The translations under genes were made by a program, and so were the position numbers. A stretch of DNA of 64,000 nt from a virus. The notes under the pieces are model-generated. The model had not been told where the DNA came from. It did no database searches and saw nothing but the letters and a program-made list of their open reading frames with translations. Shown here one piece after another: positions 1-64,000 of this stretch. How positions within the stretch are numbered: position 1 is the first letter of the stretch; the number at the start of each line of letters is the position of its first letter. The DNA is taken from positions 87,554 through 151,553 of IMG/VR virus record IMGVR_UViG_3300028045_001344; one strand, given 5' to 3'.

Positions 1-568
1 AGGTTCCTGAGATATAAAATTTTAGAGAGCAAGAACCTTTTTTGATAGACGACCCGTAGAAGATAGAGGGAATGCTTATTATTTTTATTTCTTGTGTAGC
101 TTTGTCTCCGAGGCTAGAACTATAAAGATAACTCGGACTAAGGCACGCATATTTATTGAAAGTATTCTCAAGCGCATCCCTATAATATTTACACGCCGAA
201 CCTGTTACGCCAGTATCAAACCTCTCAAAAGAAAGACTAGAAGATAGAGGATAACTGCCAGTTATTGTGTCGCCATAGGCAAAATCATTATTGTAAGCTG
301 TAGTAGAAATGGTTCTAAAAGAAGTGAGCGAGCCTTGTTTTGTAATGAACGGATAAATCAACTCACCTGTCGGTCGATCTACATTCATCTCATAGAGACT
401 AATATTGCCAGCCGAAACATGAGTTATGTTAGCGTTGCTGAGTGGGCCTGTGTATTGAGTGTCTTTGTTGTATATTACTGTCCCACTATAGATATGAAAA
501 TCTAGTGCAGGATAAGTCTTTATACGATTGTAGAAAAGATCGTTCCGATCAAATTTATACAAGGACAT
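1..568 (-). CDS. Putative virion/tail structural protein, runs off the window edge (MSLYKFDRNDLFYNRIKTYP...ISIPSIFYGSSIKKGSCSLKFYISGT)
   Basis: Hand-translated frame from ATG 568, open to the edge and absent from the ORF track. The IKKGS motif is shared with 592..1671 (EIKKGSF). ACTAATTA lies upstream. Confidence 0.7.
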   Translation of the reverse strand, partial: MSLYKFDRNDLFYNRIKTYPALDFHIYSGTVIYNKDTQYTGPLSNANITHVSAGNISLYEMNVDRPTGELIYPFITKQGSLTSFRTISTTAYNNDFAYGDTITGSYPLSSSLSFERFDTGVTGSACKYYRDALENTFNKYACLSPSYLYSSSLGDKATQEIKIISIPSIFYGSSIKKGSCSLKFYISGT

Positions 569-577
569 GGCTAAAGG

Positions 578-585
578 TAATTAGT
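578..585 (-). promoter_or_regulatory. Putative late-promoter element ACTAATTA
   Basis: Intergenic, ~10 nt before ATG 568; the same CTAWTTA motif recurs before other genes. Confidence 0.45.
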
Positions 586-591
586 TAGTAA

Positions 592-1671
592 CTAATAATC
601 CAGGCGAACTCGTAAAATCATTTCGTTGGTTGGATCTTTCTTAAGGGGCTCACTAAGTTTGGCGACTGCCAACAATTCATTGTCTGCGCCGTAAAGACCA
701 ACTGTGGTGATATAAGATACCGGCGCGTCCAATTGAGAATTCTTGACACGAATCTTGCTTTCACTCAAATATGAAGGATTGGAACTATAATTGAAATCAC
801 TATTATTTGCTCGACAAAAATGAATAGTAGAATTGAGTTCAGTTGTGTTATTGAATGATATGTTTTGAACACGGTGCCTAAACATATCACACGTTCCAGA
901 AATGGACGTTCCAGTAAGGGCACCACTAATTGTAGTGACCGCTGGCAACGCATCCATAAGTGCGCCAACTTTCATTGATCCTGTATTACACCCATCAAAT
1001 ATGGAAGCAGTAAGAACTGCAATTCCGGCTTGATAAAAAATAAGTCCAGCTTTGGAGTATGTGCCAGTGACACAAGTTGCTGGGGAAGAACAAGTTAAGA
1101 TTCCATATTCACCCACGGCACTATTCACCTTAAAAGAATTTTGTGCGTTTGTGTCTCCAAAGGTCAAAAGCCCACCGAAAGGACTAGCATAAGCCGAACC
1201 ACTTCCGATAATCATTTGAAACGATCCTTTTTTGATTTCATCTTTTTGGAGTAGCCTAGCAAAGTTTACAAAAACGGCTTCTCTGATTTTGGCTCCAGCA
1301 GACGCAATATCACCATCTACATCAAACAAAATCACATCTCCAGCAGTATCGTAACCCATGAGTGTCGATGCCATTTGATTATACATATTGATCTTTTTAG
1401 CATTTTGAACATTCGTCGATGAACTAAGTTCCGAGTCAGAGGAGTATCCAACCGTCAAATCAAAAATGTGGTTGGCTGATGAACTAAGATAAGGATAATC
1501 ATAAACTGACTGAAACATTCCGTGAGCATAGTTTTTAATATTTAGCTCCTCTCCAAGCGACCCGGTATATGTTCCAGATACAATCGCTCCGGTAATTGGA
1601 ATTGCTTCGTGTAAAAGCGTTCTTGTGCTCTTTATATCGTTATTGAGAAAAGTTTTATAAACTGTTGCCAT
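592..1671 (-). CDS. Tail/baseplate structural protein; C-terminus resembles the second half of the P2 gpH-type tail-collar/fibre-attachment domain
   Basis: 359 aa; C-terminal YITTVGLY..NELLAVAKLSEPLKK..LRVRLDY; structural-gene context. Confidence 0.6.
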   Translation of the reverse strand: MATVYKTFLNNDIKSTRTLLHEAIPITGAIVSGTYTGSLGEELNIKNYAHGMFQSVYDYPYLSSSANHIFDLTVGYSSDSELSSSTNVQNAKKINMYNQMASTLMGYDTAGDVILFDVDGDIASAGAKIREAVFVNFARLLQKDEIKKGSFQMIIGSGSAYASPFGGLLTFGDTNAQNSFKVNSAVGEYGILTCSSPATCVTGTYSKAGLIFYQAGIAVLTASIFDGCNTGSMKVGALMDALPAVTTISGALTGTSISGTCDMFRHRVQNISFNNTTELNSTIHFCRANNSDFNYSSNPSYLSESKIRVKNSQLDAPVSYITTVGLYGADNELLAVAKLSEPLKKDPTNEMILRVRLDY

Positions 1672-1681
1672 CGTGTTTTCC

Positions 1682-2665
1682 TTATGTTGTGATCTGTTTT
1701 ATAAATCGAACGGGGATGTCTAATCTATAGCCGGTTGTTGCTCCGGTGATTTTAATGATTGTATCAATATATTTATATGTTCCTGTTGCCCCGGTAAGAC
1801 CCCAGGCGGTAGCTACGGCTGCATCTGCGATATCTAAATCTCCGCCGATTTGCGTAAACAAGAAATTGCTTGAAATTAATTCCAGGGTAGACTTTATAGA
1901 AAAGAACAGTGTGGTTCCTTGTGGTCCCTGGATTGTCGCAATAGAGGGGGCAGCAATCAAGGTGCTGTTGTTCCATAGTGCGTCCGTGCCGATATATTGC
2001 TTGTTGTTGACAATAAATTGTGGATCTGTTTCCTGTGACAAGTAATAGCTGGCGATATTGTCATCGTCAATAAAAGAAATCGTGGCATTTGTTCCATCGG
2101 ATGTGCTGGCGATAATCCCCAACCGACTATCAATCTCGATAATATATTGGGTTTCTTTGAGATCCTGATCAAGTTCATATTGCCAACTTATTTCCGTTGT
2201 GTCTAAGCCTTGATCAATTTTGGCTATCGCTGACCTATCCCAATTTTCTCCGTTAAAGGTTCCGAGTGGATTGTTAGCCTGCATTTCGGTAACGGTTGCC
2301 TGTGTGACTGCCACCGCATATCCTTGGTTCGCCGCAACAACTGATGAGTCAAGAGCAGTGTTACTGTTTATTTTCAATTCAGGCAAGTAAAGCAAATTTG
2401 TTCTGGGAATAGAGAGTAACTTATACTGTAGCATTGACGTGTTGTTTGTAAACGCTTCCAAGATTGGTGTTTGCATAATCTCTAAATCATAATAAGCCGA
2501 ACCACTGGAGTTATCCTTGTCATAAAGTTTATAATTTATTTCATCATCACCAAGCGCAAACTTTGTGATCCTAAATGAGCCATCGCCCTTCGCGAGCCTA
2601 TATCGTCCCGTATCTGTTAAAACTGCGTCCAATATAATGTCGCCGCTATTGTCAAGAAATGCCAT
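1682..2665 (-). CDS. Tail/baseplate structural protein; N-terminus resembles the first half of the gpH-type tail-collar domain
   Basis: 327 aa; DAVLTDTGRYRLAKG..ITKFALGDDEINY; RBS GGGAG. Confidence 0.6.
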   Translation of the reverse strand: MAFLDNSGDIILDAVLTDTGRYRLAKGDGSFRITKFALGDDEINYKLYDKDNSSGSAYYDLEIMQTPILEAFTNNTSMLQYKLLSIPRTNLLYLPELKINSNTALDSSVVAANQGYAVAVTQATVTEMQANNPLGTFNGENWDRSAIAKIDQGLDTTEISWQYELDQDLKETQYIIEIDSRLGIIASTSDGTNATISFIDDDNIASYYLSQETDPQFIVNNKQYIGTDALWNNSTLIAAPSIATIQGPQGTTLFFSIKSTLELISSNFLFTQIGGDLDIADAAVATAWGLTGATGTYKYIDTIIKITGATTGYRLDIPVRFIKQITT

Positions 2666-2687
2666 GTTTATCTCCCATAATTACAAA

Positions 2688-2695
2688 TAAATAGT
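2688..2695 (-). promoter_or_regulatory. Putative late-promoter element ACTATTTA
   Basis: Intergenic, ~22 nt upstream of ATG 2665; an identical octamer lies at 63117..63124. Confidence 0.45.
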
Positions 2696-2739
2696 TTGTT
2701 TTTTTGTTTTACACCATTTTACCATGGGCTAAAATTTCC

Positions 2740-5658
2740 TTATTCATTCGAAGTTGTTTGTGTTGTTTTAAATTTTACATTAATATCTAACTTTTTTGAA
2801 CTCTTTGTTGAAGATAATCTTATTTTAAATTTTCTTCCGTTGCTTGGTTCGCCCCAAATACTTTGTTGTCCTTTTCCAAGTTGAGCAGTTACAGTCGCAG
2901 AATTGTCTCCCTCTAGTTGAAAATCGTTGTTCGCTGAACTGATTGATTTTACTTTCGCTGATAGCTCGCTCTCATTAAGTAAAGCTTGAGAAAAAGATGG
3001 TTTGATTTGTAAAAATCTTCTAACGGGTTTTGAGACTTGTCGTCCAACGTCTACGTCCATATCCACCAATTGTATTAAAGAATAAATGTTCTCGTTGTCT
3101 TGAACTATTTCACACTCATATACTGAAGTAGGATTTGAAGTATGATTATGATTATCTATTGCGCGGAAACAATAATAATACTTTGTATTTGGTTTGATGT
3201 CGTCTACAAAACCTGCGGAAGTTGAACCTTGAGCGGCGAATATCTTGGTATGTGCTCCTTGTGTAAAATCGGTATATTTGGTTGGTCTGTGTTCCAATCT
3301 AAAAATATCAAATTCAGTTACATGATCGTCGCTCTTAAAATGAACTTCATCCGGCGTATTGTTACTATTTGTGTCACGCCCATGAAGACGTAACATTTCG
3401 CTGAAATCATCCGATGGCAAAACGCTAATGGGTTCCTCCCAATAGTCTCCCACGCTTCCATTGAGCCACAACAAAATTTTATCCCCGGTGTCTTGATAAG
3501 GAATTATATTAATATCAGGTCTTACAGGTGGAGTATCAACAACTGCTATCCCCAAGGGGTAATCAATTTTTGTATCATAATAAGGAACCTCTATTATTTT
3601 TATAAGGGGCTCGTTGAAGACACAAAGGCGAGCAAGAAAGTCGCCAAGCCTAGAAGGAGGCGGAGGGGGCGTGAACGGTCCTTGTTTGCCCGATGGGTAT
3701 ACTACCGTCGCATTACTTATGCCACCAATTTTATTAACCTTGTATTCATACTTGTTGCCAATAACCATTTGATAAGCCCAGATCTTATAGCGATATCTTT
3801 TATTGTATTTTACTTGAGTGTCAATGTAGCTCATAACATCAATCTTGCTTGAATTAGGAAACCAAAAATTCTGTATGGTTTGATCCGGGACATCGGCATC
3901 AACCTTCTCTATGCGGTATAATAGCGTTTCTGAATATGCTTCTTTGCCCTGTAAGATTTCTTTGAACGATCTAAAATGGCCTTGATTAGAAGTTGGCTCA
4001 ACCAGTTTATCTAATTCGGCTGCAAACAAATTCATTCGCAACAGAACGTCTAACGCATTTGCCGGGTTGGATAGTAGGTCAAGGTCTTCACGGATACGAC
4101 CAAGAAATGTTATTCTAAATTCTTCCAGATCGTCAAAGAGATCTTTATATTCGTCCTGTAGTTGGGTTGGGTCAATAACCCCATCTATGAAGCCGCCTAA
4201 ATAAAACTGAGTGGAGGGAGCAAATTTATTAACATATTCGCACATTTCTGTAGCTATATTGAACCAATAGTCAAAACTATATAATCCCCTTGAGGCACCC
4301 ACCCCAGTCATCCCATTGATAAACTCGGAAATATTTTTTATTAGAAGTGGGAAAAGGCCGTTACTTTCCACTAGGTCAGCAAATTTAGTTTGAACATCCG
4401 TTACAAAGTCTATCTTAATGTTCATAGGGAAAAGGATTTCGTTTCCTTTGTGGTCCTCAAGCATTCGTGTATTTGAAATTGGAAGTGCTACATTTTCATA
4501 TTGACTTTTTAGTTTACTAAATGTGGTGTTGGGATCGGGAAAATTCTGTATCTTATCGGACCATGTTTCAAAATATTGACCCTTGTCAGTTTCTCCGATT
4601 TTGCGACCATTGGGACCAATAATATCAACAAATGTCTTAGTGATCTGATTTTCTCCCCTGTCATTTTGTAAGTTTATTAATCGACTAAACCGGGAGTTGT
4701 CACCGTCTAAAAATCTATTATCAAATTCAGAAGCAAAGGCATAAAGATTCGGCAATAAACTTTCTGGAATAGTTGAATCCGCGATTGTTTCTTCATAAGA
4801 TTTTATATAGAAGTTATACGAAGGAGTTATCTTAGCATATACATCCCTCACCGAAGAAGGAATATCCGGTGATCCCTCATTGATTTCCTTATCCTCAAAG
4901 GGAATCCACATACTAAAGCTAGTATCTTCGTAACTCTTTTCATGAAACTTTTCCTTAACAAAGAGAGCCCACTTGGTATTATCCTTCCACCACTCAGGCA
5001 CACTCTCATTTGGAAAATCTATAAACTCTTGTAATTGTGCGGGAGTGAAATTCCAAGGCGTTAGTGGTGGGGTTATTTGTATAGTATATTTTTCTCTCTT
5101 AGAGGATAGAAATGTTGGGTTGCTAGGTGGAGAAGCTTCAACGCTGTTCCACGGAAAAGCCGTATAGTTATCACTCAGCAATAAGGAAGACGGAATAACA
5201 CGGGATTGAAGATTAGAGTTATTTAGATTTCGAAACTCTGCTAGTGTATTATAAGGTCTATCATCCGTAAAGCAAATCGCCAAACCTAAATCATCGTCTC
5301 GATCAGAAAGATTGGTTGATGGCGTGGCAAAAGCATCGGTCTGGTCTGGGCTTGCGGCAAACCTATTATCATAATAGTATCTAGCGGGAAAGTTTCCATA
5401 CCGTGCTGGGCTATTTATTACTGGTCGTGTCCAAAATTTATTATATGCAGTGCGAAGAATATCTATGTCATTCGGTGATTTCTGGGTTACAACATAAGGT
5501 AGATATAGTTGCGGAGTAGTTCCCCAATAAGAATATTGTACCAATGGAGAGTTAGGTCCATTCGACCCCGTACATTCTCCTTCGTGGAAATATTGAATAG
5601 GCACAAGTTCTTTATTACGAAAAAGAAACTTCTTTTTGTGGATGAAATTCAGTGGCAT
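2740..5658 (-). CDS. Large putative structural protein with Fn3/Ig-like C-terminal segments
   Basis: 972 aa; IDTQVKYNKRYRYKIWAY and FVDDIKPNTKYYYCFRAID are Fn3-type signatures; 1-nt TAATG overlap with the upstream gene. Confidence 0.55.
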   Translation of the reverse strand: MPLNFIHKKKFLFRNKELVPIQYFHEGECTGSNGPNSPLVQYSYWGTTPQLYLPYVVTQKSPNDIDILRTAYNKFWTRPVINSPARYGNFPARYYYDNRFAASPDQTDAFATPSTNLSDRDDDLGLAICFTDDRPYNTLAEFRNLNNSNLQSRVIPSSLLLSDNYTAFPWNSVEASPPSNPTFLSSKREKYTIQITPPLTPWNFTPAQLQEFIDFPNESVPEWWKDNTKWALFVKEKFHEKSYEDTSFSMWIPFEDKEINEGSPDIPSSVRDVYAKITPSYNFYIKSYEETIADSTIPESLLPNLYAFASEFDNRFLDGDNSRFSRLINLQNDRGENQITKTFVDIIGPNGRKIGETDKGQYFETWSDKIQNFPDPNTTFSKLKSQYENVALPISNTRMLEDHKGNEILFPMNIKIDFVTDVQTKFADLVESNGLFPLLIKNISEFINGMTGVGASRGLYSFDYWFNIATEMCEYVNKFAPSTQFYLGGFIDGVIDPTQLQDEYKDLFDDLEEFRITFLGRIREDLDLLSNPANALDVLLRMNLFAAELDKLVEPTSNQGHFRSFKEILQGKEAYSETLLYRIEKVDADVPDQTIQNFWFPNSSKIDVMSYIDTQVKYNKRYRYKIWAYQMVIGNKYEYKVNKIGGISNATVVYPSGKQGPFTPPPPPSRLGDFLARLCVFNEPLIKIIEVPYYDTKIDYPLGIAVVDTPPVRPDINIIPYQDTGDKILLWLNGSVGDYWEEPISVLPSDDFSEMLRLHGRDTNSNNTPDEVHFKSDDHVTEFDIFRLEHRPTKYTDFTQGAHTKIFAAQGSTSAGFVDDIKPNTKYYYCFRAIDNHNHTSNPTSVYECEIVQDNENIYSLIQLVDMDVDVGRQVSKPVRRFLQIKPSFSQALLNESELSAKVKSISSANNDFQLEGDNSATVTAQLGKGQQSIWGEPSNGRKFKIRLSSTKSSKKLDINVKFKTTQTTSNE

Positions 5659-8600
5659 TATGGACCCCCTCCTACGCCCGGAATCTCTACGCGATAATAT
5701 TCATCGTAAGTGGGCAAATCATAATTTGAATTTCTTGATAATAAAACCGTATTATTTACATATGCTGTAGAGCGACAGAATGGAGCATAAGTGTCCCAAC
5801 GAGGCTTAAAAAATGATTCTCTAACAAGCGAACTTCTCCAATTTGGCTGCTTTAGGAGAACACGAAAAATGGGTGTAGGCGGCGGTCGCGGAGACGAAGA
5901 TGCATTCAGGTTTGTAACTCGGGGGTTGTTGGGGTTCATGATCACACCGACGTTATAACCCGCGAGGTGTTCCATCTTATTAATAGTTTGAGTGCGATAC
6001 ATAAACTCAGGGTATAGTATAACATTATTTTCAATTTTGGCAAAAAAATCTCTCGCTGCTTGGCTTAGGCGCGAAGTCGCCGAGTCTGCTAGAACATTAT
6101 AATATAAAAGTGTCTTTGTTTGTGGTGGCACATCTCTCAAATAAGAAGATTCATAGCTACGTTCTATGGCATCGTTAGGAGGGTTTCGGGCCGCGACCGC
6201 TTGGGAAATCAATAAACTAGCAGAACTATTCTGTTCACTCAAATCAAAAGAAGATTTATCCAATGACATATTTTTTGTAAGTAAGCGTGGATTTAAGTCT
6301 GGGGAAGTGGATTCCTTGAGCACGTCTAAATAAAATTCATATGAAATGTATCTGCGCTGGTTTGATAATTTTCTTAGCCCCTTATAATAAGAATCCGCAA
6401 AACTGGCAGCTTCCGGGCCAGGAGATGTTCCGTTGGGGTATTGCGATTGTAAGTTCAATAAAAATCCGCCCTCTCCACCAATGTCGGGAGTTACAATCTC
6501 CGCACTGTGATAAGTTGAAAAATAATTTGATAAGTCATTGGCTAGCACTTTATCATTTACAAGTGCTGAAGTTCCAGCACCTTCGACCAATGTTTCTAAA
6601 AAATTGTTATTGGTGCGCGACTTTAGTAAAGAATATGACACGGGCTTAAGAAAATCACTTGATTCATAATTACTGTCTTGAAGTGAAACTGAACCACCAG
6701 GCACTACTATACGATAAGGGGAAAAGAAAACACCTTCAGTGTTTCCCATTTTTATGTTATCGCCAGGTGTATTACCAGCCAAAAAACCACCTAGGGGAAC
6801 GATCTGAAATGAAGAATTATAAGACGGAAATAAGTTGGTGTATTGCTGTGTGGAATATGTAGAATAATCGGCATAAGAGATTGTGTTTAGTCCGCTTTCG
6901 TTTTGTGTTGTCGTTGTTGTATTCAAAAAATCAAAGCCCAGATTAGTCATAAGGTTCGCATTGAAAATTGCTTGTGGGGTATTTTTTATTTTATAGCTGC
7001 GATCTTTAGACGCAGGATTTTGCTTTTCATCAAACCCAATGGATATTATTTCACCATCTTCATTTCGTGTCTCTTGTCTTTCCCTGCTTCTAATTGTTCC
7101 AATGATGGATTCTAAATTATTTGATATAGTTTCCATCAAGCGCATAACCGCGTTTATGCTCGAAGGTGTCGCGCTCCAAGGATTTAGATAGTTTAACAAA
7201 GTAGTTTCAATGTTGGCCCAATTAAGATTTTTATAAGAGTGATCGCTCGCCAATAATTTTATTATGCTTACTAATCCATGAGAGTTGTTGCTTATAGTTG
7301 ATGCGAATTCCACCACCAACTGTCCACCGGGAGCATAAACCTCTGAGAACTCTGATGTAAAAAAATTTGTTTTTGAATTGAAGTTTCCTGTCTGCACTTC
7401 ACCACGTTGATAAATTTGTTCAGTGCGACCGGCGATTGTCCCGCCCAAATAAGGACTTCCATCTTGCGCCGGGATGCCCGGAATAGTTCTCATTACTTTT
7501 GTTGCTTCATTGTAATATTTACGAATGCCTTTTAGGTTTATATCAAGTTGTGATCGTATGTCATCAAGAACCGAAACCGACTTGTCTAGCATTTCAAATT
7601 CAATTCGATATTGATAATAGCCATCAGTAATATTTTTTATAGAGCCATCGATTCCCTCAAAGTGTCGCAGCGTGTAACTAGGCAAATGCCTTCCGCCATC
7701 AATTGTTAAGCCAAGAGAAGTGTTTGAGATTTCTGAAATTACATTATCATTTGTTGAAGTTTTGGAAACAGGTATTATTCCGGTGGTCGTAAGAGAATCC
7801 TTTGTTTCAAAAAGCATTTCATCAATTTGATTTTCAGAAAATGGCTTCTGTCTCACATATGCTGGCATTGTATAGTCGGGATTTGGCACTACAATTGGGT
7901 TTGCCCCAGCCTCACTACTACCTTGAATCCTGTGTCGAAAAATTCTAAAGGAGGTTATCTTGCTTTTATTTAGAAGATTGTCAAGAGCCACAGAAGATCT
8001 TTTTTCAAAAATCTTCCCAAACACTGAATTATCAAGCAACATCCTTTGCCAATCAATAGTAAAGAAAAATCTGGCTTGATCCATAATATCTCGTGTGAGA
8101 AATAAATCAGAAAAATATGTATCTTGTGTGTTGATATCAATTTTAGAATTGCGTAAATTGTTTTTTATTGCGCCCAAGGCTGCGTTCTCAATGTGAGCAA
8201 AATCAAATTCAATATTTTCTATTTCGTTAAAGGTTCTAAAATCTTGAACTCTTGGTAAAGAAATAATTTCTGGTACAATAACTTTGTGAATGCCCCATTT
8301 CGAAATGTCCGAGACTTGATAAGTGCTTGGTACATATTTTGGCTCCATTTCGTGACCAGTCATCCATAGGTCTTTCTTGTCTTCAGTGCTGAAAAAAACT
8401 AAAATATCTTCTAAATTTTTAATCTTTCTTTCTCGCATCTTGTTTTTAATTAAGCGATTTGATGGGGCAGATAAATCCAACTCTTTAAGAATCGTAATCT
8501 TCTTCGCAATATCTATTCGATCAACTTTGCCATAATGAACTGGACCATTCCATACACGACCATCACGTTCGCGATATATCTGGGATGTAGAAACTATTTT

Positions 8601-9266
8601 TCCATTTTCTACCACAAGTAAGCCCGATTTCTGACTTACTGCTTTGTTAATGATCGGGGGTGTAAGGCGACCCATAGAAGTTGAAAGTTTTGAAATTGAT
8701 GAGTAGGCAATAATTCCAAGATCATTGAGTTGACCATCAATCAAAGATACATCATCAAATCGAAATGAATATGTCATCACTCTTGTTCCGTCAGCAAGGG
8801 TTTCTTGTATGGTGCTCAAGTCCATAGAACTTATTAAAGAACTTAAAGAAACGGTCTTTATAGTGTTAGGTTGTTTTTGTTCAGCCAATGCAACGGGATT
8901 CTTAAGGATTTTTTTATAAGTTTCTGAGTTTGTTGTTGTAATAACATTAATCAGGATACTATTGCGAACAGTGCTTGAATCAAGGGAGGTGCTTCCTACG
9001 GGAACCGAAATTGACAGATCTAATACCACACGAGTCTTGGGTGACAAAGCTCCAACGTTGATTGCTTGAGCTGCGAAACCGCGCCTTGAGATTGATACGT
9101 TGCTCCTACCCGCATCTATATGAGGATTCTTATTATAGAATGCTTCTGCATAATTAATATTTGACAAGTATGCGTTGGCACTCGCATCCGGTTGGATTTC
9201 TAAAGTTACTTTCTTGACCTTGACGACAGGCAAAAAAGGTTCAAAATTTATTCGTGGTGTTGCCAT
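5658..9266 (-). CDS. Large hypothetical protein, probably virion structural
   Basis: 1202-aa ORF tightly coupled within the structural operon; no family recognised. Confidence 0.5.
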   Translation of the reverse strand: MATPRINFEPFLPVVKVKKVTLEIQPDASANAYLSNINYAEAFYNKNPHIDAGRSNVSISRRGFAAQAINVGALSPKTRVVLDLSISVPVGSTSLDSSTVRNSILINVITTTNSETYKKILKNPVALAEQKQPNTIKTVSLSSLISSMDLSTIQETLADGTRVMTYSFRFDDVSLIDGQLNDLGIIAYSSISKLSTSMGRLTPPIINKAVSQKSGLLVVENGKIVSTSQIYRERDGRVWNGPVHYGKVDRIDIAKKITILKELDLSAPSNRLIKNKMRERKIKNLEDILVFFSTEDKKDLWMTGHEMEPKYVPSTYQVSDISKWGIHKVIVPEIISLPRVQDFRTFNEIENIEFDFAHIENAALGAIKNNLRNSKIDINTQDTYFSDLFLTRDIMDQARFFFTIDWQRMLLDNSVFGKIFEKRSSVALDNLLNKSKITSFRIFRHRIQGSSEAGANPIVVPNPDYTMPAYVRQKPFSENQIDEMLFETKDSLTTTGIIPVSKTSTNDNVISEISNTSLGLTIDGGRHLPSYTLRHFEGIDGSIKNITDGYYQYRIEFEMLDKSVSVLDDIRSQLDINLKGIRKYYNEATKVMRTIPGIPAQDGSPYLGGTIAGRTEQIYQRGEVQTGNFNSKTNFFTSEFSEVYAPGGQLVVEFASTISNNSHGLVSIIKLLASDHSYKNLNWANIETTLLNYLNPWSATPSSINAVMRLMETISNNLESIIGTIRSRERQETRNEDGEIISIGFDEKQNPASKDRSYKIKNTPQAIFNANLMTNLGFDFLNTTTTTQNESGLNTISYADYSTYSTQQYTNLFPSYNSSFQIVPLGGFLAGNTPGDNIKMGNTEGVFFSPYRIVVPGGSVSLQDSNYESSDFLKPVSYSLLKSRTNNNFLETLVEGAGTSALVNDKVLANDLSNYFSTYHSAEIVTPDIGGEGGFLLNLQSQYPNGTSPGPEAASFADSYYKGLRKLSNQRRYISYEFYLDVLKESTSPDLNPRLLTKNMSLDKSSFDLSEQNSSASLLISQAVAARNPPNDAIERSYESSYLRDVPPQTKTLLYYNVLADSATSRLSQAARDFFAKIENNVILYPEFMYRTQTINKMEHLAGYNVGVIMNPNNPRVTNLNASSSPRPPPTPIFRVLLKQPNWRSSLVRESFFKPRWDTYAPFCRSTAYVNNTVLLSRNSNYDLPTYDEYYRVEIPGVGGGP

Positions 9267-9268
9267 AT

Positions 9269-10360
9269 CTAATCACAAACCTCCTCGTCAACCGTATCAT
9301 AAAGATTATCTATTCCTATTTTTTTCTGATTTTCTAATTCGTTACATTCTAACAATCTAGATGAGAAAATTCCTTGTGACTTATCTGCTGGCTTGAGGGA
9401 ACAGAGTAGCTTCTGGTCGATCTCATTATCAGCAAAAATATCAAAATAGTATTCAACATAATTAGAATCAATATAGGTATTTTCTTGCGCTATAATTTCG
9501 TCTGGTTCTAATAAAATATTTCCTTGAACTTGTGATTTTTGTTTCTTAAAATATAGAGGAACTAAGTATTCCTTTTTCCATTTGGTTGCCGGACTTGACG
9601 GTGTGGCTATTTTGTCATATTCTTGCGTATGCACTTCAAACACTTCCACTTCAAAGTTTTCCCAATCAAAATCTGTATTATATTCGTCTATCTCCAAAAC
9701 AATAGAATCTTCAATAATATTTAATACCGCACCAGTGACCGGAGAATTTGAATTAAGCACCCACCCATCAAAATAATTTGGTGAGGAAATTTCACTAGAT
9801 AGCTGCAATTCATAGTTTATATAATCCATATTGAGTTGAGGTATGGATAAAGGTTTGTGCGAGCCAGAGGGATAGTTCCAATAAGCCACCGAACTACTTA
9901 AGGTTCCCTTGAGCATATTTATGCTCCATGCCGGTGCTTTGGATGAATTTAAATCTGTAGTCCCTAGTGGGATTCCAAAAGTTCCTTTGTCGGGAATAGT
10001 AGCAATAGTTACTGAATCATCAGAAATATAAGGAGTGTTGTTTATGTCAGTGGGAATGCGACCATATTGTTGTGCCAAGGTTTTCTCATTTTCGGTGAGA
10101 CGATAATATTCGGTTGCCGCATGGACTTGAGTCTCCGCACCATATAAAAAAGTTTGCATCTCTATTTCGGGGGCTTCAACAATTCTTACTGACGCACTAT
10201 TTTGTGCCTCTGTGAATCCTCCATACTGAGAGTCGTAAAGGACTTCATCATCAAAGAAAGCATAATATTCAGGCTTAAATCTTCCCTTTGCTAATAGGTT
10301 CTCGCCATAAGGAGTTATCTCTAGATCAATTACTTGTTCTTTTTTATTTAAAAACTTCAT
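9269..10360 (-). CDS. Tail/baseplate structural protein; N-terminus paralogous to 1682..2665
   Basis: 363 aa; IDLEITPYGENLLAKG..YYAFFDDEVLYD aligns by eye with ILDAVLTDTGRYRLAKG..KFALGDDEINY. Confidence 0.55.
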   Translation of the reverse strand: MKFLNKKEQVIDLEITPYGENLLAKGRFKPEYYAFFDDEVLYDSQYGGFTEAQNSASVRIVEAPEIEMQTFLYGAETQVHAATEYYRLTENEKTLAQQYGRIPTDINNTPYISDDSVTIATIPDKGTFGIPLGTTDLNSSKAPAWSINMLKGTLSSSVAYWNYPSGSHKPLSIPQLNMDYINYELQLSSEISSPNYFDGWVLNSNSPVTGAVLNIIEDSIVLEIDEYNTDFDWENFEVEVFEVHTQEYDKIATPSSPATKWKKEYLVPLYFKKQKSQVQGNILLEPDEIIAQENTYIDSNYVEYYFDIFADNEIDQKLLCSLKPADKSQGIFSSRLLECNELENQKKIGIDNLYDTVDEEVCD

Positions 10361-13300
10361 CTATCCTTGACCTCCGGTTGGATCAAAGGTTCCTCTATGG
10401 CTTGTTCCATCATTACTTGAGGCACCGGAGTCACCAGATTGGGCTCCTGTTCCCTCCGAGCGACTTTGATCTTGATCCGCGTTGCTAGCGCCCGTTCCTT
10501 CTGATTTACCAATGGGATCAACCTCTGTAGATGCGGGAAGAAGTTTTTTATTGAATTCTACTTCTGTATTTATTTTTCCTAGCTCCACCAAGGAATAGAA
10601 ATCGTGGGGCCAGTTGTATGAAAATTTAGTCTCAATCCTTGGTATGGGTGAGGCAAATGTTGTTTGACCAGTAGACCTAAAGTCGGGTTGGGGTTGGGGC
10701 GTGACCAATCCACCAACATCATCTGTGTTCCACTGCGTAACTTGAGAATATTCCATAGTAGCTCGTTTTTTGATTTTGAAAACAAGCCACCTCACATCAG
10801 TAGGTAGGCGTCGTTTATGAAAAAATTCATTTGAATCCAATAAAGAATGTTTGATAGTAACGTCTTCTATCTCTGCTTTTACACCAATGCTCGGTAATAC
10901 ACCTTGCCAAATATCTTGTAGGTCTACTTGATCAAGTTCCTGTTCAAATTTAAAGATATACATAACAAAAGGGTCAATCCCAGGATTTTGGACAAAATCC
11001 ATTGAAGGGGGAAGAACAAATTCATTCATCATTTTTACCATATCTGTTATTGAATTCTTTGGCAACTCTGCATTTGGTGGAGCTTCGCGATAGGGATCAA
11101 AGCGTTTTCTATCTATCGCAAATAAATTTACTTCCCCGTTGCGACCCTCATTGAGCATATTATAGAGCGAAGACATTTGGGCAGGATTTGCGGTTGATGC
11201 CATTCCGGGAAGATAGCCCGGTGTGTCGGGAATGTTGGCTTGACCTGTAAACGGTATTGCAACAACGGCTTCAGATATTTTGCGCTTTTTCGCTAATACG
11301 CCGACCTCTTTGTGTAATGAAGTTTGCCCTGAGACATTGTTGAATCCAAATGCGTTGATAAGACTTGTGCTAATCTCTACACCATCTACTATCTGTGTTG
11401 GGCTAATAATGGCTGGATCAACTTTGCTTATCCCCATCGTTACAAAATTTGAATCACCTTTGCGAACTCCGTATCCACTCCACATACCCTTTCCTAGTCG
11501 CACTGGTTGTTGATCAAGGAAGCCACTTGAAGATAAAGAGGTTGGTGGGTGTAAGCCTCCACTAACCGTCAGTGTTTGTGTCTCTTGGTTTGAGAAGTCC
11601 AATATGGGGCACTCAAACTTGCTAGAAATAATCCACCGACTTTTACCAGGGGAGTATGTATTCGTGGCAGAAATTAATTTTCCAACTCCATCATACTGTA
11701 TCTTAAGCTCGTTCTTGATTCCTTTAAGGTTTATACTATCCCCAACATTTTGAGCCATTTGATAAGCAAACGAACTCGTGCTAAATGTATCTTCAAACAC
11801 GCTAGCACTAGGGCTTGTGGTGCTTGCTACATAATTCATATTGCCCAATTTGATTTTTTCTTCAAGTTCTGTATTGACAAATTCAATTTCCATTTTCTCA
11901 AAGAATACATCAATGGGATTCGTGTTCTCGAATGCCTGTTTCGTCCATTCGTCACCAGGAGTATATTTTATTCTAGCAATTGATTTACCATAATAATAGG
12001 GTGGAGTATATGGTGCCTGTGCCGGATCAGATACATTATAGTGTGCTCCTTCTGATGCTGATGACCAGTTAAATATACTTTTCCATTTTTGAGTTGCTGG
12101 TCCAAAATATCTGCCGTCAAATGTAGAATAAGTATTATAAATGCTACGATCCACAGGTGGAGTATTTTCTGGTCCAAGTGACCAAGTGGCATATTCGCAG
12201 GGTTCATCAAAATCAGGTAGCCGACATACAGGATCTTTGGCTGTGAATTGAGAAGGAGTATAAGAAAAATCACCAGAAAATCCCGACTCGCACATTGTAA
12301 ATGGCTTAGCTTCTGTTTTTTCTAATATTACATCCATATAATAAGTCGCACCAGAAACAAAATGACAAGCCACCACTGGTGATGATTCAAAATAATTCAA
12401 TTGACCTTGATTGAATGTTTCGGGGTTCTTTGGATCTCTCAAAAAGAATCTCACACATTCTGACAAGAAGTTATTCATGGCTTGGTTATATTTACTAATT
12501 TTATTTTCTGGATTGCGACCATTCCAAGACAGCATAAAGTGTTGGTTTGGAGAATCAATGTTTTCACCCTGCGCTGAACACCCAGTAAGACCACAATCTA
12601 AATCCAATCCAAACCCACCGTCAAGGGCTTCAGGATAATCAATATGAAACGCTGCATCTACGGTGCCAGATGGCTTGCCCGGATCTTTGTGAAATAATTT
12701 ATTCATATCATAAATTGTTTCAAAGTCAATCTTACGGGCAATAGAAGGATCTTTATACACAACGGTGTTCAAGAAATCGCCGCCCGATAAATTTCCTGAA
12801 ACACTCGATGTATTAACATTTTGGAGTGTGTAGGTGTCTGAGAGGCATGTTCCCGTAACAACAGTCCACCCAACTCCAACACCAGATTTGATAGAATTGT
12901 AAACAATCCCAGGGGCAAAGAATGGCGTCGTGATCCCTTGTTTGCGAATTGAGTTCAAAGTTTCGCTGGAAGTATAATCTTCTTCAGTTGTTGCTACAAA
13001 ACAATTCGCCGCCTTGTCCCATTTATATAATTGTAAATTTCTTCCTCCAACGCTTGAAGAATAATCAAGAGCATCAGCAAACAAAGTGGACAATTGCGTA
13101 GTTCGCGACATGGGATAGAAACCGTCATAAGGTAATAATTTTTTAATCCCCTTACAGGTTAGACTAAGTGAACCCACAGACATCCAACCCTCACTGTCTT
13201 CTTGTTGGTCCATTAGAAGATCAAATTCTTTTAAGAAGTCGGAATTAGAATACTCTCTAATAAAATCTAAATTTAGCGCACCATCGGCGCTTACACTGCT

Positions 13301-16300
13301 TGTTGTCTTGCCTCCTGGTAGTTCCAAGAAATCAGTGTGTGTGGCATAGGGATTCTCTTTTGCCATCATAGAAGACATTCTAAATTCAGGCATAATAGAA
13401 TAGTCTTTACCCATTACACGAATATCTTGTGCATATTCGTCATAAGAATTATAAGAAGGATATCTCAGTGATGGTGTTCCAGCGGAATTCGTGACCAAAC
13501 CCATATCAACCATTCTTTTGCGTTCATTTGTCACATTCCACATCAGCCCATAATCTTTATATATTCCACCAGAACTAGTATAATAGCCTGTATCATTTGT
13601 AATAAATCCAGCCGGATAAGTATATGAAATAGAAGCTGTCCAGTATGAAGATTCTGGGCAACTCTGTTCATAATTGGTTTCAAAATTTGTCATTGAAGCA
13701 GACTTATAATATGCAGTGTCGGCGACATCGGAACCCGAGAAATCGACCACCGCATAATACGATTGGTTAAGTGCAACACAAGATTGTGTAAGATCTAATA
13801 TTGGACCACCATCAACTGAAGTGTCGTTGTAATGTAATGTGTTCACGTCCTCGCGATGAAAAGTTTCCCAACACGAACCCGTGTTTCTTTGAAAAAGAAT
13901 TTCTCTTTGAAGGTTGACTTGAACAGAGGTGTATGGTAATCCTGTTACAGAACTTGTAATTTGATCATTCCAGTTTCGCATAATTCTGTAGCGATCTGTT
14001 TCCGGGTCTAATGTTCCAGGTCCAGAGTCAGAGTCAGACTTAAATCGACAAACGTTGTTGCCATTATGCGAGGTCTTTATAGAAGCTACGCTACTTGACA
14101 CCCAAGCGGAATAAGACCAGAGCCCAACGTCGTAGGCATTTTCAGTTTGATCCGGGGCTCCTACCATAATTGAGAATGTCATTGTGTAATCATTCGAACC
14201 CGTCACCACACTTGTGCAGACAGTATCGCATGTTGCGCCCAAGGTGGCTAAACACGCAGAAGAAGTCGAGGCAAGATAAGTGGAGCCCGATGGCTGAAGA
14301 CCCATTCTCATACACCAAAAGCGCACAAGAGGCGTTGGTCCCCCTGGGGGAACGATAGTTCCCGAAGGTTGAAAAGTGTAGTGCCCTATGTTGCCAACTG
14401 TGTATAAAGTATAAATGCCGGTGGTGAAATCGCAACCATAGCATCCCTCCGATCCAGTTCCACCAGGACAAGAAGCGGAGCCAAGATATGTTTGAGCAGA
14501 AGAAGTATCCCAAAAGCCATGGTTCCAGCCACAACACCACGGACCTATGCCGATCCCATTCCACTTATAGTCAATAGTTTGAGCGCCGCAGGAGGTATCG
14601 GTAAAATTAATATATCCACTCGAAGCAGTTATTGGGCAAGTCACATTTCCAACGTGGTTATTACCTGAGAGATATAGTGAAGATGATGGAATAATTTCAC
14701 CATTAAAAACACTAATCAAGTTATCATAATTTAATCTTGTAAGTTCTCCAAAATCGCCGCCTGTCTTCGAAGTATAAGTTGTTGCCAAGATTAGTGTGTC
14801 TGAAGAAGCTGTATTGTGAAAAGTTTTGTTGGTTCCCATTGGCCAGATGCTACTTGCCCAGCCATCAGTGTATCCCAATGAAGATGAAAGAGTTGTTCGA
14901 AAATCAAAATTACCAGTAAGAAGATTTCCGTTATCTCCGAATTCTTGAAGGGTTTCAAGTTTTCTGTTTCTGGTCAACCAATCATCTTTCCAGAAAGTTC
15001 TTCGGTATGTAGAATTTCGATCTATCCCGTTTGAACCATAAGATGCGATTGCGAACCCGTTGAAATCAACTGATGCTGTTTCCGAATAATTTGTGCGACC
15101 TCGGTTTTCCGCTAGTCCTGTATAAATCTGTCTTGGGTAGTTCCATTCAGAGTATTTAAGAAACTTGAATTTATCAGGATTGCGCTGATATTGCTGTCGC
15201 AAAAGATCGTGCATTTGTGTTTGAGGTGTGCGACCAAAGCGGCGTGTTTGAGTATTGTAATCACCAAGCCCTAAATCTTCAGTAAGCCCATAGTTAGCAC
15301 AAAACGAAAGATTGTTGCTAAATGTGTTTCTTATCATAACTGGTGGTATCGAATTTCTCGCAACTCCATCAGCCAATGATGGATTTTGATTTATCAATCC
15401 AGTAGTTAAGGGATTGTATTTGAATGTAACTGGGGGCTCTGTATAGTAAGCTGTTGATCCCGAATCTTTATACCAATTTGGTGTCTCGGGGAAGCTTGAG
15501 TCAGCGGCGAAAATAGCTGCTTTTTCTAAGGGAGTTAGCAATATTTTGTCTTTGGAACCCACCGTAATGATATTGTTATTTTTTTGATAGCGGGCAATTG
15601 ATGTTTCACCAGTCCTTATTTGTTTCCAAGAAGGATATTGATAGGGTCCATCGCGATGTAATAATAAAGCGTGAAGCATATCTCTGGCTGGATTGATGCG
15701 AGGGCACAAATAAGCAAATGCGCGGTTTTCATAATCGCTGTCCGAAGAACTTAAGAGATTTTGTGATTCGACAATCGGATCATTGATATATGTGTTAAGA
15801 CCTACAAAATCTAAAGAAGCGGTGAAGCCGCCAGTCGAAGCAGTATATTCACATGGAACATCAGGCACATCTAACACAATAGACGTATATTTTGCTTGTG
15901 AATAAGCATTATAAATTGGTGTGGCCAAGCTATAAACATCTGCTATATACCCACCCAAAGAAGAATTAACACTATCGCCAAATGTATCACCCATTCTCCA
16001 CCAAGATTGTAGGGCATTCTCGGCTGTGTCGGGAAGGATTGATAAATCATTTGGGCATCCTCCATTATATATCTCGTGTATTGATGCCGATGTTAACGTG
16101 GAATACCAAAAACTAATTTCATCTAAGGCTCCCGAATGAAAATTATAATAATTGTTATAATTAACTGGCTTATCTTTTTGAGCCCCAATAAACGTGCTGG
16201 AAGACACAGTAGTGGTTCGGCCGGAGGCTATATAAGATGTGGGCGGATCTTCATATCCATCAATATAAACATTCAAGTTCCAATCATAGGGTGGGAAGAC

Positions 16301-19300
16301 CGGAGTTGAAGTATTAAACGTAGCTACAATATGGTGCCAGGTGCCGCTAACAATACCGGGCAACCCAACCGACGAAGTATGTTGGCGTATTGTTCCGCCA
16401 GAGTCAGTATCCATAACCTCAAAGATAATCTGATTTCGCGCAGCCGCAGCAGACGCAGTTTGTGATCCAATGTATAGCCGCCAATCACAGTCACCCTTAT
16501 CGACAGCTACACCACCAGTTGACTTCCATCTCGACATCAATACTCGGGGATGATCGTGGCTTGATGTAACCATCATCCAGAGAGAAATTGAGAAATCTCC
16601 CGTTGCGCCATCGGGACCGAAAACACCGGGAATAGAGGGGGTGACAGAAGATACTGTGCCCGGTTCTAAATAACCAATTGTCAGTGGATCTCCTTTCGCA
16701 TTTGTAAAATTTACAGAAGATGAATTAAAGAACCCGCCATGTGGATCACACGATGGATAATGAGGCACCCAGGAACTACCATCCCAATCTAACAAATTAG
16801 ATCGAAACGCATATGCCGAACCGGATGGAGTGAATTGAACCATCGGTGCGTTCGTTGAGAGTGCTCCGCTTGGAACAGTAAAATTAGAACGACCACCATC
16901 ACCTGATCCAAGCAAACCAAATGGTTGGGCTTTTGTATTATCATAAGAGGCGTTTATCCACGAATATTGTAACTCACTTCTTGGAATTTGATGTTGAACA
17001 AACCAGTTATCGTATTGAATACTTGTTGTTAATTCAGTCGAAGAGGTTCCAACTAAGGCACCCAAAGTTTTTGGATTTCTATTGACTTTAAAATATGCGC
17101 CTATTGTGCCGGTGTAACAACAAGCCCTCACAGCATGTTGTTCGGGGGTTGTGCCGTCTCCTGGGCTTCCAGTGGGATCAATTCCAAATGGACCACAATG
17201 TTCCATAGACCACTCGTTAAGAGGCGCACGAACAACCATGTTCCTTTGATTGAGTTCGTTGCGGATTGCATATTCTTCTGCATATAAATCTAGAACACCA
17301 CGCGAACTAACATCAGGTCCACCAGGGGCATTAAATCTTTCTACAAAGATATTTTTTGTTGCGCCGTATTTGCTGAAGTCTGGGAGTTTATAATCTACAA
17401 GTCCAACAACCCACGGCGAAGCAGCATACTCTGGAATAAAGCCACCATTCTTAACAAAGAATCTGTTATTTAATTTTCGCCCTGAAGTTTGTAGGACTTC
17501 ATATTCGTGAGAATAGTTTCCAATAATGGTTGATCCGGTTGTTTGTTTTATGTTGCGAATGTTTACTGGACGCTTAGCCAAAGGTTCTCGCAAAATTGTT
17601 GAACGGGCTTGGTGGGTTGTGCGGGGTGTTATTTCCAAATCGGAACCATCAAAACCTAGGTTCCAAGCTTCTGGTCTGCACTCAGCGGCTAAAGAACCAG
17701 TCGCAAGTGATCCGGTTGATGGCGAACAATTTGTGTTTGGAAAAGGAACATGCCTGTGAACCCAGCCACCCACATACTTTTCAGTAAACGGACCTTGGGC
17801 TGGAATTTCATAGTCACCACCATATACATCATTGTGATAATTTCTGAGGTCGATCTGTTTCGGTGTGGCTCCCATTGGTGGAATTGCGCTAGCATATCCC
17901 GTTGTCACCGAGGAACTGTATAAATCAAAAGGAGCAAAAATGTCTCCATCACCCGAAGCATAACTAATCGGATTATTAGTGAGTTTATAACGAAGCTTTA
18001 CTTTATCATTCGGATTAATAATATCATCACAATCAATATCATCTTCAACTTGAGAAGAACTAATAGTTAGTTGTGTTGATGTTCCAAACGGTAGTTCTGT
18101 GTGAGCATACTGAAGATTTTTTATTTTTGATACATTCGTTCCGCCTTTTAGTTCGGGCATTATTTTTGTTTTAAAACGATAGGGTTTTGTAAAGTTCTTC
18201 AGGGCATATGTACTTCCCTCATATTGTACGGGTGTCACGCCCGCGATATCTGTTAAAGTGGGTGGCGTAGAATTTGGTCGCCAATCATTAGCCTCGCGAA
18301 ACGTATTTCTCTGTGAATCAATAATAGGATCACCAGAAGAAAATGTTTCGGCTTCCGCTCTTTCGTGTGCCCATACGCAGCTAGAAGTTTGGTTCAAAGG
18401 AATTGGAGCTTTGCCACGCTTATAGGGATACATCATTTCATTAATGCCGTATAGACCTGCTTCTGGATCTTTAGCCTTCATCTCTAGTGTGGGAAACTTA
18501 TTCCAGTATTTATTTCTTTCTAAAACATGACTCTCGATCATAGAGAATACTTTGGGAGAAAAATTAGCACTTGCGGGGAATAGTTGTGTTACCATCTTTC
18601 CCATTGAATCATCAATCCATTTAAAATAATCAACAAATTTTTCAAAATCCATTGTGGAGTTCTGAACTCTCTCGAAAAATAGTTGCCGCATTTTTTCAAG
18701 CGACTTGTAATCTTGACGATATCTATTGACCGGCTCGCCAATCAAATTATTGAAATCAATAACGGTGGCAAAGAGTTTTATCATTTCCGCAGAAATGATT
18801 GCATTCATACTTTTTTCAATAGTAAAGAAGAATCTTATTGGTCTAGTATCTCTAGTAAAAATTTCGATATCTTCATCATTACGAATTTGAACCATGTCAG
18901 AACTATTAATAACTTCGGGCGAGTCTTGCTTTGCGGTATATACAAACTCACGGATGGTGGCATCTGCGTTGCTTGCGGGAAACGAAAACCCCTTTCCGGG
19001 GTGTTTGATTTTTACAAGATCACCATAATCACCATAAGGAGCCGCAGCAGAAGTTGAGCCAGAAGAAAAATCTCCAACAAAAAATTCACCTAGAGCATCG
19101 GAGCCAGTGACTTGAGCGAAATCCCACTGAAGCGCCAAGGTTTCTATTTCAGGAACCTTAGTGACTTCTTCTGAAAAGAGATTACCGGGCTGGTTAAGAA
19201 AAGTATTTTCTCCGGGATGCTTACGACCAAAGTTGGAAGGATCTTTTGCATGAGCTAATATTGTAGAATCTTCTAAGTAATCCATCCAATATCGAACAGA

Positions 19301-21904
19301 AGATATTTTGGTATCAGATCTTTCTAAAACCGAACCAGTGAAATTAGTTCTATGAGCACCAACGTACATTCTCTTAGAAGATGATAAAAAGCTTTGACCG
19401 TCTGCGTATGACATAGTCCCGGTAATTCGAAATGAATTATCAGTGGAATCTAAGATATTATTATAACCTATAAATTCTACATCATAGGTGGTAGGAGTGG
19501 AGCCTAGAACAACATTGGGCCACTGGTAGTTTGTTGGCTTTACTTTTACTGCTATGTTCCACCTAGAGTTTTCATATACATCCTTTTGTAGACTACTGGT
19601 AAGTGTTGGGAAAACTCCGCCAGTGCTACTTGAAAGCATAAACTTGGCATCTTTATCATTTGCGGCTGGGCGAATTGCATATATTTGAAAGTTAGCAGTA
19701 TCCGGGGATAGCCAGGTCAGATCAGATTCCGTAGCACTTGGCGTGTGACAGCCACCCAAAGAGGAAGTAAGGAATGGGGTAGACCACCAGGAAATATTGT
19801 CAGGAGATACCTGCTTCGGAAAAAGAGATTCTAATTGAAAAGTCTGACCACGATAAATTTGATCAGCAGAAGAAGATATATAAGATAGTGATGAAGCATC
19901 CGATGTGCTTGATGTTTGAAAAACAGTAGCTTCCCAACTAGAAGTAGTATTAAAATTTGCGTATTCTTTACGAGTTATAGTAGATACATAATTTTCTTTA
20001 ATGTCATAAGTTACTTCATCTCCATAAAGATTTAGTTTGATTAATTCTTCGCCTACCCCATAACACCGTATTAGGTTACGAATAGATTTTTCTGCGCCTT
20101 TGGATTTGAAGATATAAACCAAATTATTATAGATGTTCTTGTAGATTCTATTTTTTGTATCATCCAGTTTTTCTGCAAAATTAAGAACATCATCACGATT
20201 TGCCAATGATTCTAATTCGGCAGCGTCAGCAAATAATTCTCCCACTGAAAGACCTGATGATTCTAAAAGCCTGTCCGCAAATGGAAGTGGCTTAAAACTA
20301 GAACTGATATAATCTACATCCTTAAGTCTGGGCAATCTTTCAGTTTGAAGCTGCAAAATATCAAAATAACTTCCCATCACTTGAATGAGTTTTAAAAGGG
20401 TGTGACGATCATTTACTGCGTCATCATCTCTGATCCAGCCTGGTAAGGAATTATAAATGGACGCATTATTATTTATATCATAATTGAACCCTTGCAATAG
20501 CAAATTTTCCAATGCCGCTGATACCAGTGGGTTGTATGAATATAAAATCGGATCTTTGAATTCTACTAAAGACGCACTAGATTCTACCATAGCAGAACCA
20601 GTATCTCGTGAGCCAATATTGTACCCCGTCCAAGCACCATTTGTTATACGACCAGAATAATCTAAAATTATTGCATCTGTATTTTCGACTGAAGCTGTAT
20701 TGATAATACCTTCGTTGAATTTGTAATAAACACCCAAATCAACGGGATTACTATAACTATATTTTGTGGGAGCATACCAATTTTCAGAAACATCGGTATT
20801 TGTTCCGCCGCCAACTTGCGTAAACCAATATTGACCAATCTGTTCAGAACTTCGTTTTGTTTTCCAAAACCTAAACTCATCCATGGAACCTGAAAGTTTT
20901 GCAAAGCCCAAGCCGCCCGTAACGGGTGTGTCTATGGTGGTGCCCATAGCGCCAATCCAACCCAGCATAGAGCCAGTAATTTCGCCAATACTTCCAGTAG
21001 ATATTGTGTCGTTGAGTTCACCATTGAGATAAAGTTTAGCTTCTAAATTTGCCCCATTATTGACAAAAGTAAAGGCATAGTGATTCCAAGTAGAACCAGT
21101 AAGATCAATGTTTTGACCGAGCTGCCCAAGATTAGAATCCAAAAACCCACCGGCAGTTCCCGACTGAAAGGCAACTGAAAACTGATGAGGCGTAATACTA
21201 AAATCACATTCAACACGAAAACGACCATAAGTGCCGCCAAGAGATGCACTATTCCATATATCAACAAATATCTGCTTGTCAGACTCAACCGGATCTCCGG
21301 TCCATCCATTCTTCTTGAACCAAAATTCTGCTGTGTTTCCAGCGGCGGCATTGAGTTCTAAATTAGATTGTTGATTAGTATCTTCGTCATAATAGTTGGC
21401 ATCAGGAACAGCACCTTGATGAGAATCAAAATATTGCGACAAAGAAGCATTAGGCACATTAGATGGATGAGGACCACCTTTGAAAGAAATATATTCATCT
21501 ACGGTAGGGGCTTCATAGCCACTAACACCACCCGGACCAACTCCACCATAATTTACACCAAGGTTTATATAGCCGGTTGTTCGGGGATATTCATTATCGT
21601 AAATATATTTATCAAAAGACGAACCACCATATAGCCACTCGGTTTGCTCTTTTTTGGAGCCATCATAAGGAAACTCGTTTCCAATATATGAGAAGGCATC
21701 AGTATAATATTGTTGTGCTGAGCCATACCGGGAAAAGTTGGCTGGCTCCGAAAAATCTATTTGTAAATCTACTTGATTCTTTAATTTAATAGTAGAATTA
21801 ACCCAGTCAGCGCCCTCGCCTTCGGGAGCCAAATCGTTCAGGCTTTTAGAAGCAAGAACTTTCTGGTTTTTATATAATTCAAATAGATCTTTAATATTCG
21901 ACAT
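10361..21904 (-). CDS. Giant baseplate-wedge/tail protein with two LamG (ConA-like) domains
   Basis: 3847 aa. LamG signatures at ~20820-21360 (TAEFW..WNHYAF..LYLNG..GSMDEFRFW) and ~15990-16600 (FSISLW..WHHIVAT..VYIDG..GALDEISFW). P2 gpI/T4 gp7-like motif KSKGAEKSIRNLIRCYG at ~20060-20110. Confidence 0.7.
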   Translation of the reverse strand: MSNIKDLFELYKNQKVLASKSLNDLAPEGEGADWVNSTIKLKNQVDLQIDFSEPANFSRYGSAQQYYTDAFSYIGNEFPYDGSKKEQTEWLYGGSSFDKYIYDNEYPRTTGYINLGVNYGGVGPGGVSGYEAPTVDEYISFKGGPHPSNVPNASLSQYFDSHQGAVPDANYYDEDTNQQSNLELNAAAGNTAEFWFKKNGWTGDPVESDKQIFVDIWNSASLGGTYGRFRVECDFSITPHQFSVAFQSGTAGGFLDSNLGQLGQNIDLTGSTWNHYAFTFVNNGANLEAKLYLNGELNDTISTGSIGEITGSMLGWIGAMGTTIDTPVTGGLGFAKLSGSMDEFRFWKTKRSSEQIGQYWFTQVGGGTNTDVSENWYAPTKYSYSNPVDLGVYYKFNEGIINTASVENTDAIILDYSGRITNGAWTGYNIGSRDTGSAMVESSASLVEFKDPILYSYNPLVSAALENLLLQGFNYDINNNASIYNSLPGWIRDDDAVNDRHTLLKLIQVMGSYFDILQLQTERLPRLKDVDYISSSFKPLPFADRLLESSGLSVGELFADAAELESLANRDDVLNFAEKLDDTKNRIYKNIYNNLVYIFKSKGAEKSIRNLIRCYGVGEELIKLNLYGDEVTYDIKENYVSTITRKEYANFNTTSSWEATVFQTSSTSDASSLSYISSSADQIYRGQTFQLESLFPKQVSPDNISWWSTPFLTSSLGGCHTPSATESDLTWLSPDTANFQIYAIRPAANDKDAKFMLSSSTGGVFPTLTSSLQKDVYENSRWNIAVKVKPTNYQWPNVVLGSTPTTYDVEFIGYNNILDSTDNSFRITGTMSYADGQSFLSSSKRMYVGAHRTNFTGSVLERSDTKISSVRYWMDYLEDSTILAHAKDPSNFGRKHPGENTFLNQPGNLFSEEVTKVPEIETLALQWDFAQVTGSDALGEFFVGDFSSGSTSAAAPYGDYGDLVKIKHPGKGFSFPASNADATIREFVYTAKQDSPEVINSSDMVQIRNDEDIEIFTRDTRPIRFFFTIEKSMNAIISAEMIKLFATVIDFNNLIGEPVNRYRQDYKSLEKMRQLFFERVQNSTMDFEKFVDYFKWIDDSMGKMVTQLFPASANFSPKVFSMIESHVLERNKYWNKFPTLEMKAKDPEAGLYGINEMMYPYKRGKAPIPLNQTSSCVWAHERAEAETFSSGDPIIDSQRNTFREANDWRPNSTPPTLTDIAGVTPVQYEGSTYALKNFTKPYRFKTKIMPELKGGTNVSKIKNLQYAHTELPFGTSTQLTISSSQVEDDIDCDDIINPNDKVKLRYKLTNNPISYASGDGDIFAPFDLYSSSVTTGYASAIPPMGATPKQIDLRNYHNDVYGGDYEIPAQGPFTEKYVGGWVHRHVPFPNTNCSPSTGSLATGSLAAECRPEAWNLGFDGSDLEITPRTTHQARSTILREPLAKRPVNIRNIKQTTGSTIIGNYSHEYEVLQTSGRKLNNRFFVKNGGFIPEYAASPWVVGLVDYKLPDFSKYGATKNIFVERFNAPGGPDVSSRGVLDLYAEEYAIRNELNQRNMVVRAPLNEWSMEHCGPFGIDPTGSPGDGTTPEQHAVRACCYTGTIGAYFKVNRNPKTLGALVGTSSTELTTSIQYDNWFVQHQIPRSELQYSWINASYDNTKAQPFGLLGSGDGGRSNFTVPSGALSTNAPMVQFTPSGSAYAFRSNLLDWDGSSWVPHYPSCDPHGGFFNSSSVNFTNAKGDPLTIGYLEPGTVSSVTPSIPGVFGPDGATGDFSISLWMMVTSSHDHPRVLMSRWKSTGGVAVDKGDCDWRLYIGSQTASAAAARNQIIFEVMDTDSGGTIRQHTSSVGLPGIVSGTWHHIVATFNTSTPVFPPYDWNLNVYIDGYEDPPTSYIASGRTTTVSSSTFIGAQKDKPVNYNNYYNFHSGALDEISFWYSTLTSASIHEIYNGGCPNDLSILPDTAENALQSWWRMGDTFGDSVNSSLGGYIADVYSLATPIYNAYSQAKYTSIVLDVPDVPCEYTASTGGFTASLDFVGLNTYINDPIVESQNLLSSSDSDYENRAFAYLCPRINPARDMLHALLLHRDGPYQYPSWKQIRTGETSIARYQKNNNIITVGSKDKILLTPLEKAAIFAADSSFPETPNWYKDSGSTAYYTEPPVTFKYNPLTTGLINQNPSLADGVARNSIPPVMIRNTFSNNLSFCANYGLTEDLGLGDYNTQTRRFGRTPQTQMHDLLRQQYQRNPDKFKFLKYSEWNYPRQIYTGLAENRGRTNYSETASVDFNGFAIASYGSNGIDRNSTYRRTFWKDDWLTRNRKLETLQEFGDNGNLLTGNFDFRTTLSSSLGYTDGWASSIWPMGTNKTFHNTASSDTLILATTYTSKTGGDFGELTRLNYDNLISVFNGEIIPSSSLYLSGNNHVGNVTCPITASSGYINFTDTSCGAQTIDYKWNGIGIGPWCCGWNHGFWDTSSAQTYLGSASCPGGTGSEGCYGCDFTTGIYTLYTVGNIGHYTFQPSGTIVPPGGPTPLVRFWCMRMGLQPSGSTYLASTSSACLATLGATCDTVCTSVVTGSNDYTMTFSIMVGAPDQTENAYDVGLWSYSAWVSSSVASIKTSHNGNNVCRFKSDSDSGPGTLDPETDRYRIMRNWNDQITSSVTGLPYTSVQVNLQREILFQRNTGSCWETFHREDVNTLHYNDTSVDGGPILDLTQSCVALNQSYYAVVDFSGSDVADTAYYKSASMTNFETNYEQSCPESSYWTASISYTYPAGFITNDTGYYTSSGGIYKDYGLMWNVTNERKRMVDMGLVTNSAGTPSLRYPSYNSYDEYAQDIRVMGKDYSIMPEFRMSSMMAKENPYATHTDFLELPGGKTTSSVSADGALNLDFIREYSNSDFLKEFDLLMDQQEDSEGWMSVGSLSLTCKGIKKLLPYDGFYPMSRTTQLSTLFADALDYSSSVGGRNLQLYKWDKAANCFVATTEEDYTSSETLNSIRKQGITTPFFAPGIVYNSIKSGVGVGWTVVTGTCLSDTYTLQNVNTSSVSGNLSGGDFLNTVVYKDPSIARKIDFETIYDMNKLFHKDPGKPSGTVDAAFHIDYPEALDGGFGLDLDCGLTGCSAQGENIDSPNQHFMLSWNGRNPENKISKYNQAMNNFLSECVRFFLRDPKNPETFNQGQLNYFESSPVVACHFVSGATYYMDVILEKTEAKPFTMCESGFSGDFSYTPSQFTAKDPVCRLPDFDEPCEYATWSLGPENTPPVDRSIYNTYSTFDGRYFGPATQKWKSIFNWSSASEGAHYNVSDPAQAPYTPPYYYGKSIARIKYTPGDEWTKQAFENTNPIDVFFEKMEIEFVNTELEEKIKLGNMNYVASTTSPSASVFEDTFSTSSFAYQMAQNVGDSINLKGIKNELKIQYDGVGKLISATNTYSPGKSRWIISSKFECPILDFSNQETQTLTVSGGLHPPTSLSSSGFLDQQPVRLGKGMWSGYGVRKGDSNFVTMGISKVDPAIISPTQIVDGVEISTSLINAFGFNNVSGQTSLHKEVGVLAKKRKISEAVVAIPFTGQANIPDTPGYLPGMASTANPAQMSSLYNMLNEGRNGEVNLFAIDRKRFDPYREAPPNAELPKNSITDMVKMMNEFVLPPSMDFVQNPGIDPFVMYIFKFEQELDQVDLQDIWQGVLPSIGVKAEIEDVTIKHSLLDSNEFFHKRRLPTDVRWLVFKIKKRATMEYSQVTQWNTDDVGGLVTPQPQPDFRSTGQTTFASPIPRIETKFSYNWPHDFYSLVELGKINTEVEFNKKLLPASTEVDPIGKSEGTGASNADQDQSRSEGTGAQSGDSGASSNDGTSHRGTFDPTGGQG

Positions 21905-21910
21905 AATGAC

Positions 21911-23365
21911 TTACTCTATTATCTTAAATTTGTATATATTTTCATCTTCAATATATTTGCCACCAAGTGAAAACAATAATCTAATTCCATATTCAAAGCC
22001 AACCTCAAGCATCGACATATCAAATGTAAAATAACTGCCAGAAACATCATAAGAAAGACGAGTGTGATTTTCACTTCCTGTGCCGTATGGCACTATCTGC
22101 AAGTCATCCACAGTTCGATATACACTATAATAGATATTATCTAAAATGTCTTTTTGTATTCCCGCAATAGCTACAGTGTAGATTGTGGGGTTCCAATTTT
22201 TTAAACGAGTATAGAGACGAAAATCATAAACATCCTCATTGTAATATTCACATTGAAGATTTGTCATCGCGGAAATATACTCTGCTGTTTGGAAAGTAGG
22301 TGAAGCTGTTAGCGATTTTGGTTTATAACTACCAGTATAATAACATACTGACTCATCGGAATTGAACCATCTATCGTAGACTACTTCTTCAGTCGTATCA
22401 AGGGCAAAGGACGCGCTATAAATTCCAGTCGCGACCCACCCACCCGTAATTGGATTATTTGGGGCTGCTAGGATTTCAGAACCAGTTGAAGCAGAAATAT
22501 AATTACGAACATAAATTGCGCCGGTTCCAATAGTGGGAAGATCTACCAACTGATTTCTATAATAATTATAAAAATAAATCGTGTTTATATTATCTGCGGC
22601 TGAACGAGCTGAGCTTGATACAAAGAAATTGCCTCTCTGATCTTTGCGGGTTGAGTCCCATCGCGCTTCGATGATTGGTCTTTTAAAGAAATATTCACTA
22701 TCTCTAGCAGAGAACTTTTTAGTATAATAAGAACGGTTTCCATTTTCTTGGCTCGAAGTCAAATGAACACCAACACCATTGTTCGTATACTCGCCCCCTG
22801 CCGCACCAGTCAACCAGTTCTCAACCATCTCTGTTATGTCAACCGATAAATCTCCTGTTCCTACATCAAAAACCTGTTGGTAAGTAGGAGAGGATAAATA
22901 ATCACCACCGGCTGTAGTCCATGGTGTTCCTGCCGAAGCATTGATCCAATTTGAGCCTGTTCCATTATAAGTTTGATCGCTATAATTTTCCATGTCTAGT
23001 CCGTAGCCCTCTTGCCAAGATTGGGAAACAGGCTGTGCCACTAGTGTAAAATCTCTTGGAGTAGTTTGATCATGGGCTACATTAAATAATCTAAGATAAA
23101 AACTGACACTACCACTAGCCGGAATATCACCTGACGCCCGAGCACTTGCAATAGATAATGTAGAAGAATCCTCTAGTGTCACTGGAAATTGAACTAAAAG
23201 CCTTGTAAGTTCGACAGAAGCACTACTGGCTTGTCCAAATATTGAAAACACTTCCAAAGAGTCGGCAAGGCCCATGTTGCTGCCCGTGCCTCTGGTTACG
23301 AGGTTGGATTCAAATGCATTTGTTATGGTATTATCCTTTATGGCAACCCATCTTTTAATTCCCAT
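21911..23365 (-). CDS. DNRLRE-domain (carbohydrate-binding-like) virion protein
   Basis: 484 aa; VSQSWQEG..W..PWTTAGGDY..VDITEMVENWL..NNG..FSARD..RPIIE pattern. Confidence 0.6.
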   Translation of the reverse strand: MGIKRWVAIKDNTITNAFESNLVTRGTGSNMGLADSLEVFSIFGQASSASVELTRLLVQFPVTLEDSSTLSIASARASGDIPASGSVSFYLRLFNVAHDQTTPRDFTLVAQPVSQSWQEGYGLDMENYSDQTYNGTGSNWINASAGTPWTTAGGDYLSSPTYQQVFDVGTGDLSVDITEMVENWLTGAAGGEYTNNGVGVHLTSSQENGNRSYYTKKFSARDSEYFFKRPIIEARWDSTRKDQRGNFFVSSSARSAADNINTIYFYNYYRNQLVDLPTIGTGAIYVRNYISASTGSEILAAPNNPITGGWVATGIYSASFALDTTEEVVYDRWFNSDESVCYYTGSYKPKSLTASPTFQTAEYISAMTNLQCEYYNEDVYDFRLYTRLKNWNPTIYTVAIAGIQKDILDNIYYSVYRTVDDLQIVPYGTGSENHTRLSYDVSGSYFTFDMSMLEVGFEYGIRLLFSLGGKYIEDENIYKFKIIE

Positions 23366-25168
23366 TTACTTTACACTCCCAACAATATCCGAAGCTGGAT
23401 ATTTTAACTCCAATATAACATTTTGTGGGACTTTAATGAAGCGACCATCTGGAGAAATAGCTTGTTCGATATTGAATGCGGTTGTAGAATAATTATTTCC
23501 CCGCTTAATGCTTATATCAACACTTACCGTATCAACTACGCCAGGTGCTTCATTGAGTGTATTATAAACATCAGTGATAAAAAACGGTTCTCCGATATCC
23601 ATCTTCCTTGAATATTCCCTAGTAAGCACTGTGATGGCATCAGATAAGACTTGATATTTGTTAGTCTCTAGATCCGCTATAATATTAAAACTAATTTGTA
23701 TATTGGCAATCTTGGCATCAAATATATCTATAGTATCATTTATCATCCGAGATCGATTAACCCAAGATTTTAGGTTTTCTTTGATTGCATTATTTGAGGT
23801 TTCCAAATTTCCATCAGCATCTTCTGAAATAATATATAAATTAACGTTTCTCTTATTAGAATTATTATCTCTATAAACATTAACTCTTTTTACCGCTCCA
23901 AACTGTGCTGGCATTTTATACGCTATGGAACGATAATCTTGTTGTGTTACTGCTCGATTTTGACTGGCAAAAGTGTCATAGATTCTTATCTTGAGTTCTT
24001 CAATAGACGGCAGCGTTACGTCCCCAATAATAGGTTCCTCATTTGAAACTTCCAAAGAAGCCCTAACTGATGATACTAGGACTTGATCTAAACTATTGAC
24101 ATTCTCAAATTGGAATATTGGATCAGAAACACTCGCAAGTGTATTGGCACCGATATTTACAGTTGCATTTGTGTTTGAGCGGAACACAACCCTTAGTTCT
24201 GTGTTTGCTGGTGAAATACCAAGCTTGTCGGTTCCTAAAAGATTGGTTGGATCAAAGGATGTTTCAGTAACATAATCTTTTGAATGAAAATTCAAAACCG
24301 TTGTTGCCGGATCAATTAGTGGATTTGAAGCTACGTCTCTGGCAGAACCAAAGCCAAACTGTAAAAATGTTTTAAATTTTTGTCGTTCCACTGTAAATCG
24401 TCTTGGGACAACCACCGGCTTTAAAAGAGAGGGTGCCCGAGCGCGGGTAATGGCATCGCGATTAGTTATGGATTTATAGATTATATCCTGGGATAAATAA
24501 TCTACTTCAAAATACTGATTGCCTTCCTTATCAAATACATTTACAATCTCCGTTATGTTCTCATTAGATAACTCTATTTGACGGAATTTCTCAAATGCTC
24601 CGACTGTTATTATTTCGTCACGAATTTCGCCGGATATAACTTGACCTGTGGATCTAATGGCATAATGTGTCGGCATCCCAGTTGTCTCGTTGGCTTTGGC
24701 AACCACGATTTCATTAGTTGGATTAGAAAAATCTACATCTTCATTCAGAATGAAGCCGGTCCCATCATTCGAAGTCAATGATGTACCTCGTTGTAAGATT
24801 GGAATATAATTTGTATCTGGTCCTAGTCCAGTAGAATTTGCTGGTATGACAATATATAGAGAAGCAATACCTGTAGAAGACGGGGTTCCAGTAAAACGAA
24901 AACCCATTTGGCGACCAAGTTTTAAAATATTGTTATATTCAAGTGCTGTATCTAGAAAGGATTCATTGGCACTATAATCTACATAAAAAGAAGAAATGTC
25001 ACCCACATAGGCAACTGTATCTAGCATTAGTGCGCCGAAGCCAGCCTCATTGAAATCTCTAAATGTATTAGGATAATATCGTTTTGCATAATTAACTAAT
25101 TCATCTTTGATAGAATTGAAATCTCTCGCAGTATAGTTTATGGCGGGGAATAATTTTTTATGACTCAT
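23366..25168 (-). CDS. Baseplate wedge protein, T4 gp6/baseplate J-like
   Basis: 600 aa; YTARDFNSIKDEL..FRDFNE..LMLD..AYVGD..ESFL.TA and SQNRAVTQQDY motifs. Confidence 0.85.
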   Translation of the reverse strand: MSHKKLFPAINYTARDFNSIKDELVNYAKRYYPNTFRDFNEAGFGALMLDTVAYVGDISSFYVDYSANESFLDTALEYNNILKLGRQMGFRFTGTPSSTGIASLYIVIPANSTGLGPDTNYIPILQRGTSLTSNDGTGFILNEDVDFSNPTNEIVVAKANETTGMPTHYAIRSTGQVISGEIRDEIITVGAFEKFRQIELSNENITEIVNVFDKEGNQYFEVDYLSQDIIYKSITNRDAITRARAPSLLKPVVVPRRFTVERQKFKTFLQFGFGSARDVASNPLIDPATTVLNFHSKDYVTETSFDPTNLLGTDKLGISPANTELRVVFRSNTNATVNIGANTLASVSDPIFQFENVNSLDQVLVSSVRASLEVSNEEPIIGDVTLPSIEELKIRIYDTFASQNRAVTQQDYRSIAYKMPAQFGAVKRVNVYRDNNSNKRNVNLYIISEDADGNLETSNNAIKENLKSWVNRSRMINDTIDIFDAKIANIQISFNIIADLETNKYQVLSDAITVLTREYSRKMDIGEPFFITDVYNTLNEAPGVVDTVSVDISIKRGNNYSTTAFNIEQAISPDGRFIKVPQNVILELKYPASDIVGSVK

Positions 25169-25184
25169 GGGCGCGTCCTGCTAA

Positions 25185-25192
25185 TAATTAGT
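25185..25192 (-). promoter_or_regulatory. Putative late-promoter element ACTAATTA
   Basis: ~17 nt upstream of ATG 25168; overlaps the stop codon of the gp25-like gene. Confidence 0.4.
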
Positions 25193-25583
25193 TATGAGGT
25201 AGAGTTATTTCTAATTTATCCACTTGACTCAATGGCAGGATCGTGTAGCCAAGATCGACTTTTAATAAATTACGATCAAGGGCATCAACCAACGAATCAT
25301 AAGGTGAGAAATCAATGTAAGTAATTGAAACAAAAGGTATGTATCTCGTCACCTGTTCATGTATTTTTGCTCGGATGGCAGAATATAGAGCCTCGCCGTC
25401 ATTTTCGAAAAGATAATTTCTTATACCCACTCCGAAATTAGGGTCCATCATTCGTTCTCCTGGTGCAGTTAAAATAAGGTTTCGAAAATTTTGTTTTATC
25501 AAGTTCTTGTATGATTTGATGAGTTTGTAAGTTCCATCTTCATCGCTCCTAATTAAAGGTAATTTTGGTGTAAGTCCAGACAT
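25188..25583 (-). CDS. Baseplate wedge subunit, T4 gp25/GPW-like
   Basis: 131 aa; NLILTAPGERMMDPNFGVGIRNYLFE motif; adjacent to the gp6-like gene. Confidence 0.88.
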   Translation of the reverse strand: MSGLTPKLPLIRSDEDGTYKLIKSYKNLIKQNFRNLILTAPGERMMDPNFGVGIRNYLFENDGEALYSAIRAKIHEQVTRYIPFVSITYIDFSPYDSLVDALDRNLLKVDLGYTILPLSQVDKLEITLPHN

Positions 25584-25600
25584 ATTGTTCTCCTAGATAT

Positions 25601-28600
25601 TTAGTCACATTCATCTTTTCCGCTTGGATTAATTTCATTACTTGGTGAGCTTGGTTGCCCCGAACAATCATCCTTTCCGGTTAAATCCGGTCCGTTTAGC
25701 TTTTTAATATTACAGCGATCCCTCTTTTTCTGATCTGCTGTTTTCAACGCTCGTGATCCAGGGAGTTCTTCGTGTCCGAAAGCCGCAAGATATGCAGCAC
25801 CTAAACCAGTTATCGGAGGACCAACGCCTATACCAAGTGGAGGCACACCAAAAATATTAATAGGCAATAACCCAAATGATATAAGCAACAACGGAATATC
25901 AATCTCTGGTAAATTGAGAGCACATTCAGTGATCTGATTTTTTCTTATTTCTTCTTCACTTTGACCTTGTAATCTTCCAACAGAAGATTTTCCTCTATTA
26001 ATTGCTGACGTTAACGCTGGTCCTATCAACTCCATAGCATCTTTAATCTTCTTGGCTACAGCAATATTTGGATCAAAAGCCTCACCAGCACCCTTTAGTA
26101 TTCCCCAGAAAAACTGCTCTATTATTGAAAAATCAAAACCAGGAATGTCGGCACCATTTATAGCAGCATTTGCCTGTGCCTTATTAGTAAAGACAAGATC
26201 ACGCGACTTATAATCGCCACTGCTCGCAACAGAACTAAAAGACATCCTTAGTTGTTCTTTGGTTCCCAAGAATGCGTTATTTAGCCCAGGAAATGGAAGT
26301 GAATAAGTGATCCCATATAAAGCTGTCAAAGAAACCAAACGATCCATTGGAAAACAATAATCAAAAATAAAAGAGTATTCTGGTGTTTCTTTTATTTTGG
26401 TGACAAGTTCTGGATATACATTATTATATCCATCGCTAAAATAATTGGGATCGTTACGAATATCTGAAACTGATATATCTAAAGGAAGTTCTTTTTCCAC
26501 GCACACAATTGGTATCGTATAGGCGTCTATCCTTTCTGCATTGGCTTCTTCTTTATAGTGATAAGACTTATTTAGTTTTGTATTGTTGACATCATAATTA
26601 TTTTGCATAGCCTGGTGGATGGGTTGGCTCGTTATTCCCCTGGAATTGTCAGCCGTATCATTGACAACTTGACACACTAACCTCAATCCATACCTCAAGG
26701 ATTTAATATAACTCCCAAGTTTTTGGGGGTCTGGGGCAGTGGCGATCAGTGGGGCTAATTCTCCGGGAATGACAATTTCTTGTTCGGCGCAATCGTCGGC
26801 GGCAATAATCGTTGAATCCAAGCGGACTGGGGTGGTGGGAATGATGGGCATTGAGGTTTGGCTAAAGAACTCTCCGCTCATCCAAGTGCTAAATAAATTT
26901 TTATCCACAACACCTCTATTATCAAAAGGCAGATCCTCTGGTTGATAGGTGGGGGCATATTTGGGAGGAGGGAAAGCAGAAGTGGAGTCAACACTTTTAT
27001 TGTCTTTGTATTCCACTCTGATATATGTCTCAAGGTAAATATTTCCCTCACGCCAATCTTTTAAACCAATAATATCTTCTTTTGATGCCACGCCATAATC
27101 TCCAAGCCTAAAGTCTTGACCAAGCCTTTGAAGGGCGGGTTTGCGCAATATTCCAGCGTTCCCGGACTGAGGTGCCGAGGAGGATACATTAAATTGTGGC
27201 AACCAATGAAGGGGTGCTATTTGATTGGGAACCAACTCCGCTGAAAAAAGTAAATCATCTACTGCTTGGGGGGAAGATGGTAACGAAGCTAATTTCAATA
27301 TTTCAGTAACGGCATACGCTAATTCATTTTTTACAAACCAGTTAAAAGCTTTTCTCGGATCACTCAAATTATTTGGTGACTGATGTTGGGGCAAAGAATT
27401 ATAAGACTTTAAGCACTGACTCAAAAAAGAGTTCAAATAAAATTTAGCTTTGATTTCTTCAATAGCTTGAGTCGAAACATACTCTACAAAAACCTCGTCT
27501 ATGTCAGTTATGGACAATGCACTAAAAGTCGGGGCTGTTCTTATTATAGCTTCAAGCGCATACACTCGCGCCGTAGTTTGCACAAGACCATACAGTATGG
27601 ACTGCTCCAAAGCGTTATCTTTATTGGAGACTGTTCCACAAACATTAGGCATCGTGGGTTCGATACATTTTGTCATATCATAAACTTCTTTGAGTCTGTT
27701 TTTTATGCCCGTAAGATCTAATAAACTATTATCATTTCCTTCCTGTGATGGATCTGAACTTACGCATGGTTGCGGCGTTAGGTTTAGACTTTGAAAGACA
27801 TTATCTTCTAAAAGCTTTGATTTACTTACTTCAAACAAACACATAGCTTGCAAGCCCCTCAACAATTCATCATATAAGGTTCCAACTAATTCCCCTTGGT
27901 TTCCTGTGCTTAGAATGTTTTGTCCCTGGATTTGTAAAAGAGTGTTGGGATCTAGAGAGTGGGCGGAGGCTCCGCCAGGAGTTTGGATGATGTTACCAAT
28001 TGCGTTAGCATATCCTGGACGTTCTGAAATTGGTAATTTTCTTATTTCTCCCAAATCTTGAATTGTATATATGCTTTCTCCCAAATTCCAAGAATTACTC
28101 AAAAACTCTGCGAACCTTCTTTCTACTAAAGAAAAATCACTATTGGTCTTGGGTGGATGCGTGGGATCAAGAGGGGGAACATTTACAGGACTTAATTGAG
28201 TTTCGCCTAAACCCTTTTCCTCTATAACTTCTTGCGTTTTGATAGGTATGTCAGATTGTTGGAACCCTTTGGACCAAATAACATTTTGTTGTCCCGCTTG
28301 AATGGAAACGGCAAAGTTTTCTTTTCCAGTTATAGGTTCTTCTGAAAATTGAGTGTAAAACAAAGCGTAAGTGCTATCTCTAAATACATCGCCTAATATT
28401 CCATCGAGTGTTTGTTCGCTGTTCAGATCATCTGAAGAAGTGCCAAAGCCGCCCCAAGACTTTCTTAACTCATTTTTTACATAGTTTTTTACTTGATCAA
28501 TTTGACTTTGACCAGACGTAGGAGTAGAGAGCTTTGTGCTCAACGAGTCTTCTATAGTAAATTGTAATATTTTAGAACGTGAATTTAGAAGATCTCTACG

Positions 28601-31483
28601 ATCCCTGTTCTCCATAAAATCGTGGCCCGTGCGTAAACTGGTTTGAAACCTTGTATAAACGCCAACGTTCTTGTCGCCTTCTGTGTCTGCCATCCCAGGA
28701 AGAAACACGTTTTCAAAGGTTTGGGCTTTGATGGGGCTTGGGTTTGTGGTGTTATAGCGGAGAGTGTCTCGGCGGGCATCATCTGGGTTTTTTTTGTTGG
28801 ATTCCCAAAATGGCATTTGGCCCGTGGGTCGCTGACCCTGATCATAAAGCATACGAAATTCTGGGTTGATGATCTCCCGATTATTAACCGTGACTAATCG
28901 AGGAACGTCCTTTCCCTCGCCAAGCACCCTTGGTGATAAAAGACTTGGAACGGAGGAGACATCAGTAATAAACGAATTATAAATCCCATCAAAAGTTGTA
29001 TCAAGCACACGATCCATCATAAATGTATAAGAAGGATGATCCTGTTTGATTAGTCCTTCCACAAAATTACCATCAGCATCTATCGCACAATAAACTGGTG
29101 GGACAACTCCGTCTAACGGATCTTCTTTATCTAAAATTTCAGCAAGCTCATTGATGCGGCTTTTTGCTCGCTCGCGAGATGCATTTATTTGAGCATTACA
29201 AACTTCTAAACTTGTTATTCCTTTTCCTTCTAAAAGCTCACAGCGAAGAAAGTTATCATCTTCATCGCAAAGGCTTGTGGCAAGTATCGGCGTAAGATCT
29301 TCAAAATTGTCTATTTGTTTTTGTATTTCTTCTTCATCAACCAGTTTGCCAACGTTTCCAAAGAAATCGTTAATTTTATCTTCATCACCCAATAGGTCAC
29401 ATAAAGGACCATAAATCTCTGGGTTTATGGCACACATTTGATCGGCAGTAGATTGAACAATTTTTATTGTATCTTTTGTAGTTTTTCCCTGAAGCATTTT
29501 ATTTACTTCTCCGCAAGTGAGTGTGCTGCCAAGTGTATCCAGAAAGGAGCCAATAGGTGATTGTGTAATAGCCTGGGCTGTGGCTTGAGTTGCCTGTTGT
29601 ACCGCTTGTCCTGCTGCTTGCTGAACTTGTGACGCCGGTTGAGCCAATGGAGCTGTTAGTTTGTCCACTTGCTCATCTGTTACGTGAGATTGAAGATTAC
29701 TTAAAAATTTGCGTGATTGTTGAGAAATCCCTGGGGAAACAATACCGGCTTTCATGCCATCAAGTACGGCACCACCAACATTTTCTCCCATTACACCTAG
29801 CGTACCGGCAATTACGCCCGCAGTGTTTCCTTCACTAAGCATTTTGCCGATAGGAAGACTACCGAAATTTAACTTACATGGATCTCCGCAAGCCTCCAAA
29901 TACATCATTACAACTTGTTTGACCATTGATATAAGTGCTTTCTTGACTGCTTCTGCAATTGAAAGCAATATTTGTTCAACAATATCCCCCATGATATCGA
30001 CGGTGGGTATAATGTCGTCCAAACTTATAACAGGAATCTTTAATATTTTTACAACTTCACCCGCGAAGCGATTCACATCAAGCAAGAAGCTCTTTATCTC
30101 ATCTATGGGAAGATCTAGATTCAAGCATTCCACAGCAGCTTTCACGATATAGGTTATACCAAATTTATTCAAATAATGATAATAAACATCCTCAATACTG
30201 TTTATTGTATTGATTGTTTTATTCAGGTTTCCAATTACAGTATCGCCAACAAAATCTTTTGATTGTTTGCGAAACTCATTCATCTCTTTTTTTAATTCTT
30301 TAGACTTTAGTCTCCAAGATTCTTCACTTAAAGCTTTAGCATCTTTCGCAGAGTTTGAGTTAACTTTTTTTATCTCTGTTTCCATTTGAGCATTTTGATC
30401 TGGTGATCTCGGACGACCCACTGTATATTCAATTACTGGTGATGGAAATTTAATAAACTCAGTAATAAAAGTTTCCCAACCCATTGGTGGACTGCCGATG
30501 CCATCTTTTACTGTTGGTCGCTGTTGAGCTATTTGTGTTATTTTCTCTAAATGTTTATACAGATACATCGTGTTGCTTGTTATAAACATAGAATCACTAA
30601 ATGTACTAAAGCCAGCAGATAAATTCCGAAAGGAGTTTCCTTGATTTATTTGAGCATATTGTGGCAAATAGGCTGAACCTGTTAGTCCAGAACCCGACAT
30701 ACCCATCATAATAAGATCGGATTGAGATTCCGAGTAGAGATACCCATTTGTCCTAACTAGATCACGTAATACTGGTACAAACTCACGAAACCTCTCTGCT
30801 TCTTTCGCAAGATCGGCGTTATATACTTTTCCCTCAAAATCCATCATAACGCTATTATAATTTTCTAATAGTTGAGAAACCTTGGATACCTTTTTTTCTA
30901 GACCATAGGTGTTTAATTGAATCTCATCATAAACCGCAGGAGCCACAAATTTTTTCTCTGGAAGATTACTAAAAAGTGACTGGAAACGAAGATTGGATGA
31001 TTCTGGGGCTCCCACAGATGGAACACCACCAAATGCTGTAGATGTATCCAATTGAATTGAAGGATTAGAAAAGCTGTTGCTATAGTTCCCTGGAAGTATT
31101 TCTGGTATGGTTACTAATACTTTAATATTTGATGCAGGTCGCAAAGGAACATACAACCCCTGTGCTTCTTCTTCTGGTGTTCCGTTTTCTCCCGGTATAA
31201 TAACATCTGAAATTAATCCAGAAATAGTTTGGTCATCGGAGTCTTTATTATAAAAATCTAAAATAGAACGCAACCCTTCTTCTTTGTATGGCGACTTATC
31301 AGAAGGCACAAGATCATATTGAGCAATCCCAGTATCGACGGCAACACCATAATATCCTCCCACAGAACCAGACCGAGGGACAAAAAATGGTGTCTCACCT
31401 TCTGGCTTAGTCCAGTCTAATGAGATAAGAGGTTTTATATTCCGCCCGACTCGTTCAGTGTTTTTTTGATTAGCGTTAGACAT
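25601..31483 (-). CDS. Very large, largely helical hypothetical virion protein
   Basis: 1960-aa ORF between the spike and gp25-like genes; Q/A low-complexity patch; no family recognised. Confidence 0.5.
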   Translation of the reverse strand: MSNANQKNTERVGRNIKPLISLDWTKPEGETPFFVPRSGSVGGYYGVAVDTGIAQYDLVPSDKSPYKEEGLRSILDFYNKDSDDQTISGLISDVIIPGENGTPEEEAQGLYVPLRPASNIKVLVTIPEILPGNYSNSFSNPSIQLDTSTAFGGVPSVGAPESSNLRFQSLFSNLPEKKFVAPAVYDEIQLNTYGLEKKVSKVSQLLENYNSVMMDFEGKVYNADLAKEAERFREFVPVLRDLVRTNGYLYSESQSDLIMMGMSGSGLTGSAYLPQYAQINQGNSFRNLSAGFSTFSDSMFITSNTMYLYKHLEKITQIAQQRPTVKDGIGSPPMGWETFITEFIKFPSPVIEYTVGRPRSPDQNAQMETEIKKVNSNSAKDAKALSEESWRLKSKELKKEMNEFRKQSKDFVGDTVIGNLNKTINTINSIEDVYYHYLNKFGITYIVKAAVECLNLDLPIDEIKSFLLDVNRFAGEVVKILKIPVISLDDIIPTVDIMGDIVEQILLSIAEAVKKALISMVKQVVMMYLEACGDPCKLNFGSLPIGKMLSEGNTAGVIAGTLGVMGENVGGAVLDGMKAGIVSPGISQQSRKFLSNLQSHVTDEQVDKLTAPLAQPASQVQQAAGQAVQQATQATAQAITQSPIGSFLDTLGSTLTCGEVNKMLQGKTTKDTIKIVQSTADQMCAINPEIYGPLCDLLGDEDKINDFFGNVGKLVDEEEIQKQIDNFEDLTPILATSLCDEDDNFLRCELLEGKGITSLEVCNAQINASRERAKSRINELAEILDKEDPLDGVVPPVYCAIDADGNFVEGLIKQDHPSYTFMMDRVLDTTFDGIYNSFITDVSSVPSLLSPRVLGEGKDVPRLVTVNNREIINPEFRMLYDQGQRPTGQMPFWESNKKNPDDARRDTLRYNTTNPSPIKAQTFENVFLPGMADTEGDKNVGVYTRFQTSLRTGHDFMENRDRRDLLNSRSKILQFTIEDSLSTKLSTPTSGQSQIDQVKNYVKNELRKSWGGFGTSSDDLNSEQTLDGILGDVFRDSTYALFYTQFSEEPITGKENFAVSIQAGQQNVIWSKGFQQSDIPIKTQEVIEEKGLGETQLSPVNVPPLDPTHPPKTNSDFSLVERRFAEFLSNSWNLGESIYTIQDLGEIRKLPISERPGYANAIGNIIQTPGGASAHSLDPNTLLQIQGQNILSTGNQGELVGTLYDELLRGLQAMCLFEVSKSKLLEDNVFQSLNLTPQPCVSSDPSQEGNDNSLLDLTGIKNRLKEVYDMTKCIEPTMPNVCGTVSNKDNALEQSILYGLVQTTARVYALEAIIRTAPTFSALSITDIDEVFVEYVSTQAIEEIKAKFYLNSFLSQCLKSYNSLPQHQSPNNLSDPRKAFNWFVKNELAYAVTEILKLASLPSSPQAVDDLLFSAELVPNQIAPLHWLPQFNVSSSAPQSGNAGILRKPALQRLGQDFRLGDYGVASKEDIIGLKDWREGNIYLETYIRVEYKDNKSVDSTSAFPPPKYAPTYQPEDLPFDNRGVVDKNLFSTWMSGEFFSQTSMPIIPTTPVRLDSTIIAADDCAEQEIVIPGELAPLIATAPDPQKLGSYIKSLRYGLRLVCQVVNDTADNSRGITSQPIHQAMQNNYDVNNTKLNKSYHYKEEANAERIDAYTIPIVCVEKELPLDISVSDIRNDPNYFSDGYNNVYPELVTKIKETPEYSFIFDYCFPMDRLVSLTALYGITYSLPFPGLNNAFLGTKEQLRMSFSSVASSGDYKSRDLVFTNKAQANAAINGADIPGFDFSIIEQFFWGILKGAGEAFDPNIAVAKKIKDAMELIGPALTSAINRGKSSVGRLQGQSEEEIRKNQITECALNLPEIDIPLLLISFGLLPINIFGVPPLGIGVGPPITGLGAAYLAAFGHEELPGSRALKTADQKKRDRCNIKKLNGPDLTGKDDCSGQPSSPSNEINPSGKDECD

Positions 31484-31486
31484 GAC

Positions 31487-32464
31487 TCAAGTTGTGTTAT
31501 TAAACCTACTATTAATGTATTTAGAGCCAGCAGGATTTAAATAAGAAAACTGGAATAAAGCTAAATTAGCTTTATGAGTGGCTAATGATTTCTTGGTCTG
31601 TGAAAGATGATCAATCATTGTCCTCATGCCCGCAGCTACAACTGGGAACGAGGGGAATGTTTCCCAAGGGCCGGTGCCGTCCCATGGTTTTCCAGGTGCG
31701 AGATGAGTATGATGTGTGAGGGTTTCATTGAGCCCGATTTGATACATTAACAATGAATCCACAATACCATTTAACTTATCAACATGCGTTGTTAGTCTTT
31801 CTAGTGCAGCTCGTAAGTTTTCACCCTTTACTAGCGGCTGTAAATCTTCATCATTATTGGAGGCTAACAAATCAATTCCATTAACACTTTCGATATCAGA
31901 ACCTTGAGAATTACGCCGATCTGTTCGCGTTACTAATTTTATTCCTTCACGACCAATAATTCTAATTCCATCAGCTTTGAGAGCAATTCCTGATTTAGTC
32001 TTAGAATTTCCGATGCTTCCATCGACAAGATTAAAATTCTCATCAATATCGGTTTTTTGACTCATATAGATTCGGGCGGCATCCTTGTTGATATCAGGAT
32101 CAACCCATGTTCTTTGTTTAGAGTCGTCAGATCCTTTGGTTACGCTAAAAGATCTCGCTTCAGCACCAAGTCGTCCCACAACTAAATCTAAAGAACCACA
32201 CTGAGTATCACCTTTGCCGCCATAGCCGCTCAACCTACTTTGTGGTCGATCTCTGCCAAACACAATCCATGAGTTATTCATTCCACTAATAACTTTTTCA
32301 GAGGGTGTTTGAATATAAGCAGGTATAGGTTCTGAAATTGGATCGCCAGCTACGCCCGCATAATCAAGCCTTAAAGACTCGGGCACATTATTTAGTCTTG
32401 CTTCCTTTGCCTCATCTGTGGAGTTAATTCCTCCAATAGCGATTGCTTTTTTCTTTGTTGCCAT
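31487..32464 (-). CDS. Baseplate central spike (gp5-C/gpV-like) with HxH metal-binding tip motif
   Basis: 325 aa; IVFGRDR, AARIYMSQKTD and IALKADGIRIIGREGIKL beta-strand repeats; THHTH near the C-terminus. Confidence 0.55.
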   Translation of the reverse strand: MATKKKAIAIGGINSTDEAKEARLNNVPESLRLDYAGVAGDPISEPIPAYIQTPSEKVISGMNNSWIVFGRDRPQSRLSGYGGKGDTQCGSLDLVVGRLGAEARSFSVTKGSDDSKQRTWVDPDINKDAARIYMSQKTDIDENFNLVDGSIGNSKTKSGIALKADGIRIIGREGIKLVTRTDRRNSQGSDIESVNGIDLLASNNDEDLQPLVKGENLRAALERLTTHVDKLNGIVDSLLMYQIGLNETLTHHTHLAPGKPWDGTGPWETFPSFPVVAAGMRTMIDHLSQTKKSLATHKANLALFQFSYLNPAGSKYINSRFNNTT

Positions 32465-32465
32465 A

Positions 32466-33584
32466 TTATGAACGACCCCTTATGCTTTCAAGCGATGGTT
32501 GATGTTCCCAGTGCCAATGCTCGGATGCTATTCGTTTGAATCCAAAATCTTTGCCATGCGCAGCCAACCATTCGTAATTTTTGCCCGCTCCACGACGCTT
32601 ATTTTCCTTCGAAACGCCCAATGTATTGAGATCTAGTGCTACTCCACTTTGGTGGTTTGAATGGCCCGGCTTGTTGGCAGCGTTTCCATTTGAATTTTTG
32701 TATCGACAATAAAAATAGTCTTGTTCCTGCATCGTGCGAAAAGCACTTACTATTTCCAATGTAACATCATCCCTTGCCGCCGCATCTCTCATGCGAATAA
32801 AGTCCCTAGCAGCACGAACGTCCATAACCCACTTGCCAACTTTAGTAGCCTGAAATGTATACTGCTTTCCTTTTACAAACCCCTGTAAGCTAAAAGTTGC
32901 GCCGCTTGTGTCGGGTGCTGGCTCTCGTTTACATTTTCCGCCACCGTCGCCATCTGCGTTTGGAACCCACGCAGCACCTGTATAGCCATTTGCGAATGCG
33001 GGCCCGGGTCCGTTTAGTTTGTTTCCTTGGGCGTCAAAATGAGTTTTTGATTTATTTCCAACAGCTAATCCAATGGGATTTTCAAAAACTTTCCCCAGAT
33101 ATACTCCTCCCCTTCTCGTGGTTCGATCATCATAATCTACTCTTACGATGTCCCCAATACTTGGAACATCTCCACTTATTTCCTCATCAGCCGCAACAAA
33201 AGTGTTATATAACTGTACGACATCCCAGTCCAGTAGAGGTTCAGTCTTAAATGGATCAGGTAACATAGAATCTAAAAAAGGAATCCTAACTTTTATAGCC
33301 AGCAAAGGCTTAGGATTTTCTTCCGAATTGGAAAACATACGAGATACCCACCCTTCGCCACTATCCGCGTTATAAAGTTGTGTTATACCGATACATATAC
33401 CCTTGAGAGCCCCCAATCCAGACATAGTATCATAAGAATAAATTGTTTCCAGCGAGTTCTTGAGTGAATCAACACCAGAAGTTGTATCTGGATTATATGT
33501 CGGTCCCACGTTTGTGCGCGAAACATCATTGAGCTGGCCATAGCCAAAATTTAATATAAACTGTGGGGGCACCGGATCAGCCAT
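32466..33584 (-). CDS. gp5-like OB-fold fused to an M15B (VanY-like) peptidoglycan peptidase
   Basis: 372 aa; N-terminal IKVRIP..PSIGDIVRV..GVYLG; C-terminal SAFRT..Q, PGHSNHQSGVALDL and EHWHW. Confidence 0.75.
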   Translation of the reverse strand: MADPVPPQFILNFGYGQLNDVSRTNVGPTYNPDTTSGVDSLKNSLETIYSYDTMSGLGALKGICIGITQLYNADSGEGWVSRMFSNSEENPKPLLAIKVRIPFLDSMLPDPFKTEPLLDWDVVQLYNTFVAADEEISGDVPSIGDIVRVDYDDRTTRRGGVYLGKVFENPIGLAVGNKSKTHFDAQGNKLNGPGPAFANGYTGAAWVPNADGDGGGKCKREPAPDTSGATFSLQGFVKGKQYTFQATKVGKWVMDVRAARDFIRMRDAAARDDVTLEIVSAFRTMQEQDYFYCRYKNSNGNAANKPGHSNHQSGVALDLNTLGVSKENKRRGAGKNYEWLAAHGKDFGFKRIASEHWHWEHQPSLESIRGRS

Positions 33585-33880
33585 CAGCTTTCTTCTCCTA
33601 ATTCCTTAAATATCTCGTCTCTTTCTTCAGCCGTGAGAGCTGAATCTGATACTTGTTCTTTCTGTTTTAGCGAAGCTACTTTAACTAATTGCTCGTTGGA
33701 CCTTTGCAAAGTTTCAACATATTTTGCAGCAGTCGTGCCAACGTCTCGATGACGATCTTCCGAAGACGCCATATATTTAATAAGATCCCGTAATAGCTCT
33801 TGTGTCTGCTCGCGATCTGAACGAATATTATCTATCGCCTCGCTAGTGAGAGATTCAAAGTTTTTCCCTATTCGTGCCAT
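33584..33880 (-). CDS. Small coiled-coil hypothetical protein
   Basis: 98 aa; overlaps both neighbouring genes. Confidence 0.6.
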   Translation of the reverse strand: MARIGKNFESLTSEAIDNIRSDREQTQELLRDLIKYMASSEDRHRDVGTTAAKYVETLQRSNEQLVKVASLKQKEQVSDSALTAEERDEIFKELGEES

Positions 33881-34551
33881 TTCTTTTTTATTATAGAATA
33901 ATCTCTTCTAAACCTGTTCAAACTATTCAATATCTGCTTTGTGTTTAAATTTGTTATTTCCCTAATGTATAAATAAATAGCCTTCTTATTGAAAATTTCA
34001 ATGGCTTCTGGTTCTGAAAGCAAGATTTTGATTGCTTCTAAGACCTTGCGCTCATTGTCCTTAAGTGACTGCTTGTTCCACTTTTCAATTTCTATCCAAA
34101 GGTGCTCCATGTATTCTTTTTTCTCTCTATCTTCTTCGTAAGTATTATATACCGATAAGTGTTGAGATTCACAACTTTTAGAAATATCTTCAAAGGCGGA
34201 TTCGCGACGGCGCTGAATTGCTGTTTTTTTGATTTTTGCTATAAACCAATTTTTTGTTATAACGCTGAAATATGAGAAAGCCTTAGAACCCTTGGATTCA
34301 TCAAAATTGCTCAAAATGGTTATAAGATGTATTTCGCACTCATCTTTGAGCATGTGTATGTTGGGTAAATTAGTAAATTTATATGTGAAGACAATCTTGT
34401 TAATCATTTCAAGAAATACAGGGCGGATTACATCTCGGTATATTACATTACGATGAGATGGATCATCACAACCCTTATATTCTAAAATTGCATCTTCATG
34501 AACTTGGGTAAAATACTTCTTACCCTTCTTGCGACGTTTCTTCTTCGTCAT
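33868..34551 (-). CDS. Phage late-transcription sigma factor, T4 gp55-like
   Basis: 227 aa; LSNFDESKGSKAFSYFSVITKNWF matches sigma region 2 of gp55-type factors; lies immediately upstream of the structural module. Confidence 0.65.
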   Translation of the reverse strand: MTKKKRRKKGKKYFTQVHEDAILEYKGCDDPSHRNVIYRDVIRPVFLEMINKIVFTYKFTNLPNIHMLKDECEIHLITILSNFDESKGSKAFSYFSVITKNWFIAKIKKTAIQRRRESAFEDISKSCESQHLSVYNTYEEDREKKEYMEHLWIEIEKWNKQSLKDNERKVLEAIKILLSEPEAIEIFNKKAIYLYIREITNLNTKQILNSLNRFRRDYSIIKKKWHE

Positions 34552-34888
34552 TTTCCATATCCTCCGATGCCTGAAGTAATTGTTGTGCTAATTCTGGCTG
34601 TGTAAAGGAGTAAATTTCTTCATACCCCTTGAGATATTCTATCATCTCGTTTGTGTGGTCGAGGAGGGATTTCAATGTTTCATCGCCATAAAAGGTGGGC
34701 ATTTCGTAAACAGAACTCAAGTGCTCTCTGAACGCATCCATTAAGCTAAAAATTTCAGTGCTTGCTTCGGCGGCATTATAAACCGTCTCGATCTTCACCA
34801 AAGTATTTTTAGCATAACCAACCATAAAAATATTAATGAGAACAGAAATAGCGGCGAGGACCGAGAGAGAAATTATTGCATAACTCAT
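34520..34888 (-). CDS. Hypothetical membrane-anchored protein
   Basis: 122 aa with an N-terminal hydrophobic helix; ATGA overlap with the upstream gene. Confidence 0.6.
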   Translation of the reverse strand: MSYAIISLSVLAAISVLINIFMVGYAKNTLVKIETVYNAAEASTEIFSLMDAFREHLSSVYEMPTFYGDETLKSLLDHTNEMIEYLKGYEEIYSFTQPELAQQLLQASEDMENDEEETSQEG

Positions 34889-35151
34889 TTTTTATACCTC
34901 CTGGTTTTCAAGTCAGATTGATCCTGCTTCAATTCTTCTTTCGCTTCGGCGATGGCACTCTCCACAACGCTTCCAACTTTAGAATCTCCGCTAATTTTAG
35001 AATCTTTTTGGGCTATAAAAATCTCGCTTGGTATGCGGGCGATATAACCGTCTTCTCCACAATTTTTACAAATTGTATAAGTTTCGTGCAAGGAGTGGAA
35101 AATCTCAAAGTGTGAATCGCACTCGCTACAAATATAAGAATACCTAGGCAA
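34885..35151 (-). CDS. FmdB-family zinc-ribbon protein
   Basis: MPRYSYICSEC..FEIFH..CKNCG. Confidence 0.8.
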   Translation of the reverse strand: MPRYSYICSECDSHFEIFHSLHETYTICKNCGEDGYIARIPSEIFIAQKDSKISGDSKVGSVVESAIAEAKEELKQDQSDLKTRRYKK

Positions 35152-35335
35152 CTGTTTCCTGTTCTGGTTCTTTTACTTCTAATATGGGTGGGTTCTCCAC
35201 AACCAAGCCATCGGCTGTGCTTACCAAAACAAATTCTTTTAACATACCTGTTATGTCCGTTTGCTCCATTAAGCCTTTTTGAAGCGCCATCATTAGAGCC
35301 CCGATTGCTTGATTAGATAATTTATAGTTTGTCAT
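35144..35335 (-). CDS. Small hypothetical protein
   Basis: 63 aa; RBS AAGGAG; overlaps the next gene. Confidence 0.6.
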   Translation of the reverse strand: MTNYKLSNQAIGALMMALQKGLMEQTDITGMLKEFVLVSTADGLVVENPPILEVKEPEQETVA

Positions 35336-35344
35336 GTGTTCTCC

Positions 35345-36355
35345 TTATGCTTCATTGACATATAATAGATTCTTAATTCTTTCTGGTTCCCAGAAACCTT
35401 TATACCATAGTTTATCACTTAACTGATCTTTTTTTAAATCTTCTTTCATTGTATCAAGGATAAGATTTTCATAATGGTATAAGTATAATTCTTTGCCGTA
35501 GTACATCACACGTCGATCTTGTTCGTTTGCTCTGAGACATAAATCAACATCCTGATACGAAGCTTTAAGAGATGGACAAAAGCCACCGCTTTTCATATAC
35601 CACTCCGCGTCTATGATCAAAAAGGCGGCTGTTATAAACAATTCGCCTTTGTCGCAATTTACTTTTGGATCGTCCTTGGGATAACCTCGAAACATGTGTA
35701 AGGCAAATAATCCGGCTTCTCCTGGTCTTGGTCCAAACATCGAGCCAGCGTATTGAACCTTGTCTGCTCTATCGGGCTTATGATATAAAAAATCTTTGGT
35801 AGGATAAAGGAGCTTGGTTCCTGTGATTGTATTTTTGTTTTCAGTGTGCTTCTTATAAAGCACTGGTAACATCTCTGGATTATTTGTCCATAGATCTGAA
35901 CTCCACAAAATAATATCTTTTAGGTTTGGTGATTTCGTTTTCAGGGCGTGAGTTGCGAGATTGTGCAGCATTGAAAAATTAAATTGATTTGCGGTGTTAT
36001 CTACCCGCATATATGAACAGTCGCTTTCAAGAGCAATCGTTTTAATATGTTCTGTCTCTGAACGATCATCAACTATTAAGACGTTTGCAAAATCAAAAAT
36101 TTTGTTCTGCTTCATATTGTTCAAAGTAAATTGCAAAAGTTCTGCATTGTCCTTTATGCAAAGGAGGATGTGTGGTTTTTTATAATCGGTAGTTTCGGCT
36201 TCAATAAACTGACACTTGTATTCATTGGAAGTCGTTTTTAGATTATACGAATTAGAATAGAAGCTTTTTACCACATCATCTTCAGACTGTGTTACAGTGA
36301 ATTTGGATGGATTAATTTTCTTTTTAAAATTGTATACGTGTGTATGATTATTCAT
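35345..36355 (-). CDS. GT2-family glycosyltransferase
   Basis: LIVDDRS, FNFS..HN, LWSSD, GTKLLYP, YQDVDLCLR, YHYE. Start moved to ATG 36355 (RBS GAGGAG, overlaps the upstream stop). Confidence 0.8.
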   Translation of the reverse strand: MNNHTHVYNFKKKINPSKFTVTQSEDDVVKSFYSNSYNLKTTSNEYKCQFIEAETTDYKKPHILLCIKDNAELLQFTLNNMKQNKIFDFANVLIVDDRSETEHIKTIALESDCSYMRVDNTANQFNFSMLHNLATHALKTKSPNLKDIILWSSDLWTNNPEMLPVLYKKHTENKNTITGTKLLYPTKDFLYHKPDRADKVQYAGSMFGPRPGEAGLFALHMFRGYPKDDPKVNCDKGELFITAAFLIIDAEWYMKSGGFCPSLKASYQDVDLCLRANEQDRRVMYYGKELYLYHYENLILDTMKEDLKKDQLSDKLWYKGFWEPERIKNLLYVNEA

Positions 36356-38279
36356 TTTGCTCCTCAATGTAATATTTTTCTATATCATCTAAGACTTCTT
36401 TTGTATCCTCAAGGGTTTGATTCCCCAGTTGAGCACTTGGCTCCATTACGCACCCCTCTCCCCATTCATTCCATGAATTCATAAAAAGAAAGTTTTCAGA
36501 TTCATCAGGATTATCTTCGAGTAACGTATTATGTAACTGTTTCATTAGATAAAGCTTATATACTTCTCTTGATGTGCTAGAAAAAACATTAGCTTCAGAC
36601 TTTGAGCGTCTAGGGGTGTTATCCCAACCTGGGAAGAAGCCATTATAATAAGAGATATTTGCTTTGCGAACTTTTTCTCCTAATGTTGTATCTCGAATGG
36701 GAACATTTTTAGACCAGTTGATTAGTGTCTTTTGATTTCCTTTTGCCATAGTCATCTGATCGTAAAGGGCTTCTTTGTCAAAAATCGTAGAAACTCCTTT
36801 CCAATGTTCCAAAACTGATAAAGATTGATTGTGCCCCGAGAAATTAGGTTGAAATTCACACACACCATCCACACCATTAAATATCTCAGTTTCAAAATTC
36901 CCCAAACACTGAATTATGTAAATCCCATTCCAGCCTTGTTCCACGGCTCTAGTGTTCCACCACTCTATCATTTGAGGAAAAGGTTTAATATGCGGGGCGC
37001 GGTAAATTAAGAAAACAGGTTTATTGTTTATTTTTATATAATTCTTATGATTGAAGAAATGGAACAAATATTTAAAATGCTCATCCCACTCATTTATATT
37101 GCCATAACGTTGCTCAACCAGAACTTTGTCCTCTTTTCCATCCCAGTTTTTTGTCCAAGGTTCATTCGCCCAATTAAGACAAAAGGGTAGATCAGGTTCC
37201 CCATCTTTCAGCATTTTCTCCAAAGGCTTATATAACGCCCGACGGCCATTGAACCAATAATGATGATAACAAAATCCATAAACGCCCGCTTCTTTTGCCA
37301 AACGTGCTTGCAGCGCACGAGTTTCTTTATTCATTAGATCGTAATAGCCCAAAGCTGAGTGTGGATTCAAAAACTTTTGGTTATTAAACTTTGGCTTGGC
37401 TTTCCTTAGATTATCCCATTCAGTAAATCCGTCGCCCCATAAAATATCATTTAAATCCGATTGGTGATATTGAGGAAAATAAAAAGAAATAATTTTTGGC
37501 TTTGAGGTGGCAACCTTTTTGATGGGAAGAAGAAACAATGTGTATTTCATATGACGAACAATGGCGGAGAAAAATCTCTCGAAAGCATGAGCCATTGTCC
37601 CGTCTAGTGGTGGGGAGCCTTGAAAACTTTCAAAATTATTTAAATCACACGTATGCTTTTTAAAAAAGTTTAAAATATCTCCACGTACCCAGAACATTGT
37701 ACCTGCCACAAAACTCTTGGACTGAGGGTATGAAGCTTTGGGGCTGATTTTATATTTTTTACATAACTTTTCATAGTTTGCTTCGTTTGCGCCCATATCT
37801 TGGCACACATAATTTGCACAAGAAATCATCCCAACATCATGCTTCTGTTTGAAAATATCTACTATCTCTTGGATGCGCTCTGGGGTTCCTAAGAGAGTAT
37901 CTAATAAATCTTTCGTCCATTGATCCCCGGCTACTTCAAAAGGGTTGGTATTGTGTTTGCCCTTCTTAGTGTGAATTTTACATATATAATCATATCTTTT
38001 TTTAAGATTATTCGCGTGGTTTGCGGAGACTGTAAAGCCACCGGGGTCCATTCCCTTGTTTTGGGAAATAGTATAGTAGAAATTATCGCCTTTCAGGTTT
38101 TGATATAGTTCGATTATTTTAGATATGTTACGTGAATTTTGTAGGCCGTCTTTTGTGTCGCGGCTAAAATTTACATACAGATCATATTCGAAAGGGATGT
38201 TTTCTAAATATGTATTGATTTGAGGTAACACATCCAAGTGAAAGGCGTGTATAAAAACGGCAACTTTTGGTGAATTCAT
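36348..38279 (-). CDS. Fusion: RgpF (rhamnan synthesis F)-like domain plus WbsX/GH99-like domain
   Basis: N-terminal half: VAVFIHAF, KIHTKK, FVAGTMFWVR, DGTMAHAFER. C-terminal half: FYFPQYH, GFTEW, GFCYHHYWF, WANEPW, PGWDNTPR, NSWNEWGEG. Confidence 0.85.
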   Translation of the reverse strand: MNSPKVAVFIHAFHLDVLPQINTYLENIPFEYDLYVNFSRDTKDGLQNSRNISKIIELYQNLKGDNFYYTISQNKGMDPGGFTVSANHANNLKKRYDYICKIHTKKGKHNTNPFEVAGDQWTKDLLDTLLGTPERIQEIVDIFKQKHDVGMISCANYVCQDMGANEANYEKLCKKYKISPKASYPQSKSFVAGTMFWVRGDILNFFKKHTCDLNNFESFQGSPPLDGTMAHAFERFFSAIVRHMKYTLFLLPIKKVATSKPKIISFYFPQYHQSDLNDILWGDGFTEWDNLRKAKPKFNNQKFLNPHSALGYYDLMNKETRALQARLAKEAGVYGFCYHHYWFNGRRALYKPLEKMLKDGEPDLPFCLNWANEPWTKNWDGKEDKVLVEQRYGNINEWDEHFKYLFHFFNHKNYIKINNKPVFLIYRAPHIKPFPQMIEWWNTRAVEQGWNGIYIIQCLGNFETEIFNGVDGVCEFQPNFSGHNQSLSVLEHWKGVSTIFDKEALYDQMTMAKGNQKTLINWSKNVPIRDTTLGEKVRKANISYYNGFFPGWDNTPRRSKSEANVFSSTSREVYKLYLMKQLHNTLLEDNPDESENFLFMNSWNEWGEGCVMEPSAQLGNQTLEDTKEVLDDIEKYYIEEQNE

Positions 38280-38677
38280 TTCTCCAAGTATTTTACCACT
38301 TTATCATGAATTTTTGAATCAACATTTTCTTTCCACGAATCATCCTCGTTATTTATTTGATTGCGAATTTGTGTTGCCGAAATAAAGCCAATATCTTTCG
38401 GTGGAACATGTTCAACAATTCCATATCCAACTCCGCGTCCATAATTGACCGATTCAATATCTGGTATGGATAAAATTTCAACATCGTCATCGGCATACGC
38501 AGTTTCTAGCATATCAATAGTTTGCTCAGTTGTAAATGGATTTTTTTCATCAGGAGGAATATCTCTTACGCAAATAAGAACAGGCACTCCTTGATTTAGT
38601 TTTTGACCGATAAGCCATTTGTGACCATTGTGTAAAGGTTGCCACCTACCTATAAACATTGCTCTTTTGTTATTCAT
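38276..38677 (-). CDS. Small HIGH-superfamily nucleotidyltransferase; candidate minimal ATP sulfurylase
   Basis: 133 aa; FIGRWQPLHNGH, YGRGVG, ISATQIR; in the same operon as cysC and the sulfotransferases. Confidence 0.75.
   Translation of the reverse strand: MNNKRAMFIGRWQPLHNGHKWLIGQKLNQGVPVLICVRDIPPDEKNPFTTEQTIDMLETAYADDDVEILSIPDIESVNYGRGVGYGIVEHVPPKDIGFISATQIRNQINNEDDSWKENVDSKIHDKVVKYLEK
38356..38404. repeat. Direct repeat (3' part of the nucleotidyltransferase gene); second copy at 39870..39918
   Basis: Core tgtgttgccgaaataaagccaatatcttt(c/g)ggtgg is 34/35 identical. Confidence 0.9.
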
Positions 38678-39042
38678 TTATTTTCTCCTTGTTCAATGAA
38701 ATCAATTGTTTTGTGCCATGCGTTCGGATCTGTTTTATCGAACCTGATAGCATGGTCATCAATATAATATTTGGCTGGTTGTTTGATGTTTGTAACATCA
38801 TCAAAGAAATGAGATAAATTATATTTTTCCAGCCACTTCCTAATAGGTTTAACTGGTCGGCTTGATACTATTATCAAACGATAGCCAGCATCCTTTAGCT
38901 TTTGTAAAGAAGGAATAGAGCCTGGCATTGGTGGATCGTAAGCATTATCTAGACCTTGAAATCCTTTGGAATATTGATGAATGACTCCATCAAAATCTAT
39001 TGCAATAGTATTGTTTTTAAATTCTGTTCCAACTTCCTTCAT
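38674..39042 (-). CDS. Small capless HAD-superfamily phosphatase (intact copy)
   Basis: 122 aa; motif I DFDG, motif II VSSR, motif III K, motif IV YIDD. Confidence 0.8.
   Translation of the reverse strand: MKEVGTEFKNNTIAIDFDGVIHQYSKGFQGLDNAYDPPMPGSIPSLQKLKDAGYRLIIVSSRPVKPIRKWLEKYNLSHFFDDVTNIKQPAKYYIDDHAIRFDKTDPNAWHKTIDFIEQGENK
38771..39042. repeat. 272-bp direct repeat (HAD gene); second copy at 39911..40182
   Basis: Ungapped alignment at offset 1140; about 31 mismatches by hand count (~89% identity), mostly synonymous. Confidence 0.95.
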
Positions 39043-39818
39043 CTTATATCCTCAATCGAATATTTATAACATTCTATGTCTTCCCTATATTTTTTATTAA
39101 CCAAAGAAATACATTTATCATTATAAAAGCATATATCAGGCGGAAGTGCATTATGTGGCAAATCTGACCATTTCCAACAAGAGACATTTTTTTTCCACTC
39201 AATGTCCTTCGTAGCAAAACGTCCGGTCATATAATTCATCTCTCTCAGGATGTTGGGATCAAAAGAAGTCCCAAAGGATATATTGACTTTGCTTATATCT
39301 TTTTCAATTTGTTCCAATTTACACACATGATCAAAGAAGTTTTCATATTTATCTTCTATAGATCTTTTTTGCGGTTGCCAATGTTGATCATCCTTTTTCT
39401 TATTACTTATGACCTCTAAAAATTCCACAAAGGACAAATCATCGCCCAAATTATTACGACCTGATATTTGCTTCTTGCGCCCGAACGCATGTCGATAAGA
39501 ACTTACAGCCCGACTAAAAGGATTTCTTACTATTTTTAGCGTTAAAATTTGTGGTGATAACACTTCGTCTAAAAATAAAGGCTTGACTTTTGTTTTATAA
39601 TATTCGTGATTACGGTACTTGTGAATCCAAATATATTTTTTTAAAGCATATTCTAAAACACCAATTTCCTTGTAAAACATTAACATCACTAAGACACTTC
39701 CACACTTCGCATTCCAATCTATAAAAATTTTTTTTTCAAAATCATAGAGAGGGGGCGGTCCACCAAGCCATGGAAATATTTTTTGACGCGGATTATAAAA
39801 AACTTCTCTACCCTTCAT
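39039..39818 (-). CDS. Sulfotransferase, Sulfotransfer_2 (carbohydrate sulfotransferase) type
   Basis: 5'-PSB WNAKCGS, 3'-PB VRNPFSRAVSSY, LSFVEFL, HWQPQ. Start moved to ATG 39818 (RBS AAGGGG). Confidence 0.85.
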   Translation of the reverse strand: MKGREVFYNPRQKIFPWLGGPPPLYDFEKKIFIDWNAKCGSVLVMLMFYKEIGVLEYALKKYIWIHKYRNHEYYKTKVKPLFLDEVLSPQILTLKIVRNPFSRAVSSYRHAFGRKKQISGRNNLGDDLSFVEFLEVISNKKKDDQHWQPQKRSIEDKYENFFDHVCKLEQIEKDISKVNISFGTSFDPNILREMNYMTGRFATKDIEWKKNVSCWKWSDLPHNALPPDICFYNDKCISLVNKKYREDIECYKYSIEDIR

Positions 39819-40182
39819 CTTGTTCCCCTTGAATATAAAGCTGATTTTGAATGGTTGACCACAATGGGTTTTGATTGTAAATATGTGTTGCCGAAATAAA
39901 GCCAATATCTTTGGGTGGTTGTTTGATGTTTGTAACATCATCAAAAAAATGAGATAAATTATATTTCTCTAGCCAATTCCTAATAGGTTTAACTGGTCGG
40001 CTTGATACTATTATCAAACGATAGCCTTCATCCTTTAGCTTTTGTAAAGAGGGGATGGCACCGGGCATTGGTGGATCATATGCATTGTCCAATCCCTGAA
40101 ATCCTTTAGAATACTGATGAATAACGCCGTCAAAATCTATTGCAATAGTATTATTTTTGAATTCTGTTTTAACTTCAATCAT
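39808..40182 (-). pseudogene. Chimeric HAD copy lacking motif IV, fused in frame to a nucleotidyltransferase fragment
   Basis: Matches 38674..39042 up to TNIKQP, then continues PKDIGFISAT from 38276..38677; YIDD is lost. Confidence 0.7.
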
Positions 40183-40849
40183 TTAATATTACCAATTTCC
40201 CATATACCTTTTCTTCTATTTTAGACCAAGCAGGATTATTTTTGTATATGGTGTTGATATCCTCTTGTGTAAACCACTCGTTAAGATTTTTTTTATATTT
40301 CTTGTTCTTTACGTTTACATTTGCTTTAATACTTTTAATTTTCTTTTTTCTATCTTCATCAATTTCCGTAAAATTACTTGCAACCTTGATAAAATCTTCT
40401 GCCAGATAATCAGTCCGTATCCAATAATCAACTTCGTGAGAACTGAAGGAGGCGAGCCATTCATCTCCTGTGTGGATTTTGAACAACTTACCATCGGAAT
40501 GAATCTGCTTGATTTTTCCTTGTCTCAGAAACTCGTATTGTTCTTCATCGAAAGGTTGTTTTATGTTATTTAGACCATAAGTATCAAAATGAAAACACCA
40601 ACTTAAAATCCAATATGGTAGTGGGCGTATATTTAAGATCTTCTTTTTGTTGGAGAAATCTTTACCAAGATTCTCTGCCATGTAATTAAATCCAGCATGT
40701 TGAATTCCTATGTGCTTATGTTTCTTCGGAATTGGAGTGTGTCCATTATAATATTTTATCAGTGATGGAAACAATAAAAACATATCGGCGGTCGATGACC
40801 CCGCAGTTTTTGGTATATGACCCCATACAAATTTTTCTCCATATATCAC
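40175..40849 (-). CDS. Sulfotransferase-family protein
   Basis: 224 aa; HIPKTAGSS (5'-PSB) and IRPLPYWILSW (3'-PB-like). Confidence 0.75.
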   Translation of the reverse strand: MIYGEKFVWGHIPKTAGSSTADMFLLFPSLIKYYNGHTPIPKKHKHIGIQHAGFNYMAENLGKDFSNKKKILNIRPLPYWILSWCFHFDTYGLNNIKQPFDEEQYEFLRQGKIKQIHSDGKLFKIHTGDEWLASFSSHEVDYWIRTDYLAEDFIKVASNFTEIDEDRKKKIKSIKANVNVKNKKYKKNLNEWFTQEDINTIYKNNPAWSKIEEKVYGKLVILND

Positions 40850-40854
40850 TCTAC

Positions 40855-41565
40855 TTAAGTGTTTTTTGTAATGAAATTTTCTAATTGTTCAACCGACATT
40901 TCCAAACTTAATTCATTTGTATCAATTACTAAATCAGGGCATTCAGGTTCTTCGAACGGATCTGAAATGCCTGTAAAATTTTGTATCTCACCCGATAATG
41001 CTTTGGCGTATAATCCTTTGACATCACGTTCAATGCATTTCTCTACAGGACATTTTATGAAAACAGTTAGTGCTCCGCAAGTTTTCTCAAGTTCTTCTCT
41101 TAGATCCTCATAGGGATTGATTGCCGACATAATTGTAACAACATTATTACGCGAAAGAACTTTCCCAACAAAACCCAATCTTCGAATATTAGTATTTCGG
41201 TCTTCTTTCGAAAATCCCAAATCCTTACATAAACCTTCCCGATATTCATCCCCATCAATAATCTCTACCTTGAATCCCTTTGTCTTTAATTTTTTTTCAA
41301 CTGCCCGAGCAAGAGTTGTTTTTCCGGCTCCCGACAATCCTGTCATTTGTATAAACATACCTTTTGTTTTACCCCACTTAATAAAATTCCATAATCGTTC
41401 ATGAAGAAAGAACATAAACACCTGAATAGTATTATAGCATAAAGCTATCAAACTTGTAGATTTAATATTACCTGTAGTTATAAAGGCAACCGCGACTAGA
41501 ATAATAATGGCAATCAAACGCCATGTTATTGCTTTCCAAAAGCTTCTTTGTCTTGAATCAATCAC
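40855..41565 (-). CDS. cysC: Adenylyl-sulfate (APS) kinase with an N-terminal DUF2061-like membrane domain
   Basis: TGLSGAGKTT, DGDEYR, LGFSKEDR..NIRR, RDVKGLY, FTGISDPFEEP. N-terminal RSFWKAITWR..HERLW..IKWG. Confidence 0.92.
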   Translation of the reverse strand: MIDSRQRSFWKAITWRLIAIIILVAVAFITTGNIKSTSLIALCYNTIQVFMFFLHERLWNFIKWGKTKGMFIQMTGLSGAGKTTLARAVEKKLKTKGFKVEIIDGDEYREGLCKDLGFSKEDRNTNIRRLGFVGKVLSRNNVVTIMSAINPYEDLREELEKTCGALTVFIKCPVEKCIERDVKGLYAKALSGEIQNFTGISDPFEEPECPDLVIDTNELSLEMSVEQLENFITKNT

Positions 41566-41589
41566 TCAACAATTTCCTATAATCCTTAG

Positions 41590-42618
41590 TTACTTAATCG
41601 CATAATATTTCATAAAAAAGCCCATCATTTTTTCGACACATTCTTTGCTCAAATGTCTCCCATCAGGACTATATCCCCCATTCTCCATCACAGGAGAAAA
41701 AATTTCTTTTACAATATCATAGGAAGGAAAATACCAAAGATCATTTCTATTGTGGCCGTCGGCTTCACGGAAAAATTCATCAACTGAGCCTCGCAAAATT
41801 GATTTTGTTACTTGACTTGCCGTCAAGCACGAAACAGGTCTGAAAGTTGCGTTTAAAGGAACAGGAGAGATAGTAAAAACTACTTGTGCATCTGGATTAT
41901 GTTTCTTTATCAAATTAAATATTTTATGAAAATTTTCTTTGTTTTCCGCAAAAGAAGATACACGGCATCCATGTATTTTTTCGTCATATTGACCGTCAGG
42001 TATCGCTCGCCAAAAAACATCATTAGTTTCCTTATTATACCAAACTTCACCCACTCCCACAGTTATTACAAATACATTGGTTTCTTTAAGTTCCTTTTCC
42101 ATAAAAACTCGCAACTTTTCGGTCTTTTTTATTACTGTGGCGTCTTCGCGGTGCCAAGTTTGCTCATAAAAAGTTTTATTTTCAAATACCCATTCGAAAA
42201 GTTGGCGAACAGCAAATGTACTATTGACCCCGGCGCGGAAGACCACATTATCTGTAAGCTTAAATCCCTGCTTCACCATATATTGTCTAATCTCCCAAGC
42301 AAAACAACTTCCGAAAGTTGTTACGACTGTTTCTTTTTCAATAAAAGGCTCATCTGGAATCCAGCCGCGAAACAAAATGTTTTGGTATTGTTTTTCATTA
42401 TGTAAGGTTTCCATGTTTCCTGGGTAAAATTCCCAAGTCCCTTTCGCCCAACGCCTGGGCGTCAAATGACCAAGAAGATGAGCCCCATCATCCTCATTTT
42501 CTTTTACAAATGTCGCATTTGAGAGATTTGCTCTTAATTTCTGGGGGTTTGTTGGCAGTAGGCTCGAACTACCCGTCACGTTTGTCGCGTGAGCTAATGA
42601 TCGTTTTTTCTTTTTCAT
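41590..42618 (-). CDS. GSCFA-domain protein (SGNH-like)
   Basis: TFGSCFA, ITVG..EVW, FTISPVPL.AT, YFPSYD, DGRH. ATG 42618 has RBS AAGGAG; the ORF track starts at 42726. Confidence 0.8.
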   Translation of the reverse strand: MKKKKRSLAHATNVTGSSSLLPTNPQKLRANLSNATFVKENEDDGAHLLGHLTPRRWAKGTWEFYPGNMETLHNEKQYQNILFRGWIPDEPFIEKETVVTTFGSCFAWEIRQYMVKQGFKLTDNVVFRAGVNSTFAVRQLFEWVFENKTFYEQTWHREDATVIKKTEKLRVFMEKELKETNVFVITVGVGEVWYNKETNDVFWRAIPDGQYDEKIHGCRVSSFAENKENFHKIFNLIKKHNPDAQVVFTISPVPLNATFRPVSCLTASQVTKSILRGSVDEFFREADGHNRNDLWYFPSYDIVKEIFSPVMENGGYSPDGRHLSKECVEKMMGFFMKYYAIK

Positions 42619-42838
42619 AAGCGCTTGACTCCTTTTTAAAAAACTGGGGGCGACGAACACATCGGGGTTCGCCTCTTGATAAAACAAGTCCAGCTTTGAT
42701 GAACTGATTAACATATATATCACCAACTTGTGAGTATTTATCTAGCCAATTCATCCTCTTCCCCCCGGAAAATAATTTGAATGAGTCTGGTAGAGACAGT
42801 AAAGTTTATTATCGGACATTGTTTCCTTGCGCGAAGCC

Positions 42839-43648
42839 TCATTTCTGCAACTTGTTTTTAATAACATACAAATCATGGAAGTCACATAATCCTTTTCGAT
42901 AATATTTCACGAGATCTCCGCAACCGCTTTGTCTGACAAAGTTGGAAACAAATTCTCTTGAAACAAAGGTGCTACCATAATAATCTCCTTTAAGGCGACC
43001 TTTTGTTTCGTTCCTTTTTGCGAAAAGAAACCCCGCTTCCGTGAAATCAAAATTGGTGCGGTCTTCGGCTGGTCGAAGGTGCAAACCATGAGTTGAAAAC
43101 ACTAAAGTTCCATTAGGGCTTAACAACGAGTAAATCTTTTTATACCATTGTTTCCAGTGTTCAAGCGAAAGGTGTGTAAACAAAGAACAGACAAAAATTG
43201 TATCGTATTTTTCGTCATGTTTTAGATCATCGGCTAGTTTAGTGGAATAAAACCCCTTCACACCAAAACTTTTAATATTAAAATCTACTGCCATAGGATC
43301 AATATCGGAAACTGTAACTTTGTTTTCCCAACCAAATTTTTTAGTTAAAAAACGAGTACACCTACCATAGCCTGATGCAAAATCAAGCACAGTTCCGTCA
43401 CCCCACCAAGGAGCCCCCGGTTTTTGCGCATTAACAAGAGCCATTACCAATGAATCTAATATCCTTTCCCCAATTCGAAAATATGTCATAAATGCGTCTT
43501 CGTCAGATACTTTCCCGCGACCAGAACCATAAAGATACATTTCATCTTTATGATTTATACTAAGAACCACATTACCTTTATAATCTCCCTTAAGTGAGTT
43601 TAATATTTTTTTTCTTAAATCTTCTTTAATATCTACAACGCTTTTCAT
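42839..43648 (-). CDS. Class I SAM-dependent methyltransferase
   Basis: VLDFASGYGR, SDID, YDTIFVCSLFTHL, LSPNGTLVFSTHG. Confidence 0.88.
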   Translation of the reverse strand: MKSVVDIKEDLRKKILNSLKGDYKGNVVLSINHKDEMYLYGSGRGKVSDEDAFMTYFRIGERILDSLVMALVNAQKPGAPWWGDGTVLDFASGYGRCTRFLTKKFGWENKVTVSDIDPMAVDFNIKSFGVKGFYSTKLADDLKHDEKYDTIFVCSLFTHLSLEHWKQWYKKIYSLLSPNGTLVFSTHGLHLRPAEDRTNFDFTEAGFLFAKRNETKGRLKGDYYGSTFVSREFVSNFVRQSGCGDLVKYYRKGLCDFHDLYVIKNKLQK

Positions 43649-43672
43649 TATTTACTCTTTCCTTGTTTTTAT

Positions 43673-43702
43673 ATTATAGCGCATTTATGCCAATAACCTC
43701 AA
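43673..43702 (-). promoter_or_regulatory. Possible sigma70-type promoter
   Basis: TTGAGG-N18-TATAAT upstream of ATG 43648. Confidence 0.35.
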
Positions 43703-44398
43703 TCATACAAAACTTGTATCCTTTGGAACCTGTGCGTATACTGTACTTCTCGTTGTTTGTGTAATATTCTCGCTTCTATCTTTTGCTATATCATAAATAG
43801 TTCGGCGATTATTTCCCACATGCACCACACCTCTTTTATCACTCAATATTTCCTCTAAAACTTTTGGCGCAATTATATCCACATAATCTTTTGAACTCCA
43901 CTGGTCCACAAACGCAGCTTCATAAGGAAAGTCGTAACCAAAAAAACTTGTCCTAATGACTAAACTATTTTCATAAGTTCTTACCAGCAATTCGGCTGCG
44001 GCTTTTGTCTTTGCGTACTTTGACAACGGATTAATTGGGTCATCAGTTGTGTAGTTTCCCTTCTCTCCGTCAAAGACGTAATCAGTTGATATAAAGACTA
44101 GCTTTTTTCCCAAATCTCTACAACTTTTCAAGACATTCAGTGTCCCTAATACATTCACTTCCCAAGCTCGTGAAGGATCGTTTTCTGTGGCTTTTACATC
44201 GGTAATTGCGGCAGAGTGAACTACTGTATCACAATCGCGCGAAGCCTTGATATAATTGTGAATTTGATAAGGATTTGTTATATCACAATATTTAGATGCT
44301 GGTGCTATAAACTCTACATCATGGGCTTTGGATATTTTTATTAGCTCGGTGCCCAGTGTTCCCGAACCTCCTGTAAGGAATATTTTTTTTAAAACCAT
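43703..44398 (-). CDS. rmlD: NDP-4-dehydrorhamnose reductase
   Basis: TGGSGTLG, HSAAITDV, ISTDYVFDG, YAKTK; follows rmlC-rmlB; start set at ATG 44398. Confidence 0.88.
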   Translation of the reverse strand: MVLKKIFLTGGSGTLGTELIKISKAHDVEFIAPASKYCDITNPYQIHNYIKASRDCDTVVHSAAITDVKATENDPSRAWEVNVLGTLNVLKSCRDLGKKLVFISTDYVFDGEKGNYTTDDPINPLSKYAKTKAAAELLVRTYENSLVIRTSFFGYDFPYEAAFVDQWSSKDYVDIIAPKVLEEILSDKRGVVHVGNNRRTIYDIAKDRSENITQTTRSTVYAQVPKDTSFV

Positions 44399-45279
44399 TT
44401 GTATATCCCTTTGAAATGTTTTGGTTCCCACCCGATCTTTCTTATTTTTTTAGAACTCACAGAATAACGCAAATCTTGACCCCAACGATTATCTACAAAC
44501 TTAACCGACCGTCGATCTTTTTCTTTCCACTTTAGCATTGTATCCACAACTTCTAGATTGGTCATGTGGTTTTCGGCTGCAATATTATAGGTTTGGTTTT
44601 TGATGCCAGCCTCGATGATATGAAATAATGCCTCCACATTGTCTTTGACATATGTCCAGTCGCGAACATAAGAGCCATCGCCGTGAACTGGGATTTGCTT
44701 TCCACTTTGTAGAGAACTCAAACACTTGGGAATTAGTTTTTCTTCATATTGGCGAGGACCATAGTTATTCGCGCTCCTGGTTATAACATATTCCAAACCA
44801 AAAGTTCTATAATATGATAATACTAACATTTCCGCTGCGGCTTTGGTTGCTGAATATGGGTTTGATGGAGTTAATTTATCTTCTTCAGTAAAAGAGCCTT
44901 CCAAACGATCACCATATACTTCATCTGTGCTGATTTGAAAAAACAAAGGTCGATCATATTCTGGCTTTCCGCGAACAAGTTCTAAAAGATTATGAACTCC
45001 TAAAATATTGCTTTTGACAAAAGGACTTGTATCACGGATCGAATTATCGACATGACTTTCAGCCGCAAAATTAATAATTACATCGCATGATGGAAGATGC
45101 TTTAGTTCGGATATATCTTCTTGAATAAGGGTATAATTTTTGTCTGAATCCCAAGGTAAAGTTTTGTGGGAAGCATAACCCATCTTATCAATGTCGATAA
45201 TGGCAATATTTCGTTCTAGCGCGGCTTCAACAAAATGCGAGCCAATAAACCCCCGACCGCCTGTTATAATAAACTTCAT
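44389..45279 (-). CDS. rmlB: dTDP-glucose 4,6-dehydratase
   Basis: TGGRGFIGSH, FAAESHVDNSI, STDEVYG, PYSATKA, NNYGPRQ, RDW.YV.D. Confidence 0.93.
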   Translation of the reverse strand: MKFIITGGRGFIGSHFVEAALERNIAIIDIDKMGYASHKTLPWDSDKNYTLIQEDISELKHLPSCDVIINFAAESHVDNSIRDTSPFVKSNILGVHNLLELVRGKPEYDRPLFFQISTDEVYGDRLEGSFTEEDKLTPSNPYSATKAAAEMLVLSYYRTFGLEYVITRSANNYGPRQYEEKLIPKCLSSLQSGKQIPVHGDGSYVRDWTYVKDNVEALFHIIEAGIKNQTYNIAAENHMTNLEVVDTMLKWKEKDRRSVKFVDNRWGQDLRYSVSSKKIRKIGWEPKHFKGIYKWF

Positions 45280-45809
45280 ACTTCCTCATAAAAGAATTTA
45301 GGATCACTTGAATATTCTCTAAATGACTGTGCTCCTAAATCTTTCTCACTAAGTATAGCACTTCTCTCATCAGTTTTTAATTTAATTTTAAGGTCGGGAT
45401 CTTTTATGCTGATTGCTGATTCACCATCTTTGCTATAATAAGAAGAACATTTATACATTACGTGTGAATCTTCAAGTGCCTCAAAACCATGAGCATAGCC
45501 TGGTGGAACCCACAACACGTTTTTATTTTCCTCGGATAATTCGAACTTCCAACACTCACCATATGAAGGGGAGTTATATCGAATGTCCACAATATAATCT
45601 ATTATCTTTCCTGATATTGTTTGCACAAGCTTTCCCATTGGTTTGTCCCACTGGTAATGTAATCCGCGAACGACGCCTTTGTGGGAATAAGAAACATTGT
45701 CTTGATAAAATGTTTCTCCAACAAAAAGATGTTCACGATGAGAAAAGGATTCATAAAAATATCCCCGATTATCGGGATAAGGTTTGTTGGTGAATAATCT
45801 ATAGTTCAT
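45276..45809 (-). CDS. rmlC: dTDP-4-dehydrorhamnose 3,5-epimerase
   Basis: DNRGYFYE, QDNVSYS..GVVRGLHYQ, VDIR..SP, WVPPGYAHGF. Confidence 0.93.
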   Translation of the reverse strand: MNYRLFTNKPYPDNRGYFYESFSHREHLFVGETFYQDNVSYSHKGVVRGLHYQWDKPMGKLVQTISGKIIDYIVDIRYNSPSYGECWKFELSEENKNVLWVPPGYAHGFEALEDSHVMYKCSSYYSKDGESAISIKDPDLKIKLKTDERSAILSEKDLGAQSFREYSSDPKFFYEEV

Positions 45810-45833
45810 GATTATTTTCTCTTTTATTTATCC

Positions 45834-46625
45834 CTAACATAAAATAGCCTTACAAACAGGCGTTGCCTTTTTTTGGCTTTTTTCTAAATCACCATTTGTT
45901 TTTACATACTCTTCATAATCTACAAAAATTTCCGCCCTTTCGGGTCGTATCAGCGGAGGATGACACGGAAAACTCACAAAGCTTTCCCACGTCTCAAACT
46001 CAGGAGATATATTGTCAGTTCCATCATCTAATAAATCACTTCTTATAAAAAAAACATCTAGAGTCTTGATCATGGCGACAATAGAATACCCATGTTTATC
46101 ACCCACCATTTTCAATGCTTTTAAGGAAGCTCCATAGCCCCGATCAAATTCCCATCGTTCATTCGGATCATTTGGAAAAGTTATAGCCACATCCAATGGG
46201 TAATTAGCATTATATTCCACACTCACAACTCTCGGTCTATATTCTTCCAAAACCGCCTTAAATAACCACAAATCGGTAGAATCAACATCAATGCTAACAT
46301 AATCGGGTTCGGTAGGAACTTTATACTTTTTAAAAAGTTTACAGATATTGTCTGAAGTAAGATAGTGTTTATGTAAATTAATTTTTATATTTTCATTGGC
46401 TCCATCCAAAAGCAAACACTTCCATCCTTTATTCAAGACAAGACTGGCAACATTAGGGCCCGTTCCTCCAAGAAATTCGGTATTATTAAAACCAAACTCA
46501 ACACAAAAGGGTGGACTATTTTTGGTTCCTATGTTCTCAAAAATAGTTTCCAAAATACCGTCTTGACCTCCCTGAGAATGTACCTTACGAGCGTGGTTGC
46601 TCAAATTTACTAACCACTTTTTCAT
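45834..46625 (-). CDS. FkbM-like methyltransferase-fold protein
   Basis: SQGGQDGI, VEFG, SIDVDSTD.W, PRVVSVEYN. Confidence 0.65.
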   Translation of the reverse strand: MKKWLVNLSNHARKVHSQGGQDGILETIFENIGTKNSPPFCVEFGFNNTEFLGGTGPNVASLVLNKGWKCLLLDGANENIKINLHKHYLTSDNICKLFKKYKVPTEPDYVSIDVDSTDLWLFKAVLEEYRPRVVSVEYNANYPLDVAITFPNDPNERWEFDRGYGASLKALKMVGDKHGYSIVAMIKTLDVFFIRSDLLDDGTDNISPEFETWESFVSFPCHPPLIRPERAEIFVDYEEYVKTNGDLEKSQKKATPVCKAILC

Positions 46626-46638
46626 TTAATATTCTCCT

Positions 46639-47625
46639 TTATCCTTCCCTAATCGAGTGGTCTGCACTCAAAAATTTATAATCTGCCCGAAACATCATTT
46701 CGCAAAGCTGTTCGAAATGGATTTCTGGCTTCCACTTTAAAATCGTTTTGGCTTTGGAATTGTCGCCTAGAAGTAACGGGACTTCGTGGGGTCTAAAAAG
46801 CCTTTCATCTATTTCCACAAACTTATCAGGATTTAATCCAGCATGTGAAAAAACACATTCTAAAAAATCCCTAACCGTATGAGTTTCGCCAGTGGCAATT
46901 ACATAATCATCGGGGATCTCTTGTTGAAGCATTTTCCACATAGCTTTTACATAATCTCCTGCAAATCCCCAGTCGCGTTTTGCATCCAAATTTCCGAGAA
47001 ACAATTTATCTTGAAGTCCAAGTTTGATGTTCGCGGCAGCTAATGTAATTTTTCGTGTGACGAATGTTTCCCCACGCATTGGAGATTCATGATTAAAAAG
47101 AATTCCGCTGGACGCATGGATGCCATAACTTTTTCTATAATTTCTTATTAAATTATGTGCAAAAGTTTTCGCACAAGCATAAGGTGACGCGGGCATAAAT
47201 TTTGATTCTTCATTAAGGGGAATGTTGGGATTATCTCCAAACATTTCGGACGAAGATGCTTGATAAAATCTCGCGTGAGGACAAACGGTTTTCATAGCAT
47301 TGAGCATTCTTAAAGTTCCCATCGCAATTCCATCAACTGTGTGTTCGGGAAGGTCAAACGAAACTCTAACGTGTGATTGAGCCGCCAGATTATATATTTC
47401 GTCGGGTTGAATTTTGATCAATAAATCCCAAATTGCAGATGTGTCATTCAGGTCAAAATACAATAACTTAAAATTTTTGTGTGTAAGAACACTGTCCACT
47501 CTATCCGTACTAATAAGAGAAGAACGTCTTTTGAACCCATACACTTCATAATCCTTTTCTAATAAAAGTCGCGAAAGATACGCACCGTCTTGACCCGTAA
47601 CGCCGGTTATTATCGCCTTCTTCAT
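46639..47625 (-). CDS. gmd: GDP-mannose 4,6-dehydratase
   Basis: ITGVTGQDGAYL, YNLAAQSHV, QASSSEMFG, FNHESP, ETFVTRKIT, RDWG; start ATG 47625. Confidence 0.95.
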   Translation of the reverse strand: MKKAIITGVTGQDGAYLSRLLLEKDYEVYGFKRRSSLISTDRVDSVLTHKNFKLLYFDLNDTSAIWDLLIKIQPDEIYNLAAQSHVRVSFDLPEHTVDGIAMGTLRMLNAMKTVCPHARFYQASSSEMFGDNPNIPLNEESKFMPASPYACAKTFAHNLIRNYRKSYGIHASSGILFNHESPMRGETFVTRKITLAAANIKLGLQDKLFLGNLDAKRDWGFAGDYVKAMWKMLQQEIPDDYVIATGETHTVRDFLECVFSHAGLNPDKFVEIDERLFRPHEVPLLLGDNSKAKTILKWKPEIHFEQLCEMMFRADYKFLSADHSIREG

Positions 47626-48545
47626 TTCACCCCCCGTACATTCGGGTAATTTTTTACGAACCACTTGCAAGTATTTCCTAAAGCTTCTACAAAGGGAGTG
47701 AAGTCGGCTGCCTTCCATCCTAATTTTATTAAATTAGAATTATCCGATGGCTTTCGGTGTTGTCCCACCGGCTGAGTGGTATCCCAAATAATATTTCCGT
47801 CAAACTCCATTATATTTGCAATGATTTCTGCAACTTCTTTCACAGAATATTCCTCTGTGTTTCCAACATTAATTGGTTCGCGAGATTCATGCTTGTCCAA
47901 CAATAATAGCACAATTTTCGCCAAATCTTTAGAATAAGTGAATTCTCTTAAAGCTTTCCCATCCCCCCATAATACCACGTCTTTATTACCTTCTTTTGCA
48001 TCATAAACTTTGCGTATAATCGCTGGTACAAGATGGGAATTTTCCAAGTCGAAGTTATCATACTCCCCAAATAAATTGTTAGGAATGACAGTAACAAAAT
48101 TACATCCATATTGATCGCGATAAGCTTGAGATTGAATATCTAACATTCGTTTGGCGTGGGCATAAGCATAATTTGACAAATGAGGTGAACCATTGTGAAT
48201 TTGTTCTTCAGTAAGCGGATAAGCCACCTCATCTGGATAAACACATGTACTTAAAAAAGACAAAACTTTTTTAGCTTTGTATTTCCTGGCTGCTTCAAGA
48301 ACGTTGGTATTTATCATAATGTTATCGTAATAAAAAGAACCTAAGTTTTGTGAGTTTGCCTTAACCCCGCCGACCTTTGCAGCCAAATGAATAACTTGAT
48401 CTGGAGATTCAGACATAAAAAGATAATTAGCATCGAGTTGATTTCTTAAATCATACGATTTAGAATCAATAAAAGTCGCATCGGGGATTATTTCTTCTAA
48501 AGCATGACCAATCATGCCACTCCCACCAGTTACTAAAATTTTGAC
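47622..48545 (-). CDS. fcl: GDP-L-fucose synthase; the full-length frame has no canonical start codon
   Basis: IHLAAKVGG, STCVYP, YAHAK, SHLVPAII, WGDG..REF. The Rossmann motif KILVTGGSGMIG begins upstream of the first ATG (48515), after TAA-GTC. Confidence 0.88.
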   Translation of the reverse strand, partial: VKILVTGGSGMIGHALEEIIPDATFIDSKSYDLRNQLDANYLFMSESPDQVIHLAAKVGGVKANSQNLGSFYYDNIMINTNVLEAARKYKAKKVLSFLSTCVYPDEVAYPLTEEQIHNGSPHLSNYAYAHAKRMLDIQSQAYRDQYGCNFVTVIPNNLFGEYDNFDLENSHLVPAIIRKVYDAKEGNKDVVLWGDGKALREFTYSKDLAKIVLLLLDKHESREPINVGNTEEYSVKEVAEIIANIMEFDGNIIWDTTQPVGQHRKPSDNSNLIKLGWKAADFTPFVEALGNTCKWFVKNYPNVRGVK

Positions 48546-49081
48546 TTAACACTCTCTATATTCAAGCTTACCAAAATTCCATTTTCTTTATCCATGTGAG
48601 GAAGATACGCTTGACTAAAGTCATCGACATAAAAGTGGTCTGTCTTCCTCCAATCATATGGACGAATATTTTTAAACCCCGTTTCTTCTAAATCTTTCTG
48701 CATCTCACTATAATCCCAGCACCAAAAGTGATTATTTTCTGGATAATCTTGACCTCCATATAATAAACCGGATATATCTCTGAGGTTTTTTGTTTTTAAA
48801 TAATGTTGTACCAATTTTTCAAAATCTGGGACTGCTATACGGAGGATTCCTCCAGGTTTTAAAATTTCGTGCCATCTCTGTAAAACTTGACGATAGTCCC
48901 ATCGCGAAAAGTGTTCTAAAACATGGCAAGCATAAATAACATCGACTGAGTTTTTTTTGAAAGAACGCAAAAATCGTACATTATCCACCACGTCTACTGA
49001 AGGGAGGAATCTACAATCTACATTGATATATCCTTCAATCTCTTTATTACCGCACCCCAAGTGTAATTTAACTTCTACCAT
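48533..49081 (-). CDS. Class I SAM-dependent methyltransferase (Methyltransf_11-like)
   Basis: KLHLGCG, YINVD, HVLEH, LKPGGILRIAVPD. Confidence 0.88.
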   Translation of the reverse strand: MVEVKLHLGCGNKEIEGYINVDCRFLPSVDVVDNVRFLRSFKKNSVDVIYACHVLEHFSRWDYRQVLQRWHEILKPGGILRIAVPDFEKLVQHYLKTKNLRDISGLLYGGQDYPENNHFWCWDYSEMQKDLEETGFKNIRPYDWRKTDHFYVDDFSQAYLPHMDKENGILVSLNIESVKSKF

Positions 49082-49123
49082 TTTGCCTCCTGAATAAAAT
49101 AACCTATTTTATTATATATTTCT

Positions 49124-50032
49124 TTAGTTATTTGCTTTTGCCAAAATTTGTGCCACTTTAAAAAAACTGCTTCCTGATGAAAAAATATTTAAATTAAGGC
49201 GTGATAAAATTAAACAATCTTGCGCGGCTTCTATTACTGAATCAGTATCTCGCAAAACATTATACTGACTTGACGGAAACTGCCCAGCAGTACCTATCCA
49301 TTTTTGATGAGTATCATATTTTTTTACATAAGATGATTTTTTGTTAACTACAATGTTTTCTTCTCCAAACATTTTTAATATTCGATCTTCGGCAAACTTA
49401 TCATCTGAACAAACGAAAATCTTACGTCCAGAGTTTATAATTTTTCTTATCTTTTCATCAATGTGTTGAAAATTAGGCGTCTTATTAAAATCGGTCATTC
49501 TCAAGTGCAACCCAACTGTATTGTCAAAACGGAGGTTCTTCGTCAAACAAAACTCATCAACATATTTCACAATACTATTTTTAAAATAAACACACTCAAA
49601 AAAAGAAATTATACTATCGAGAGTTACGCTAGGTGAAATGCCGTCTTCTTGATAATAAACTCGTCGATGGTCGGCATTTTCTTCAACCACTTTTATAATT
49701 TGTGATGGCGTCATCCGGTTGCGGTGATAATAAACCTTCTTTTGATTTTTATTTTTAAAGTGTGTGACCGAATGTACTATCCATATGTGTTCATCCCTTT
49801 GAGAGCAAAAATCATTAACATTACCAAGCCAATTAGAAAATTCAATATTATCATTCCTCACCGAGAATAATTCTTCCCAAGGCGTCATGCACCCTGTATC
49901 TAAACTACACCATTCGACAAATAATTTTGCATTTGTTTCTCTTGCAAAATGATAAGCACTGATTAATCCCAAAATCCTATTTCCAAGACCACCGGCCGAC
50001 CAATTTGACAATTTTTTATTTCTACCATTCAT
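49124..50032 (-). CDS. Fucosyltransferase-like GT-B enzyme (GT11/GT23-NodZ/O-FucT motif set)
   Basis: GGLGNR, VGLHLRMTD, IFVCSDD, DCLILS, SSF; near gmd/fcl. Confidence 0.72.
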   Translation of the reverse strand: MNGRNKKLSNWSAGGLGNRILGLISAYHFARETNAKLFVEWCSLDTGCMTPWEELFSVRNDNIEFSNWLGNVNDFCSQRDEHIWIVHSVTHFKNKNQKKVYYHRNRMTPSQIIKVVEENADHRRVYYQEDGISPSVTLDSIISFFECVYFKNSIVKYVDEFCLTKNLRFDNTVGLHLRMTDFNKTPNFQHIDEKIRKIINSGRKIFVCSDDKFAEDRILKMFGEENIVVNKKSSYVKKYDTHQKWIGTAGQFPSSQYNVLRDTDSVIEAAQDCLILSRLNLNIFSSGSSFFKVAQILAKANN

Positions 50033-50033
50033 A

Positions 50034-50678
50034 TTATGCTTTTTTACAGATTAGCAAAGCGGTACACCCATTGATTCCCACATGACCATCATAATACCAT
50101 TCTTCATCAGGAAGGTATAAATCATAAAGTGCATTCTTTTTTTTCAATATATGAATCATTGATTGAATGGCAATATAACCTTTATCAAAGTTTCCTGTAG
50201 AATTAAAATAATCATGAGTAGTAAAAATGAAACTATTATTGGCGCGATCATAAATGTGGCTACAATCTATAGTATTGATATGGGCATCATTAAAAATAAA
50301 ATCCGTATTCTTTAAATTCTCATTATTCTCTAAAAATTTTGTACTCCAAGTACCAGGAAAAGTCTTGATTCTGTTACTTAGGGTACATTCCGTATCGACA
50401 AATTCATCCTTATTATCGCATGTATATATGATTGCCCCTGTTTCTTTAGTAGCGTTAGCCATTGAATAAGCTGATGAACCAATCCACGTACCAATCTCAA
50501 TTATTTTTTTTGGTTTAAATTCTAGACACACTAACTGTAAGAACTTGCAATCTGGTTTACTTGTTGTTTCCGTTTTATGAGTTAGCTGCAATTTGGGATA
50601 AATTATTTCCATTTCATCAGATAAAAGATGAAATTCAGAATGATGCTTCTTCTCTAAACGTTCTATAAATTGCTTCAT
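50034..50678 (-). CDS. Class I SAM-dependent O-methyltransferase-like protein
   Basis: KPKKIIEIGTWIGSS, IYTCD, DFIFND.H, THDY. Confidence 0.78.
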   Translation of the reverse strand: MKQFIERLEKKHHSEFHLLSDEMEIIYPKLQLTHKTETTSKPDCKFLQLVCLEFKPKKIIEIGTWIGSSAYSMANATKETGAIIYTCDNKDEFVDTECTLSNRIKTFPGTWSTKFLENNENLKNTDFIFNDAHINTIDCSHIYDRANNSFIFTTHDYFNSTGNFDKGYIAIQSMIHILKKKNALYDLYLPDEEWYYDGHVGINGCTALLICKKA

Positions 50679-50682
50679 TATA

Positions 50683-51288
50683 TTAAGATTTTTTCCATAC
50701 CAAAAAGACTTTTCTCACATTAGAGGTGAAATAACATTGTGTCAGGATATTACCACCGTTTTTTATGATCATCTCTTTATATTCTTCCAAAGTGGCACCT
50801 AACGGATCGGTTGATGTAGAGCGCAAATCATGTTCTGTATGTTCTATAATACAAATACCATTTTCGGTCAATGTTTGCCCCCAAGTTGATAAAGCGAGAT
50901 CAGGATCATTCGAGTGATCAAAGGCATTAGAATATATTATATCAAATCTATTATTCCATTCTGGTTTAGCTTTGTGAAAGTCCCAATTAAGTAATTTCAT
51001 TTCTGGATTGGATTCAATCACCAAATCAGTCCCAATGAAATCCACTCCGCTGGCTTGCTCAAACCAAGTGTTTTCCTTGCCGAGTTTGGCTCCATGACAA
51101 ATTCCATACTGAGGCACAATGTTTAAGCCTTTAAAGTAGGGGTCAATAAGTTCGCCCCATAAATATTTAACTTCTTCAGGATGTATCCATTCATAATTTA
51201 CATTATCTTTTACAGTTGGGTGATTATATATTCCTTTTGTTTGTGCCCCTACATATTCATCATAATTTTTGTATTCATAAAGTTTCAT
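50683..51288 (-). CDS. Methyltransferase-fold protein
   Basis: GICHGAK.G.E, IGTD, WDFH, FDIIYSNAFDHS. Confidence 0.65.
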   Translation of the reverse strand: MKLYEYKNYDEYVGAQTKGIYNHPTVKDNVNYEWIHPEEVKYLWGELIDPYFKGLNIVPQYGICHGAKLGKENTWFEQASGVDFIGTDLVIESNPEMKLLNWDFHKAKPEWNNRFDIIYSNAFDHSNDPDLALSTWGQTLTENGICIIEHTEHDLRSTSTDPLGATLEEYKEMIIKNGGNILTQCYFTSNVRKVFLVWKKS

Positions 51289-51334
51289 TTTTTGTTTTCC
51301 CCTTATAATTCGTTTCTGTGTTTCGTTTCATATC

Positions 51335-52684
51335 TTATCTCAGCCCCCTATCGCAACTGAATCCTACTTTTTTATCAATACAAAATGGAAATTCGTTTCT
51401 GGTTAAGTATTCATGTAAGATTGATTTATAAAACCTGTTTTTAAGTTCTGGTTTTAGCCATAAAAATTCTTGAACCAAATCAAAATCTAAAAATGGATAT
51501 CGACCTTCAATTCCAAAAGCACCAGGAATATTTTCTTCTTTAGCTAAGTAAGAAACTTGTGTGCTTTCGTAAAAGCTATTCCAAGGAAACACCGCTTCTA
51601 AATCATCGGGATACTTTCCACCAAAGGTACTATGATTATAAATCTTTTTTCCATCAATGCCATAATCAGAGAAAATTTCATCTGCGCCCTGTCCTGAAAA
51701 ATATATTTTAGCACCATCTTTTTTGGCTAAAGAACAAATATAAGCAAGCCCTATTGATCCTTTATCGTCGGTCATCAATTCATTTGGTGTAATAAAGTCG
51801 CTTCGCTTGATTTGATACAAAAATTCTTCTGAATTGTTTTTTACAAATTTTTGAGTTTCAGAAAATTCTTCTCTTGATAAATAAATCATTTCAGTTTCTT
51901 GTTTATGTTGTTTCAAGATTTTATGCCGATCCAAAATAATTTGTTCATCTTCTTCTGCTTTGATAGAATAAGATTTAAATTTCACATTTTGATTATTTAA
52001 TTCGCAAGCGATTGCTCCGCTGTCATAACCACTACTCAGCCCTATGAAAACCTTTTCTCTCAAATCTTTCGTTCGTTTTGCAATTGCATTTGAAAAAGCT
52101 TGAAGACAATCATCAAACGTGTCCTTGTGTTGTCTTAAGTCAAATTCTCTAATTTGAAACCGATTTTTCAATTTAAAGGTATCTAAATCTAAAACCAAAA
52201 GAGAATTTGCAGGAATTTTGTAAGCGTTATCAAAACCCACACCCTTCAAAACACTTTCATAAGAAGCAACACCGCAACGTTCTGAGTCTTTGCCTATCCA
52301 AACTGGCTTCGTCGCAAAAGTATCTGTACCAACTAGAATTTCTCGTTGAGCAAAATCATAAATAACGATGGCAAATTCACCATCCAAATATTTAAACAAC
52401 TTTTTGCCATATTTTTTGTAAAGCGGAATAATGACTTCGCCATCACTTTCGCAATCGATCCCGAATGATTCATGGTTATAAATTTCACCGTTATACATCA
52501 CAACCAAATCCTTATCTATAAATGGTTGGCTTGTAAATTGTCCTGTGATGCTTAATAAGTTGTGAAGAAAAAAATAACCATCATGATCATAAGTGCTGGT
52601 TTGATCCGGTCCTCTTTTAGAGTTATAATAATTGATAAAATCAACATTATCAGGAACAAAGTTAAATCCCGCAAAACTACACAT
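51335..52684 (-). CDS. Asparagine-synthetase-B-like glutamine amidotransferase (probably glycan amidation)
   Basis: N-terminal MC, RGPD, NGEIYN, LSSGYDS, SGQGADE, RYPFLD; located inside the glycan island. Confidence 0.85.
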   Translation of the reverse strand: MCSFAGFNFVPDNVDFINYYNSKRGPDQTSTYDHDGYFFLHNLLSITGQFTSQPFIDKDLVVMYNGEIYNHESFGIDCESDGEVIIPLYKKYGKKLFKYLDGEFAIVIYDFAQREILVGTDTFATKPVWIGKDSERCGVASYESVLKGVGFDNAYKIPANSLLVLDLDTFKLKNRFQIREFDLRQHKDTFDDCLQAFSNAIAKRTKDLREKVFIGLSSGYDSGAIACELNNQNVKFKSYSIKAEEDEQIILDRHKILKQHKQETEMIYLSREEFSETQKFVKNNSEEFLYQIKRSDFITPNELMTDDKGSIGLAYICSLAKKDGAKIYFSGQGADEIFSDYGIDGKKIYNHSTFGGKYPDDLEAVFPWNSFYESTQVSYLAKEENIPGAFGIEGRYPFLDFDLVQEFLWLKPELKNRFYKSILHEYLTRNEFPFCIDKKVGFSCDRGLR

Positions 52685-53390
52685 TTGCTAATTCCCCTAG
52701 ATATCTATAAATATATGGAATGAGGTGGGGCTGATTAATTCGCCTCTCAATAGTTTCTAAGCCCGAATCAGATTTAAGGTGAAAAATCCTTACGTCAGAA
52801 GAATCACCTAAAGCAGAAATCACACTCTCATCTAATTCCTGTATTTTCAAAATATTTTGATTTTCAAGTACATAGGATAATGCGGGACTTTCTTTATGTT
52901 TTCCTTCGGAGTTTTCAATTCTATCAATCCATTTATCCAGAAAATTTATACTTTTTGTGATATTGTTAGCCGCGAAAAATGATCCTAAATGATTAGAAAA
53001 TCCAGGTCGAGTGCGACGACATACAGTCAGATCTGTATTTGAATCCAACAACTTTATAAATTCACACTTAAACACACAATCAGCATCAATCATAATTGTG
53101 GGTATGCCAGTTTCAACTAATACTTCCTTTAAAAAGCGTGTTTTAGAGTATGTATTTTTTTGCCAACCCTTATCGTGAATATCTTCGCTCAATGCTATAA
53201 AACCTGCATCCACTATTTTAATTTTTGGAAATAGAGAAAGGTATTTTTTACTATTGCTTGACAGGCCAGTGTCATAAATATAAATTGTATCAATACTATC
53301 CAAATCTATATTATCAAACAACGAATTTATAAAAAGTCTTCCAAATTGTGCATATCCTTCATTTAGGACAGTTAATATATTATATCTCAC
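52677..53390 (-). CDS. GT-A glycosyltransferase (GT77/nucleotide-diphospho-sugar transferase-like)
   Basis: IYDTGLS, K..FL, MIDAD (DxD), FLDKW, IFHLK; start set at GTG 53390. Confidence 0.65.
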   Translation of the reverse strand: MRYNILTVLNEGYAQFGRLFINSLFDNIDLDSIDTIYIYDTGLSSNSKKYLSLFPKIKIVDAGFIALSEDIHDKGWQKNTYSKTRFLKEVLVETGIPTIMIDADCVFKCEFIKLLDSNTDLTVCRRTRPGFSNHLGSFFAANNITKSINFLDKWIDRIENSEGKHKESPALSYVLENQNILKIQELDESVISALGDSSDVRIFHLKSDSGLETIERRINQPHLIPYIYRYLGELANV

Positions 53391-54231
53391 CAAGCATCCT
53401 TTGGAACATATTTTCTGCCTCTTGCCTAGCATCACGCAATCCCACTACAAATTCGAACCCTGTAGTGTTGAACCAAGGCTCTGATGCGATACCCATCAAT
53501 CGGCGCGGAGCAATAATGTTAACTCCCATTATTTTACATTCTATGGCAATTCTAGGAGTCGGCTCTGGATGACCAGTCATAAATACTAGATTTTCATATT
53601 CGCTCAAAATTTCTAGAAACTTAGCATTATTATTATGAGAGATTAGATCATATTCATATCCGTTCTTGAGGCAAAAATTCGCTGCTTCTTGCGTTTTTTT
53701 AATAGGATTTGAAGATTTTATAACTGCATATTTTTTCTTTTTCTTTTTCTTTGAAAGAGATAGTAAAAATTCGATCAACTCCTCTGAAAAAAGACTTGTT
53801 CTAATATTTTCTAAATTATCTAAATCTAAGTTTTTTTCATAAATTTCTTTTTGCATTTGACTCAAGCAGATTACGCGATGGGCTTTCTTATAAAAATTTA
53901 TATTAGTGAGCTGTGAGTCTGGTGCAACAAAGTCGGGATAAGTGATGGGGTTCCTATTTTTTAAAAATTTATAATCATGTTCATATATTGAATAAACACC
54001 GTATTTATACAGTGCTGCTTTTGCAACAGTAGGTAAAAAAGCAAAATTAGAAATAATATAATATTTATCGATATTATCTAGGATATAAGCCTCAGATAAT
54101 CGTTCTGATTTTATCTTGGCATATAAAAGATCTTTAGAAGCTAAAAAACTAATCAATGTATCATCATTGATTTCAGCACCACCAGTCACCTCTTCTTTAA
54201 AAAAATCAGCTACAAAGACTACTTGCTTCAC
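53380..54231 (-). CDS. GT-B (GT4-like) glycosyltransferase
   Basis: GGAE, YEHD, VICLS, PEPTPRIAIECKIMG (Ex7E). Confidence 0.68.
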   Translation of the reverse strand: MKQVVFVADFFKEEVTGGAEINDDTLISFLASKDLLYAKIKSERLSEAYILDNIDKYYIISNFAFLPTVAKAALYKYGVYSIYEHDYKFLKNRNPITYPDFVAPDSQLTNINFYKKAHRVICLSQMQKEIYEKNLDLDNLENIRTSLFSEELIEFLLSLSKKKKKKKYAVIKSSNPIKKTQEAANFCLKNGYEYDLISHNNNAKFLEILSEYENLVFMTGHPEPTPRIAIECKIMGVNIIAPRRLMGIASEPWFNTTGFEFVVGLRDARQEAENMFQRMLGEI

Positions 54232-55484
54232 AACAATTCCATTGTATTATTTGTAGCCATCCACTCTAAGTCTTTTTTTGATCCGGGCGAAACTGAATCA
54301 CAAAATCTATCATACTGTGTTTCACAGGAAAATGTCTTTAGAACATACTTTTGTAATTTTTTTGCTTTAGATTTATATCCACCAATTGACTTGAACATAG
54401 ATTTGAGTGCTTTCTTATATGACCATTCTTTGGCAAAGCACCACTGGGAGTCAGCTTGGATAACTCCTTCCCACCGGGCTTCTGGTTGTATCTCTTTTAT
54501 GTCATAAGAAACAGGAGCAAACATAGGTGTGTTTTTTACTTTCCCTTTTTTATCTTTTATGGGCATATAGAGAAAATCACATTGTCCGCCCCATGGAGTA
54601 GTCATGATAGGAAGCGCATTATACGCGGCTTCAAACATCGGTAATCCAAAGCCTTCTCCGTGACCAATATTTATCAAAGCCTTTACTTTGGGGTGTTGAT
54701 AAAGTCCTGTCATTTCTCTTTCGTTAAGATCTCCGTGTAACAAATATATATTACATTTACGACCCTTGTACTCATGCAACAGGTCTTGTAATTTTATCTC
54801 TGCTGCTCTGCGATCTCTTAATGAATTTTTTGCTAGCGAAGTTTTTACAATAAGACCCACTTCTTGATCATAAAATTCTTCTATAAACCATTTGATAGTG
54901 TTCTCTAGATTCTTCCTGGGAATCCAAGTACCCACGGTAAGAAAGTTGAACTCATCTTTTAGTTCTAGATTTATCTCAACGGGCTTTACTTCTTTAACCG
55001 GATATCCTACTACATCAATGGGGCAAGTCACCTTAGCCATAAACTGTTCACCAGTTTGAGGATTATTGGCATTATACTCGGTGTTTTCAAAGCCAAATCT
55101 AGCATGTTCTGATACAACAATAATTTTATCCATCAAGAAGGATTTTTCAACCCACACGGGTGCAATTTTGGTAGTTTCAATTCCTGCGGTAACTCCAATG
55201 TTTATTGGGGCTATTTTTTCCCATTCATTAGGTATTGTAACCTGTAAAGAAATATCGAATTGACCTCCCCCTTGCGAATACCTAATTGTTTTTTGTAGTA
55301 AGAAATCTATCCATTGTCGTTCTTCGGTGTCTTCCCAAAGCCACCCTGTTTGACCCCAATTAGTTGCAACTAAATAAATATCAAATAAGTCAGACTGACT
55401 TCTCAAGGAACGAAGCACAAATCTGGTATGTTCTCCGTATCCACTTTGACTTAAGGCTGGGCCTCTTACAAAAACTTTTTTCAT
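54228..55484 (-). CDS. GT4-family glycosyltransferase
   Basis: SGYG, RKN, GEGFGLPMFEAA, WGGQCDFL; start ATG 55484 (ATGA overlap). Confidence 0.85.
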   Translation of the reverse strand: MKKVFVRGPALSQSGYGEHTRFVLRSLRSQSDLFDIYLVATNWGQTGWLWEDTEERQWIDFLLQKTIRYSQGGGQFDISLQVTIPNEWEKIAPINIGVTAGIETTKIAPVWVEKSFLMDKIIVVSEHARFGFENTEYNANNPQTGEQFMAKVTCPIDVVGYPVKEVKPVEINLELKDEFNFLTVGTWIPRKNLENTIKWFIEEFYDQEVGLIVKTSLAKNSLRDRRAAEIKLQDLLHEYKGRKCNIYLLHGDLNEREMTGLYQHPKVKALINIGHGEGFGLPMFEAAYNALPIMTTPWGGQCDFLYMPIKDKKGKVKNTPMFAPVSYDIKEIQPEARWEGVIQADSQWCFAKEWSYKKALKSMFKSIGGYKSKAKKLQKYVLKTFSCETQYDRFCDSVSPGSKKDLEWMATNNTMELL

Positions 55485-56824
55485 ACTTCCCTCAACTCCC
55501 AAGATTGATATCCAGTGCGTGTATCCCATGAACCATATTTTTCATATGTGCCTGTCATTAACTTCTCCCATTGATTTGCAAAGTTTTCAAAATTATAATT
55601 CGTTTCAATGTGTTTACAACAACGTTCGCCCATCACAGTACGTTCTTCAGTCGTCATCTCATACATTGTCATCAGGGCATCAACTATTTGCTTTTCACAT
55701 AAACGATCTTCATAAATAAAAGGAACTTCCTGTGAACCTATGATTGCCTTAGAAGAAGGTTCTAATCCAATCCCATGCTCAAATAATGTATTTCCCTTAT
55801 TTTTCTTATTTCTCTTAAGCATCATCTCCTGAGAAACGCTCTCTAGGTTGGTTACTTGCTCTTGTAAACCCCCAGTCATTGTTACTATGATGGGTGTTCC
55901 ACAAGATAAAGATTCAAAAGTCGCCAAACCAAACCCTTCAGCATCGGAAACATTAATTGTGCAGTCAGCCGCATTATATAAAGAAGCTAACGCATCAGGT
56001 GGGATTTTAGCGCCTGAAATAAGAACTTCTCTATTTTCAAGCCCCAACTCATTAATAATCGCAAACAAATCCTGTCCGTTTGGATCATTGGCTGCTGTGT
56101 GCATTAACAATGTAGCGTTTGCACCTTTGTGTTTTTGCTTAAGTTTTTTCAAAAATGTGTTGAACCAAAAAATCAAAGAGCCACTTTGTTTGCGTCGGGC
56201 ATTTCGATTATTCCAAAATACAAGCATGTGTTTATCATCTTCAATTCCAAAATGTTGCTTTCTAAAAGAGGCGATAGTCGAATCATTTTGTTTGGTAAAT
56301 AACTCCGAAGGAATCGCGTGAGGAATATATTGCTCTGTTACGTCCGGGGATACCGTTTTTACAATATCGGAAGTCAATTTAGAAATGGTTGCTATTACAT
56401 CAGTAGAATCATACCAAATTTTATTAAATTTTGGATAAGGATAATTATCCCATACGTGATAATATACCATAGGAACCAAAGACCTAACTTCATTTTCAAT
56501 ATCCCATAACCATGGATAAAAACGTGGATCAGTCATAAACCAGAGAATGTCGGGTTTATGTGAACGAAGAACTGACCGTATTGTTTCGGCGTTTCCATAA
56601 CCATCAATAGGATATATGACCCAATCATCTCCAAATTCCTCTACTTTCTGAGGTTCATAATTTTGGTGTTTCATCGCACCACCAAGACTAACAAATTCGA
56701 ATTTTCCTGTCTTGAGGAGTTCAACAATAAAATATTTTGTTTGGGTTCCTACACCAGAGGGTGAAAGTGGGTGGTCGGATATAGTTAGAATTTTAATCTT
56801 TTTTTCGGGTTTTGGTTCTGCCAT
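55481..56824 (-). CDS. GT4-family glycosyltransferase
   Basis: SDHP..SGVG, IPH, NRNARRK, LYNAAD, EGFGLATFESLSCGTP, TGGLQEQ; start ATG 56824 (RBS AGGAG). Confidence 0.87.
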   Translation of the reverse strand: MAEPKPEKKIKILTISDHPLSPSGVGTQTKYFIVELLKTGKFEFVSLGGAMKHQNYEPQKVEEFGDDWVIYPIDGYGNAETIRSVLRSHKPDILWFMTDPRFYPWLWDIENEVRSLVPMVYYHVWDNYPYPKFNKIWYDSTDVIATISKLTSDIVKTVSPDVTEQYIPHAIPSELFTKQNDSTIASFRKQHFGIEDDKHMLVFWNNRNARRKQSGSLIFWFNTFLKKLKQKHKGANATLLMHTAANDPNGQDLFAIINELGLENREVLISGAKIPPDALASLYNAADCTINVSDAEGFGLATFESLSCGTPIIVTMTGGLQEQVTNLESVSQEMMLKRNKKNKGNTLFEHGIGLEPSSKAIIGSQEVPFIYEDRLCEKQIVDALMTMYEMTTEERTVMGERCCKHIETNYNFENFANQWEKLMTGTYEKYGSWDTRTGYQSWELREV

Positions 56825-56832
56825 TAGTCTCC

Positions 56833-57600
56833 TTAAGGGCACCACTCCGTTCTGTGAAATTCACACTTCGCACAACTAAGACGATTTTTGGGGTGGTTCT
56901 TATTATGGATATTATACACCGCCTTGTTTAAAACATTAAGCGAATTGTTTATTTTTTTTTGTCCGCTGGAAACTCTAAAGATTTCAATCCTGTTTTTCTT
57001 GGCTGTTCGCTTCAATAATCCAAAGTATGTTTCTACCATAGTTGGATCAATATTGTGTTTCTTACAAAAGAAGTGCTTATAATAAGTGAGCTGGTATGTA
57101 ACCATTTTATCTGTCTTTCGTCTTATGTCCCAACCCCAAGAACACGACTTCCAATCTATAATGTGATATTTTCCATCAGGTGTTTTAATAACAAGATCTA
57201 GAAAGCCCTTATAGTCATAGTTACCTGGGCTGTCTATAATAGGTTCGAAGATTTGTTCTTCTGCTGAGATGACTGTATATTGTGGAAACTTTAGTTTCAG
57301 TGCTTTTAGAACTAGCGCAGCCAGTTCAACACCATGCACTTTCATGTCACCAATCATTTTTTGTTCTTTGATTGTTATTTCTTCTAACTTTCCTAGTTCT
57401 TCATCAAATGAGTTACTGAAAATCTTATCATAATCTTCTGTGTTATCTAAAACTAATTTTTCACAGGCTTCATGAAGCGCAGATCCAAAAGCAGTATAAA
57501 CATTTCCTGTGAATCCCTTTAATTTATCTATGTAAGTTAGTTTATGATAAAAGGGGCAAAAGTCCCAGTTTTTGAGTGCGCTAAAAGATACATGAGGCAT
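56833..57600 (-). CDS. PD-(D/E)XK nuclease, Cas4/RecB(AddB)-like, with four-Cys cluster
   Basis: SFS..CP, FGSALH, GFLD, IIDWKS, QLTYY, CAKCEF..CP; start ATG 57600 (RBS AGGAG). Confidence 0.85.
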   Translation of the reverse strand: MPHVSFSALKNWDFCPFYHKLTYIDKLKGFTGNVYTAFGSALHEACEKLVLDNTEDYDKIFSNSFDEELGKLEEITIKEQKMIGDMKVHGVELAALVLKALKLKFPQYTVISAEEQIFEPIIDSPGNYDYKGFLDLVIKTPDGKYHIIDWKSCSWGWDIRRKTDKMVTYQLTYYKHFFCKKHNIDPTMVETYFGLLKRTAKKNRIEIFRVSSGQKKINNSLNVLNKAVYNIHNKNHPKNRLSCAKCEFHRTEWCP

Positions 57601-57637
57601 ATTAACTCCTTGTGGCATAAGCCAACGTTATAGTAAT

Positions 57638-57666
57638 ATTCTATCATGTAAAAGAGAAGAAGTCAA
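57638..57666 (-). promoter_or_regulatory. sigma70-type promoter upstream of the nuclease/glycan operon
   Basis: TTGACT-N17-TAGAAT with extended -10 TG. Confidence 0.6.
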
Positions 57667-57673
57667 AGAGTAT

Positions 57674-58366
57674 TTAACTAATTTCATTATATATTTTATT
57701 AATCTTGGAGTAAAGTACAGGATTTACATTCTTTAATAAATCAGGATCTCCAAATAAATATTCTTCAACACCATTTGCAAAATATTCACGAATTGATGTA
57801 ACCGAATAAGGAGAAATAAATAAATTTGGAATTATTAATGAAAGACGGTCATAACCTATCTCATTATATAATAAATCATCTAATTCATCAGTGAGATCAG
57901 GATCAAAAAAGATATTTCTAGAAAAGTAAAAGCCTTCATGATTTAGTAAAGAAATTAGCTTATCTTTTTTGGCTTTAAATTCATTTTGAATTAATTTATC
58001 ACCATAAATTTCATAGCCCATCTTTTCTTCTAAGGCATGTGCTAATTCATGACAGATGTTTCTAGCAATCAATTCTTCAGAAGCATAATCTATATTTTTA
58101 AAAGAAGATAAATAAATAACACCATCTTTAAACATAGCCTCAATATTTCTTTCTTCTAACTCTTTAAAATCACCTATATAGATTCCATCTATAAGATTTA
58201 AGATTTGTGAAGGAATGTTTTTCTCTAAATTCTTAATAATGTTATTGAAGTCAATATCATTTGGAAGTTTATTTACAACAACGACAGGCACAAGGCCTTT
58301 TAAAAGAGAGAATTCATTTCTGTTTTTTAATGCGTGAGAAGAACTGCTTTTTATATAATCTTTCAT
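57674..58366 (-). CDS. Zincin-like HExxH protein (putative metallopeptidase)
   Basis: HELAHAL and downstream PY...REYFA. Confidence 0.6.
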   Translation of the reverse strand: MKDYIKSSSSHALKNRNEFSLLKGLVPVVVVNKLPNDIDFNNIIKNLEKNIPSQILNLIDGIYIGDFKELEERNIEAMFKDGVIYLSSFKNIDYASEELIARNICHELAHALEEKMGYEIYGDKLIQNEFKAKKDKLISLLNHEGFYFSRNIFFDPDLTDELDDLLYNEIGYDRLSLIIPNLFISPYSVTSIREYFANGVEEYLFGDPDLLKNVNPVLYSKINKIYNEIS

Positions 58367-58388
58367 ATATTTAAATAATGTATCTTAA

Positions 58389-58417
58389 TTAATATCATGC
58401 TTCGCAAAGTCTGTCAA
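58389..58417 (-). promoter_or_regulatory. Possible sigma70-type promoter
   Basis: TTGACA-N17-TATTAA with TG extension, upstream of ATG 58366. Confidence 0.4.
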
Positions 58418-58425
58418 GTTAAAAG

Positions 58426-59751
58426 TTAAAGATTTTTTGCACATAAGGTTGCGACCTTGCTTCTTTCACCTTTAATAAATGTGATATGTCCTGTGATATC
58501 AAAATATTTTAATTTTTCAATCACGTAGGTTAAACCGTTTGTAGTCTCATCAATATTCACATTATCTATTTGTTCAATGTCACCAGTCAAAACAATTTTA
58601 GTTCCTTCACCTACTCTAGTAAGTATAGTCTTTATTTCATGCCGTGTCAAGTTCTGGCACTCATCAATAATAATATAAGCATTTTGAATTGAGCGACCAC
58701 GAATATAAGTTAGAGCCTCGACTTCAATTATTCTTTTATCCATATACGACTCTAGCATTAAATTATCATCACCAAATAAGAATCTTAAGTTATCTTGAAT
58801 TGGCGCAAGCCATGGCACCATTTTATCCTCTAGAGATCCAGGTAAATAGCCAATGTCTTTTCCCATGGGTTGAACTGGTCTAGAAACAATTAATCTATTA
58901 TATACTGAAGATTCTCCCATTATCTGTTGCAATCCCGCTGCAATAGCACACAAAGTCTTTCCGCTTCCTGCTTTACCAATAAGAGAAACCACAGGAACAT
59001 TTGGATCTAAAAGTAAATCCAACGCACAATTTTGTTCTTTGTTTTTTGGTGCTATGCCCCATCCATCTGATTCTTTATGTTGAGGAATTTTTTTAAATTC
59101 TGTATTCTCATCAATGAATCTAGTAATTGCTGTTTTCTTTTCATTCGACGAAGATACCAGCATTACATATTGATTGGGATATAATTCTGCTTTGTCATCT
59201 ATCGCATTATACAGATAAACGCTTTCACCTGTATAGAAACGGTCAATTATTTGATCATCCACAAGTAGCTTTGTAAAGCCACCATACAATTCAGAACTTT
59301 CCTTTATAACATTTTCGCTACTATAGTTTTCTGCATTTACTCCAATAGCATCACACTTAATTCTTAGGTTAATATCGTTGGATACTAATATCACCTTACG
59401 GCTTGGAAACTCTTTTATAAGTGTAAGTGCGGCGGCAATAATTTGATGATCGGCTGTATTAGGATCATAACCAGAAGGAAGTTCTGATAAATCTGGTGTT
59501 TTAGTAAAAACCAAGCCCCGGCCTTTTCTAATTCGAATTCCTTTTTGAAAACTTCCTCTATTTCGTAATTCGTCTAGGGTTCTAATAATTCCTCTAGCAT
59601 TTGCACCGACACCGTTTGGTCTTTTTTTGTTGTTGTCTAATTCTTCTAACACTACAAGGGGAACATATACATCTCCATTTCCATAAGAAAAGATTGAATT
59701 ACAATCTGTGAGGTAAACGCTCGTATCAAGAACATAAATCTTTTTTGCCAT
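58426..59751 (-). CDS. phoH: PIN-PhoH family protein
   Basis: PIN domain: VLDTSV, VLEELD, D..I, SNDINLR. PhoH domain: GKAGSGKT, IGYLPG, YIRGRS, DECQN, TGD..QID. Confidence 0.93.
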   Translation of the reverse strand: MAKKIYVLDTSVYLTDCNSIFSYGNGDVYVPLVVLEELDNNKKRPNGVGANARGIIRTLDELRNRGSFQKGIRIRKGRGLVFTKTPDLSELPSGYDPNTADHQIIAAALTLIKEFPSRKVILVSNDINLRIKCDAIGVNAENYSSENVIKESSELYGGFTKLLVDDQIIDRFYTGESVYLYNAIDDKAELYPNQYVMLVSSSNEKKTAITRFIDENTEFKKIPQHKESDGWGIAPKNKEQNCALDLLLDPNVPVVSLIGKAGSGKTLCAIAAGLQQIMGESSVYNRLIVSRPVQPMGKDIGYLPGSLEDKMVPWLAPIQDNLRFLFGDDNLMLESYMDKRIIEVEALTYIRGRSIQNAYIIIDECQNLTRHEIKTILTRVGEGTKIVLTGDIEQIDNVNIDETTNGLTYVIEKLKYFDITGHITFIKGERSKVATLCAKNL

Positions 59752-59863
59752 ATTTTACTTCCGTTGTTTGTTTTTGGTGCTGATAATTCAGCCCTTAATA
59801 CTAAATAGCCAAGCCGTTTGAGAATTTTCTTTATAGTTACTTTGTAGGGAAAAAAAAATAATC

Positions 59864-60724
59864 TTGAAAAATGCGGTTGCAAAATTAGTTATAGTATTTA
59901 TGATGTTCATTACTTTTATGGGATGTGCATCATGTGCGTCAAGCACAGCCCTATTTGGACCAGGAGATTTATTCAGAGATAAAAGACGTTCCTTCATCAA
60001 GATTGATATTTATAAAAACATCTACCTAACAAAAACCTCCTCTGCGGTAGCCGAAGCAAATTTAGAAGAATATGAAATTGATTTGCGCTCATCAGCTTCG
60101 GGCTTTATTGTTGGACACGATAGAGAAATTACACTCGTAGGAACTTCAGCGCACGTTTGCAGTATTCTTTACGGCAATCAAATAAATTATTTTGTGCAGG
60201 ACTACTCACCTAAGAACCCTGAATGGAAGATGACCGAAAGGGCTTCATATATCCTAAACGATTACAAAGGTGAAACATATGCGGCAATTCCAATTGCTTT
60301 TGATTTTGAAGCCGATATATGTATACTGGGTTCAGCCAAGATATCGCGTCCAGCATTGAAAATTTCTAATTCTAAGCCAATAATTGGAGAGAAGTATTAT
60401 AACATAGCCGCCCCTATGGGATTGTGGTCTTCTAAAATGATCCCGTTATTTGAAGGATTTTATTTGGGTAGTAAGAAGGTTCGTAGCAACCGAAAAACTT
60501 CGTATGTTTTTTCTATTCCTGCCAAGGGTGGATCTTCGGGCTCCCCAATACTGAATAGTTATGGTGAAGTTGTTGGAGCATTACACTCTGCTTATAGAGG
60601 GTTTGAAAATTTGTGTATGGCTACCACAAATAAAGAGATTTACTTAATCTATCGTAAATCTATGAGAAAATTATTGAAAGATTATGATAAATATAAACTT
60701 ATCATTGACCTTATGAACATTTAA
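59864..60724 (+). CDS. Exported/lipoprotein trypsin-like serine protease
   Basis: Signal peptide ending FMGC; catalytic triad TSAHVC, ADICIL, GGSSGSP; the only convincing plus-strand gene. Confidence 0.85.
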   Translation: MKNAVAKLVIVFMMFITFMGCASCASSTALFGPGDLFRDKRRSFIKIDIYKNIYLTKTSSAVAEANLEEYEIDLRSSASGFIVGHDREITLVGTSAHVCSILYGNQINYFVQDYSPKNPEWKMTERASYILNDYKGETYAAIPIAFDFEADICILGSAKISRPALKISNSKPIIGEKYYNIAAPMGLWSSKMIPLFEGFYLGSKKVRSNRKTSYVFSIPAKGGSSGSPILNSYGEVVGALHSAYRGFENLCMATTNKEIYLIYRKSMRKLLKDYDKYKLIIDLMNI

Positions 60725-60930
60725 TATACTACGTGAATATCCACTTCATGGCTGGACGTACCTTCTAGGTCAACTGCTCTAGATTTTCCACCGATATCTT
60801 TGATAACAATCACACCCTCATCGTTATGAGGATTGACTTGATAATTGGTGATTTCTGCTGGTCCTTCACAAAAAGTTTCCTTTGTGTTGCGATGCGTATA
60901 TAGTAAAAAGACTTTATCTCCGATGTTCAT
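60721..60930 (-). CDS. Small hypothetical protein (SH3-like MNIGDKV start)
   Basis: 69 aa; RBS TAAGGT; converges on the protease gene. Confidence 0.6.
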   Translation of the reverse strand: MNIGDKVFLLYTHRNTKETFCEGPAEITNYQVNPHNDEGVIVIKDIGGKSRAVDLEGTSSHEVDIHVVY

Positions 60931-60983
60931 AATAATACCTTACCATAAATAGGATCTAAGATCAAGAAAAAGAAAAAAAATAA

Positions 60984-61000
60984 TGGAGGTGGCGGGAGTC
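60984..61000 (-). repeat. Displaced copy of the tmRNA 3' end (att-like)
   Basis: GACTCCCGCCACCTCCA versus GATTCCCGCCACCTCCA at 61403..61419 (16/17 identical). Confidence 0.8.
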
Positions 61001-61102
61001 ACAAATTTACCCCCACTTGGGTCCAAGTGATTACCTTTTGTATCTTTGCTCATTTCTCTTCCTCCGCGAATTCCCACTCTTCCGGGGAATAAATAATATA
61101 AT

Positions 61103-61381
61103 CTACTTTTCCATCTTCTCTGGAAACATGTATTCCTGAACTGATAGGCTTGATATCCACATCCTCTCCTCATTCTCAAACTCTAAGAGGAATGATGCCG
61201 ATCCCGTAATGAATGCCTTTGGAAATACTGATTTGATCACCTTTCCCTTCTGTCCGTGATACGCCTCTGGAACCAAATCCGTTCGTGAATAGTTTTCTCG
61301 AATTGTCAGGAACTCGTGTTCGCACTTTACGTCTAGATCGATACAGTTTGGATACTTGTATGGGTCAAACATGTTAGTCAT
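61103..61381 (-). CDS. Hypothetical protein (92 aa) between the tmRNA and its 3' duplicate
   Basis: ATG 61381 with RBS TAAGGA; the ORF track's longer version runs into the tmRNA. Confidence 0.6.
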   Translation of the reverse strand: MTNMFDPYKYPNCIDLDVKCEHEFLTIRENYSRTDLVPEAYHGQKGKVIKSVFPKAFITGSASFLLEFENEERMWISSLSVQEYMFPEKMEK

Positions 61382-61402
61382 TTTCTTCCTTAATAAGTTA
61401 TT

Positions 61403-61742
61403 TGGAGGTGGCGGGAATCGAACCCGCGTCCGTAGCAATGTCCAGTTCAAGTCATTCACAGGTTTAGATTATTTTTTTAAACAATCAAATTGCTTGTTAA
61501 GTTCCCGTTGTTTCACAAACATTAACAACTCGGATGTTTATTTGTCGGCAGAATCACCTGCTTATTCACTATTGGGTAACGAGGTCAGTGAAGACCCAGC
61601 AAACTACGCTGCTAGAGCGAGAGATTGAAAATGATTATTGTTATTGGCAATTATCAAAATTTCAATAAGTTTAAGGTCATTTATTGAAGTAGACCACCTG
61701 CACTATCCATTTCTATTACCACGTCGAAACCAGGACACCCCC
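61403..61742 (-). ncRNA. ssrA: tmRNA, tag (A)ANNNNHFQSLALAA*, CCA not encoded
   Basis: Acceptor stem GGGGGTG/CACCTCC-A with G3.U; T-arm GCGGG-TTCGATT-CCCGC; pseudoknot 1 GGTC/GACC plus TTCAATAA/TTATTGAA; resume codon after ATAATT; tag ends LALAA-TAG. Confidence 0.95.
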
Positions 61743-61755
61743 GTTAAATATTCTT

Positions 61756-61872
61756 CTATAAACATCCATTAGCGGATAATGACATCCACAATAGTAGAAA
61801 GAAAAAAGTAATAGCCATCAGCGAACTAAGAGCTACAGTGATATAATCTTCTTTTGGAATTCTATTCTTCAT
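61756..61872 (-). CDS. Small membrane protein (38 aa, MKNRIPKEDYITVALSSLMAITFFFLLLWMSLSANGCL)
   Basis: Hand-translated; fills the gap before the tmRNA and overlaps the upstream stop; below the ORF-track cutoff. Confidence 0.45.
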   Translation of the reverse strand: MKNRIPKEDYITVALSSLMAITFFFLLLWMSLSANGCL

Positions 61873-62134
61873 TGCCTATAAGTATAAGCTCTTCCCTGTT
61901 AAGGCTATCTAAATTTGGATATTTAGGATATACATTTTCGTATGCGTCCTTGAGTAAGGCAATCGCCCTCCTCATCATCCACTCTTCCTGCACCATCTCA
62001 TCTTCTATTTTTTTGTTTAAATCATGCTCTACTAACGCATCTTCTTTTCTGATCTGCACTTGTTTGAGCACATTCGATTGACGTTTTATAATCAATTTAA
62101 GCTCTTCTATTACTTCTTTGCTCAGCCAGTCCAT
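61862..62134 (-). CDS. Hypothetical helical protein
   Basis: 90-aa ORF, co-oriented with its neighbours. Confidence 0.55.
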   Translation of the reverse strand: MDWLSKEVIEELKLIIKRQSNVLKQVQIRKEDALVEHDLNKKIEDEMVQEEWMMRRAIALLKDAYENVYPKYPNLDSLNREELILIGNEE

Positions 62135-62236
62135 GATATATTATACCACGAACATATGAAAGATGCAATACATAAAATAAAAAATATTAAAACTATTTTA
62201 GATATCATTTTGATCACCCTGATCATCATCATCTGT

Positions 62237-63091
62237 TCAAGATTCTTCGAGTTTCCATCCTTCGCCGTGACCGGGGTAATCGTCAATGGCGTCATCTCTG
62301 AAATCCATCTTACGATCTTCAGCATCAAAATCGCGGATACGCGGGGCCTGAGTGCGCTTATTAACAATATCCATGATTGCGCCGTATGTCTTAGGGGCAC
62401 TTTCTTTTAGCATTTCCCTTTCTTCCTGAAAGGCGTCAATGAGATCGTTAATTGCTGCAGACCAGTCTGGGTCTGAATCTTCTTGAACGACTACATCATC
62501 ATCTTCATTAATTTCCATCGCATGATCGGGAAGCTGCGTGACAACCAATGCCGATTCTCCCTCTTCGCCCGCAGGACCCATATCCATGGGATCTTCCAAG
62601 AGGCCTTGAATTGAAGCCATAATTTCTTCCACAGCAGACGTATAGCCGGCCCCAAATGCTTCATCTGGGGAAAGATCAGCAATTGCTGGTTCGGCTTCTT
62701 CTGGGCCCATTTCTGGGCCGCCACACTCCTCTTCCATAGCGCCCGTATCGGTTGTCAACTCCTTTCGGGTCAACTTCTTTCGGGTGATTATGTCATTAGA
62801 CAGGCCTTGCAAGATTCTATCCTGCTCTACTTGTGATCTAATTTTTACTGTAATTCCGCTATTAGGTTTTGCGGCCGCTGTGGTCGGGGTACTCCAAGGG
62901 TCATGACTATGATCACCTGCAGCGCCATCACCAATTTGCATTTCCTTAACAGACCCTTCTTCGAGCCAATTATCGAACGAGAAATCATTGAAATTTGCGT
63001 TAGTTTTCTCAACATTCTCTTTGGTTTCTTCTTTTCTCTCGCTGAGGAATCTGCGAGCATCAAATCTTTTCTTATTCTTAATAGCCTTCAT
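62237..63091 (-). CDS. Acidic low-complexity protein (possible head/internal or scaffold-type protein)
   Basis: 284 aa, D/E/M-rich; RBS AGGAG; ACTATTTA upstream. Confidence 0.55.
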   Translation of the reverse strand: MKAIKNKKRFDARRFLSERKEETKENVEKTNANFNDFSFDNWLEEGSVKEMQIGDGAAGDHSHDPWSTPTTAAAKPNSGITVKIRSQVEQDRILQGLSNDIITRKKLTRKELTTDTGAMEEECGGPEMGPEEAEPAIADLSPDEAFGAGYTSAVEEIMASIQGLLEDPMDMGPAGEEGESALVVTQLPDHAMEINEDDDVVVQEDSDPDWSAAINDLIDAFQEEREMLKESAPKTYGAIMDIVNKRTQAPRIRDFDAEDRKMDFRDDAIDDYPGHGEGWKLEES

Positions 63092-63116
63092 GGTAAAGGT
63101 CTCCTATATTATAGTA

Positions 63117-63124
63117 TAAATAGT
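63117..63124 (-). promoter_or_regulatory. Putative late-promoter element ACTATTTA
   Basis: Intergenic, ~25 nt upstream of ATG 63091. Confidence 0.45.
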
Positions 63125-63142
63125 ATGAAAAATAGGTAAATC

Positions 63143-63592
63143 CTATTCTTCGAATGGGTCATCGCAGGGGCATATATCGCCTCTCACCTTGATTCCACTA
63201 TCGGAAACTTCGATATCATAGCAGCCATCCGGGCCTTTTCCGAAGATCTGAACATAATAAGCATTATTATTATCTGTATCAAGAACTTTCATTGTATCAA
63301 TATCTGAACACGACCAGTCCCATTGGTCTTGCCAGGCGCCCCAACCTTCAGTATCATTCCAAAAAAGAACACCATCTTCTTTGGGGAACACACACAGATC
63401 CTCGAAACCAGGAACTAATGTGTCAACAATTGCGTTCTTTGTTTCGAAATACCACCATTTGTGAAGAATATCATCTTCATCACAAGTTTTGATTTTATTG
63501 CCGTCCCACCCGCCACCATACTTATATCCAGTCAGGCGAGGCTCAGAGGAACAGCTAGTAATAAAGAATAGCGATATCAGAAAGGCTTTCAC
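63143..63592 (-). CDS. Putative lipoprotein, acidic and Cys/Trp-rich
   Basis: MKAFLISLFFITS-C lipobox-like signal peptide. Confidence 0.65.
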   Translation of the reverse strand: MKAFLISLFFITSCSSEPRLTGYKYGGGWDGNKIKTCDEDDILHKWWYFETKNAIVDTLVPGFEDLCVFPKEDGVLFWNDTEGWGAWQDQWDWSCSDIDTMKVLDTDNNNAYYVQIFGKGPDGCYDIEVSDSGIKVRGDICPCDDPFEE

Positions 63593-63609
63593 ATTAGTAA
63601 CTATTACAT

Positions 63610-63768
63610 TTAATAAAAATTGAGCTTTTTAATTTTCTTTTCTTTTATTTTATAGAAATTCATAATTTTTGCTCGGTACTCTTGGCGGCGCTGATAGCAT
63701 TGGCCCCCTTGAACAAGATTTAATTGCTCCATTGTCAACTCTATAACGTCCTCTTTCTTTACACCCAA
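63610..63768 (-). CDS. 52-aa peptide with a double-glycine-type leader and cationic C-terminus
   Basis: Hand-translated from TTG 63768 (RBS AGAGGA): MGVKKEDVIELTMEQLNLVQGG-QCYQRRQEYRAKIMNFYKIKEKKIKKLNFY. Confidence 0.55.
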   Translation of the reverse strand: MGVKKEDVIELTMEQLNLVQGGQCYQRRQEYRAKIMNFYKIKEKKIKKLNFY

Positions 63769-63770
63769 CT

Positions 63771-64000
63771 CTACATCCTCTGTTCAGGGGTATTAACTTC
63801 GACACCGCCCATGTTTTGGTCAGGCATATCAACTTTTTCTCTCTCGAGTTCATCTTCTTGGACTTCTCCGACAATAGTTTTAAAGCTTTCGACGTGTGCA
63901 ATAATCGCCCCTTTCATAGATGCATCGGTTATATTAGCAGCAGTTGTGACGATTTGGTCCAAAAGAGCACAAATTTCATTCGTTAGTTTGGGATCATCTG
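63771..64000 (-). CDS. Hypothetical protein, 5'-truncated by the window edge
   Basis: The frame of ORF 63771..63962 stays open to the edge (..DDPKLTNEICALLDQIV..). Confidence 0.55.
   Translation of the reverse strand, partial: DDPKLTNEICALLDQIVTTAANITDASMKGAIIAHVESFKTIVGEVQEDELEREKVDMPDQNMGGVEVNTPEQRM

Follow-up and report, generated by a model that had tools for sequence, protein, structure and literature searches.

A phage glycan island with a probable sulfation cassette and a candidate noncanonical ATP sulfurylase

RESULTS

A coupled six-gene run lies within a glycan island

A large marine phage carries an APS kinase gene (cysC) in a run with two sulfotransferase genes, which raises the question of what the product of the kinase is used for and from where its APS would come. 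The window analyzed here is 64,000 nucleotides long (positions 87,554 to 151,553 of IMG/VR record IMGVR_UViG_3300028045_001344) and belongs to a T4-like phage contig of 151.5 kb, with a completeness of 83% as estimated by CheckV. The gene run that the sequence-only reading had described at 38276-41565 on the minus strand was recovered as six open reading frames with the same coordinates, in the order DUF2061::APS kinase, ST1, HAD', ST2, HAD, and a 133-amino-acid HxGH nucleotidyltransferase (NTase), with three amendments: HAD' is a chimera, the start of ST2 is moved, and ST1 is assigned on a different basis. The junctions along the run are +5, −8, −11, −4, −4, and −4 nt, and thus the module is overlap-coupled. 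It sits within a 21-kb glycan island, bordered by genes for a GSCFA-family protein and an RgpF/WbsX glycosyltransferase; upstream are genes for rhamnose and fucose synthesis, for methyltransferases, and for more glycosyltransferases.

36348..38279, minus strand: flanking RgpF/WbsX glycosyltransferase, overlap-coupled to NTase (Pfam Glyco_tran_WbsX, 5e-102; RgpF, 2e-31)
38276..38677, minus strand: NTase, HxGH nucleotidyltransferase, 133 aa (Pfam CTP_transf_like, 2e-6)
38674..39042, minus strand: HAD, capless HAD phosphatase, 122 aa (Pfam Hydrolase/HAD_2)
39039..39818, minus strand: ST2, Sulfotransfer_2 sulfotransferase, 259 aa from the ATG at 39818 (Pfam PF03567, 3.9e-13, over the cutoff)
39808..40182, minus strand: HAD', chimeric remnant (HAD codons 1 to 89, then 49 nt of NTase in frame [codons 92 to 107], then unrelated sequence)
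40175..40849, minus strand: ST1, divergent sulfotransferase by predicted fold and motifs, 224 aa
40855..41565, minus strand: CysC, DUF2061::APS kinase (Pfam APS_kinase, 2.1e-53; DUF2061, 1.3e-11)
41590..56845, minus strand: rest of the glycan island (GSCFA gene, methyltransferases, RmlD/RmlB-like/RmlC, GDP-mannose dehydratase, GDP-fucose-synthase-like, NodZ-like, Asn-synthase-like, and GT77-like genes, GT4)

The kinase and sulfotransferases point to PAPS made for sulfation

CysC scored 200 bits against TIGR00455, for which the cutoff is 138.7, and its P-loop, DGD..R, FS..DR..N.RR, and KGLY motifs were invariant in alignment A4. The APS kinase part spans residues 68 to 215 and follows the DUF2061 domain, a two-helix membrane hairpin at approximately residues 11 to 60 (41386-41535) with hydrophobic stretches at residues 12 to 30 and 36 to 54. 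We conclude from family membership that CysC is a genuine APS kinase.

CysC is part of a PAPS-dependent assimilation route in some bacteria, and a viral cysC might therefore serve as an ordinary auxiliary metabolic gene, one that increases assimilatory sulfate reduction in the host to supply cysteine synthesis. The whole 151.5-kb contig, however, gave no match to the ATP-sulfurylase, PAPS_reduct (CysD/CysH), GTP_EFTU (CysN), or NIR_SIR models, leaving it without cysH/PAPS reductase, sulfite reductase, cysDN, or sat, and cysC is overlap-coupled to two sulfotransferase genes and lies among them in a glycan island. Moreover, unrelated phages repeatedly have sulfotransferases beside the module: those flanking the NTase/kinase pair belong to three Pfam families (Sulfotransfer_3/_1, as in locus L020, and Sulfotransfer_2, as in L027 and L035), and a sulfotransferase-like open reading frame was found no more than 8 kb away in at least 30 of 80 viral loci. 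We conclude that an assimilatory role is highly improbable, in agreement with the earlier proposal that this cysC is not a sulfur assimilation gene.

Two sulfotransferases had been proposed, and the assignment of ST2 stands on its Sulfotransfer_2 match. ST2 also matched PHROG 3347, "galactose-3-O-sulfotransferase" (4.2e-6), contains the motifs NAKCGS and VRNPFSRAVSSY, and most likely has as its start codon the ATG at 39818 rather than the TTG at 39944. ST1 had zero Pfam or NCBIfam matches, and its assignment had to be taken from elsewhere. The best PDB matches to its AF2 model (pLDDT 81) were all PAPS sulfotransferases (VIA Z of 9 to 10.3 over 174 to 190 residues), and the ST1 family, with 525 representatives, keeps both PAPS-binding motifs, WGHIPKTAGSS (5'-PSB-like) and NIRPLPYWILS (3'-PB-like). 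We conclude that ST1 is a sulfotransferase as judged by predicted fold and motifs.

HAD' appears to be a recombination scar

HAD contains all of the motifs DFDGV, VSSR, and YIDD and matches PHROG 1238 as well as the polynucleotide kinase-phosphatase PHROG 415. It is joined to the kinase C terminus in other phages (321 aa in L040, for example) and lies beside CysC in eight loci that have no NTase. Because HAD accompanies the kinase even where NTase is absent, we tentatively favor a role as a PAP 3'-phosphatase over the alternative of a pyrophosphatase. HAD' also matches HAD models and had been counted as a component of the module, a role that the sequence did not bear out. Two direct repeats connect HAD' to its neighbors:

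38767..39056 (5' part of HAD) and 39907-40196, no strand assigned: direct repeat D1, 87% identical
38356..38404 (inside NTase) and 39870-39918, no strand assigned: direct repeat D2, 92% identical

The repeats indicate that HAD' is a chimera and not a paralogue. Its junction falls at a CCA(C/G)C(C/G)AAA microhomology, and across the 89 shared codons, HAD' and HAD differ by 20 synonymous and 5 nonsynonymous changes. With a piece of NTase fused in and motif IV (DD) missing, HAD' was rejected as a working HAD paralogue, and we conclude that it is, by its sequence, a nonfunctional recombination scar. Such a scar could date from a recombination event that inserted, between cysC and HAD, a sulfotransferase cassette accompanied by a diverged copy of HAD-NTase; the close relatives L002, L004, L006, and L007 differ only in the sulfotransferase cassette at that position.

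NTase resembles NMNAT but forms a distinct family

The NTase family has the invariant motifs GR.QP.H.GH, RD, PDIESVNYGRGVGY, and ISAT.IR, and R11, H16, H19, and R105 are invariant across it. R11 and H19 share their residue numbers, though by numbering and not by alignment, with the R11A/K and H19A mutants of solved NMNATs, and R105 lies in a C-terminal S.T..R-type motif where NMNAT entries name R136A, a correspondence of motif that is likewise unaligned. The AF2 model of NTase has a pLDDT of 82, with values below 50 in a family-specific NYGRGVGY loop, the Gly-Arg-Gly of which may resemble the GRD loop of Sat.

NMNAT and PPAT are the enzymes that NTase most resembles in sequence and fold. NadM-type NMNATs (PDB 1f9a, 1ej2, and 2qjt) have the fold and the GR.QP.H.GH and S.T..R motifs in common with NTase but align with it over the N-terminal ~75 residues only (E values of 1e-9 to 1e-10). 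The C-terminal half is unalignable, some 30 NMNAT residues are absent, and the invariant PDIESVNYGRGVGY is found there instead; against TIGR01527, the NadM-type NMNAT model, NTase scored 36.8 bits where the cutoff is 181. Sat-type ATP sulfurylase (PF01747; PDB 8a8g) belongs to the same HxxH nucleotidyltransferase fold superfamily and catalyzes the reaction that we propose for NTase, but none of the ATP-sulfurylase models matched NTase, which is about one-third the size of the catalytic enzyme, and 8a8g, the sole solved ATP sulfurylase found, ranked 50th in Foldseek with ~71 aligned columns.

The proximity to NMNAT/PPAT and the lack of an ATP-sulfurylase HMM match favor an alternative in which PAPS is made and a glycan is sulfated but the APS comes from a host ATP sulfurylase. 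NTase would then catalyze some other reaction close to this chemistry, perhaps the adenylylation of a different phosphate or phosphoester acceptor, or the recycling of AMP or of nucleotides derived from PAP.

NTase is a partner of APS kinase in viruses, bacteria, and archaea

The sequence-only reading had expected the genes to co-occur in other genomes, and NTase adjoins or is fused with APS kinase in 78 of 80 viral loci, with natural kinase-NTase fusions in L028, L059, L030, and L038. The same arrangement was found in ~60 of 80 cellular loci from more than 10 phyla. The constant partner of NTase is APS kinase and not NAD salvage genes, a further difference from NadM-type NMNATs. Among 35 NTase-bearing cellular genomes, 34 encode APS kinase, 1 Sat, and 2 CysD, such that APS kinase occurs with no known source of APS in 31, which a host-derived APS supply leaves unexplained.

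Also unexplained by a host supply is the pattern in 101 Marine Group II archaeal genomes, none of which has Sat. CysD and CysN-CysC occur without NTase in 9, a kinase joined to NTase occurs without CysD in 21, and the two exclude each other as partners of APS kinase and were never found together; the pattern may reflect just a few evolutionary events. Other Marine Group II genomes have a separate NMNAT-type match of ~183 aa limited to the N-terminal half of the profile, and the two families are therefore distinguishable, which again speaks against the host-supply alternative.

The phage record is more favorable to that alternative. When loci were sampled in reverse, starting from viral cysC, NTase was nearby in only 36 of 80, and the earlier description of the module as self-contained does not extend to viral cysC in general. 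In complete genomes of related phages, DUF2061::CysC occurs, in some cases accompanied by HAD, while NTase, Sat, and CysD are all absent, and 9 of 11 near-complete records of NTase-less phages had no NTase anywhere in the record, indicating that host APS can sustain the pathway in phages. The nearest cultured-phage homologues of NTase (Xylella and Stenotrophomonas), although distant, are fusions with weak APS kinase scores, one of which adjoins a COG3236-domain gene, and in Thermodesulfobacteriota/Dadabacteria genomes, NTase is located away from cysC. Taking both sides together, we regard a host source of APS with a different function for NTase as unlikely. The viral and cellular loci and the Marine Group II exclusivity provide strong comparative support for NTase as the sulfate-activating step, as had been proposed, and we infer that NTase is a candidate noncanonical ATP sulfurylase.

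The acceptor is probably a phage-made glycan

The module probably makes PAPS and sulfates a glycan made by the phage. Sulfation of the host envelope or a small molecule instead of a virion glycan, for instance remodeling of LPS, capsule, or S-layer glycan that blocks superinfection or aids release, is possible but the less likely reading. In its favor, DUF2061 is predicted to anchor the kinase to the membrane, and related phages freely swap sulfotransferase cassettes, as expected for host range or serotype traits. Moreover, the lipid-carrier priming transferases Bac_transf and Glycos_transf_4 are absent from the contig, which leaves the acceptor pathway undefined. Against it, the island lies directly upstream of late/structural genes (encoding a gp55-like sigma factor and a baseplate protein) and has its own nucleotide-sugar supply, which fits a phage-directed glycan without proving one. 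Genomic context likewise suggests that the acceptor could be a rhamnose/fucose glycan on the virion, where it may act in shielding or mimicry.

DISCUSSION

We consider it reasonably probable that the locus is a phage-encoded sulfation cassette within a glycan biosynthesis island, in which NTase acts before CysC and CysC before ST1 and ST2, with HAD as an accessory and HAD' as a scar. NTase, as a minimal ATP sulfurylase of NMNAT-like origin, would adenylylate sulfate (ATP + sulfate → APS + PPi), and membrane-anchored CysC, a kinase by family assignment, would convert APS to PAPS. ST1 and ST2, sulfotransferases by class, would then move the sulfate of PAPS onto two positions or acceptors of the glycan produced by the adjoining rhamnose/fucose genes and glycosyltransferases. 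Finally, HAD might clear the inhibitory by-product PAP, which seems most likely, or hydrolyze PPi and so pull the first step.

The same two-step logic, sulfate adenylylation followed by 3'-phosphorylation, is found in the bifunctional PAPS synthases (human PAPSS1/2), Sat-CysC (an open reading frame of 588 aa in G008), and CysN-CysC (644 aa in Marine Group II). Adjacent or fused genes are common to these systems and the module, the relatives of which also include fusions. In contrast to those systems, the adenylyltransferase of the module is an NMNAT-like domain of 110 to 135 aa with no ATP-sulfurylase family match, PUA-like domain, or GTPase subunit, and the kinase of this phage has a DUF2061 membrane hairpin. 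With APS kinase as its companion in many bacteria and archaea, NTase looks like a type of ATP sulfurylase that has gone unrecognized, and our literature search found no paper describing it as one.

Known viral glycan islands include the LPS gene clusters of cyanophages and the glycosylation genes of chloroviruses and mimivirus. They share with the present island a virus-encoded nucleotide-sugar pathway, glycosyltransferases, and methyltransferases, but the present island has in addition a sulfate activation and sulfotransferase block, a combination for which the search found no paper on a phage glycan island.

T4 polynucleotide kinase-phosphatase, a P-loop kinase with a capless HAD, is paralleled by the kinase-HAD fusion of L040 and by the match of HAD to the polynucleotide kinase PHROG, but the kinase of the module is a canonical APS kinase and not a polynucleotide kinase. 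By analogy, the resemblance suggests 3'-phosphatase chemistry of HAD on PAP.

Results

Organization of the module and its glycan island

The IMG/VR contig is 151,553 bp long with an estimated completeness of 83%, and the window is its final 64 kb. The window encodes a baseplate wedge protein of the T4 type and a late sigma factor resembling gp55, and the closest cultured relatives of the wedge protein are found in Microcystis phage Mel-JY01 and the Flavobacterium "immuto" phages (approximately 30% identity). The module is carried on the minus strand throughout, and its junctions measure +5, −8, −11, −4, −4, and −4 nt, the last being that between the NTase gene and the gene that follows.

Genes of the module in order of transcription
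40855-41565, minus strand: DUF2061::CysC, 236 aa, first
40175-40849, minus strand: ST1, 224 aa, second
39808-40182, minus strand: HAD′, 124 aa, third
39039-39818, minus strand: ST2, 259 aa, fourth
38674-39042, minus strand: HAD, 122 aa, fifth
38276-38677, minus strand: NTase, 133 aa, sixth

The module is enclosed in a co-oriented glycan island (35345-56845) that lies just upstream of late and structural genes. The island encodes glycosyltransferases (RgpF/WbsX, GT77-like, and GT4), sugar-synthesis proteins (RmlC, RmlD, RmlB-like, GDP-mannose dehydratase, and an epimerase/reductase), a NodZ-like protein, several methyltransferases, an Asn-synthase-like amidotransferase, and a GSCFA-family protein; the last (378 aa; 41590-42726) is encoded immediately upstream of cysC. 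A 441-aa PIN-domain::PhoH fusion (58426-59751) is encoded just outside the island and adjoins a PD-(D/E)XK nuclease gene (56833-57618). A blastn search of the module against GenBank phages returned zero matches.

CysC and the sulfotransferases

CysC matched the APS kinase profile PF01583 at 180.9 bits (2.1e-53; cutoff, 21.1) and TIGR00455 at 200.4 bits (cutoff, 138.7). The P-loop GxSGxGKST (G76-T84), DGD..R (D104-D106/R109), FS..DR..N.RR (F118-R129), and the KGLY lid (K183-Y186) were invariant across 21 relatives (alignment A4), and a tblastn search with CysC found only five matches, all distant. The sequence-only reading had held that this cysC is not a sulfur assimilation gene, and the full contig bore this out: it contained no match to ATP-sulfurylase, PAPS_reduct (CysD/CysH), EF-Tu-type GTPase (CysN), or sulfite reductase, which places cysC outside an assimilation context. 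We conclude that CysC is, by sequence, a genuine member of the APS kinase family, with predicted activity in converting APS to PAPS.

The N-terminal 60 or so residues of CysC form the two-helix hydrophobic hairpin of DUF2061. At many loci (for example, the homologous locus L020:8401-8841), the kinase and NTase have DUF2061 as a third conserved partner, either as a separate ORF of 75 to 146 aa or fused to CysC, both in phages and in some bacteria (loci L119 and L128). At viral loci it is frequently a separate small ORF close by, and a search of one literature library found nothing on its function.

ST2 matched PF03567 (Sulfotransfer_2) at 50.5 bits (3.9e-13; cutoff, 22) and carries NAKCGS and VRNPFSRAVSSY, corresponding to the 5′-PSB and 3′-PB motifs, such that its assignment to Sulfotransfer_2 follows from profile and motifs together. 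ST1 matched no Pfam, NCBIfam, or PHROG family, and a Sulfotransfer_1 match was found in only 3 of 44 ST1 family members or their fusion partners. The ST1 family nonetheless keeps a WGH.PKTGG.S loop and an NIRRLP.W.LS motif, and K14, G17, R75, and S83, the residues of a PK.GG.S-type loop and R-x7-S, are invariant or nearly so. Moreover, the AlphaFold model of ST1 (pLDDT, 81) matched PAPS-dependent sulfotransferases exclusively (50 of the top 50 entries), with Z scores in the VIA search of 9 to 10.3 over 174 to 190 residues and with heparan-sulfate 2-O and 6-O enzymes among the matches. Together, the conserved motifs and the modeled fold point to ST1 being a sulfotransferase.

Sequence and fold of the NTase

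The NTase contains the motifs GRWQPLHNGH and ISATQIR. In Pfam it matched CTP_transf_like and HIGH_NTase1 only, and PF01747, the Sat-type ATP sulfurylase, was matched neither by the NTase nor anywhere else on the contig. The best curated matches were NMNAT models, which covered residues 4 to 79 only and fell far below cutoff; the scores against NadM-type models were 36.8 bits for TIGR01527 (cutoff, 181.2) and 49.2 bits for NF002243 (cutoff, 127). Among 44 diverse relatives, F8, G10, R11, Q13, P14, H16, G18, H19, R38, D39, the block P72-DIESVNYGRGVGY-85, A101, and R105 were invariant and S100 and T102 were nearly so. The NTase thus keeps the NMNAT-type ATP-site motifs GR.QP.H.GH and S.T..R, and the invariant H16-N-G-H19 supplies the HxxH of a HIGH-type Rossmann nucleotidyltransferase fold. 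R11 and H19 share residue numbers with mutants in solved NMNAT entries, a match by numbering and not by alignment, and R105 falls in the motif in which those entries name R136A, a match by motif and not by alignment. On this correspondence, the adenylyl-transfer machinery looks intact. The NTase differs from NMNAT in the acceptor half, which is family specific and where approximately 30 NMNAT residues are missing.

The predicted NTase structure (pLDDT, 82) has a disordered NYGRGVGY loop. Foldseek ranked NMNAT and PPAT first and an ATP sulfurylase 50th, and therefore structure by itself does not settle the substrate; neither Foldseek nor a PDB sequence profile told ATP sulfurylase function from that of NMNAT or PPAT, the fold being uninformative on the acceptor. 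Complex prediction for the CysC kinase domain and the NTase scored 0.00, which speaks neither for nor against binding. In cultured phages, tblastn found distant NTase matches only (38% identity at most), and the ESM Atlas returned only unnamed "cytidyltransferase-like" viral clusters. In source databases it is named "cytidyltransferase-like" or, incorrectly, "adenylylsulfate kinase." The literature library searched contained no report of the NTase, of a cytidylyltransferase-like ATP sulfurylase, or of phage sulfation modules.

The NTase accompanies APS kinase in viruses

Scanning of viral contigs recovered 512 NTase relatives, and the best 80 loci were examined. An APS-kinase-family gene lay directly beside the NTase in 78 of these 80. 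Fusions of kinase and NTase were present at L028 and L031 (358 aa), L059 and L060 (366 aa), and L030, L038, and L044 (approximately 299 aa), and kinase-HAD fusions at L040 (321 aa), L027, and L058. The viral kinases were either canonical (approximately 220 bits) or of a short form (58 to 74 bits), with APS_kinase as the top Pfam family for both. A sulfotransferase-like ORF was detected with local profiles within 8 kb in at least 30 of the 80 loci; distant loci were flanked by Sulfotransfer_3/_1 (16 loci) or Sulfotransfer_2. The four near-complete genomes that had no adjacent sulfotransferase each contained a sulfotransferase-like match elsewhere, two of them weak.

At L064:7586-8384, and similarly at L070 to L081, an APS-kinase-like gene of approximately 150 aa overlaps an NTase of 112 to 128 aa next to ThyX and RimK-like genes, and no sulfotransferase was detected nearby. 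Two cultured phages, Xylella phage Bacata (L082:4590-5330) and Stenotrophomonas phage DLP_6 (L083:4593-5324), encode fusions of approximately 245 aa, annotated as "kinase" or "adenylylsulfate kinase," in which a weak APS-kinase-like P-loop domain is joined to an NTase-like domain. The Bacata fusion adjoins a COG3236-domain gene, and this distant branch may have another function.

The reverse analysis scored 80 viral APS-kinase loci for an NTase within 6 kb, and only 36 had one. The NTase was found elsewhere in 2 of 43 locus-negative records and was absent from 9 of the 11 among these 43 that were at least 90% complete; Sat and CysD were also absent from the five of those nine that were tested. 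The description of the module as self-contained therefore does not extend to viral APS-kinase loci in general. Many phages, close relatives with the same DUF2061::CysC among them, must therefore draw on host APS. Examples are the complete or near-complete related phages of L174 (genome G291), L183 (G298), and L182 (G297), which encode DUF2061::CysC, often with HAD, but lack the NTase, Sat, and CysD, so that their APS must come from the host. The NTase is an add-on by which the pathway would become host independent.

Cellular genomes with the NTase rarely encode a canonical ATP sulfurylase

The NTase family was present in at least 523 loci of GTDB species genomes, from Thermodesulfobacteriota/Dadabacteria, Acidobacteriota, Bacteroidota, Marinimicrobia, Omnitrophota, Planctomycetota, Marine Group II archaea, CPR, and Nanoarchaeota. 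Its surroundings were housekeeping genes and not prophages, and APS kinase was adjacent to or fused with it in approximately 60 of the best 80 cellular loci. Among 35 NTase-bearing cellular genomes, 34 encoded APS kinase, 1 encoded Sat, and 2 encoded a real CysD.

Marine Group II archaea were sampled more broadly (101 genomes), and APS kinase was encoded by 30 and Sat by none. A CysN-CysC protein of 642 to 644 aa was found in nine genomes, CysD was found in exactly those nine, and none of the nine had the NTase. The other 21 kinases share a frame of approximately 300 aa with the NTase (for example, the natural fusion of 294 aa at L143:7500-8384) or adjoin it, and none was accompanied by CysD, a pattern that perhaps reflects few evolutionary events in a sample where many genomes are MAGs. 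Other Marine Group II genomes contain a separate NMNAT-type match of approximately 183 aa, limited to the N-terminal half of the profile, and this supports regarding the NTase and NMNAT as different families. In Marinimicrobia, the NTase occurred in 4 of 121 genomes, too few to assess complementarity. An APS kinase has nothing to act on unless APS is supplied, and the indirect evidence of gene context and phyletic complementarity is most simply read as showing the NTase to be a candidate ATP sulfurylase that would form APS for the kinase.

The HAD phosphatase follows the kinase

HAD retains motifs I, II, and IV (DFDGV, VSSR, and YIDD) and matched the Pfam families Hydrolase (30.9 bits) and HAD_2 (24.8 bits), both above cutoff. 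It is capless and weakly similar to a polynucleotide kinase-phosphatase PHROG and to a PpaX-type pyrophosphatase model. HAD adjoined CysC or was fused to it at 21 of the 80 viral APS-kinase loci, eight of which lacked the NTase, and therefore HAD follows the kinase. Those eight loci make it less likely that HAD is a pyrophosphatase serving only the NTase step, and a pyrophosphatase role is our second choice and rather improbable. We favor, tentatively and at somewhat below an even chance, HAD as a candidate PAP 3′-phosphatase that would keep the sulfotransferases from being inhibited by their product.

HAD′ marks a slot for sulfotransferase exchange

Two direct repeats link HAD′ with the HAD and NTase genes downstream, with 38767-39056 being 87% identical to 39907-40196 and 38356-38404 being 92% identical to 39870-39918. 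HAD′ matches HAD for 89 codons, switches in frame to NTase codons 92 to 107 (PKDIGFISAT...) at a CCA(C/G)C(C/G)AAA microhomology, and continues into unrelated sequence; no DD remains after the switch, and motif IV is thereby lost. HAD′ could have arisen as a recent tandem duplicate decaying in place. Across the 89 common codons, however, there are 20 synonymous and only 5 nonsynonymous changes, which fits import of a diverged functional copy, and we rejected decay in place in favor of a copy that diverged elsewhere as a working gene and came by recombination. By this sequence signature, HAD′ is a recombination scar.

Close relatives share a constant gene frame with variable filling.

Gene order at related loci
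L002: cysC-HAD-NTase
L004: Sulfotransfer_3-cysC-HAD-NTase
L006: cysC-Sulfotransfer_2-sulfotransferase-like gene-HAD-NTase
L007: cysC-sulfotransferase-like gene-HAD-NTase

At L004:6963-7979, the HAD frame continues into a TylF/Methyltransf_24 O-methyltransferase domain to give a 338-aa ORF, either by true fusion or by loss of a stop codon.

Discussion

On balance, we lean toward the view that the NMNAT-derived, 133-aa NTase represents a third, unrecognized class of ATP sulfurylase. It would then be the APS source for the kinase in many phages and also in lineages that otherwise seem unable to activate sulfate, among them Marine Group II archaea, Marinimicrobia, Thermodesulfobacteriota/Dadabacteria, Omnitrophota, and CPR bacteria. 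On the same view, this phage would make its sulfated glycan independently of host sulfur metabolism: CysC, anchored in the membrane, would act together with the NTase, HAD would clear PAP, and the sulfotransferase cassettes would be interchangeable. An ATP sulfurylase function of the NTase would give a textbook reaction a new enzyme class of only some 130 residues. Annotation of the sulfur cycle from genomes would likewise shift for abundant marine lineages whose APS kinase is an "orphan" and which are scored as lacking sulfate activation. Viral cysC is routinely classed as an auxiliary gene of assimilatory sulfur metabolism; in many phages it would instead belong to a pathway for sulfating glycans, the molecules of the phage-host interface. 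The cassette-swapping scar at HAD′ also shows that sulfotransferase specificity is traded among related phages at one fixed slot, the behavior expected of a trait under selection for host range or recognition.

The acceptor of sulfation could be either a glycan on virion proteins or a target in the host envelope, and no lipid-carrier priming transferase was found on the contig. Two giant ORFs (10361-21904, 3,847 aa; 25601-31483, 1,960 aa) lie among the baseplate and tail genes, and the neighboring ORFs that were tested had no PHROG match. The giant ORFs probably encode structural proteins resembling fibers or adhesins, which could serve as glycan acceptors.

Follow-up and report, generated by a model that had tools for sequence, protein, structure and literature searches.

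A small GRxVGY-family nucleotidyltransferase linked to APS kinase in a virus: a candidate third type of ATP sulfurylase

The window analysed here is a stretch of 64,000 nucleotides from a virus (IMG/VR record IMGVR_UViG_3300028045_001344, positions 87,554 to 151,553). The genes considered lie on its minus strand and are listed below with the evidence for each.

35345..36367, minus strand: probable GT2-like glycosyltransferase (weak NCBIfam glycosyltransferase matches only; no Pfam match)
36348..38279, minus strand: two-domain RgpF and WbsX glycosyltransferase, downstream of the nucleotidyltransferase (NTase) and translationally coupled to it (PF14307, 5e-102; PF05045, 2e-31)
38276..38677, minus strand: HIGH-superfamily NTase of the GRxVGY family, candidate ATP sulfurylase, 133 aa (open reading frame, motifs, Pfam, AF2 model, APS-kinase linkage)
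38674..39042, minus strand: small phosphatase of the HAD family, with translational coupling to the NTase gene (PF00702, 4.5e-7; PF13419)
39039..39944, minus strand: sulfotransferase (Sulfotransfer_2), PAPS user (PF03567, 3.9e-13; phrog_3347 galactose-3-O-sulfotransferase, 6e-6)
39808..40182, minus strand: chimeric remnant in which a second copy of the HAD gene, its 5' part only, is joined to 49 nt of NTase sequence (PPKDIGFISAT...; direct repeats, translation)
40175..40849, minus strand: 224-aa protein, possible second sulfotransferase (HIPKTAGSS motif in the translation)
40855..41565, minus strand: APS kinase (CysC; PF01583, 2.1e-53, residues 68-215) with an N-terminal DUF2061 membrane segment (PF09834, 1.3e-11, residues 11-60)

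The NTase gene shares 4 nt with each neighbour, its start overlapping the HAD stop (38674-38677) and its stop overlapping the glycosyltransferase start (38276-38279), which places the NTase within a translationally coupled operon. The APS kinase belongs to this operon too, approximately 2.2 kb upstream, and is the proposed user of the APS that the NTase would form. The coordinates given for the sulfotransferase are those of the longest open reading frame; its true start is probably an internal Met near 39818, immediately past the point where the upstream HAD' reading frame ends. The 224-aa protein gave no match in Pfam, NCBIfam or PHROG, and its HIPKTAGSS motif, which resembles a 5'-phosphosulfate-binding loop, makes a second sulfotransferase possible. 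In addition, the RgpF and WbsX glycosyltransferase is part of the glycan pathway whose product is probably sulfated. No match to PF01747 (Sat) or PF01507 (CysD/CysH) was found in the whole 151.5 kb virus record. A preliminary description of this DNA had named APS formation as the sole missing step, and this is borne out by the presence of PF01583 and PF03567 proteins in the window of a record devoid of Sat and CysD.

The NTase reading frame runs from ATG to stop on the minus strand, and the opposite (plus) strand is rich in stops; the position and the length of 133 aa agree with the preliminary description, which had left out the strand. The three motifs reported there are all present and conserved in the family, namely GRWQPLHNGH (residues 10-19), YGRGVG (79-84) and ISATQIR (99-105), and the protein matches CTP_transf_like in Pfam (2e-6). 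Across 184 aligned family domains, conservation was found to be at least 91% for each of G10, R11, Q13, P14, H16, G18, H19, G80, R81, V83, G84, Y85, S100, T102, I104 and R105, and approximately 90% for A101, so that the motifs cannot be ascribed to chance. The family signature extends over approximately 130 aa and is complete in the focal protein (P0001). It consists of GRxQPxHxGH, R38-D39, GRxVGY, ISATxIR and W115, with D39 conserved at approximately 86% and the other positions at 90% or more in the same 184 domains. Herein, GRxVGY is the marker that splits the family from true NMN adenylyltransferases (NMNATs), and conservation of the catalytic residues in HxGH and ISxTxxR reaches 91-99%, equally in fused and in stand-alone members. 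Public annotations describe the family only as "cytidyltransferase-like" or "adenylyl-sulfate kinase", the ESM Atlas holds only generic "cytidyltransferase" clusters that are mainly viral, and a non-exhaustive literature search found no published description of it.

By both sequence and fold, the closest relative of the NTase is the archaeal or NadM-type NMNAT. The AF2 model (pLDDT 93.7), on which adenylyltransferase matches span residues 1-133, is nearest to the NMNAT 1f9a (MJ0541; Z 12.8 over 128 residues), with PPAT as the second-best match (Z 12.0), and MJ0541 is also the best hit of the family profile among solved structures (1.3e-14). The small cytidylyltransferases TagD, HldC and Fom1 match more weakly (Z 6-7.4) and over approximately 90 residues. 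Alignment to MJ0541 and MTH150 revealed GRxQPxHxGH, NPFT and ISxTxIR as shared elements, whereas R38-D39, GRxVGY and W115 are peculiar to the focal family. The family profile aligns its positions 8-78 with 5-76 and 83-131 with 109-155 of MJ0541, and thereby skips the NMN-binding segment between beta3 and beta5 (approximately 77-108), which leaves room for a small acceptor only. In the focal protein these approximately 32 residues are replaced by 'YGRG', and the model contains only three long strands and a loop at 73-100. Furthermore, the NTase misses the curated cut-offs of PRK01153 (49.2 bits versus 127) and TIGR01527 (36.8 versus 181), and reaches at most 41 with NadM-Nudix models, for which the cut-off exceeds 350. 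The pairing of PPAT with dephospho-CoA kinase in bifunctional CoA synthase provides an analogous arrangement, in which a small HIGH adenylyltransferase is followed by a P-loop kinase acting on the ribose 3'-OH of the product. However, substrate and pathway differ, and PPAT identity was rejected because the family-bearing genomes checked already carry a canonical CoaD.

The proposal that the protein is a miniature Sat did not withstand comparison, and the suggested echo of the Sat loop in GRGVG gained no support from it. The NTase gave no match to PF01747 at E<=0.01, Sat was absent among PDB sequence matches at E<=10 whether the query was the protein itself or the family profile, and hhalign against a Sat alignment returned a probability of 1.4%, with no detectable relationship beyond the first 70 residues. 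In Sat, the Q, R and N of QxRNPxHxxH bind sulfate. By hhalign, Q195, R197 and N198 of Sat fall on G10, W12 and Q13 of the NTase; these sulfate-binding residues are missing, and any sulfate site in the NTase is therefore hypothetical. The GRGVGY region (80-85) was left unaligned to GRDHAGVG of Sat. Sat structures do match the model (1v47_B, Z 9.5 over 125 aa; 3cr8, 8.7; 2gks, 8.2; 4maf, 7.2; 1x6v, 7.1), with an overall range of Z 6.5-9.5 versus 12.8 for NMNAT, and the fold common to the model and the Sat catalytic domain is a feature of the HIGH alpha/beta nucleotidyltransferase superfamily only. Sat (PF01747; 1v47, 1j70; the Sat-CysC/PAPS synthases 2gks and 1x6v) and the focal NTase have in common the proposed reaction, a HIGH/Rossmann-like fold that matches over approximately 125 residues, an HxxH motif following beta1, and repeated fusion to APS kinase in both orders. 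In contrast, the NTase has GRWQ in place of QxRN, lacks GRDHAG, the PUA-like N-domain and the C-terminal domains, is 133 rather than approximately 390 aa long, and has NMNATs as its nearest relatives. Given the negative sequence searches and the absent signature residues, a shrunken Sat was rejected. CysDN, which apparently fills the same pathway slot, has an unrelated fold, that of a PAPS-reductase-like ATP pyrophosphatase in CysD, and is coupled to a GTPase; neither PF01507 in Pfam nor TIGR02039 in NCBIfam (CysD) matched the NTase.

The GRxVGY family is large and has no name, and its members nearly always occur with APS kinase, either fused to it or next to it. Natural fusions with CysC, suggested earlier as something to look for, proved abundant: approximately 200 longer relatives, 53-71% identical over the whole focal protein, carry PF01583, both as kinase-NTase (P0138, P0173, P0181, P0233) and as NTase-kinase (P0157). 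Among 142 family representatives, chosen without length bias at 50% identity, at least 42 (28 + 14; approximately 30%) are APS-kinase fusions. Other natural fusions join the NTase to Sulfotransfer_2 (P0142) or to HAD (HAD-NTase, P0122). In viral loci, a same-strand APS kinase was found in 77 of 80, mostly abutting or overlapping and in some cases fused, and one of the three exceptions ends at a contig edge. In related phage contigs, a DUF2061-APS kinase gene stands directly upstream of the NTase, with a gap of 13 bp. Cellular loci show a similar company: a Sulfotransfer_3-APSK-NTase arrangement (L013), a CysQ-like Inositol_P gene that adjoins the module both in a Bacteroidota genome and in an archaeon of the Methanosarcinales, and, in a Planctomycetota genome, sulfatases that flank the fusion. 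The surroundings of the fusion P0141 are uninformative, as are those of the stand-alone gene on a complete chromosome (L001), where it lies amid housekeeping genes with no glycan context. In three single-chromosome assemblies (G001, G002, G004), hundreds of kb separate the NTase from the APS kinase, which, like the L001 setting, speaks against a sulfurylase.

The distribution of the family is complementary to that of the known sulfurylases. Among 18 family-bearing cellular genomes from approximately nine lineages, none has Sat or CysD above cut-off and 17 have APS kinase. Of 120 genomes in the phylum of G001, 78 carry the family, 18 carry Sat, 15 carry CysD and 9 have none of the three, with zero overlap (Fisher p 1e-21), although this exclusion may reflect only about three clades and thus few independent events; a strong APS kinase is present in 74 of the 78 family genomes and in 15 of the 18 Sat genomes. 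A replicate in the phylum of G006 gave Sat or CysD in 0 of 4 family genomes versus 92 of 147 others, with low power because only four genomes are positive. MAGs and SAGs make up many of these genomes, so that the absence of a gene is uncertain. Five family-bearing genomes of the G001 phylum (G001, G002, G004, G093 and G115, three of them single-chromosome) encode APS kinase, a CysH-like reductase, sulfite reductase, NadD and CoaD, and no known sulfurylase was found in them. A sulfurylase is therefore all that their pathway lacks, and with NadD and CoaD present the NTase does not serve them as NMNAT or PPAT. Altogether, neither the phage record nor the family-bearing cellular genomes searched contained a canonical Sat or CysDN elsewhere, and CysDN never co-occurred with the family.

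Fusion or adjacency to APS kinase, in genomes devoid of both known sulfurylases, indicates that the family probably catalyses the initial reaction of sulfate activation. Of the earlier reading, the assignment to the APS-forming step is thus well supported by the fusions and the missing Sat and CysD, and the reasoning from Sat is not. On the basis of the fold, motifs, deletion, gene linkage, fusions and phyletic complementarity computed here, we consider the NTase to be a third, non-orthologous and minimal ATP sulfurylase that would feed the phage APS kinase and sulfotransferases, with a probability of roughly 0.7. The predicted reaction of this minimal sulfate adenylyltransferase is ATP + sulfate -> APS + PPi, sulfate being the substrate that we infer. 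The enzyme would descend from a NadM/archaeal NMNAT-like adenylyltransferase, would be kin to Sat only through the HIGH/Rossmann-like superfamily, and would be unrelated to CysDN. It would have retained the ATP-binding machinery (GRxQPxHxGH, ISATxIR), lost the approximately 32-residue NMN-binding helix/beta4/alphaD segment, and acquired a conserved set of aromatic and basic residues (R38, G80-R81-x-V-G-Y85, W115), with R38 and R81 presumably among those that hold the small anion. The APS made by the phage enzyme would be converted by the membrane-anchored APS kinase into PAPS, which the sulfotransferases would use to decorate a glycan, the putative target, made by the flanking glycosyltransferase and sugar-nucleotide genes. 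Herein, the coupled HAD protein, whose weak NCBIfam matches include PpaX pyrophosphatase and heptose bisphosphate phosphatase, may clear PPi as a pyrophosphatase that pulls the sulfurylase reaction, or clear PAP as a 3'-phosphatase. The unassisted sulfurylase reaction is very unfavourable, and it counts against a sulfurylase that an enzyme of 133 aa would presumably act without GTP coupling.

An alternative that we regard as unlikely gives the NTase a regulatory or non-catalytic role beside APS kinase: the domain would bind APS, PAPS or ATP for scaffolding, oligomerisation or regulation, and APS would come from some other source or be supplied by the host. An inactive Sat-like domain in the APS kinase of Thiobacillus denitrificans provides a precedent, the structural matches include 3cr8, a hexameric APS kinase that contains a Sat-like domain, and tight fusion or adjacency to APS kinase would be equally expected of a regulatory subunit. 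However, the near-invariance of the catalytic residues in fused and stand-alone forms argues against it, as does the maintenance of the stand-alone gene far from the kinase in G001, G002 and G004. The source of APS in genomes without Sat or CysD would also be left unexplained.

The distance between NTase and APS kinase in the window, together with the coupling of the NTase to the HAD and glycosyltransferase genes instead, would on its own suggest sugar activation. The NTase could accordingly act on a small precursor of the glycan, phosphorylated or anionic (such as a phosphonate, a sugar phosphate or glycerol phosphate), together with the HAD protein and the glycosyltransferases, with an indirect link to APS kinase. 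HAD and NTase pairs are typical of nucleotide-sugar pathways, which fits this pairing, and TagD, HldC and Fom1 do appear among the fold matches. We nevertheless find such a role improbable, given the partial coverage of the cytidylyltransferase matches, the lack of the HAD and glycosyltransferase neighbours in related phages, where adjacency to APS kinase is near universal, and the fusion of family members with APS kinase rather than with sugar enzymes. Furthermore, the five genomes named above combine the NTase with assimilatory sulfate genes, and L001 offers no glycan setting. Finally, an NMN/NaMN adenylyltransferase for phage NAD salvage, although suggested by the best sequence and fold matches and by the NadM-type NMNATs of many phages, is very improbable and was rejected, as the scores fall well below the family cut-offs, the NMN-binding segment is missing, GRxVGY is absent from true NMNATs, NadD is already present in family-bearing genomes, and the linkage is to APS kinase and sulfotransferases with no NAD-pathway neighbour.

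Sulfate activation is commonly taught with two enzyme solutions, Sat and CysDN, and a comparative study of 2018 (PMC6286981) makes this explicit. The NTase family probably represents a third independent one, the smallest known at approximately 130 aa and derived from NMNAT. It would replace Sat and CysDN in whole lineages, namely 78 of 120 genomes in the GTDB phylum of G001 (Thermodesulfobacteriota/Dadabacteria-type MAGs), some Marinimicrobia, Bacteroidota, Omnitrophota, Planctomycetota, Methanosarcinales and marine group II archaea, and possibly SAR11 and SAR86, and would give marine phages a self-contained PAPS pathway for glycan sulfation. If the sulfurylase assignment is true, the scoring of sulfur assimilation in metagenomes changes, and genomes called incomplete or unable to use sulfate become complete. 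In addition, thousands of "cytidyltransferase-like" proteins and the extra domain of many "adenylyl-sulfate kinases" would obtain a function, and the whole PAPS supply line for surface-glycan sulfation could come from marine phages. The family would also provide a very small catalyst with which PAPS could be regenerated enzymatically, and a clean case of new substrate specificity arising by deletion of the NMNAT substrate-binding insert.

At the DNA level, a search of the operon against cultured phages gave no match, and relatives of the phage baseplate are only approximately 30% identical. Two pairs of direct repeats mark the operon, one of 290 nt (38767-39056 and 39907-40196, 87% identical) and one of 49 nt (38356-38404 and 39870-39918, 92% identical), and the chimeric reading frame at 39808..40182 is a trace of the duplication and deletion that took place around the sulfotransferase cassette.

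The 133-aa nucleotidyltransferase is best read as an ATP sulfurylase making APS, with PAPS then feeding one or more phage sulfotransferases for glycan sulfation (probability about 0.7). Its gene lies in a minus-strand operon whose upstream end carries GDP-fucose and dTDP-rhamnose genes, a methyltransferase and a GSCFA protein.

Operon features downstream of that end, in order
40855-41565, minus: DUF2061-APS kinase (PF01583, 2e-53)
40175-40849, minus: unassigned 224-aa ORF
39808-40182, minus: HAD remnant
Next, minus: Sulfotransfer_2 enzyme, then HAD
38276-38677, minus: focal nucleotidyltransferase gene, an ATG-to-stop ORF of 133 aa; the plus strand is closed there
Next, minus: two glycosyltransferases

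The focal start codon shares 4 nt with the stop of the upstream HAD gene, and the focal stop shares 4 nt with the start of the downstream RgpF/WbsX glycosyltransferase gene. The motifs GRWQPLHNGH (residues 10-19), YGRGVG (79-84) and ISATQIR (99-105), named in the preliminary description, are all present in the translation. The phage APS kinase begins with a DUF2061 predicted membrane segment, a fusion kept in related phage contigs (L081-L086), and PAPS synthesis in the phage may be membrane-anchored. The 224-aa ORF, with no match in Pfam, NCBIfam or PHROG, contains HIPKTAGSS, which recalls the sulfotransferase 5'-phosphosulfate-binding loop; judged by this motif, it may be a divergent sulfotransferase.

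The focal gene and the APS kinase, 2.2 kb apart, are probably non-adjacent in the window because the HAD-nucleotidyltransferase unit was duplicated and then partially deleted around the sulfotransferase gene. Repeat pairs occur at 38767-39056/39907-40196 and 38356-38404/39870-39918, and the truncated second HAD copy ends in a 49-nt piece of the focal gene (PPKDIGFISAT...). This scar suggests that the sulfotransferase-HAD cassette between the two genes is a secondary insertion. In phage contigs 76% identical, the DUF2061-APS kinase lies 13 bp upstream of the nucleotidyltransferase, and the remaining cluster differs.

Association with APS kinase extends across a very large, mostly marine family (about 8000 near-length matches; 423 clusters at 50% identity, E<=1e-10). 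A same-strand APS kinase occurs in 77 of 80 viral loci, usually abutting or overlapping and fused in four, and one of the three loci without it ends at a contig edge. The natural CysC fusions that had been proposed as a check were found in abundance: about 200 longer proteins combine an APS-kinase domain with 53-71% identity across the whole query, and at least 42 of 142 length-unbiased representatives are fused, 28 with one domain order and 14 with the reverse (by Pfam, kinase first in P0138, P0173, P0181 and P0233; nucleotidyltransferase first in P0157). Further metagenomic fusions join the domain to Sulfotransfer_2 (P0142, 360 aa), HAD (P0122, 255 aa) or a cupin/mannose-6-phosphate-isomerase-like domain (P0124, 247 aa). 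Sulfotransfer_3, APS kinase and nucleotidyltransferase follow one another in Chitinophagaceae (L013), Sulfotransfer_3 lies near the fusion in Saprospiraceae, both L015 (a Methanosarcinales archaeon) and L009 (a Bacteroidota genome) have a CysQ-type Inositol_P phosphatase next to the module, and sulfatases flank the fusion in one Planctomycetota genome (L018). A nucleotidyltransferase acting on a glycan precursor might be considered from the flanking glycosyltransferases; next to so recurrent a pairing with APS kinase, it is unlikely.

The proposed sulfurylase assignment does not imply kinship with known sulfurylases. The focal protein belongs to the HIGH superfamily but lies outside the Sat family, and its nearest kin are NMNATs. 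Pfam returned CTP_transf_like only (2e-6), and the best NCBIfam model was archaeal NMNAT PRK01153 (49 bits; cut-off 127), with NadM-Nudix models likewise far under cut-off. The best PDB sequence match was M. jannaschii NMNAT 1f9a (1.5e-4 with the single sequence, 1.3e-14 with the family profile), followed by M. thermautotrophicus NMNAT, NadM and PPAT. Sat-family membership was rejected: ATP sulfurylase was absent from solved-structure sequence matches even at E<=10, and profile-profile comparison with Sat (five sequences from a sister clade) gave a non-significant probability of 1.4%, aligned only residues 4-73 and placed Sat Q195/R197/N198 on G10/W12/Q13. A confident AlphaFold model built from 53 family members (pLDDT 93.7, pTM 0.86) matched NMNAT 1f9a (Z 12.8), PPAT 4nah (12.0) and NadM (11.1-11.3) above Sat catalytic domains (6.5-9.5; 1v47 9.5, 3cr8 8.7, 2gks 8.2, 4maf 7.2, 1x6v 7.1), and Foldseek agreed with this all-against-all ranking. 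Thus, of the "miniature ATP sulfurylase" previously proposed, the function is favoured and the Sat kinship is lost, the structural comparison with Sat and NadM falling to NadM.

Compared with NMNAT, the family retains the ATP-handling half, loses the large-acceptor pocket and gains two invariant arginines at the C-terminal ends of beta2 and beta3. Family positions 8-78 align with residues 5-76 of the M. jannaschii enzyme (MJ0541) and positions 83-131 with residues 109-155, so that about 32 NMNAT residues are replaced by four; in NMNAT structures, the segment lost is the helix-beta4-helix piece that makes the NMN pocket. In keeping with this, the long strands of the model number just three (6-10, 33-39, 66-72), and its 73-100 loop is well ordered. 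Across 184 aligned domains, stand-alone and fused, conservation is at or above about 90% at G10, R11, Q13, P14, H16, G18, H19, R38, P47, D73, G80, R81, V83, G84, Y85, I99, S100, A101, T102, I104, R105 and W115, and 89% at N46. GRxVGY is present in family loci L001-L027 and absent from genuine archaeal NMNATs (L028-L032), a clean separation. The lost pocket and new arginines would be expected for a small anionic acceptor. The frequent fusions could also suit a non-catalytic partner of APS kinase; with conservation equal in fused and stand-alone members, this reading is improbable.

If the protein is an ATP sulfurylase, ATP would be bound as in NMNAT, through HxGH and ISATxIR, and sulfate would be held by family-specific residues (candidates R38, R81 and the GRxVGY backbone) and attack the alpha-phosphate, giving APS and PPi. 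The reaction ATP + sulfate -> APS + PPi is very unfavourable. This would account for the almost constant fusion or translational coupling of the nucleotidyltransferase to APS kinase, and perhaps also for the frequent attachment of a HAD, which may be a pyrophosphatase or a PAP phosphatase. Phage PAPS would pass to the Sulfotransfer_2 enzyme, and perhaps the 224-aa protein, for sulfation of the glycan built by flanking enzymes.

According to a comparative study of sulfate assimilation in archaea, there are two ATP sulfurylases, Sat and CysDN, which are non-homologous (PMC6286981). Neither Sat nor CysD over cut-off was found in any of 18 family-bearing genomes, many surveyed genomes being MAGs or SAGs in which gene absence is uncertain; APS kinase was found in 17. 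These genomes span about nine lineages and include three single-chromosome assemblies, other MAGs of the G001 phylum, Bacteroidota, Marinimicrobia, Omnitrophota, Methanosarcinales, marine group II, Planctomycetota, SAR11 and SAR86. Among 120 genomes of the GTDB phylum of G001, 78 carry the family, 18 Sat, 15 CysD and nine none of the three; none carries two (Fisher p ~1e-21, with clades non-independent and the exclusion reflecting few independent evolutionary events). Strong APS kinases occur in 74 of the 78 family genomes and 15 of the 18 Sat genomes. Among 151 genomes sampled from a second phylum, the one to which G006 belongs, Sat or CysD occurs in none of four family genomes versus 92 of 147 others, consistent with exclusion at low power. 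A CysH-like reductase and a sulfite reductase are encoded in each of five family genomes, of which G001, G002 and G004 are single-chromosome assemblies; sulfate assimilation in these five therefore lacks only a recognised sulfurylase. The same five encode canonical NadD and CoaD over cut-off, so neither the NMNAT nor the PPAT role has to be filled by the nucleotidyltransferase, and NMNAT activity, despite the nearest kinship, is very improbable. A canonical sat or cysDN elsewhere in the viral genome, envisaged earlier as evidence against the sulfurylase, was not found: PF01747 (Sat) and PF01507 (CysD/CysH) had no match across the whole 151.5 kb IMG/VR record (~83% complete).

Publicly, members are named only "cytidyltransferase-like protein" or, by transfer on fusions, "adenylyl-sulfate kinase", and no description of the GRxVGY family was found in the literature searched. 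Cultured siphophages encode a 230-aa "kinase" (phrog_10255; KF626665/KF626668 of Xylella phages Sano and Salvo, LR743524 of Bacata, and Xanthomonas and Stenotrophomonas relatives) whose N-half resembles P-loop/APS kinases and whose C-half resembles the nucleotidyltransferase at 32-38% identity; they may offer a way to study the family in cultured phages. Members about 35% identical, with GRGVGY/GRDVGY intact, also occur in single-cell genomes of SAR11 and SAR86 and in MAGs related to them (L020-L027; sequences from sorted cells may be host genes or phage DNA). In six of these eight loci, the gene immediately upstream encodes a P-loop kinase, short and divergent, that matches the APS-kinase profile at E about 1e-9; in L024 the member is fused to an unambiguous APS-kinase domain (2e-39), whereas L022 ends at a contig edge. 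On a 539 kb Saprospiraceae contig (L087), Sulfotransfer_3, a fatty-acid desaturase and an LGT-family protein seem to share an operon with the APS kinase-nucleotidyltransferase fusion, neighbours that point tentatively to a lipid, not a glycan, as the sulfated product.

The virus, an uncultured myovirus, has a baseplate wedge protein only ~30% identical to Microcystis and Flavobacterium phage homologues. Two very large ORFs adjoin the baseplate genes (10361-21904, minus, 3847 aa; 25601-31483, minus, 1960 aa); the related-contig counterpart of the second carries Laminin_G_3, and both are probably fibre or host-recognition proteins.
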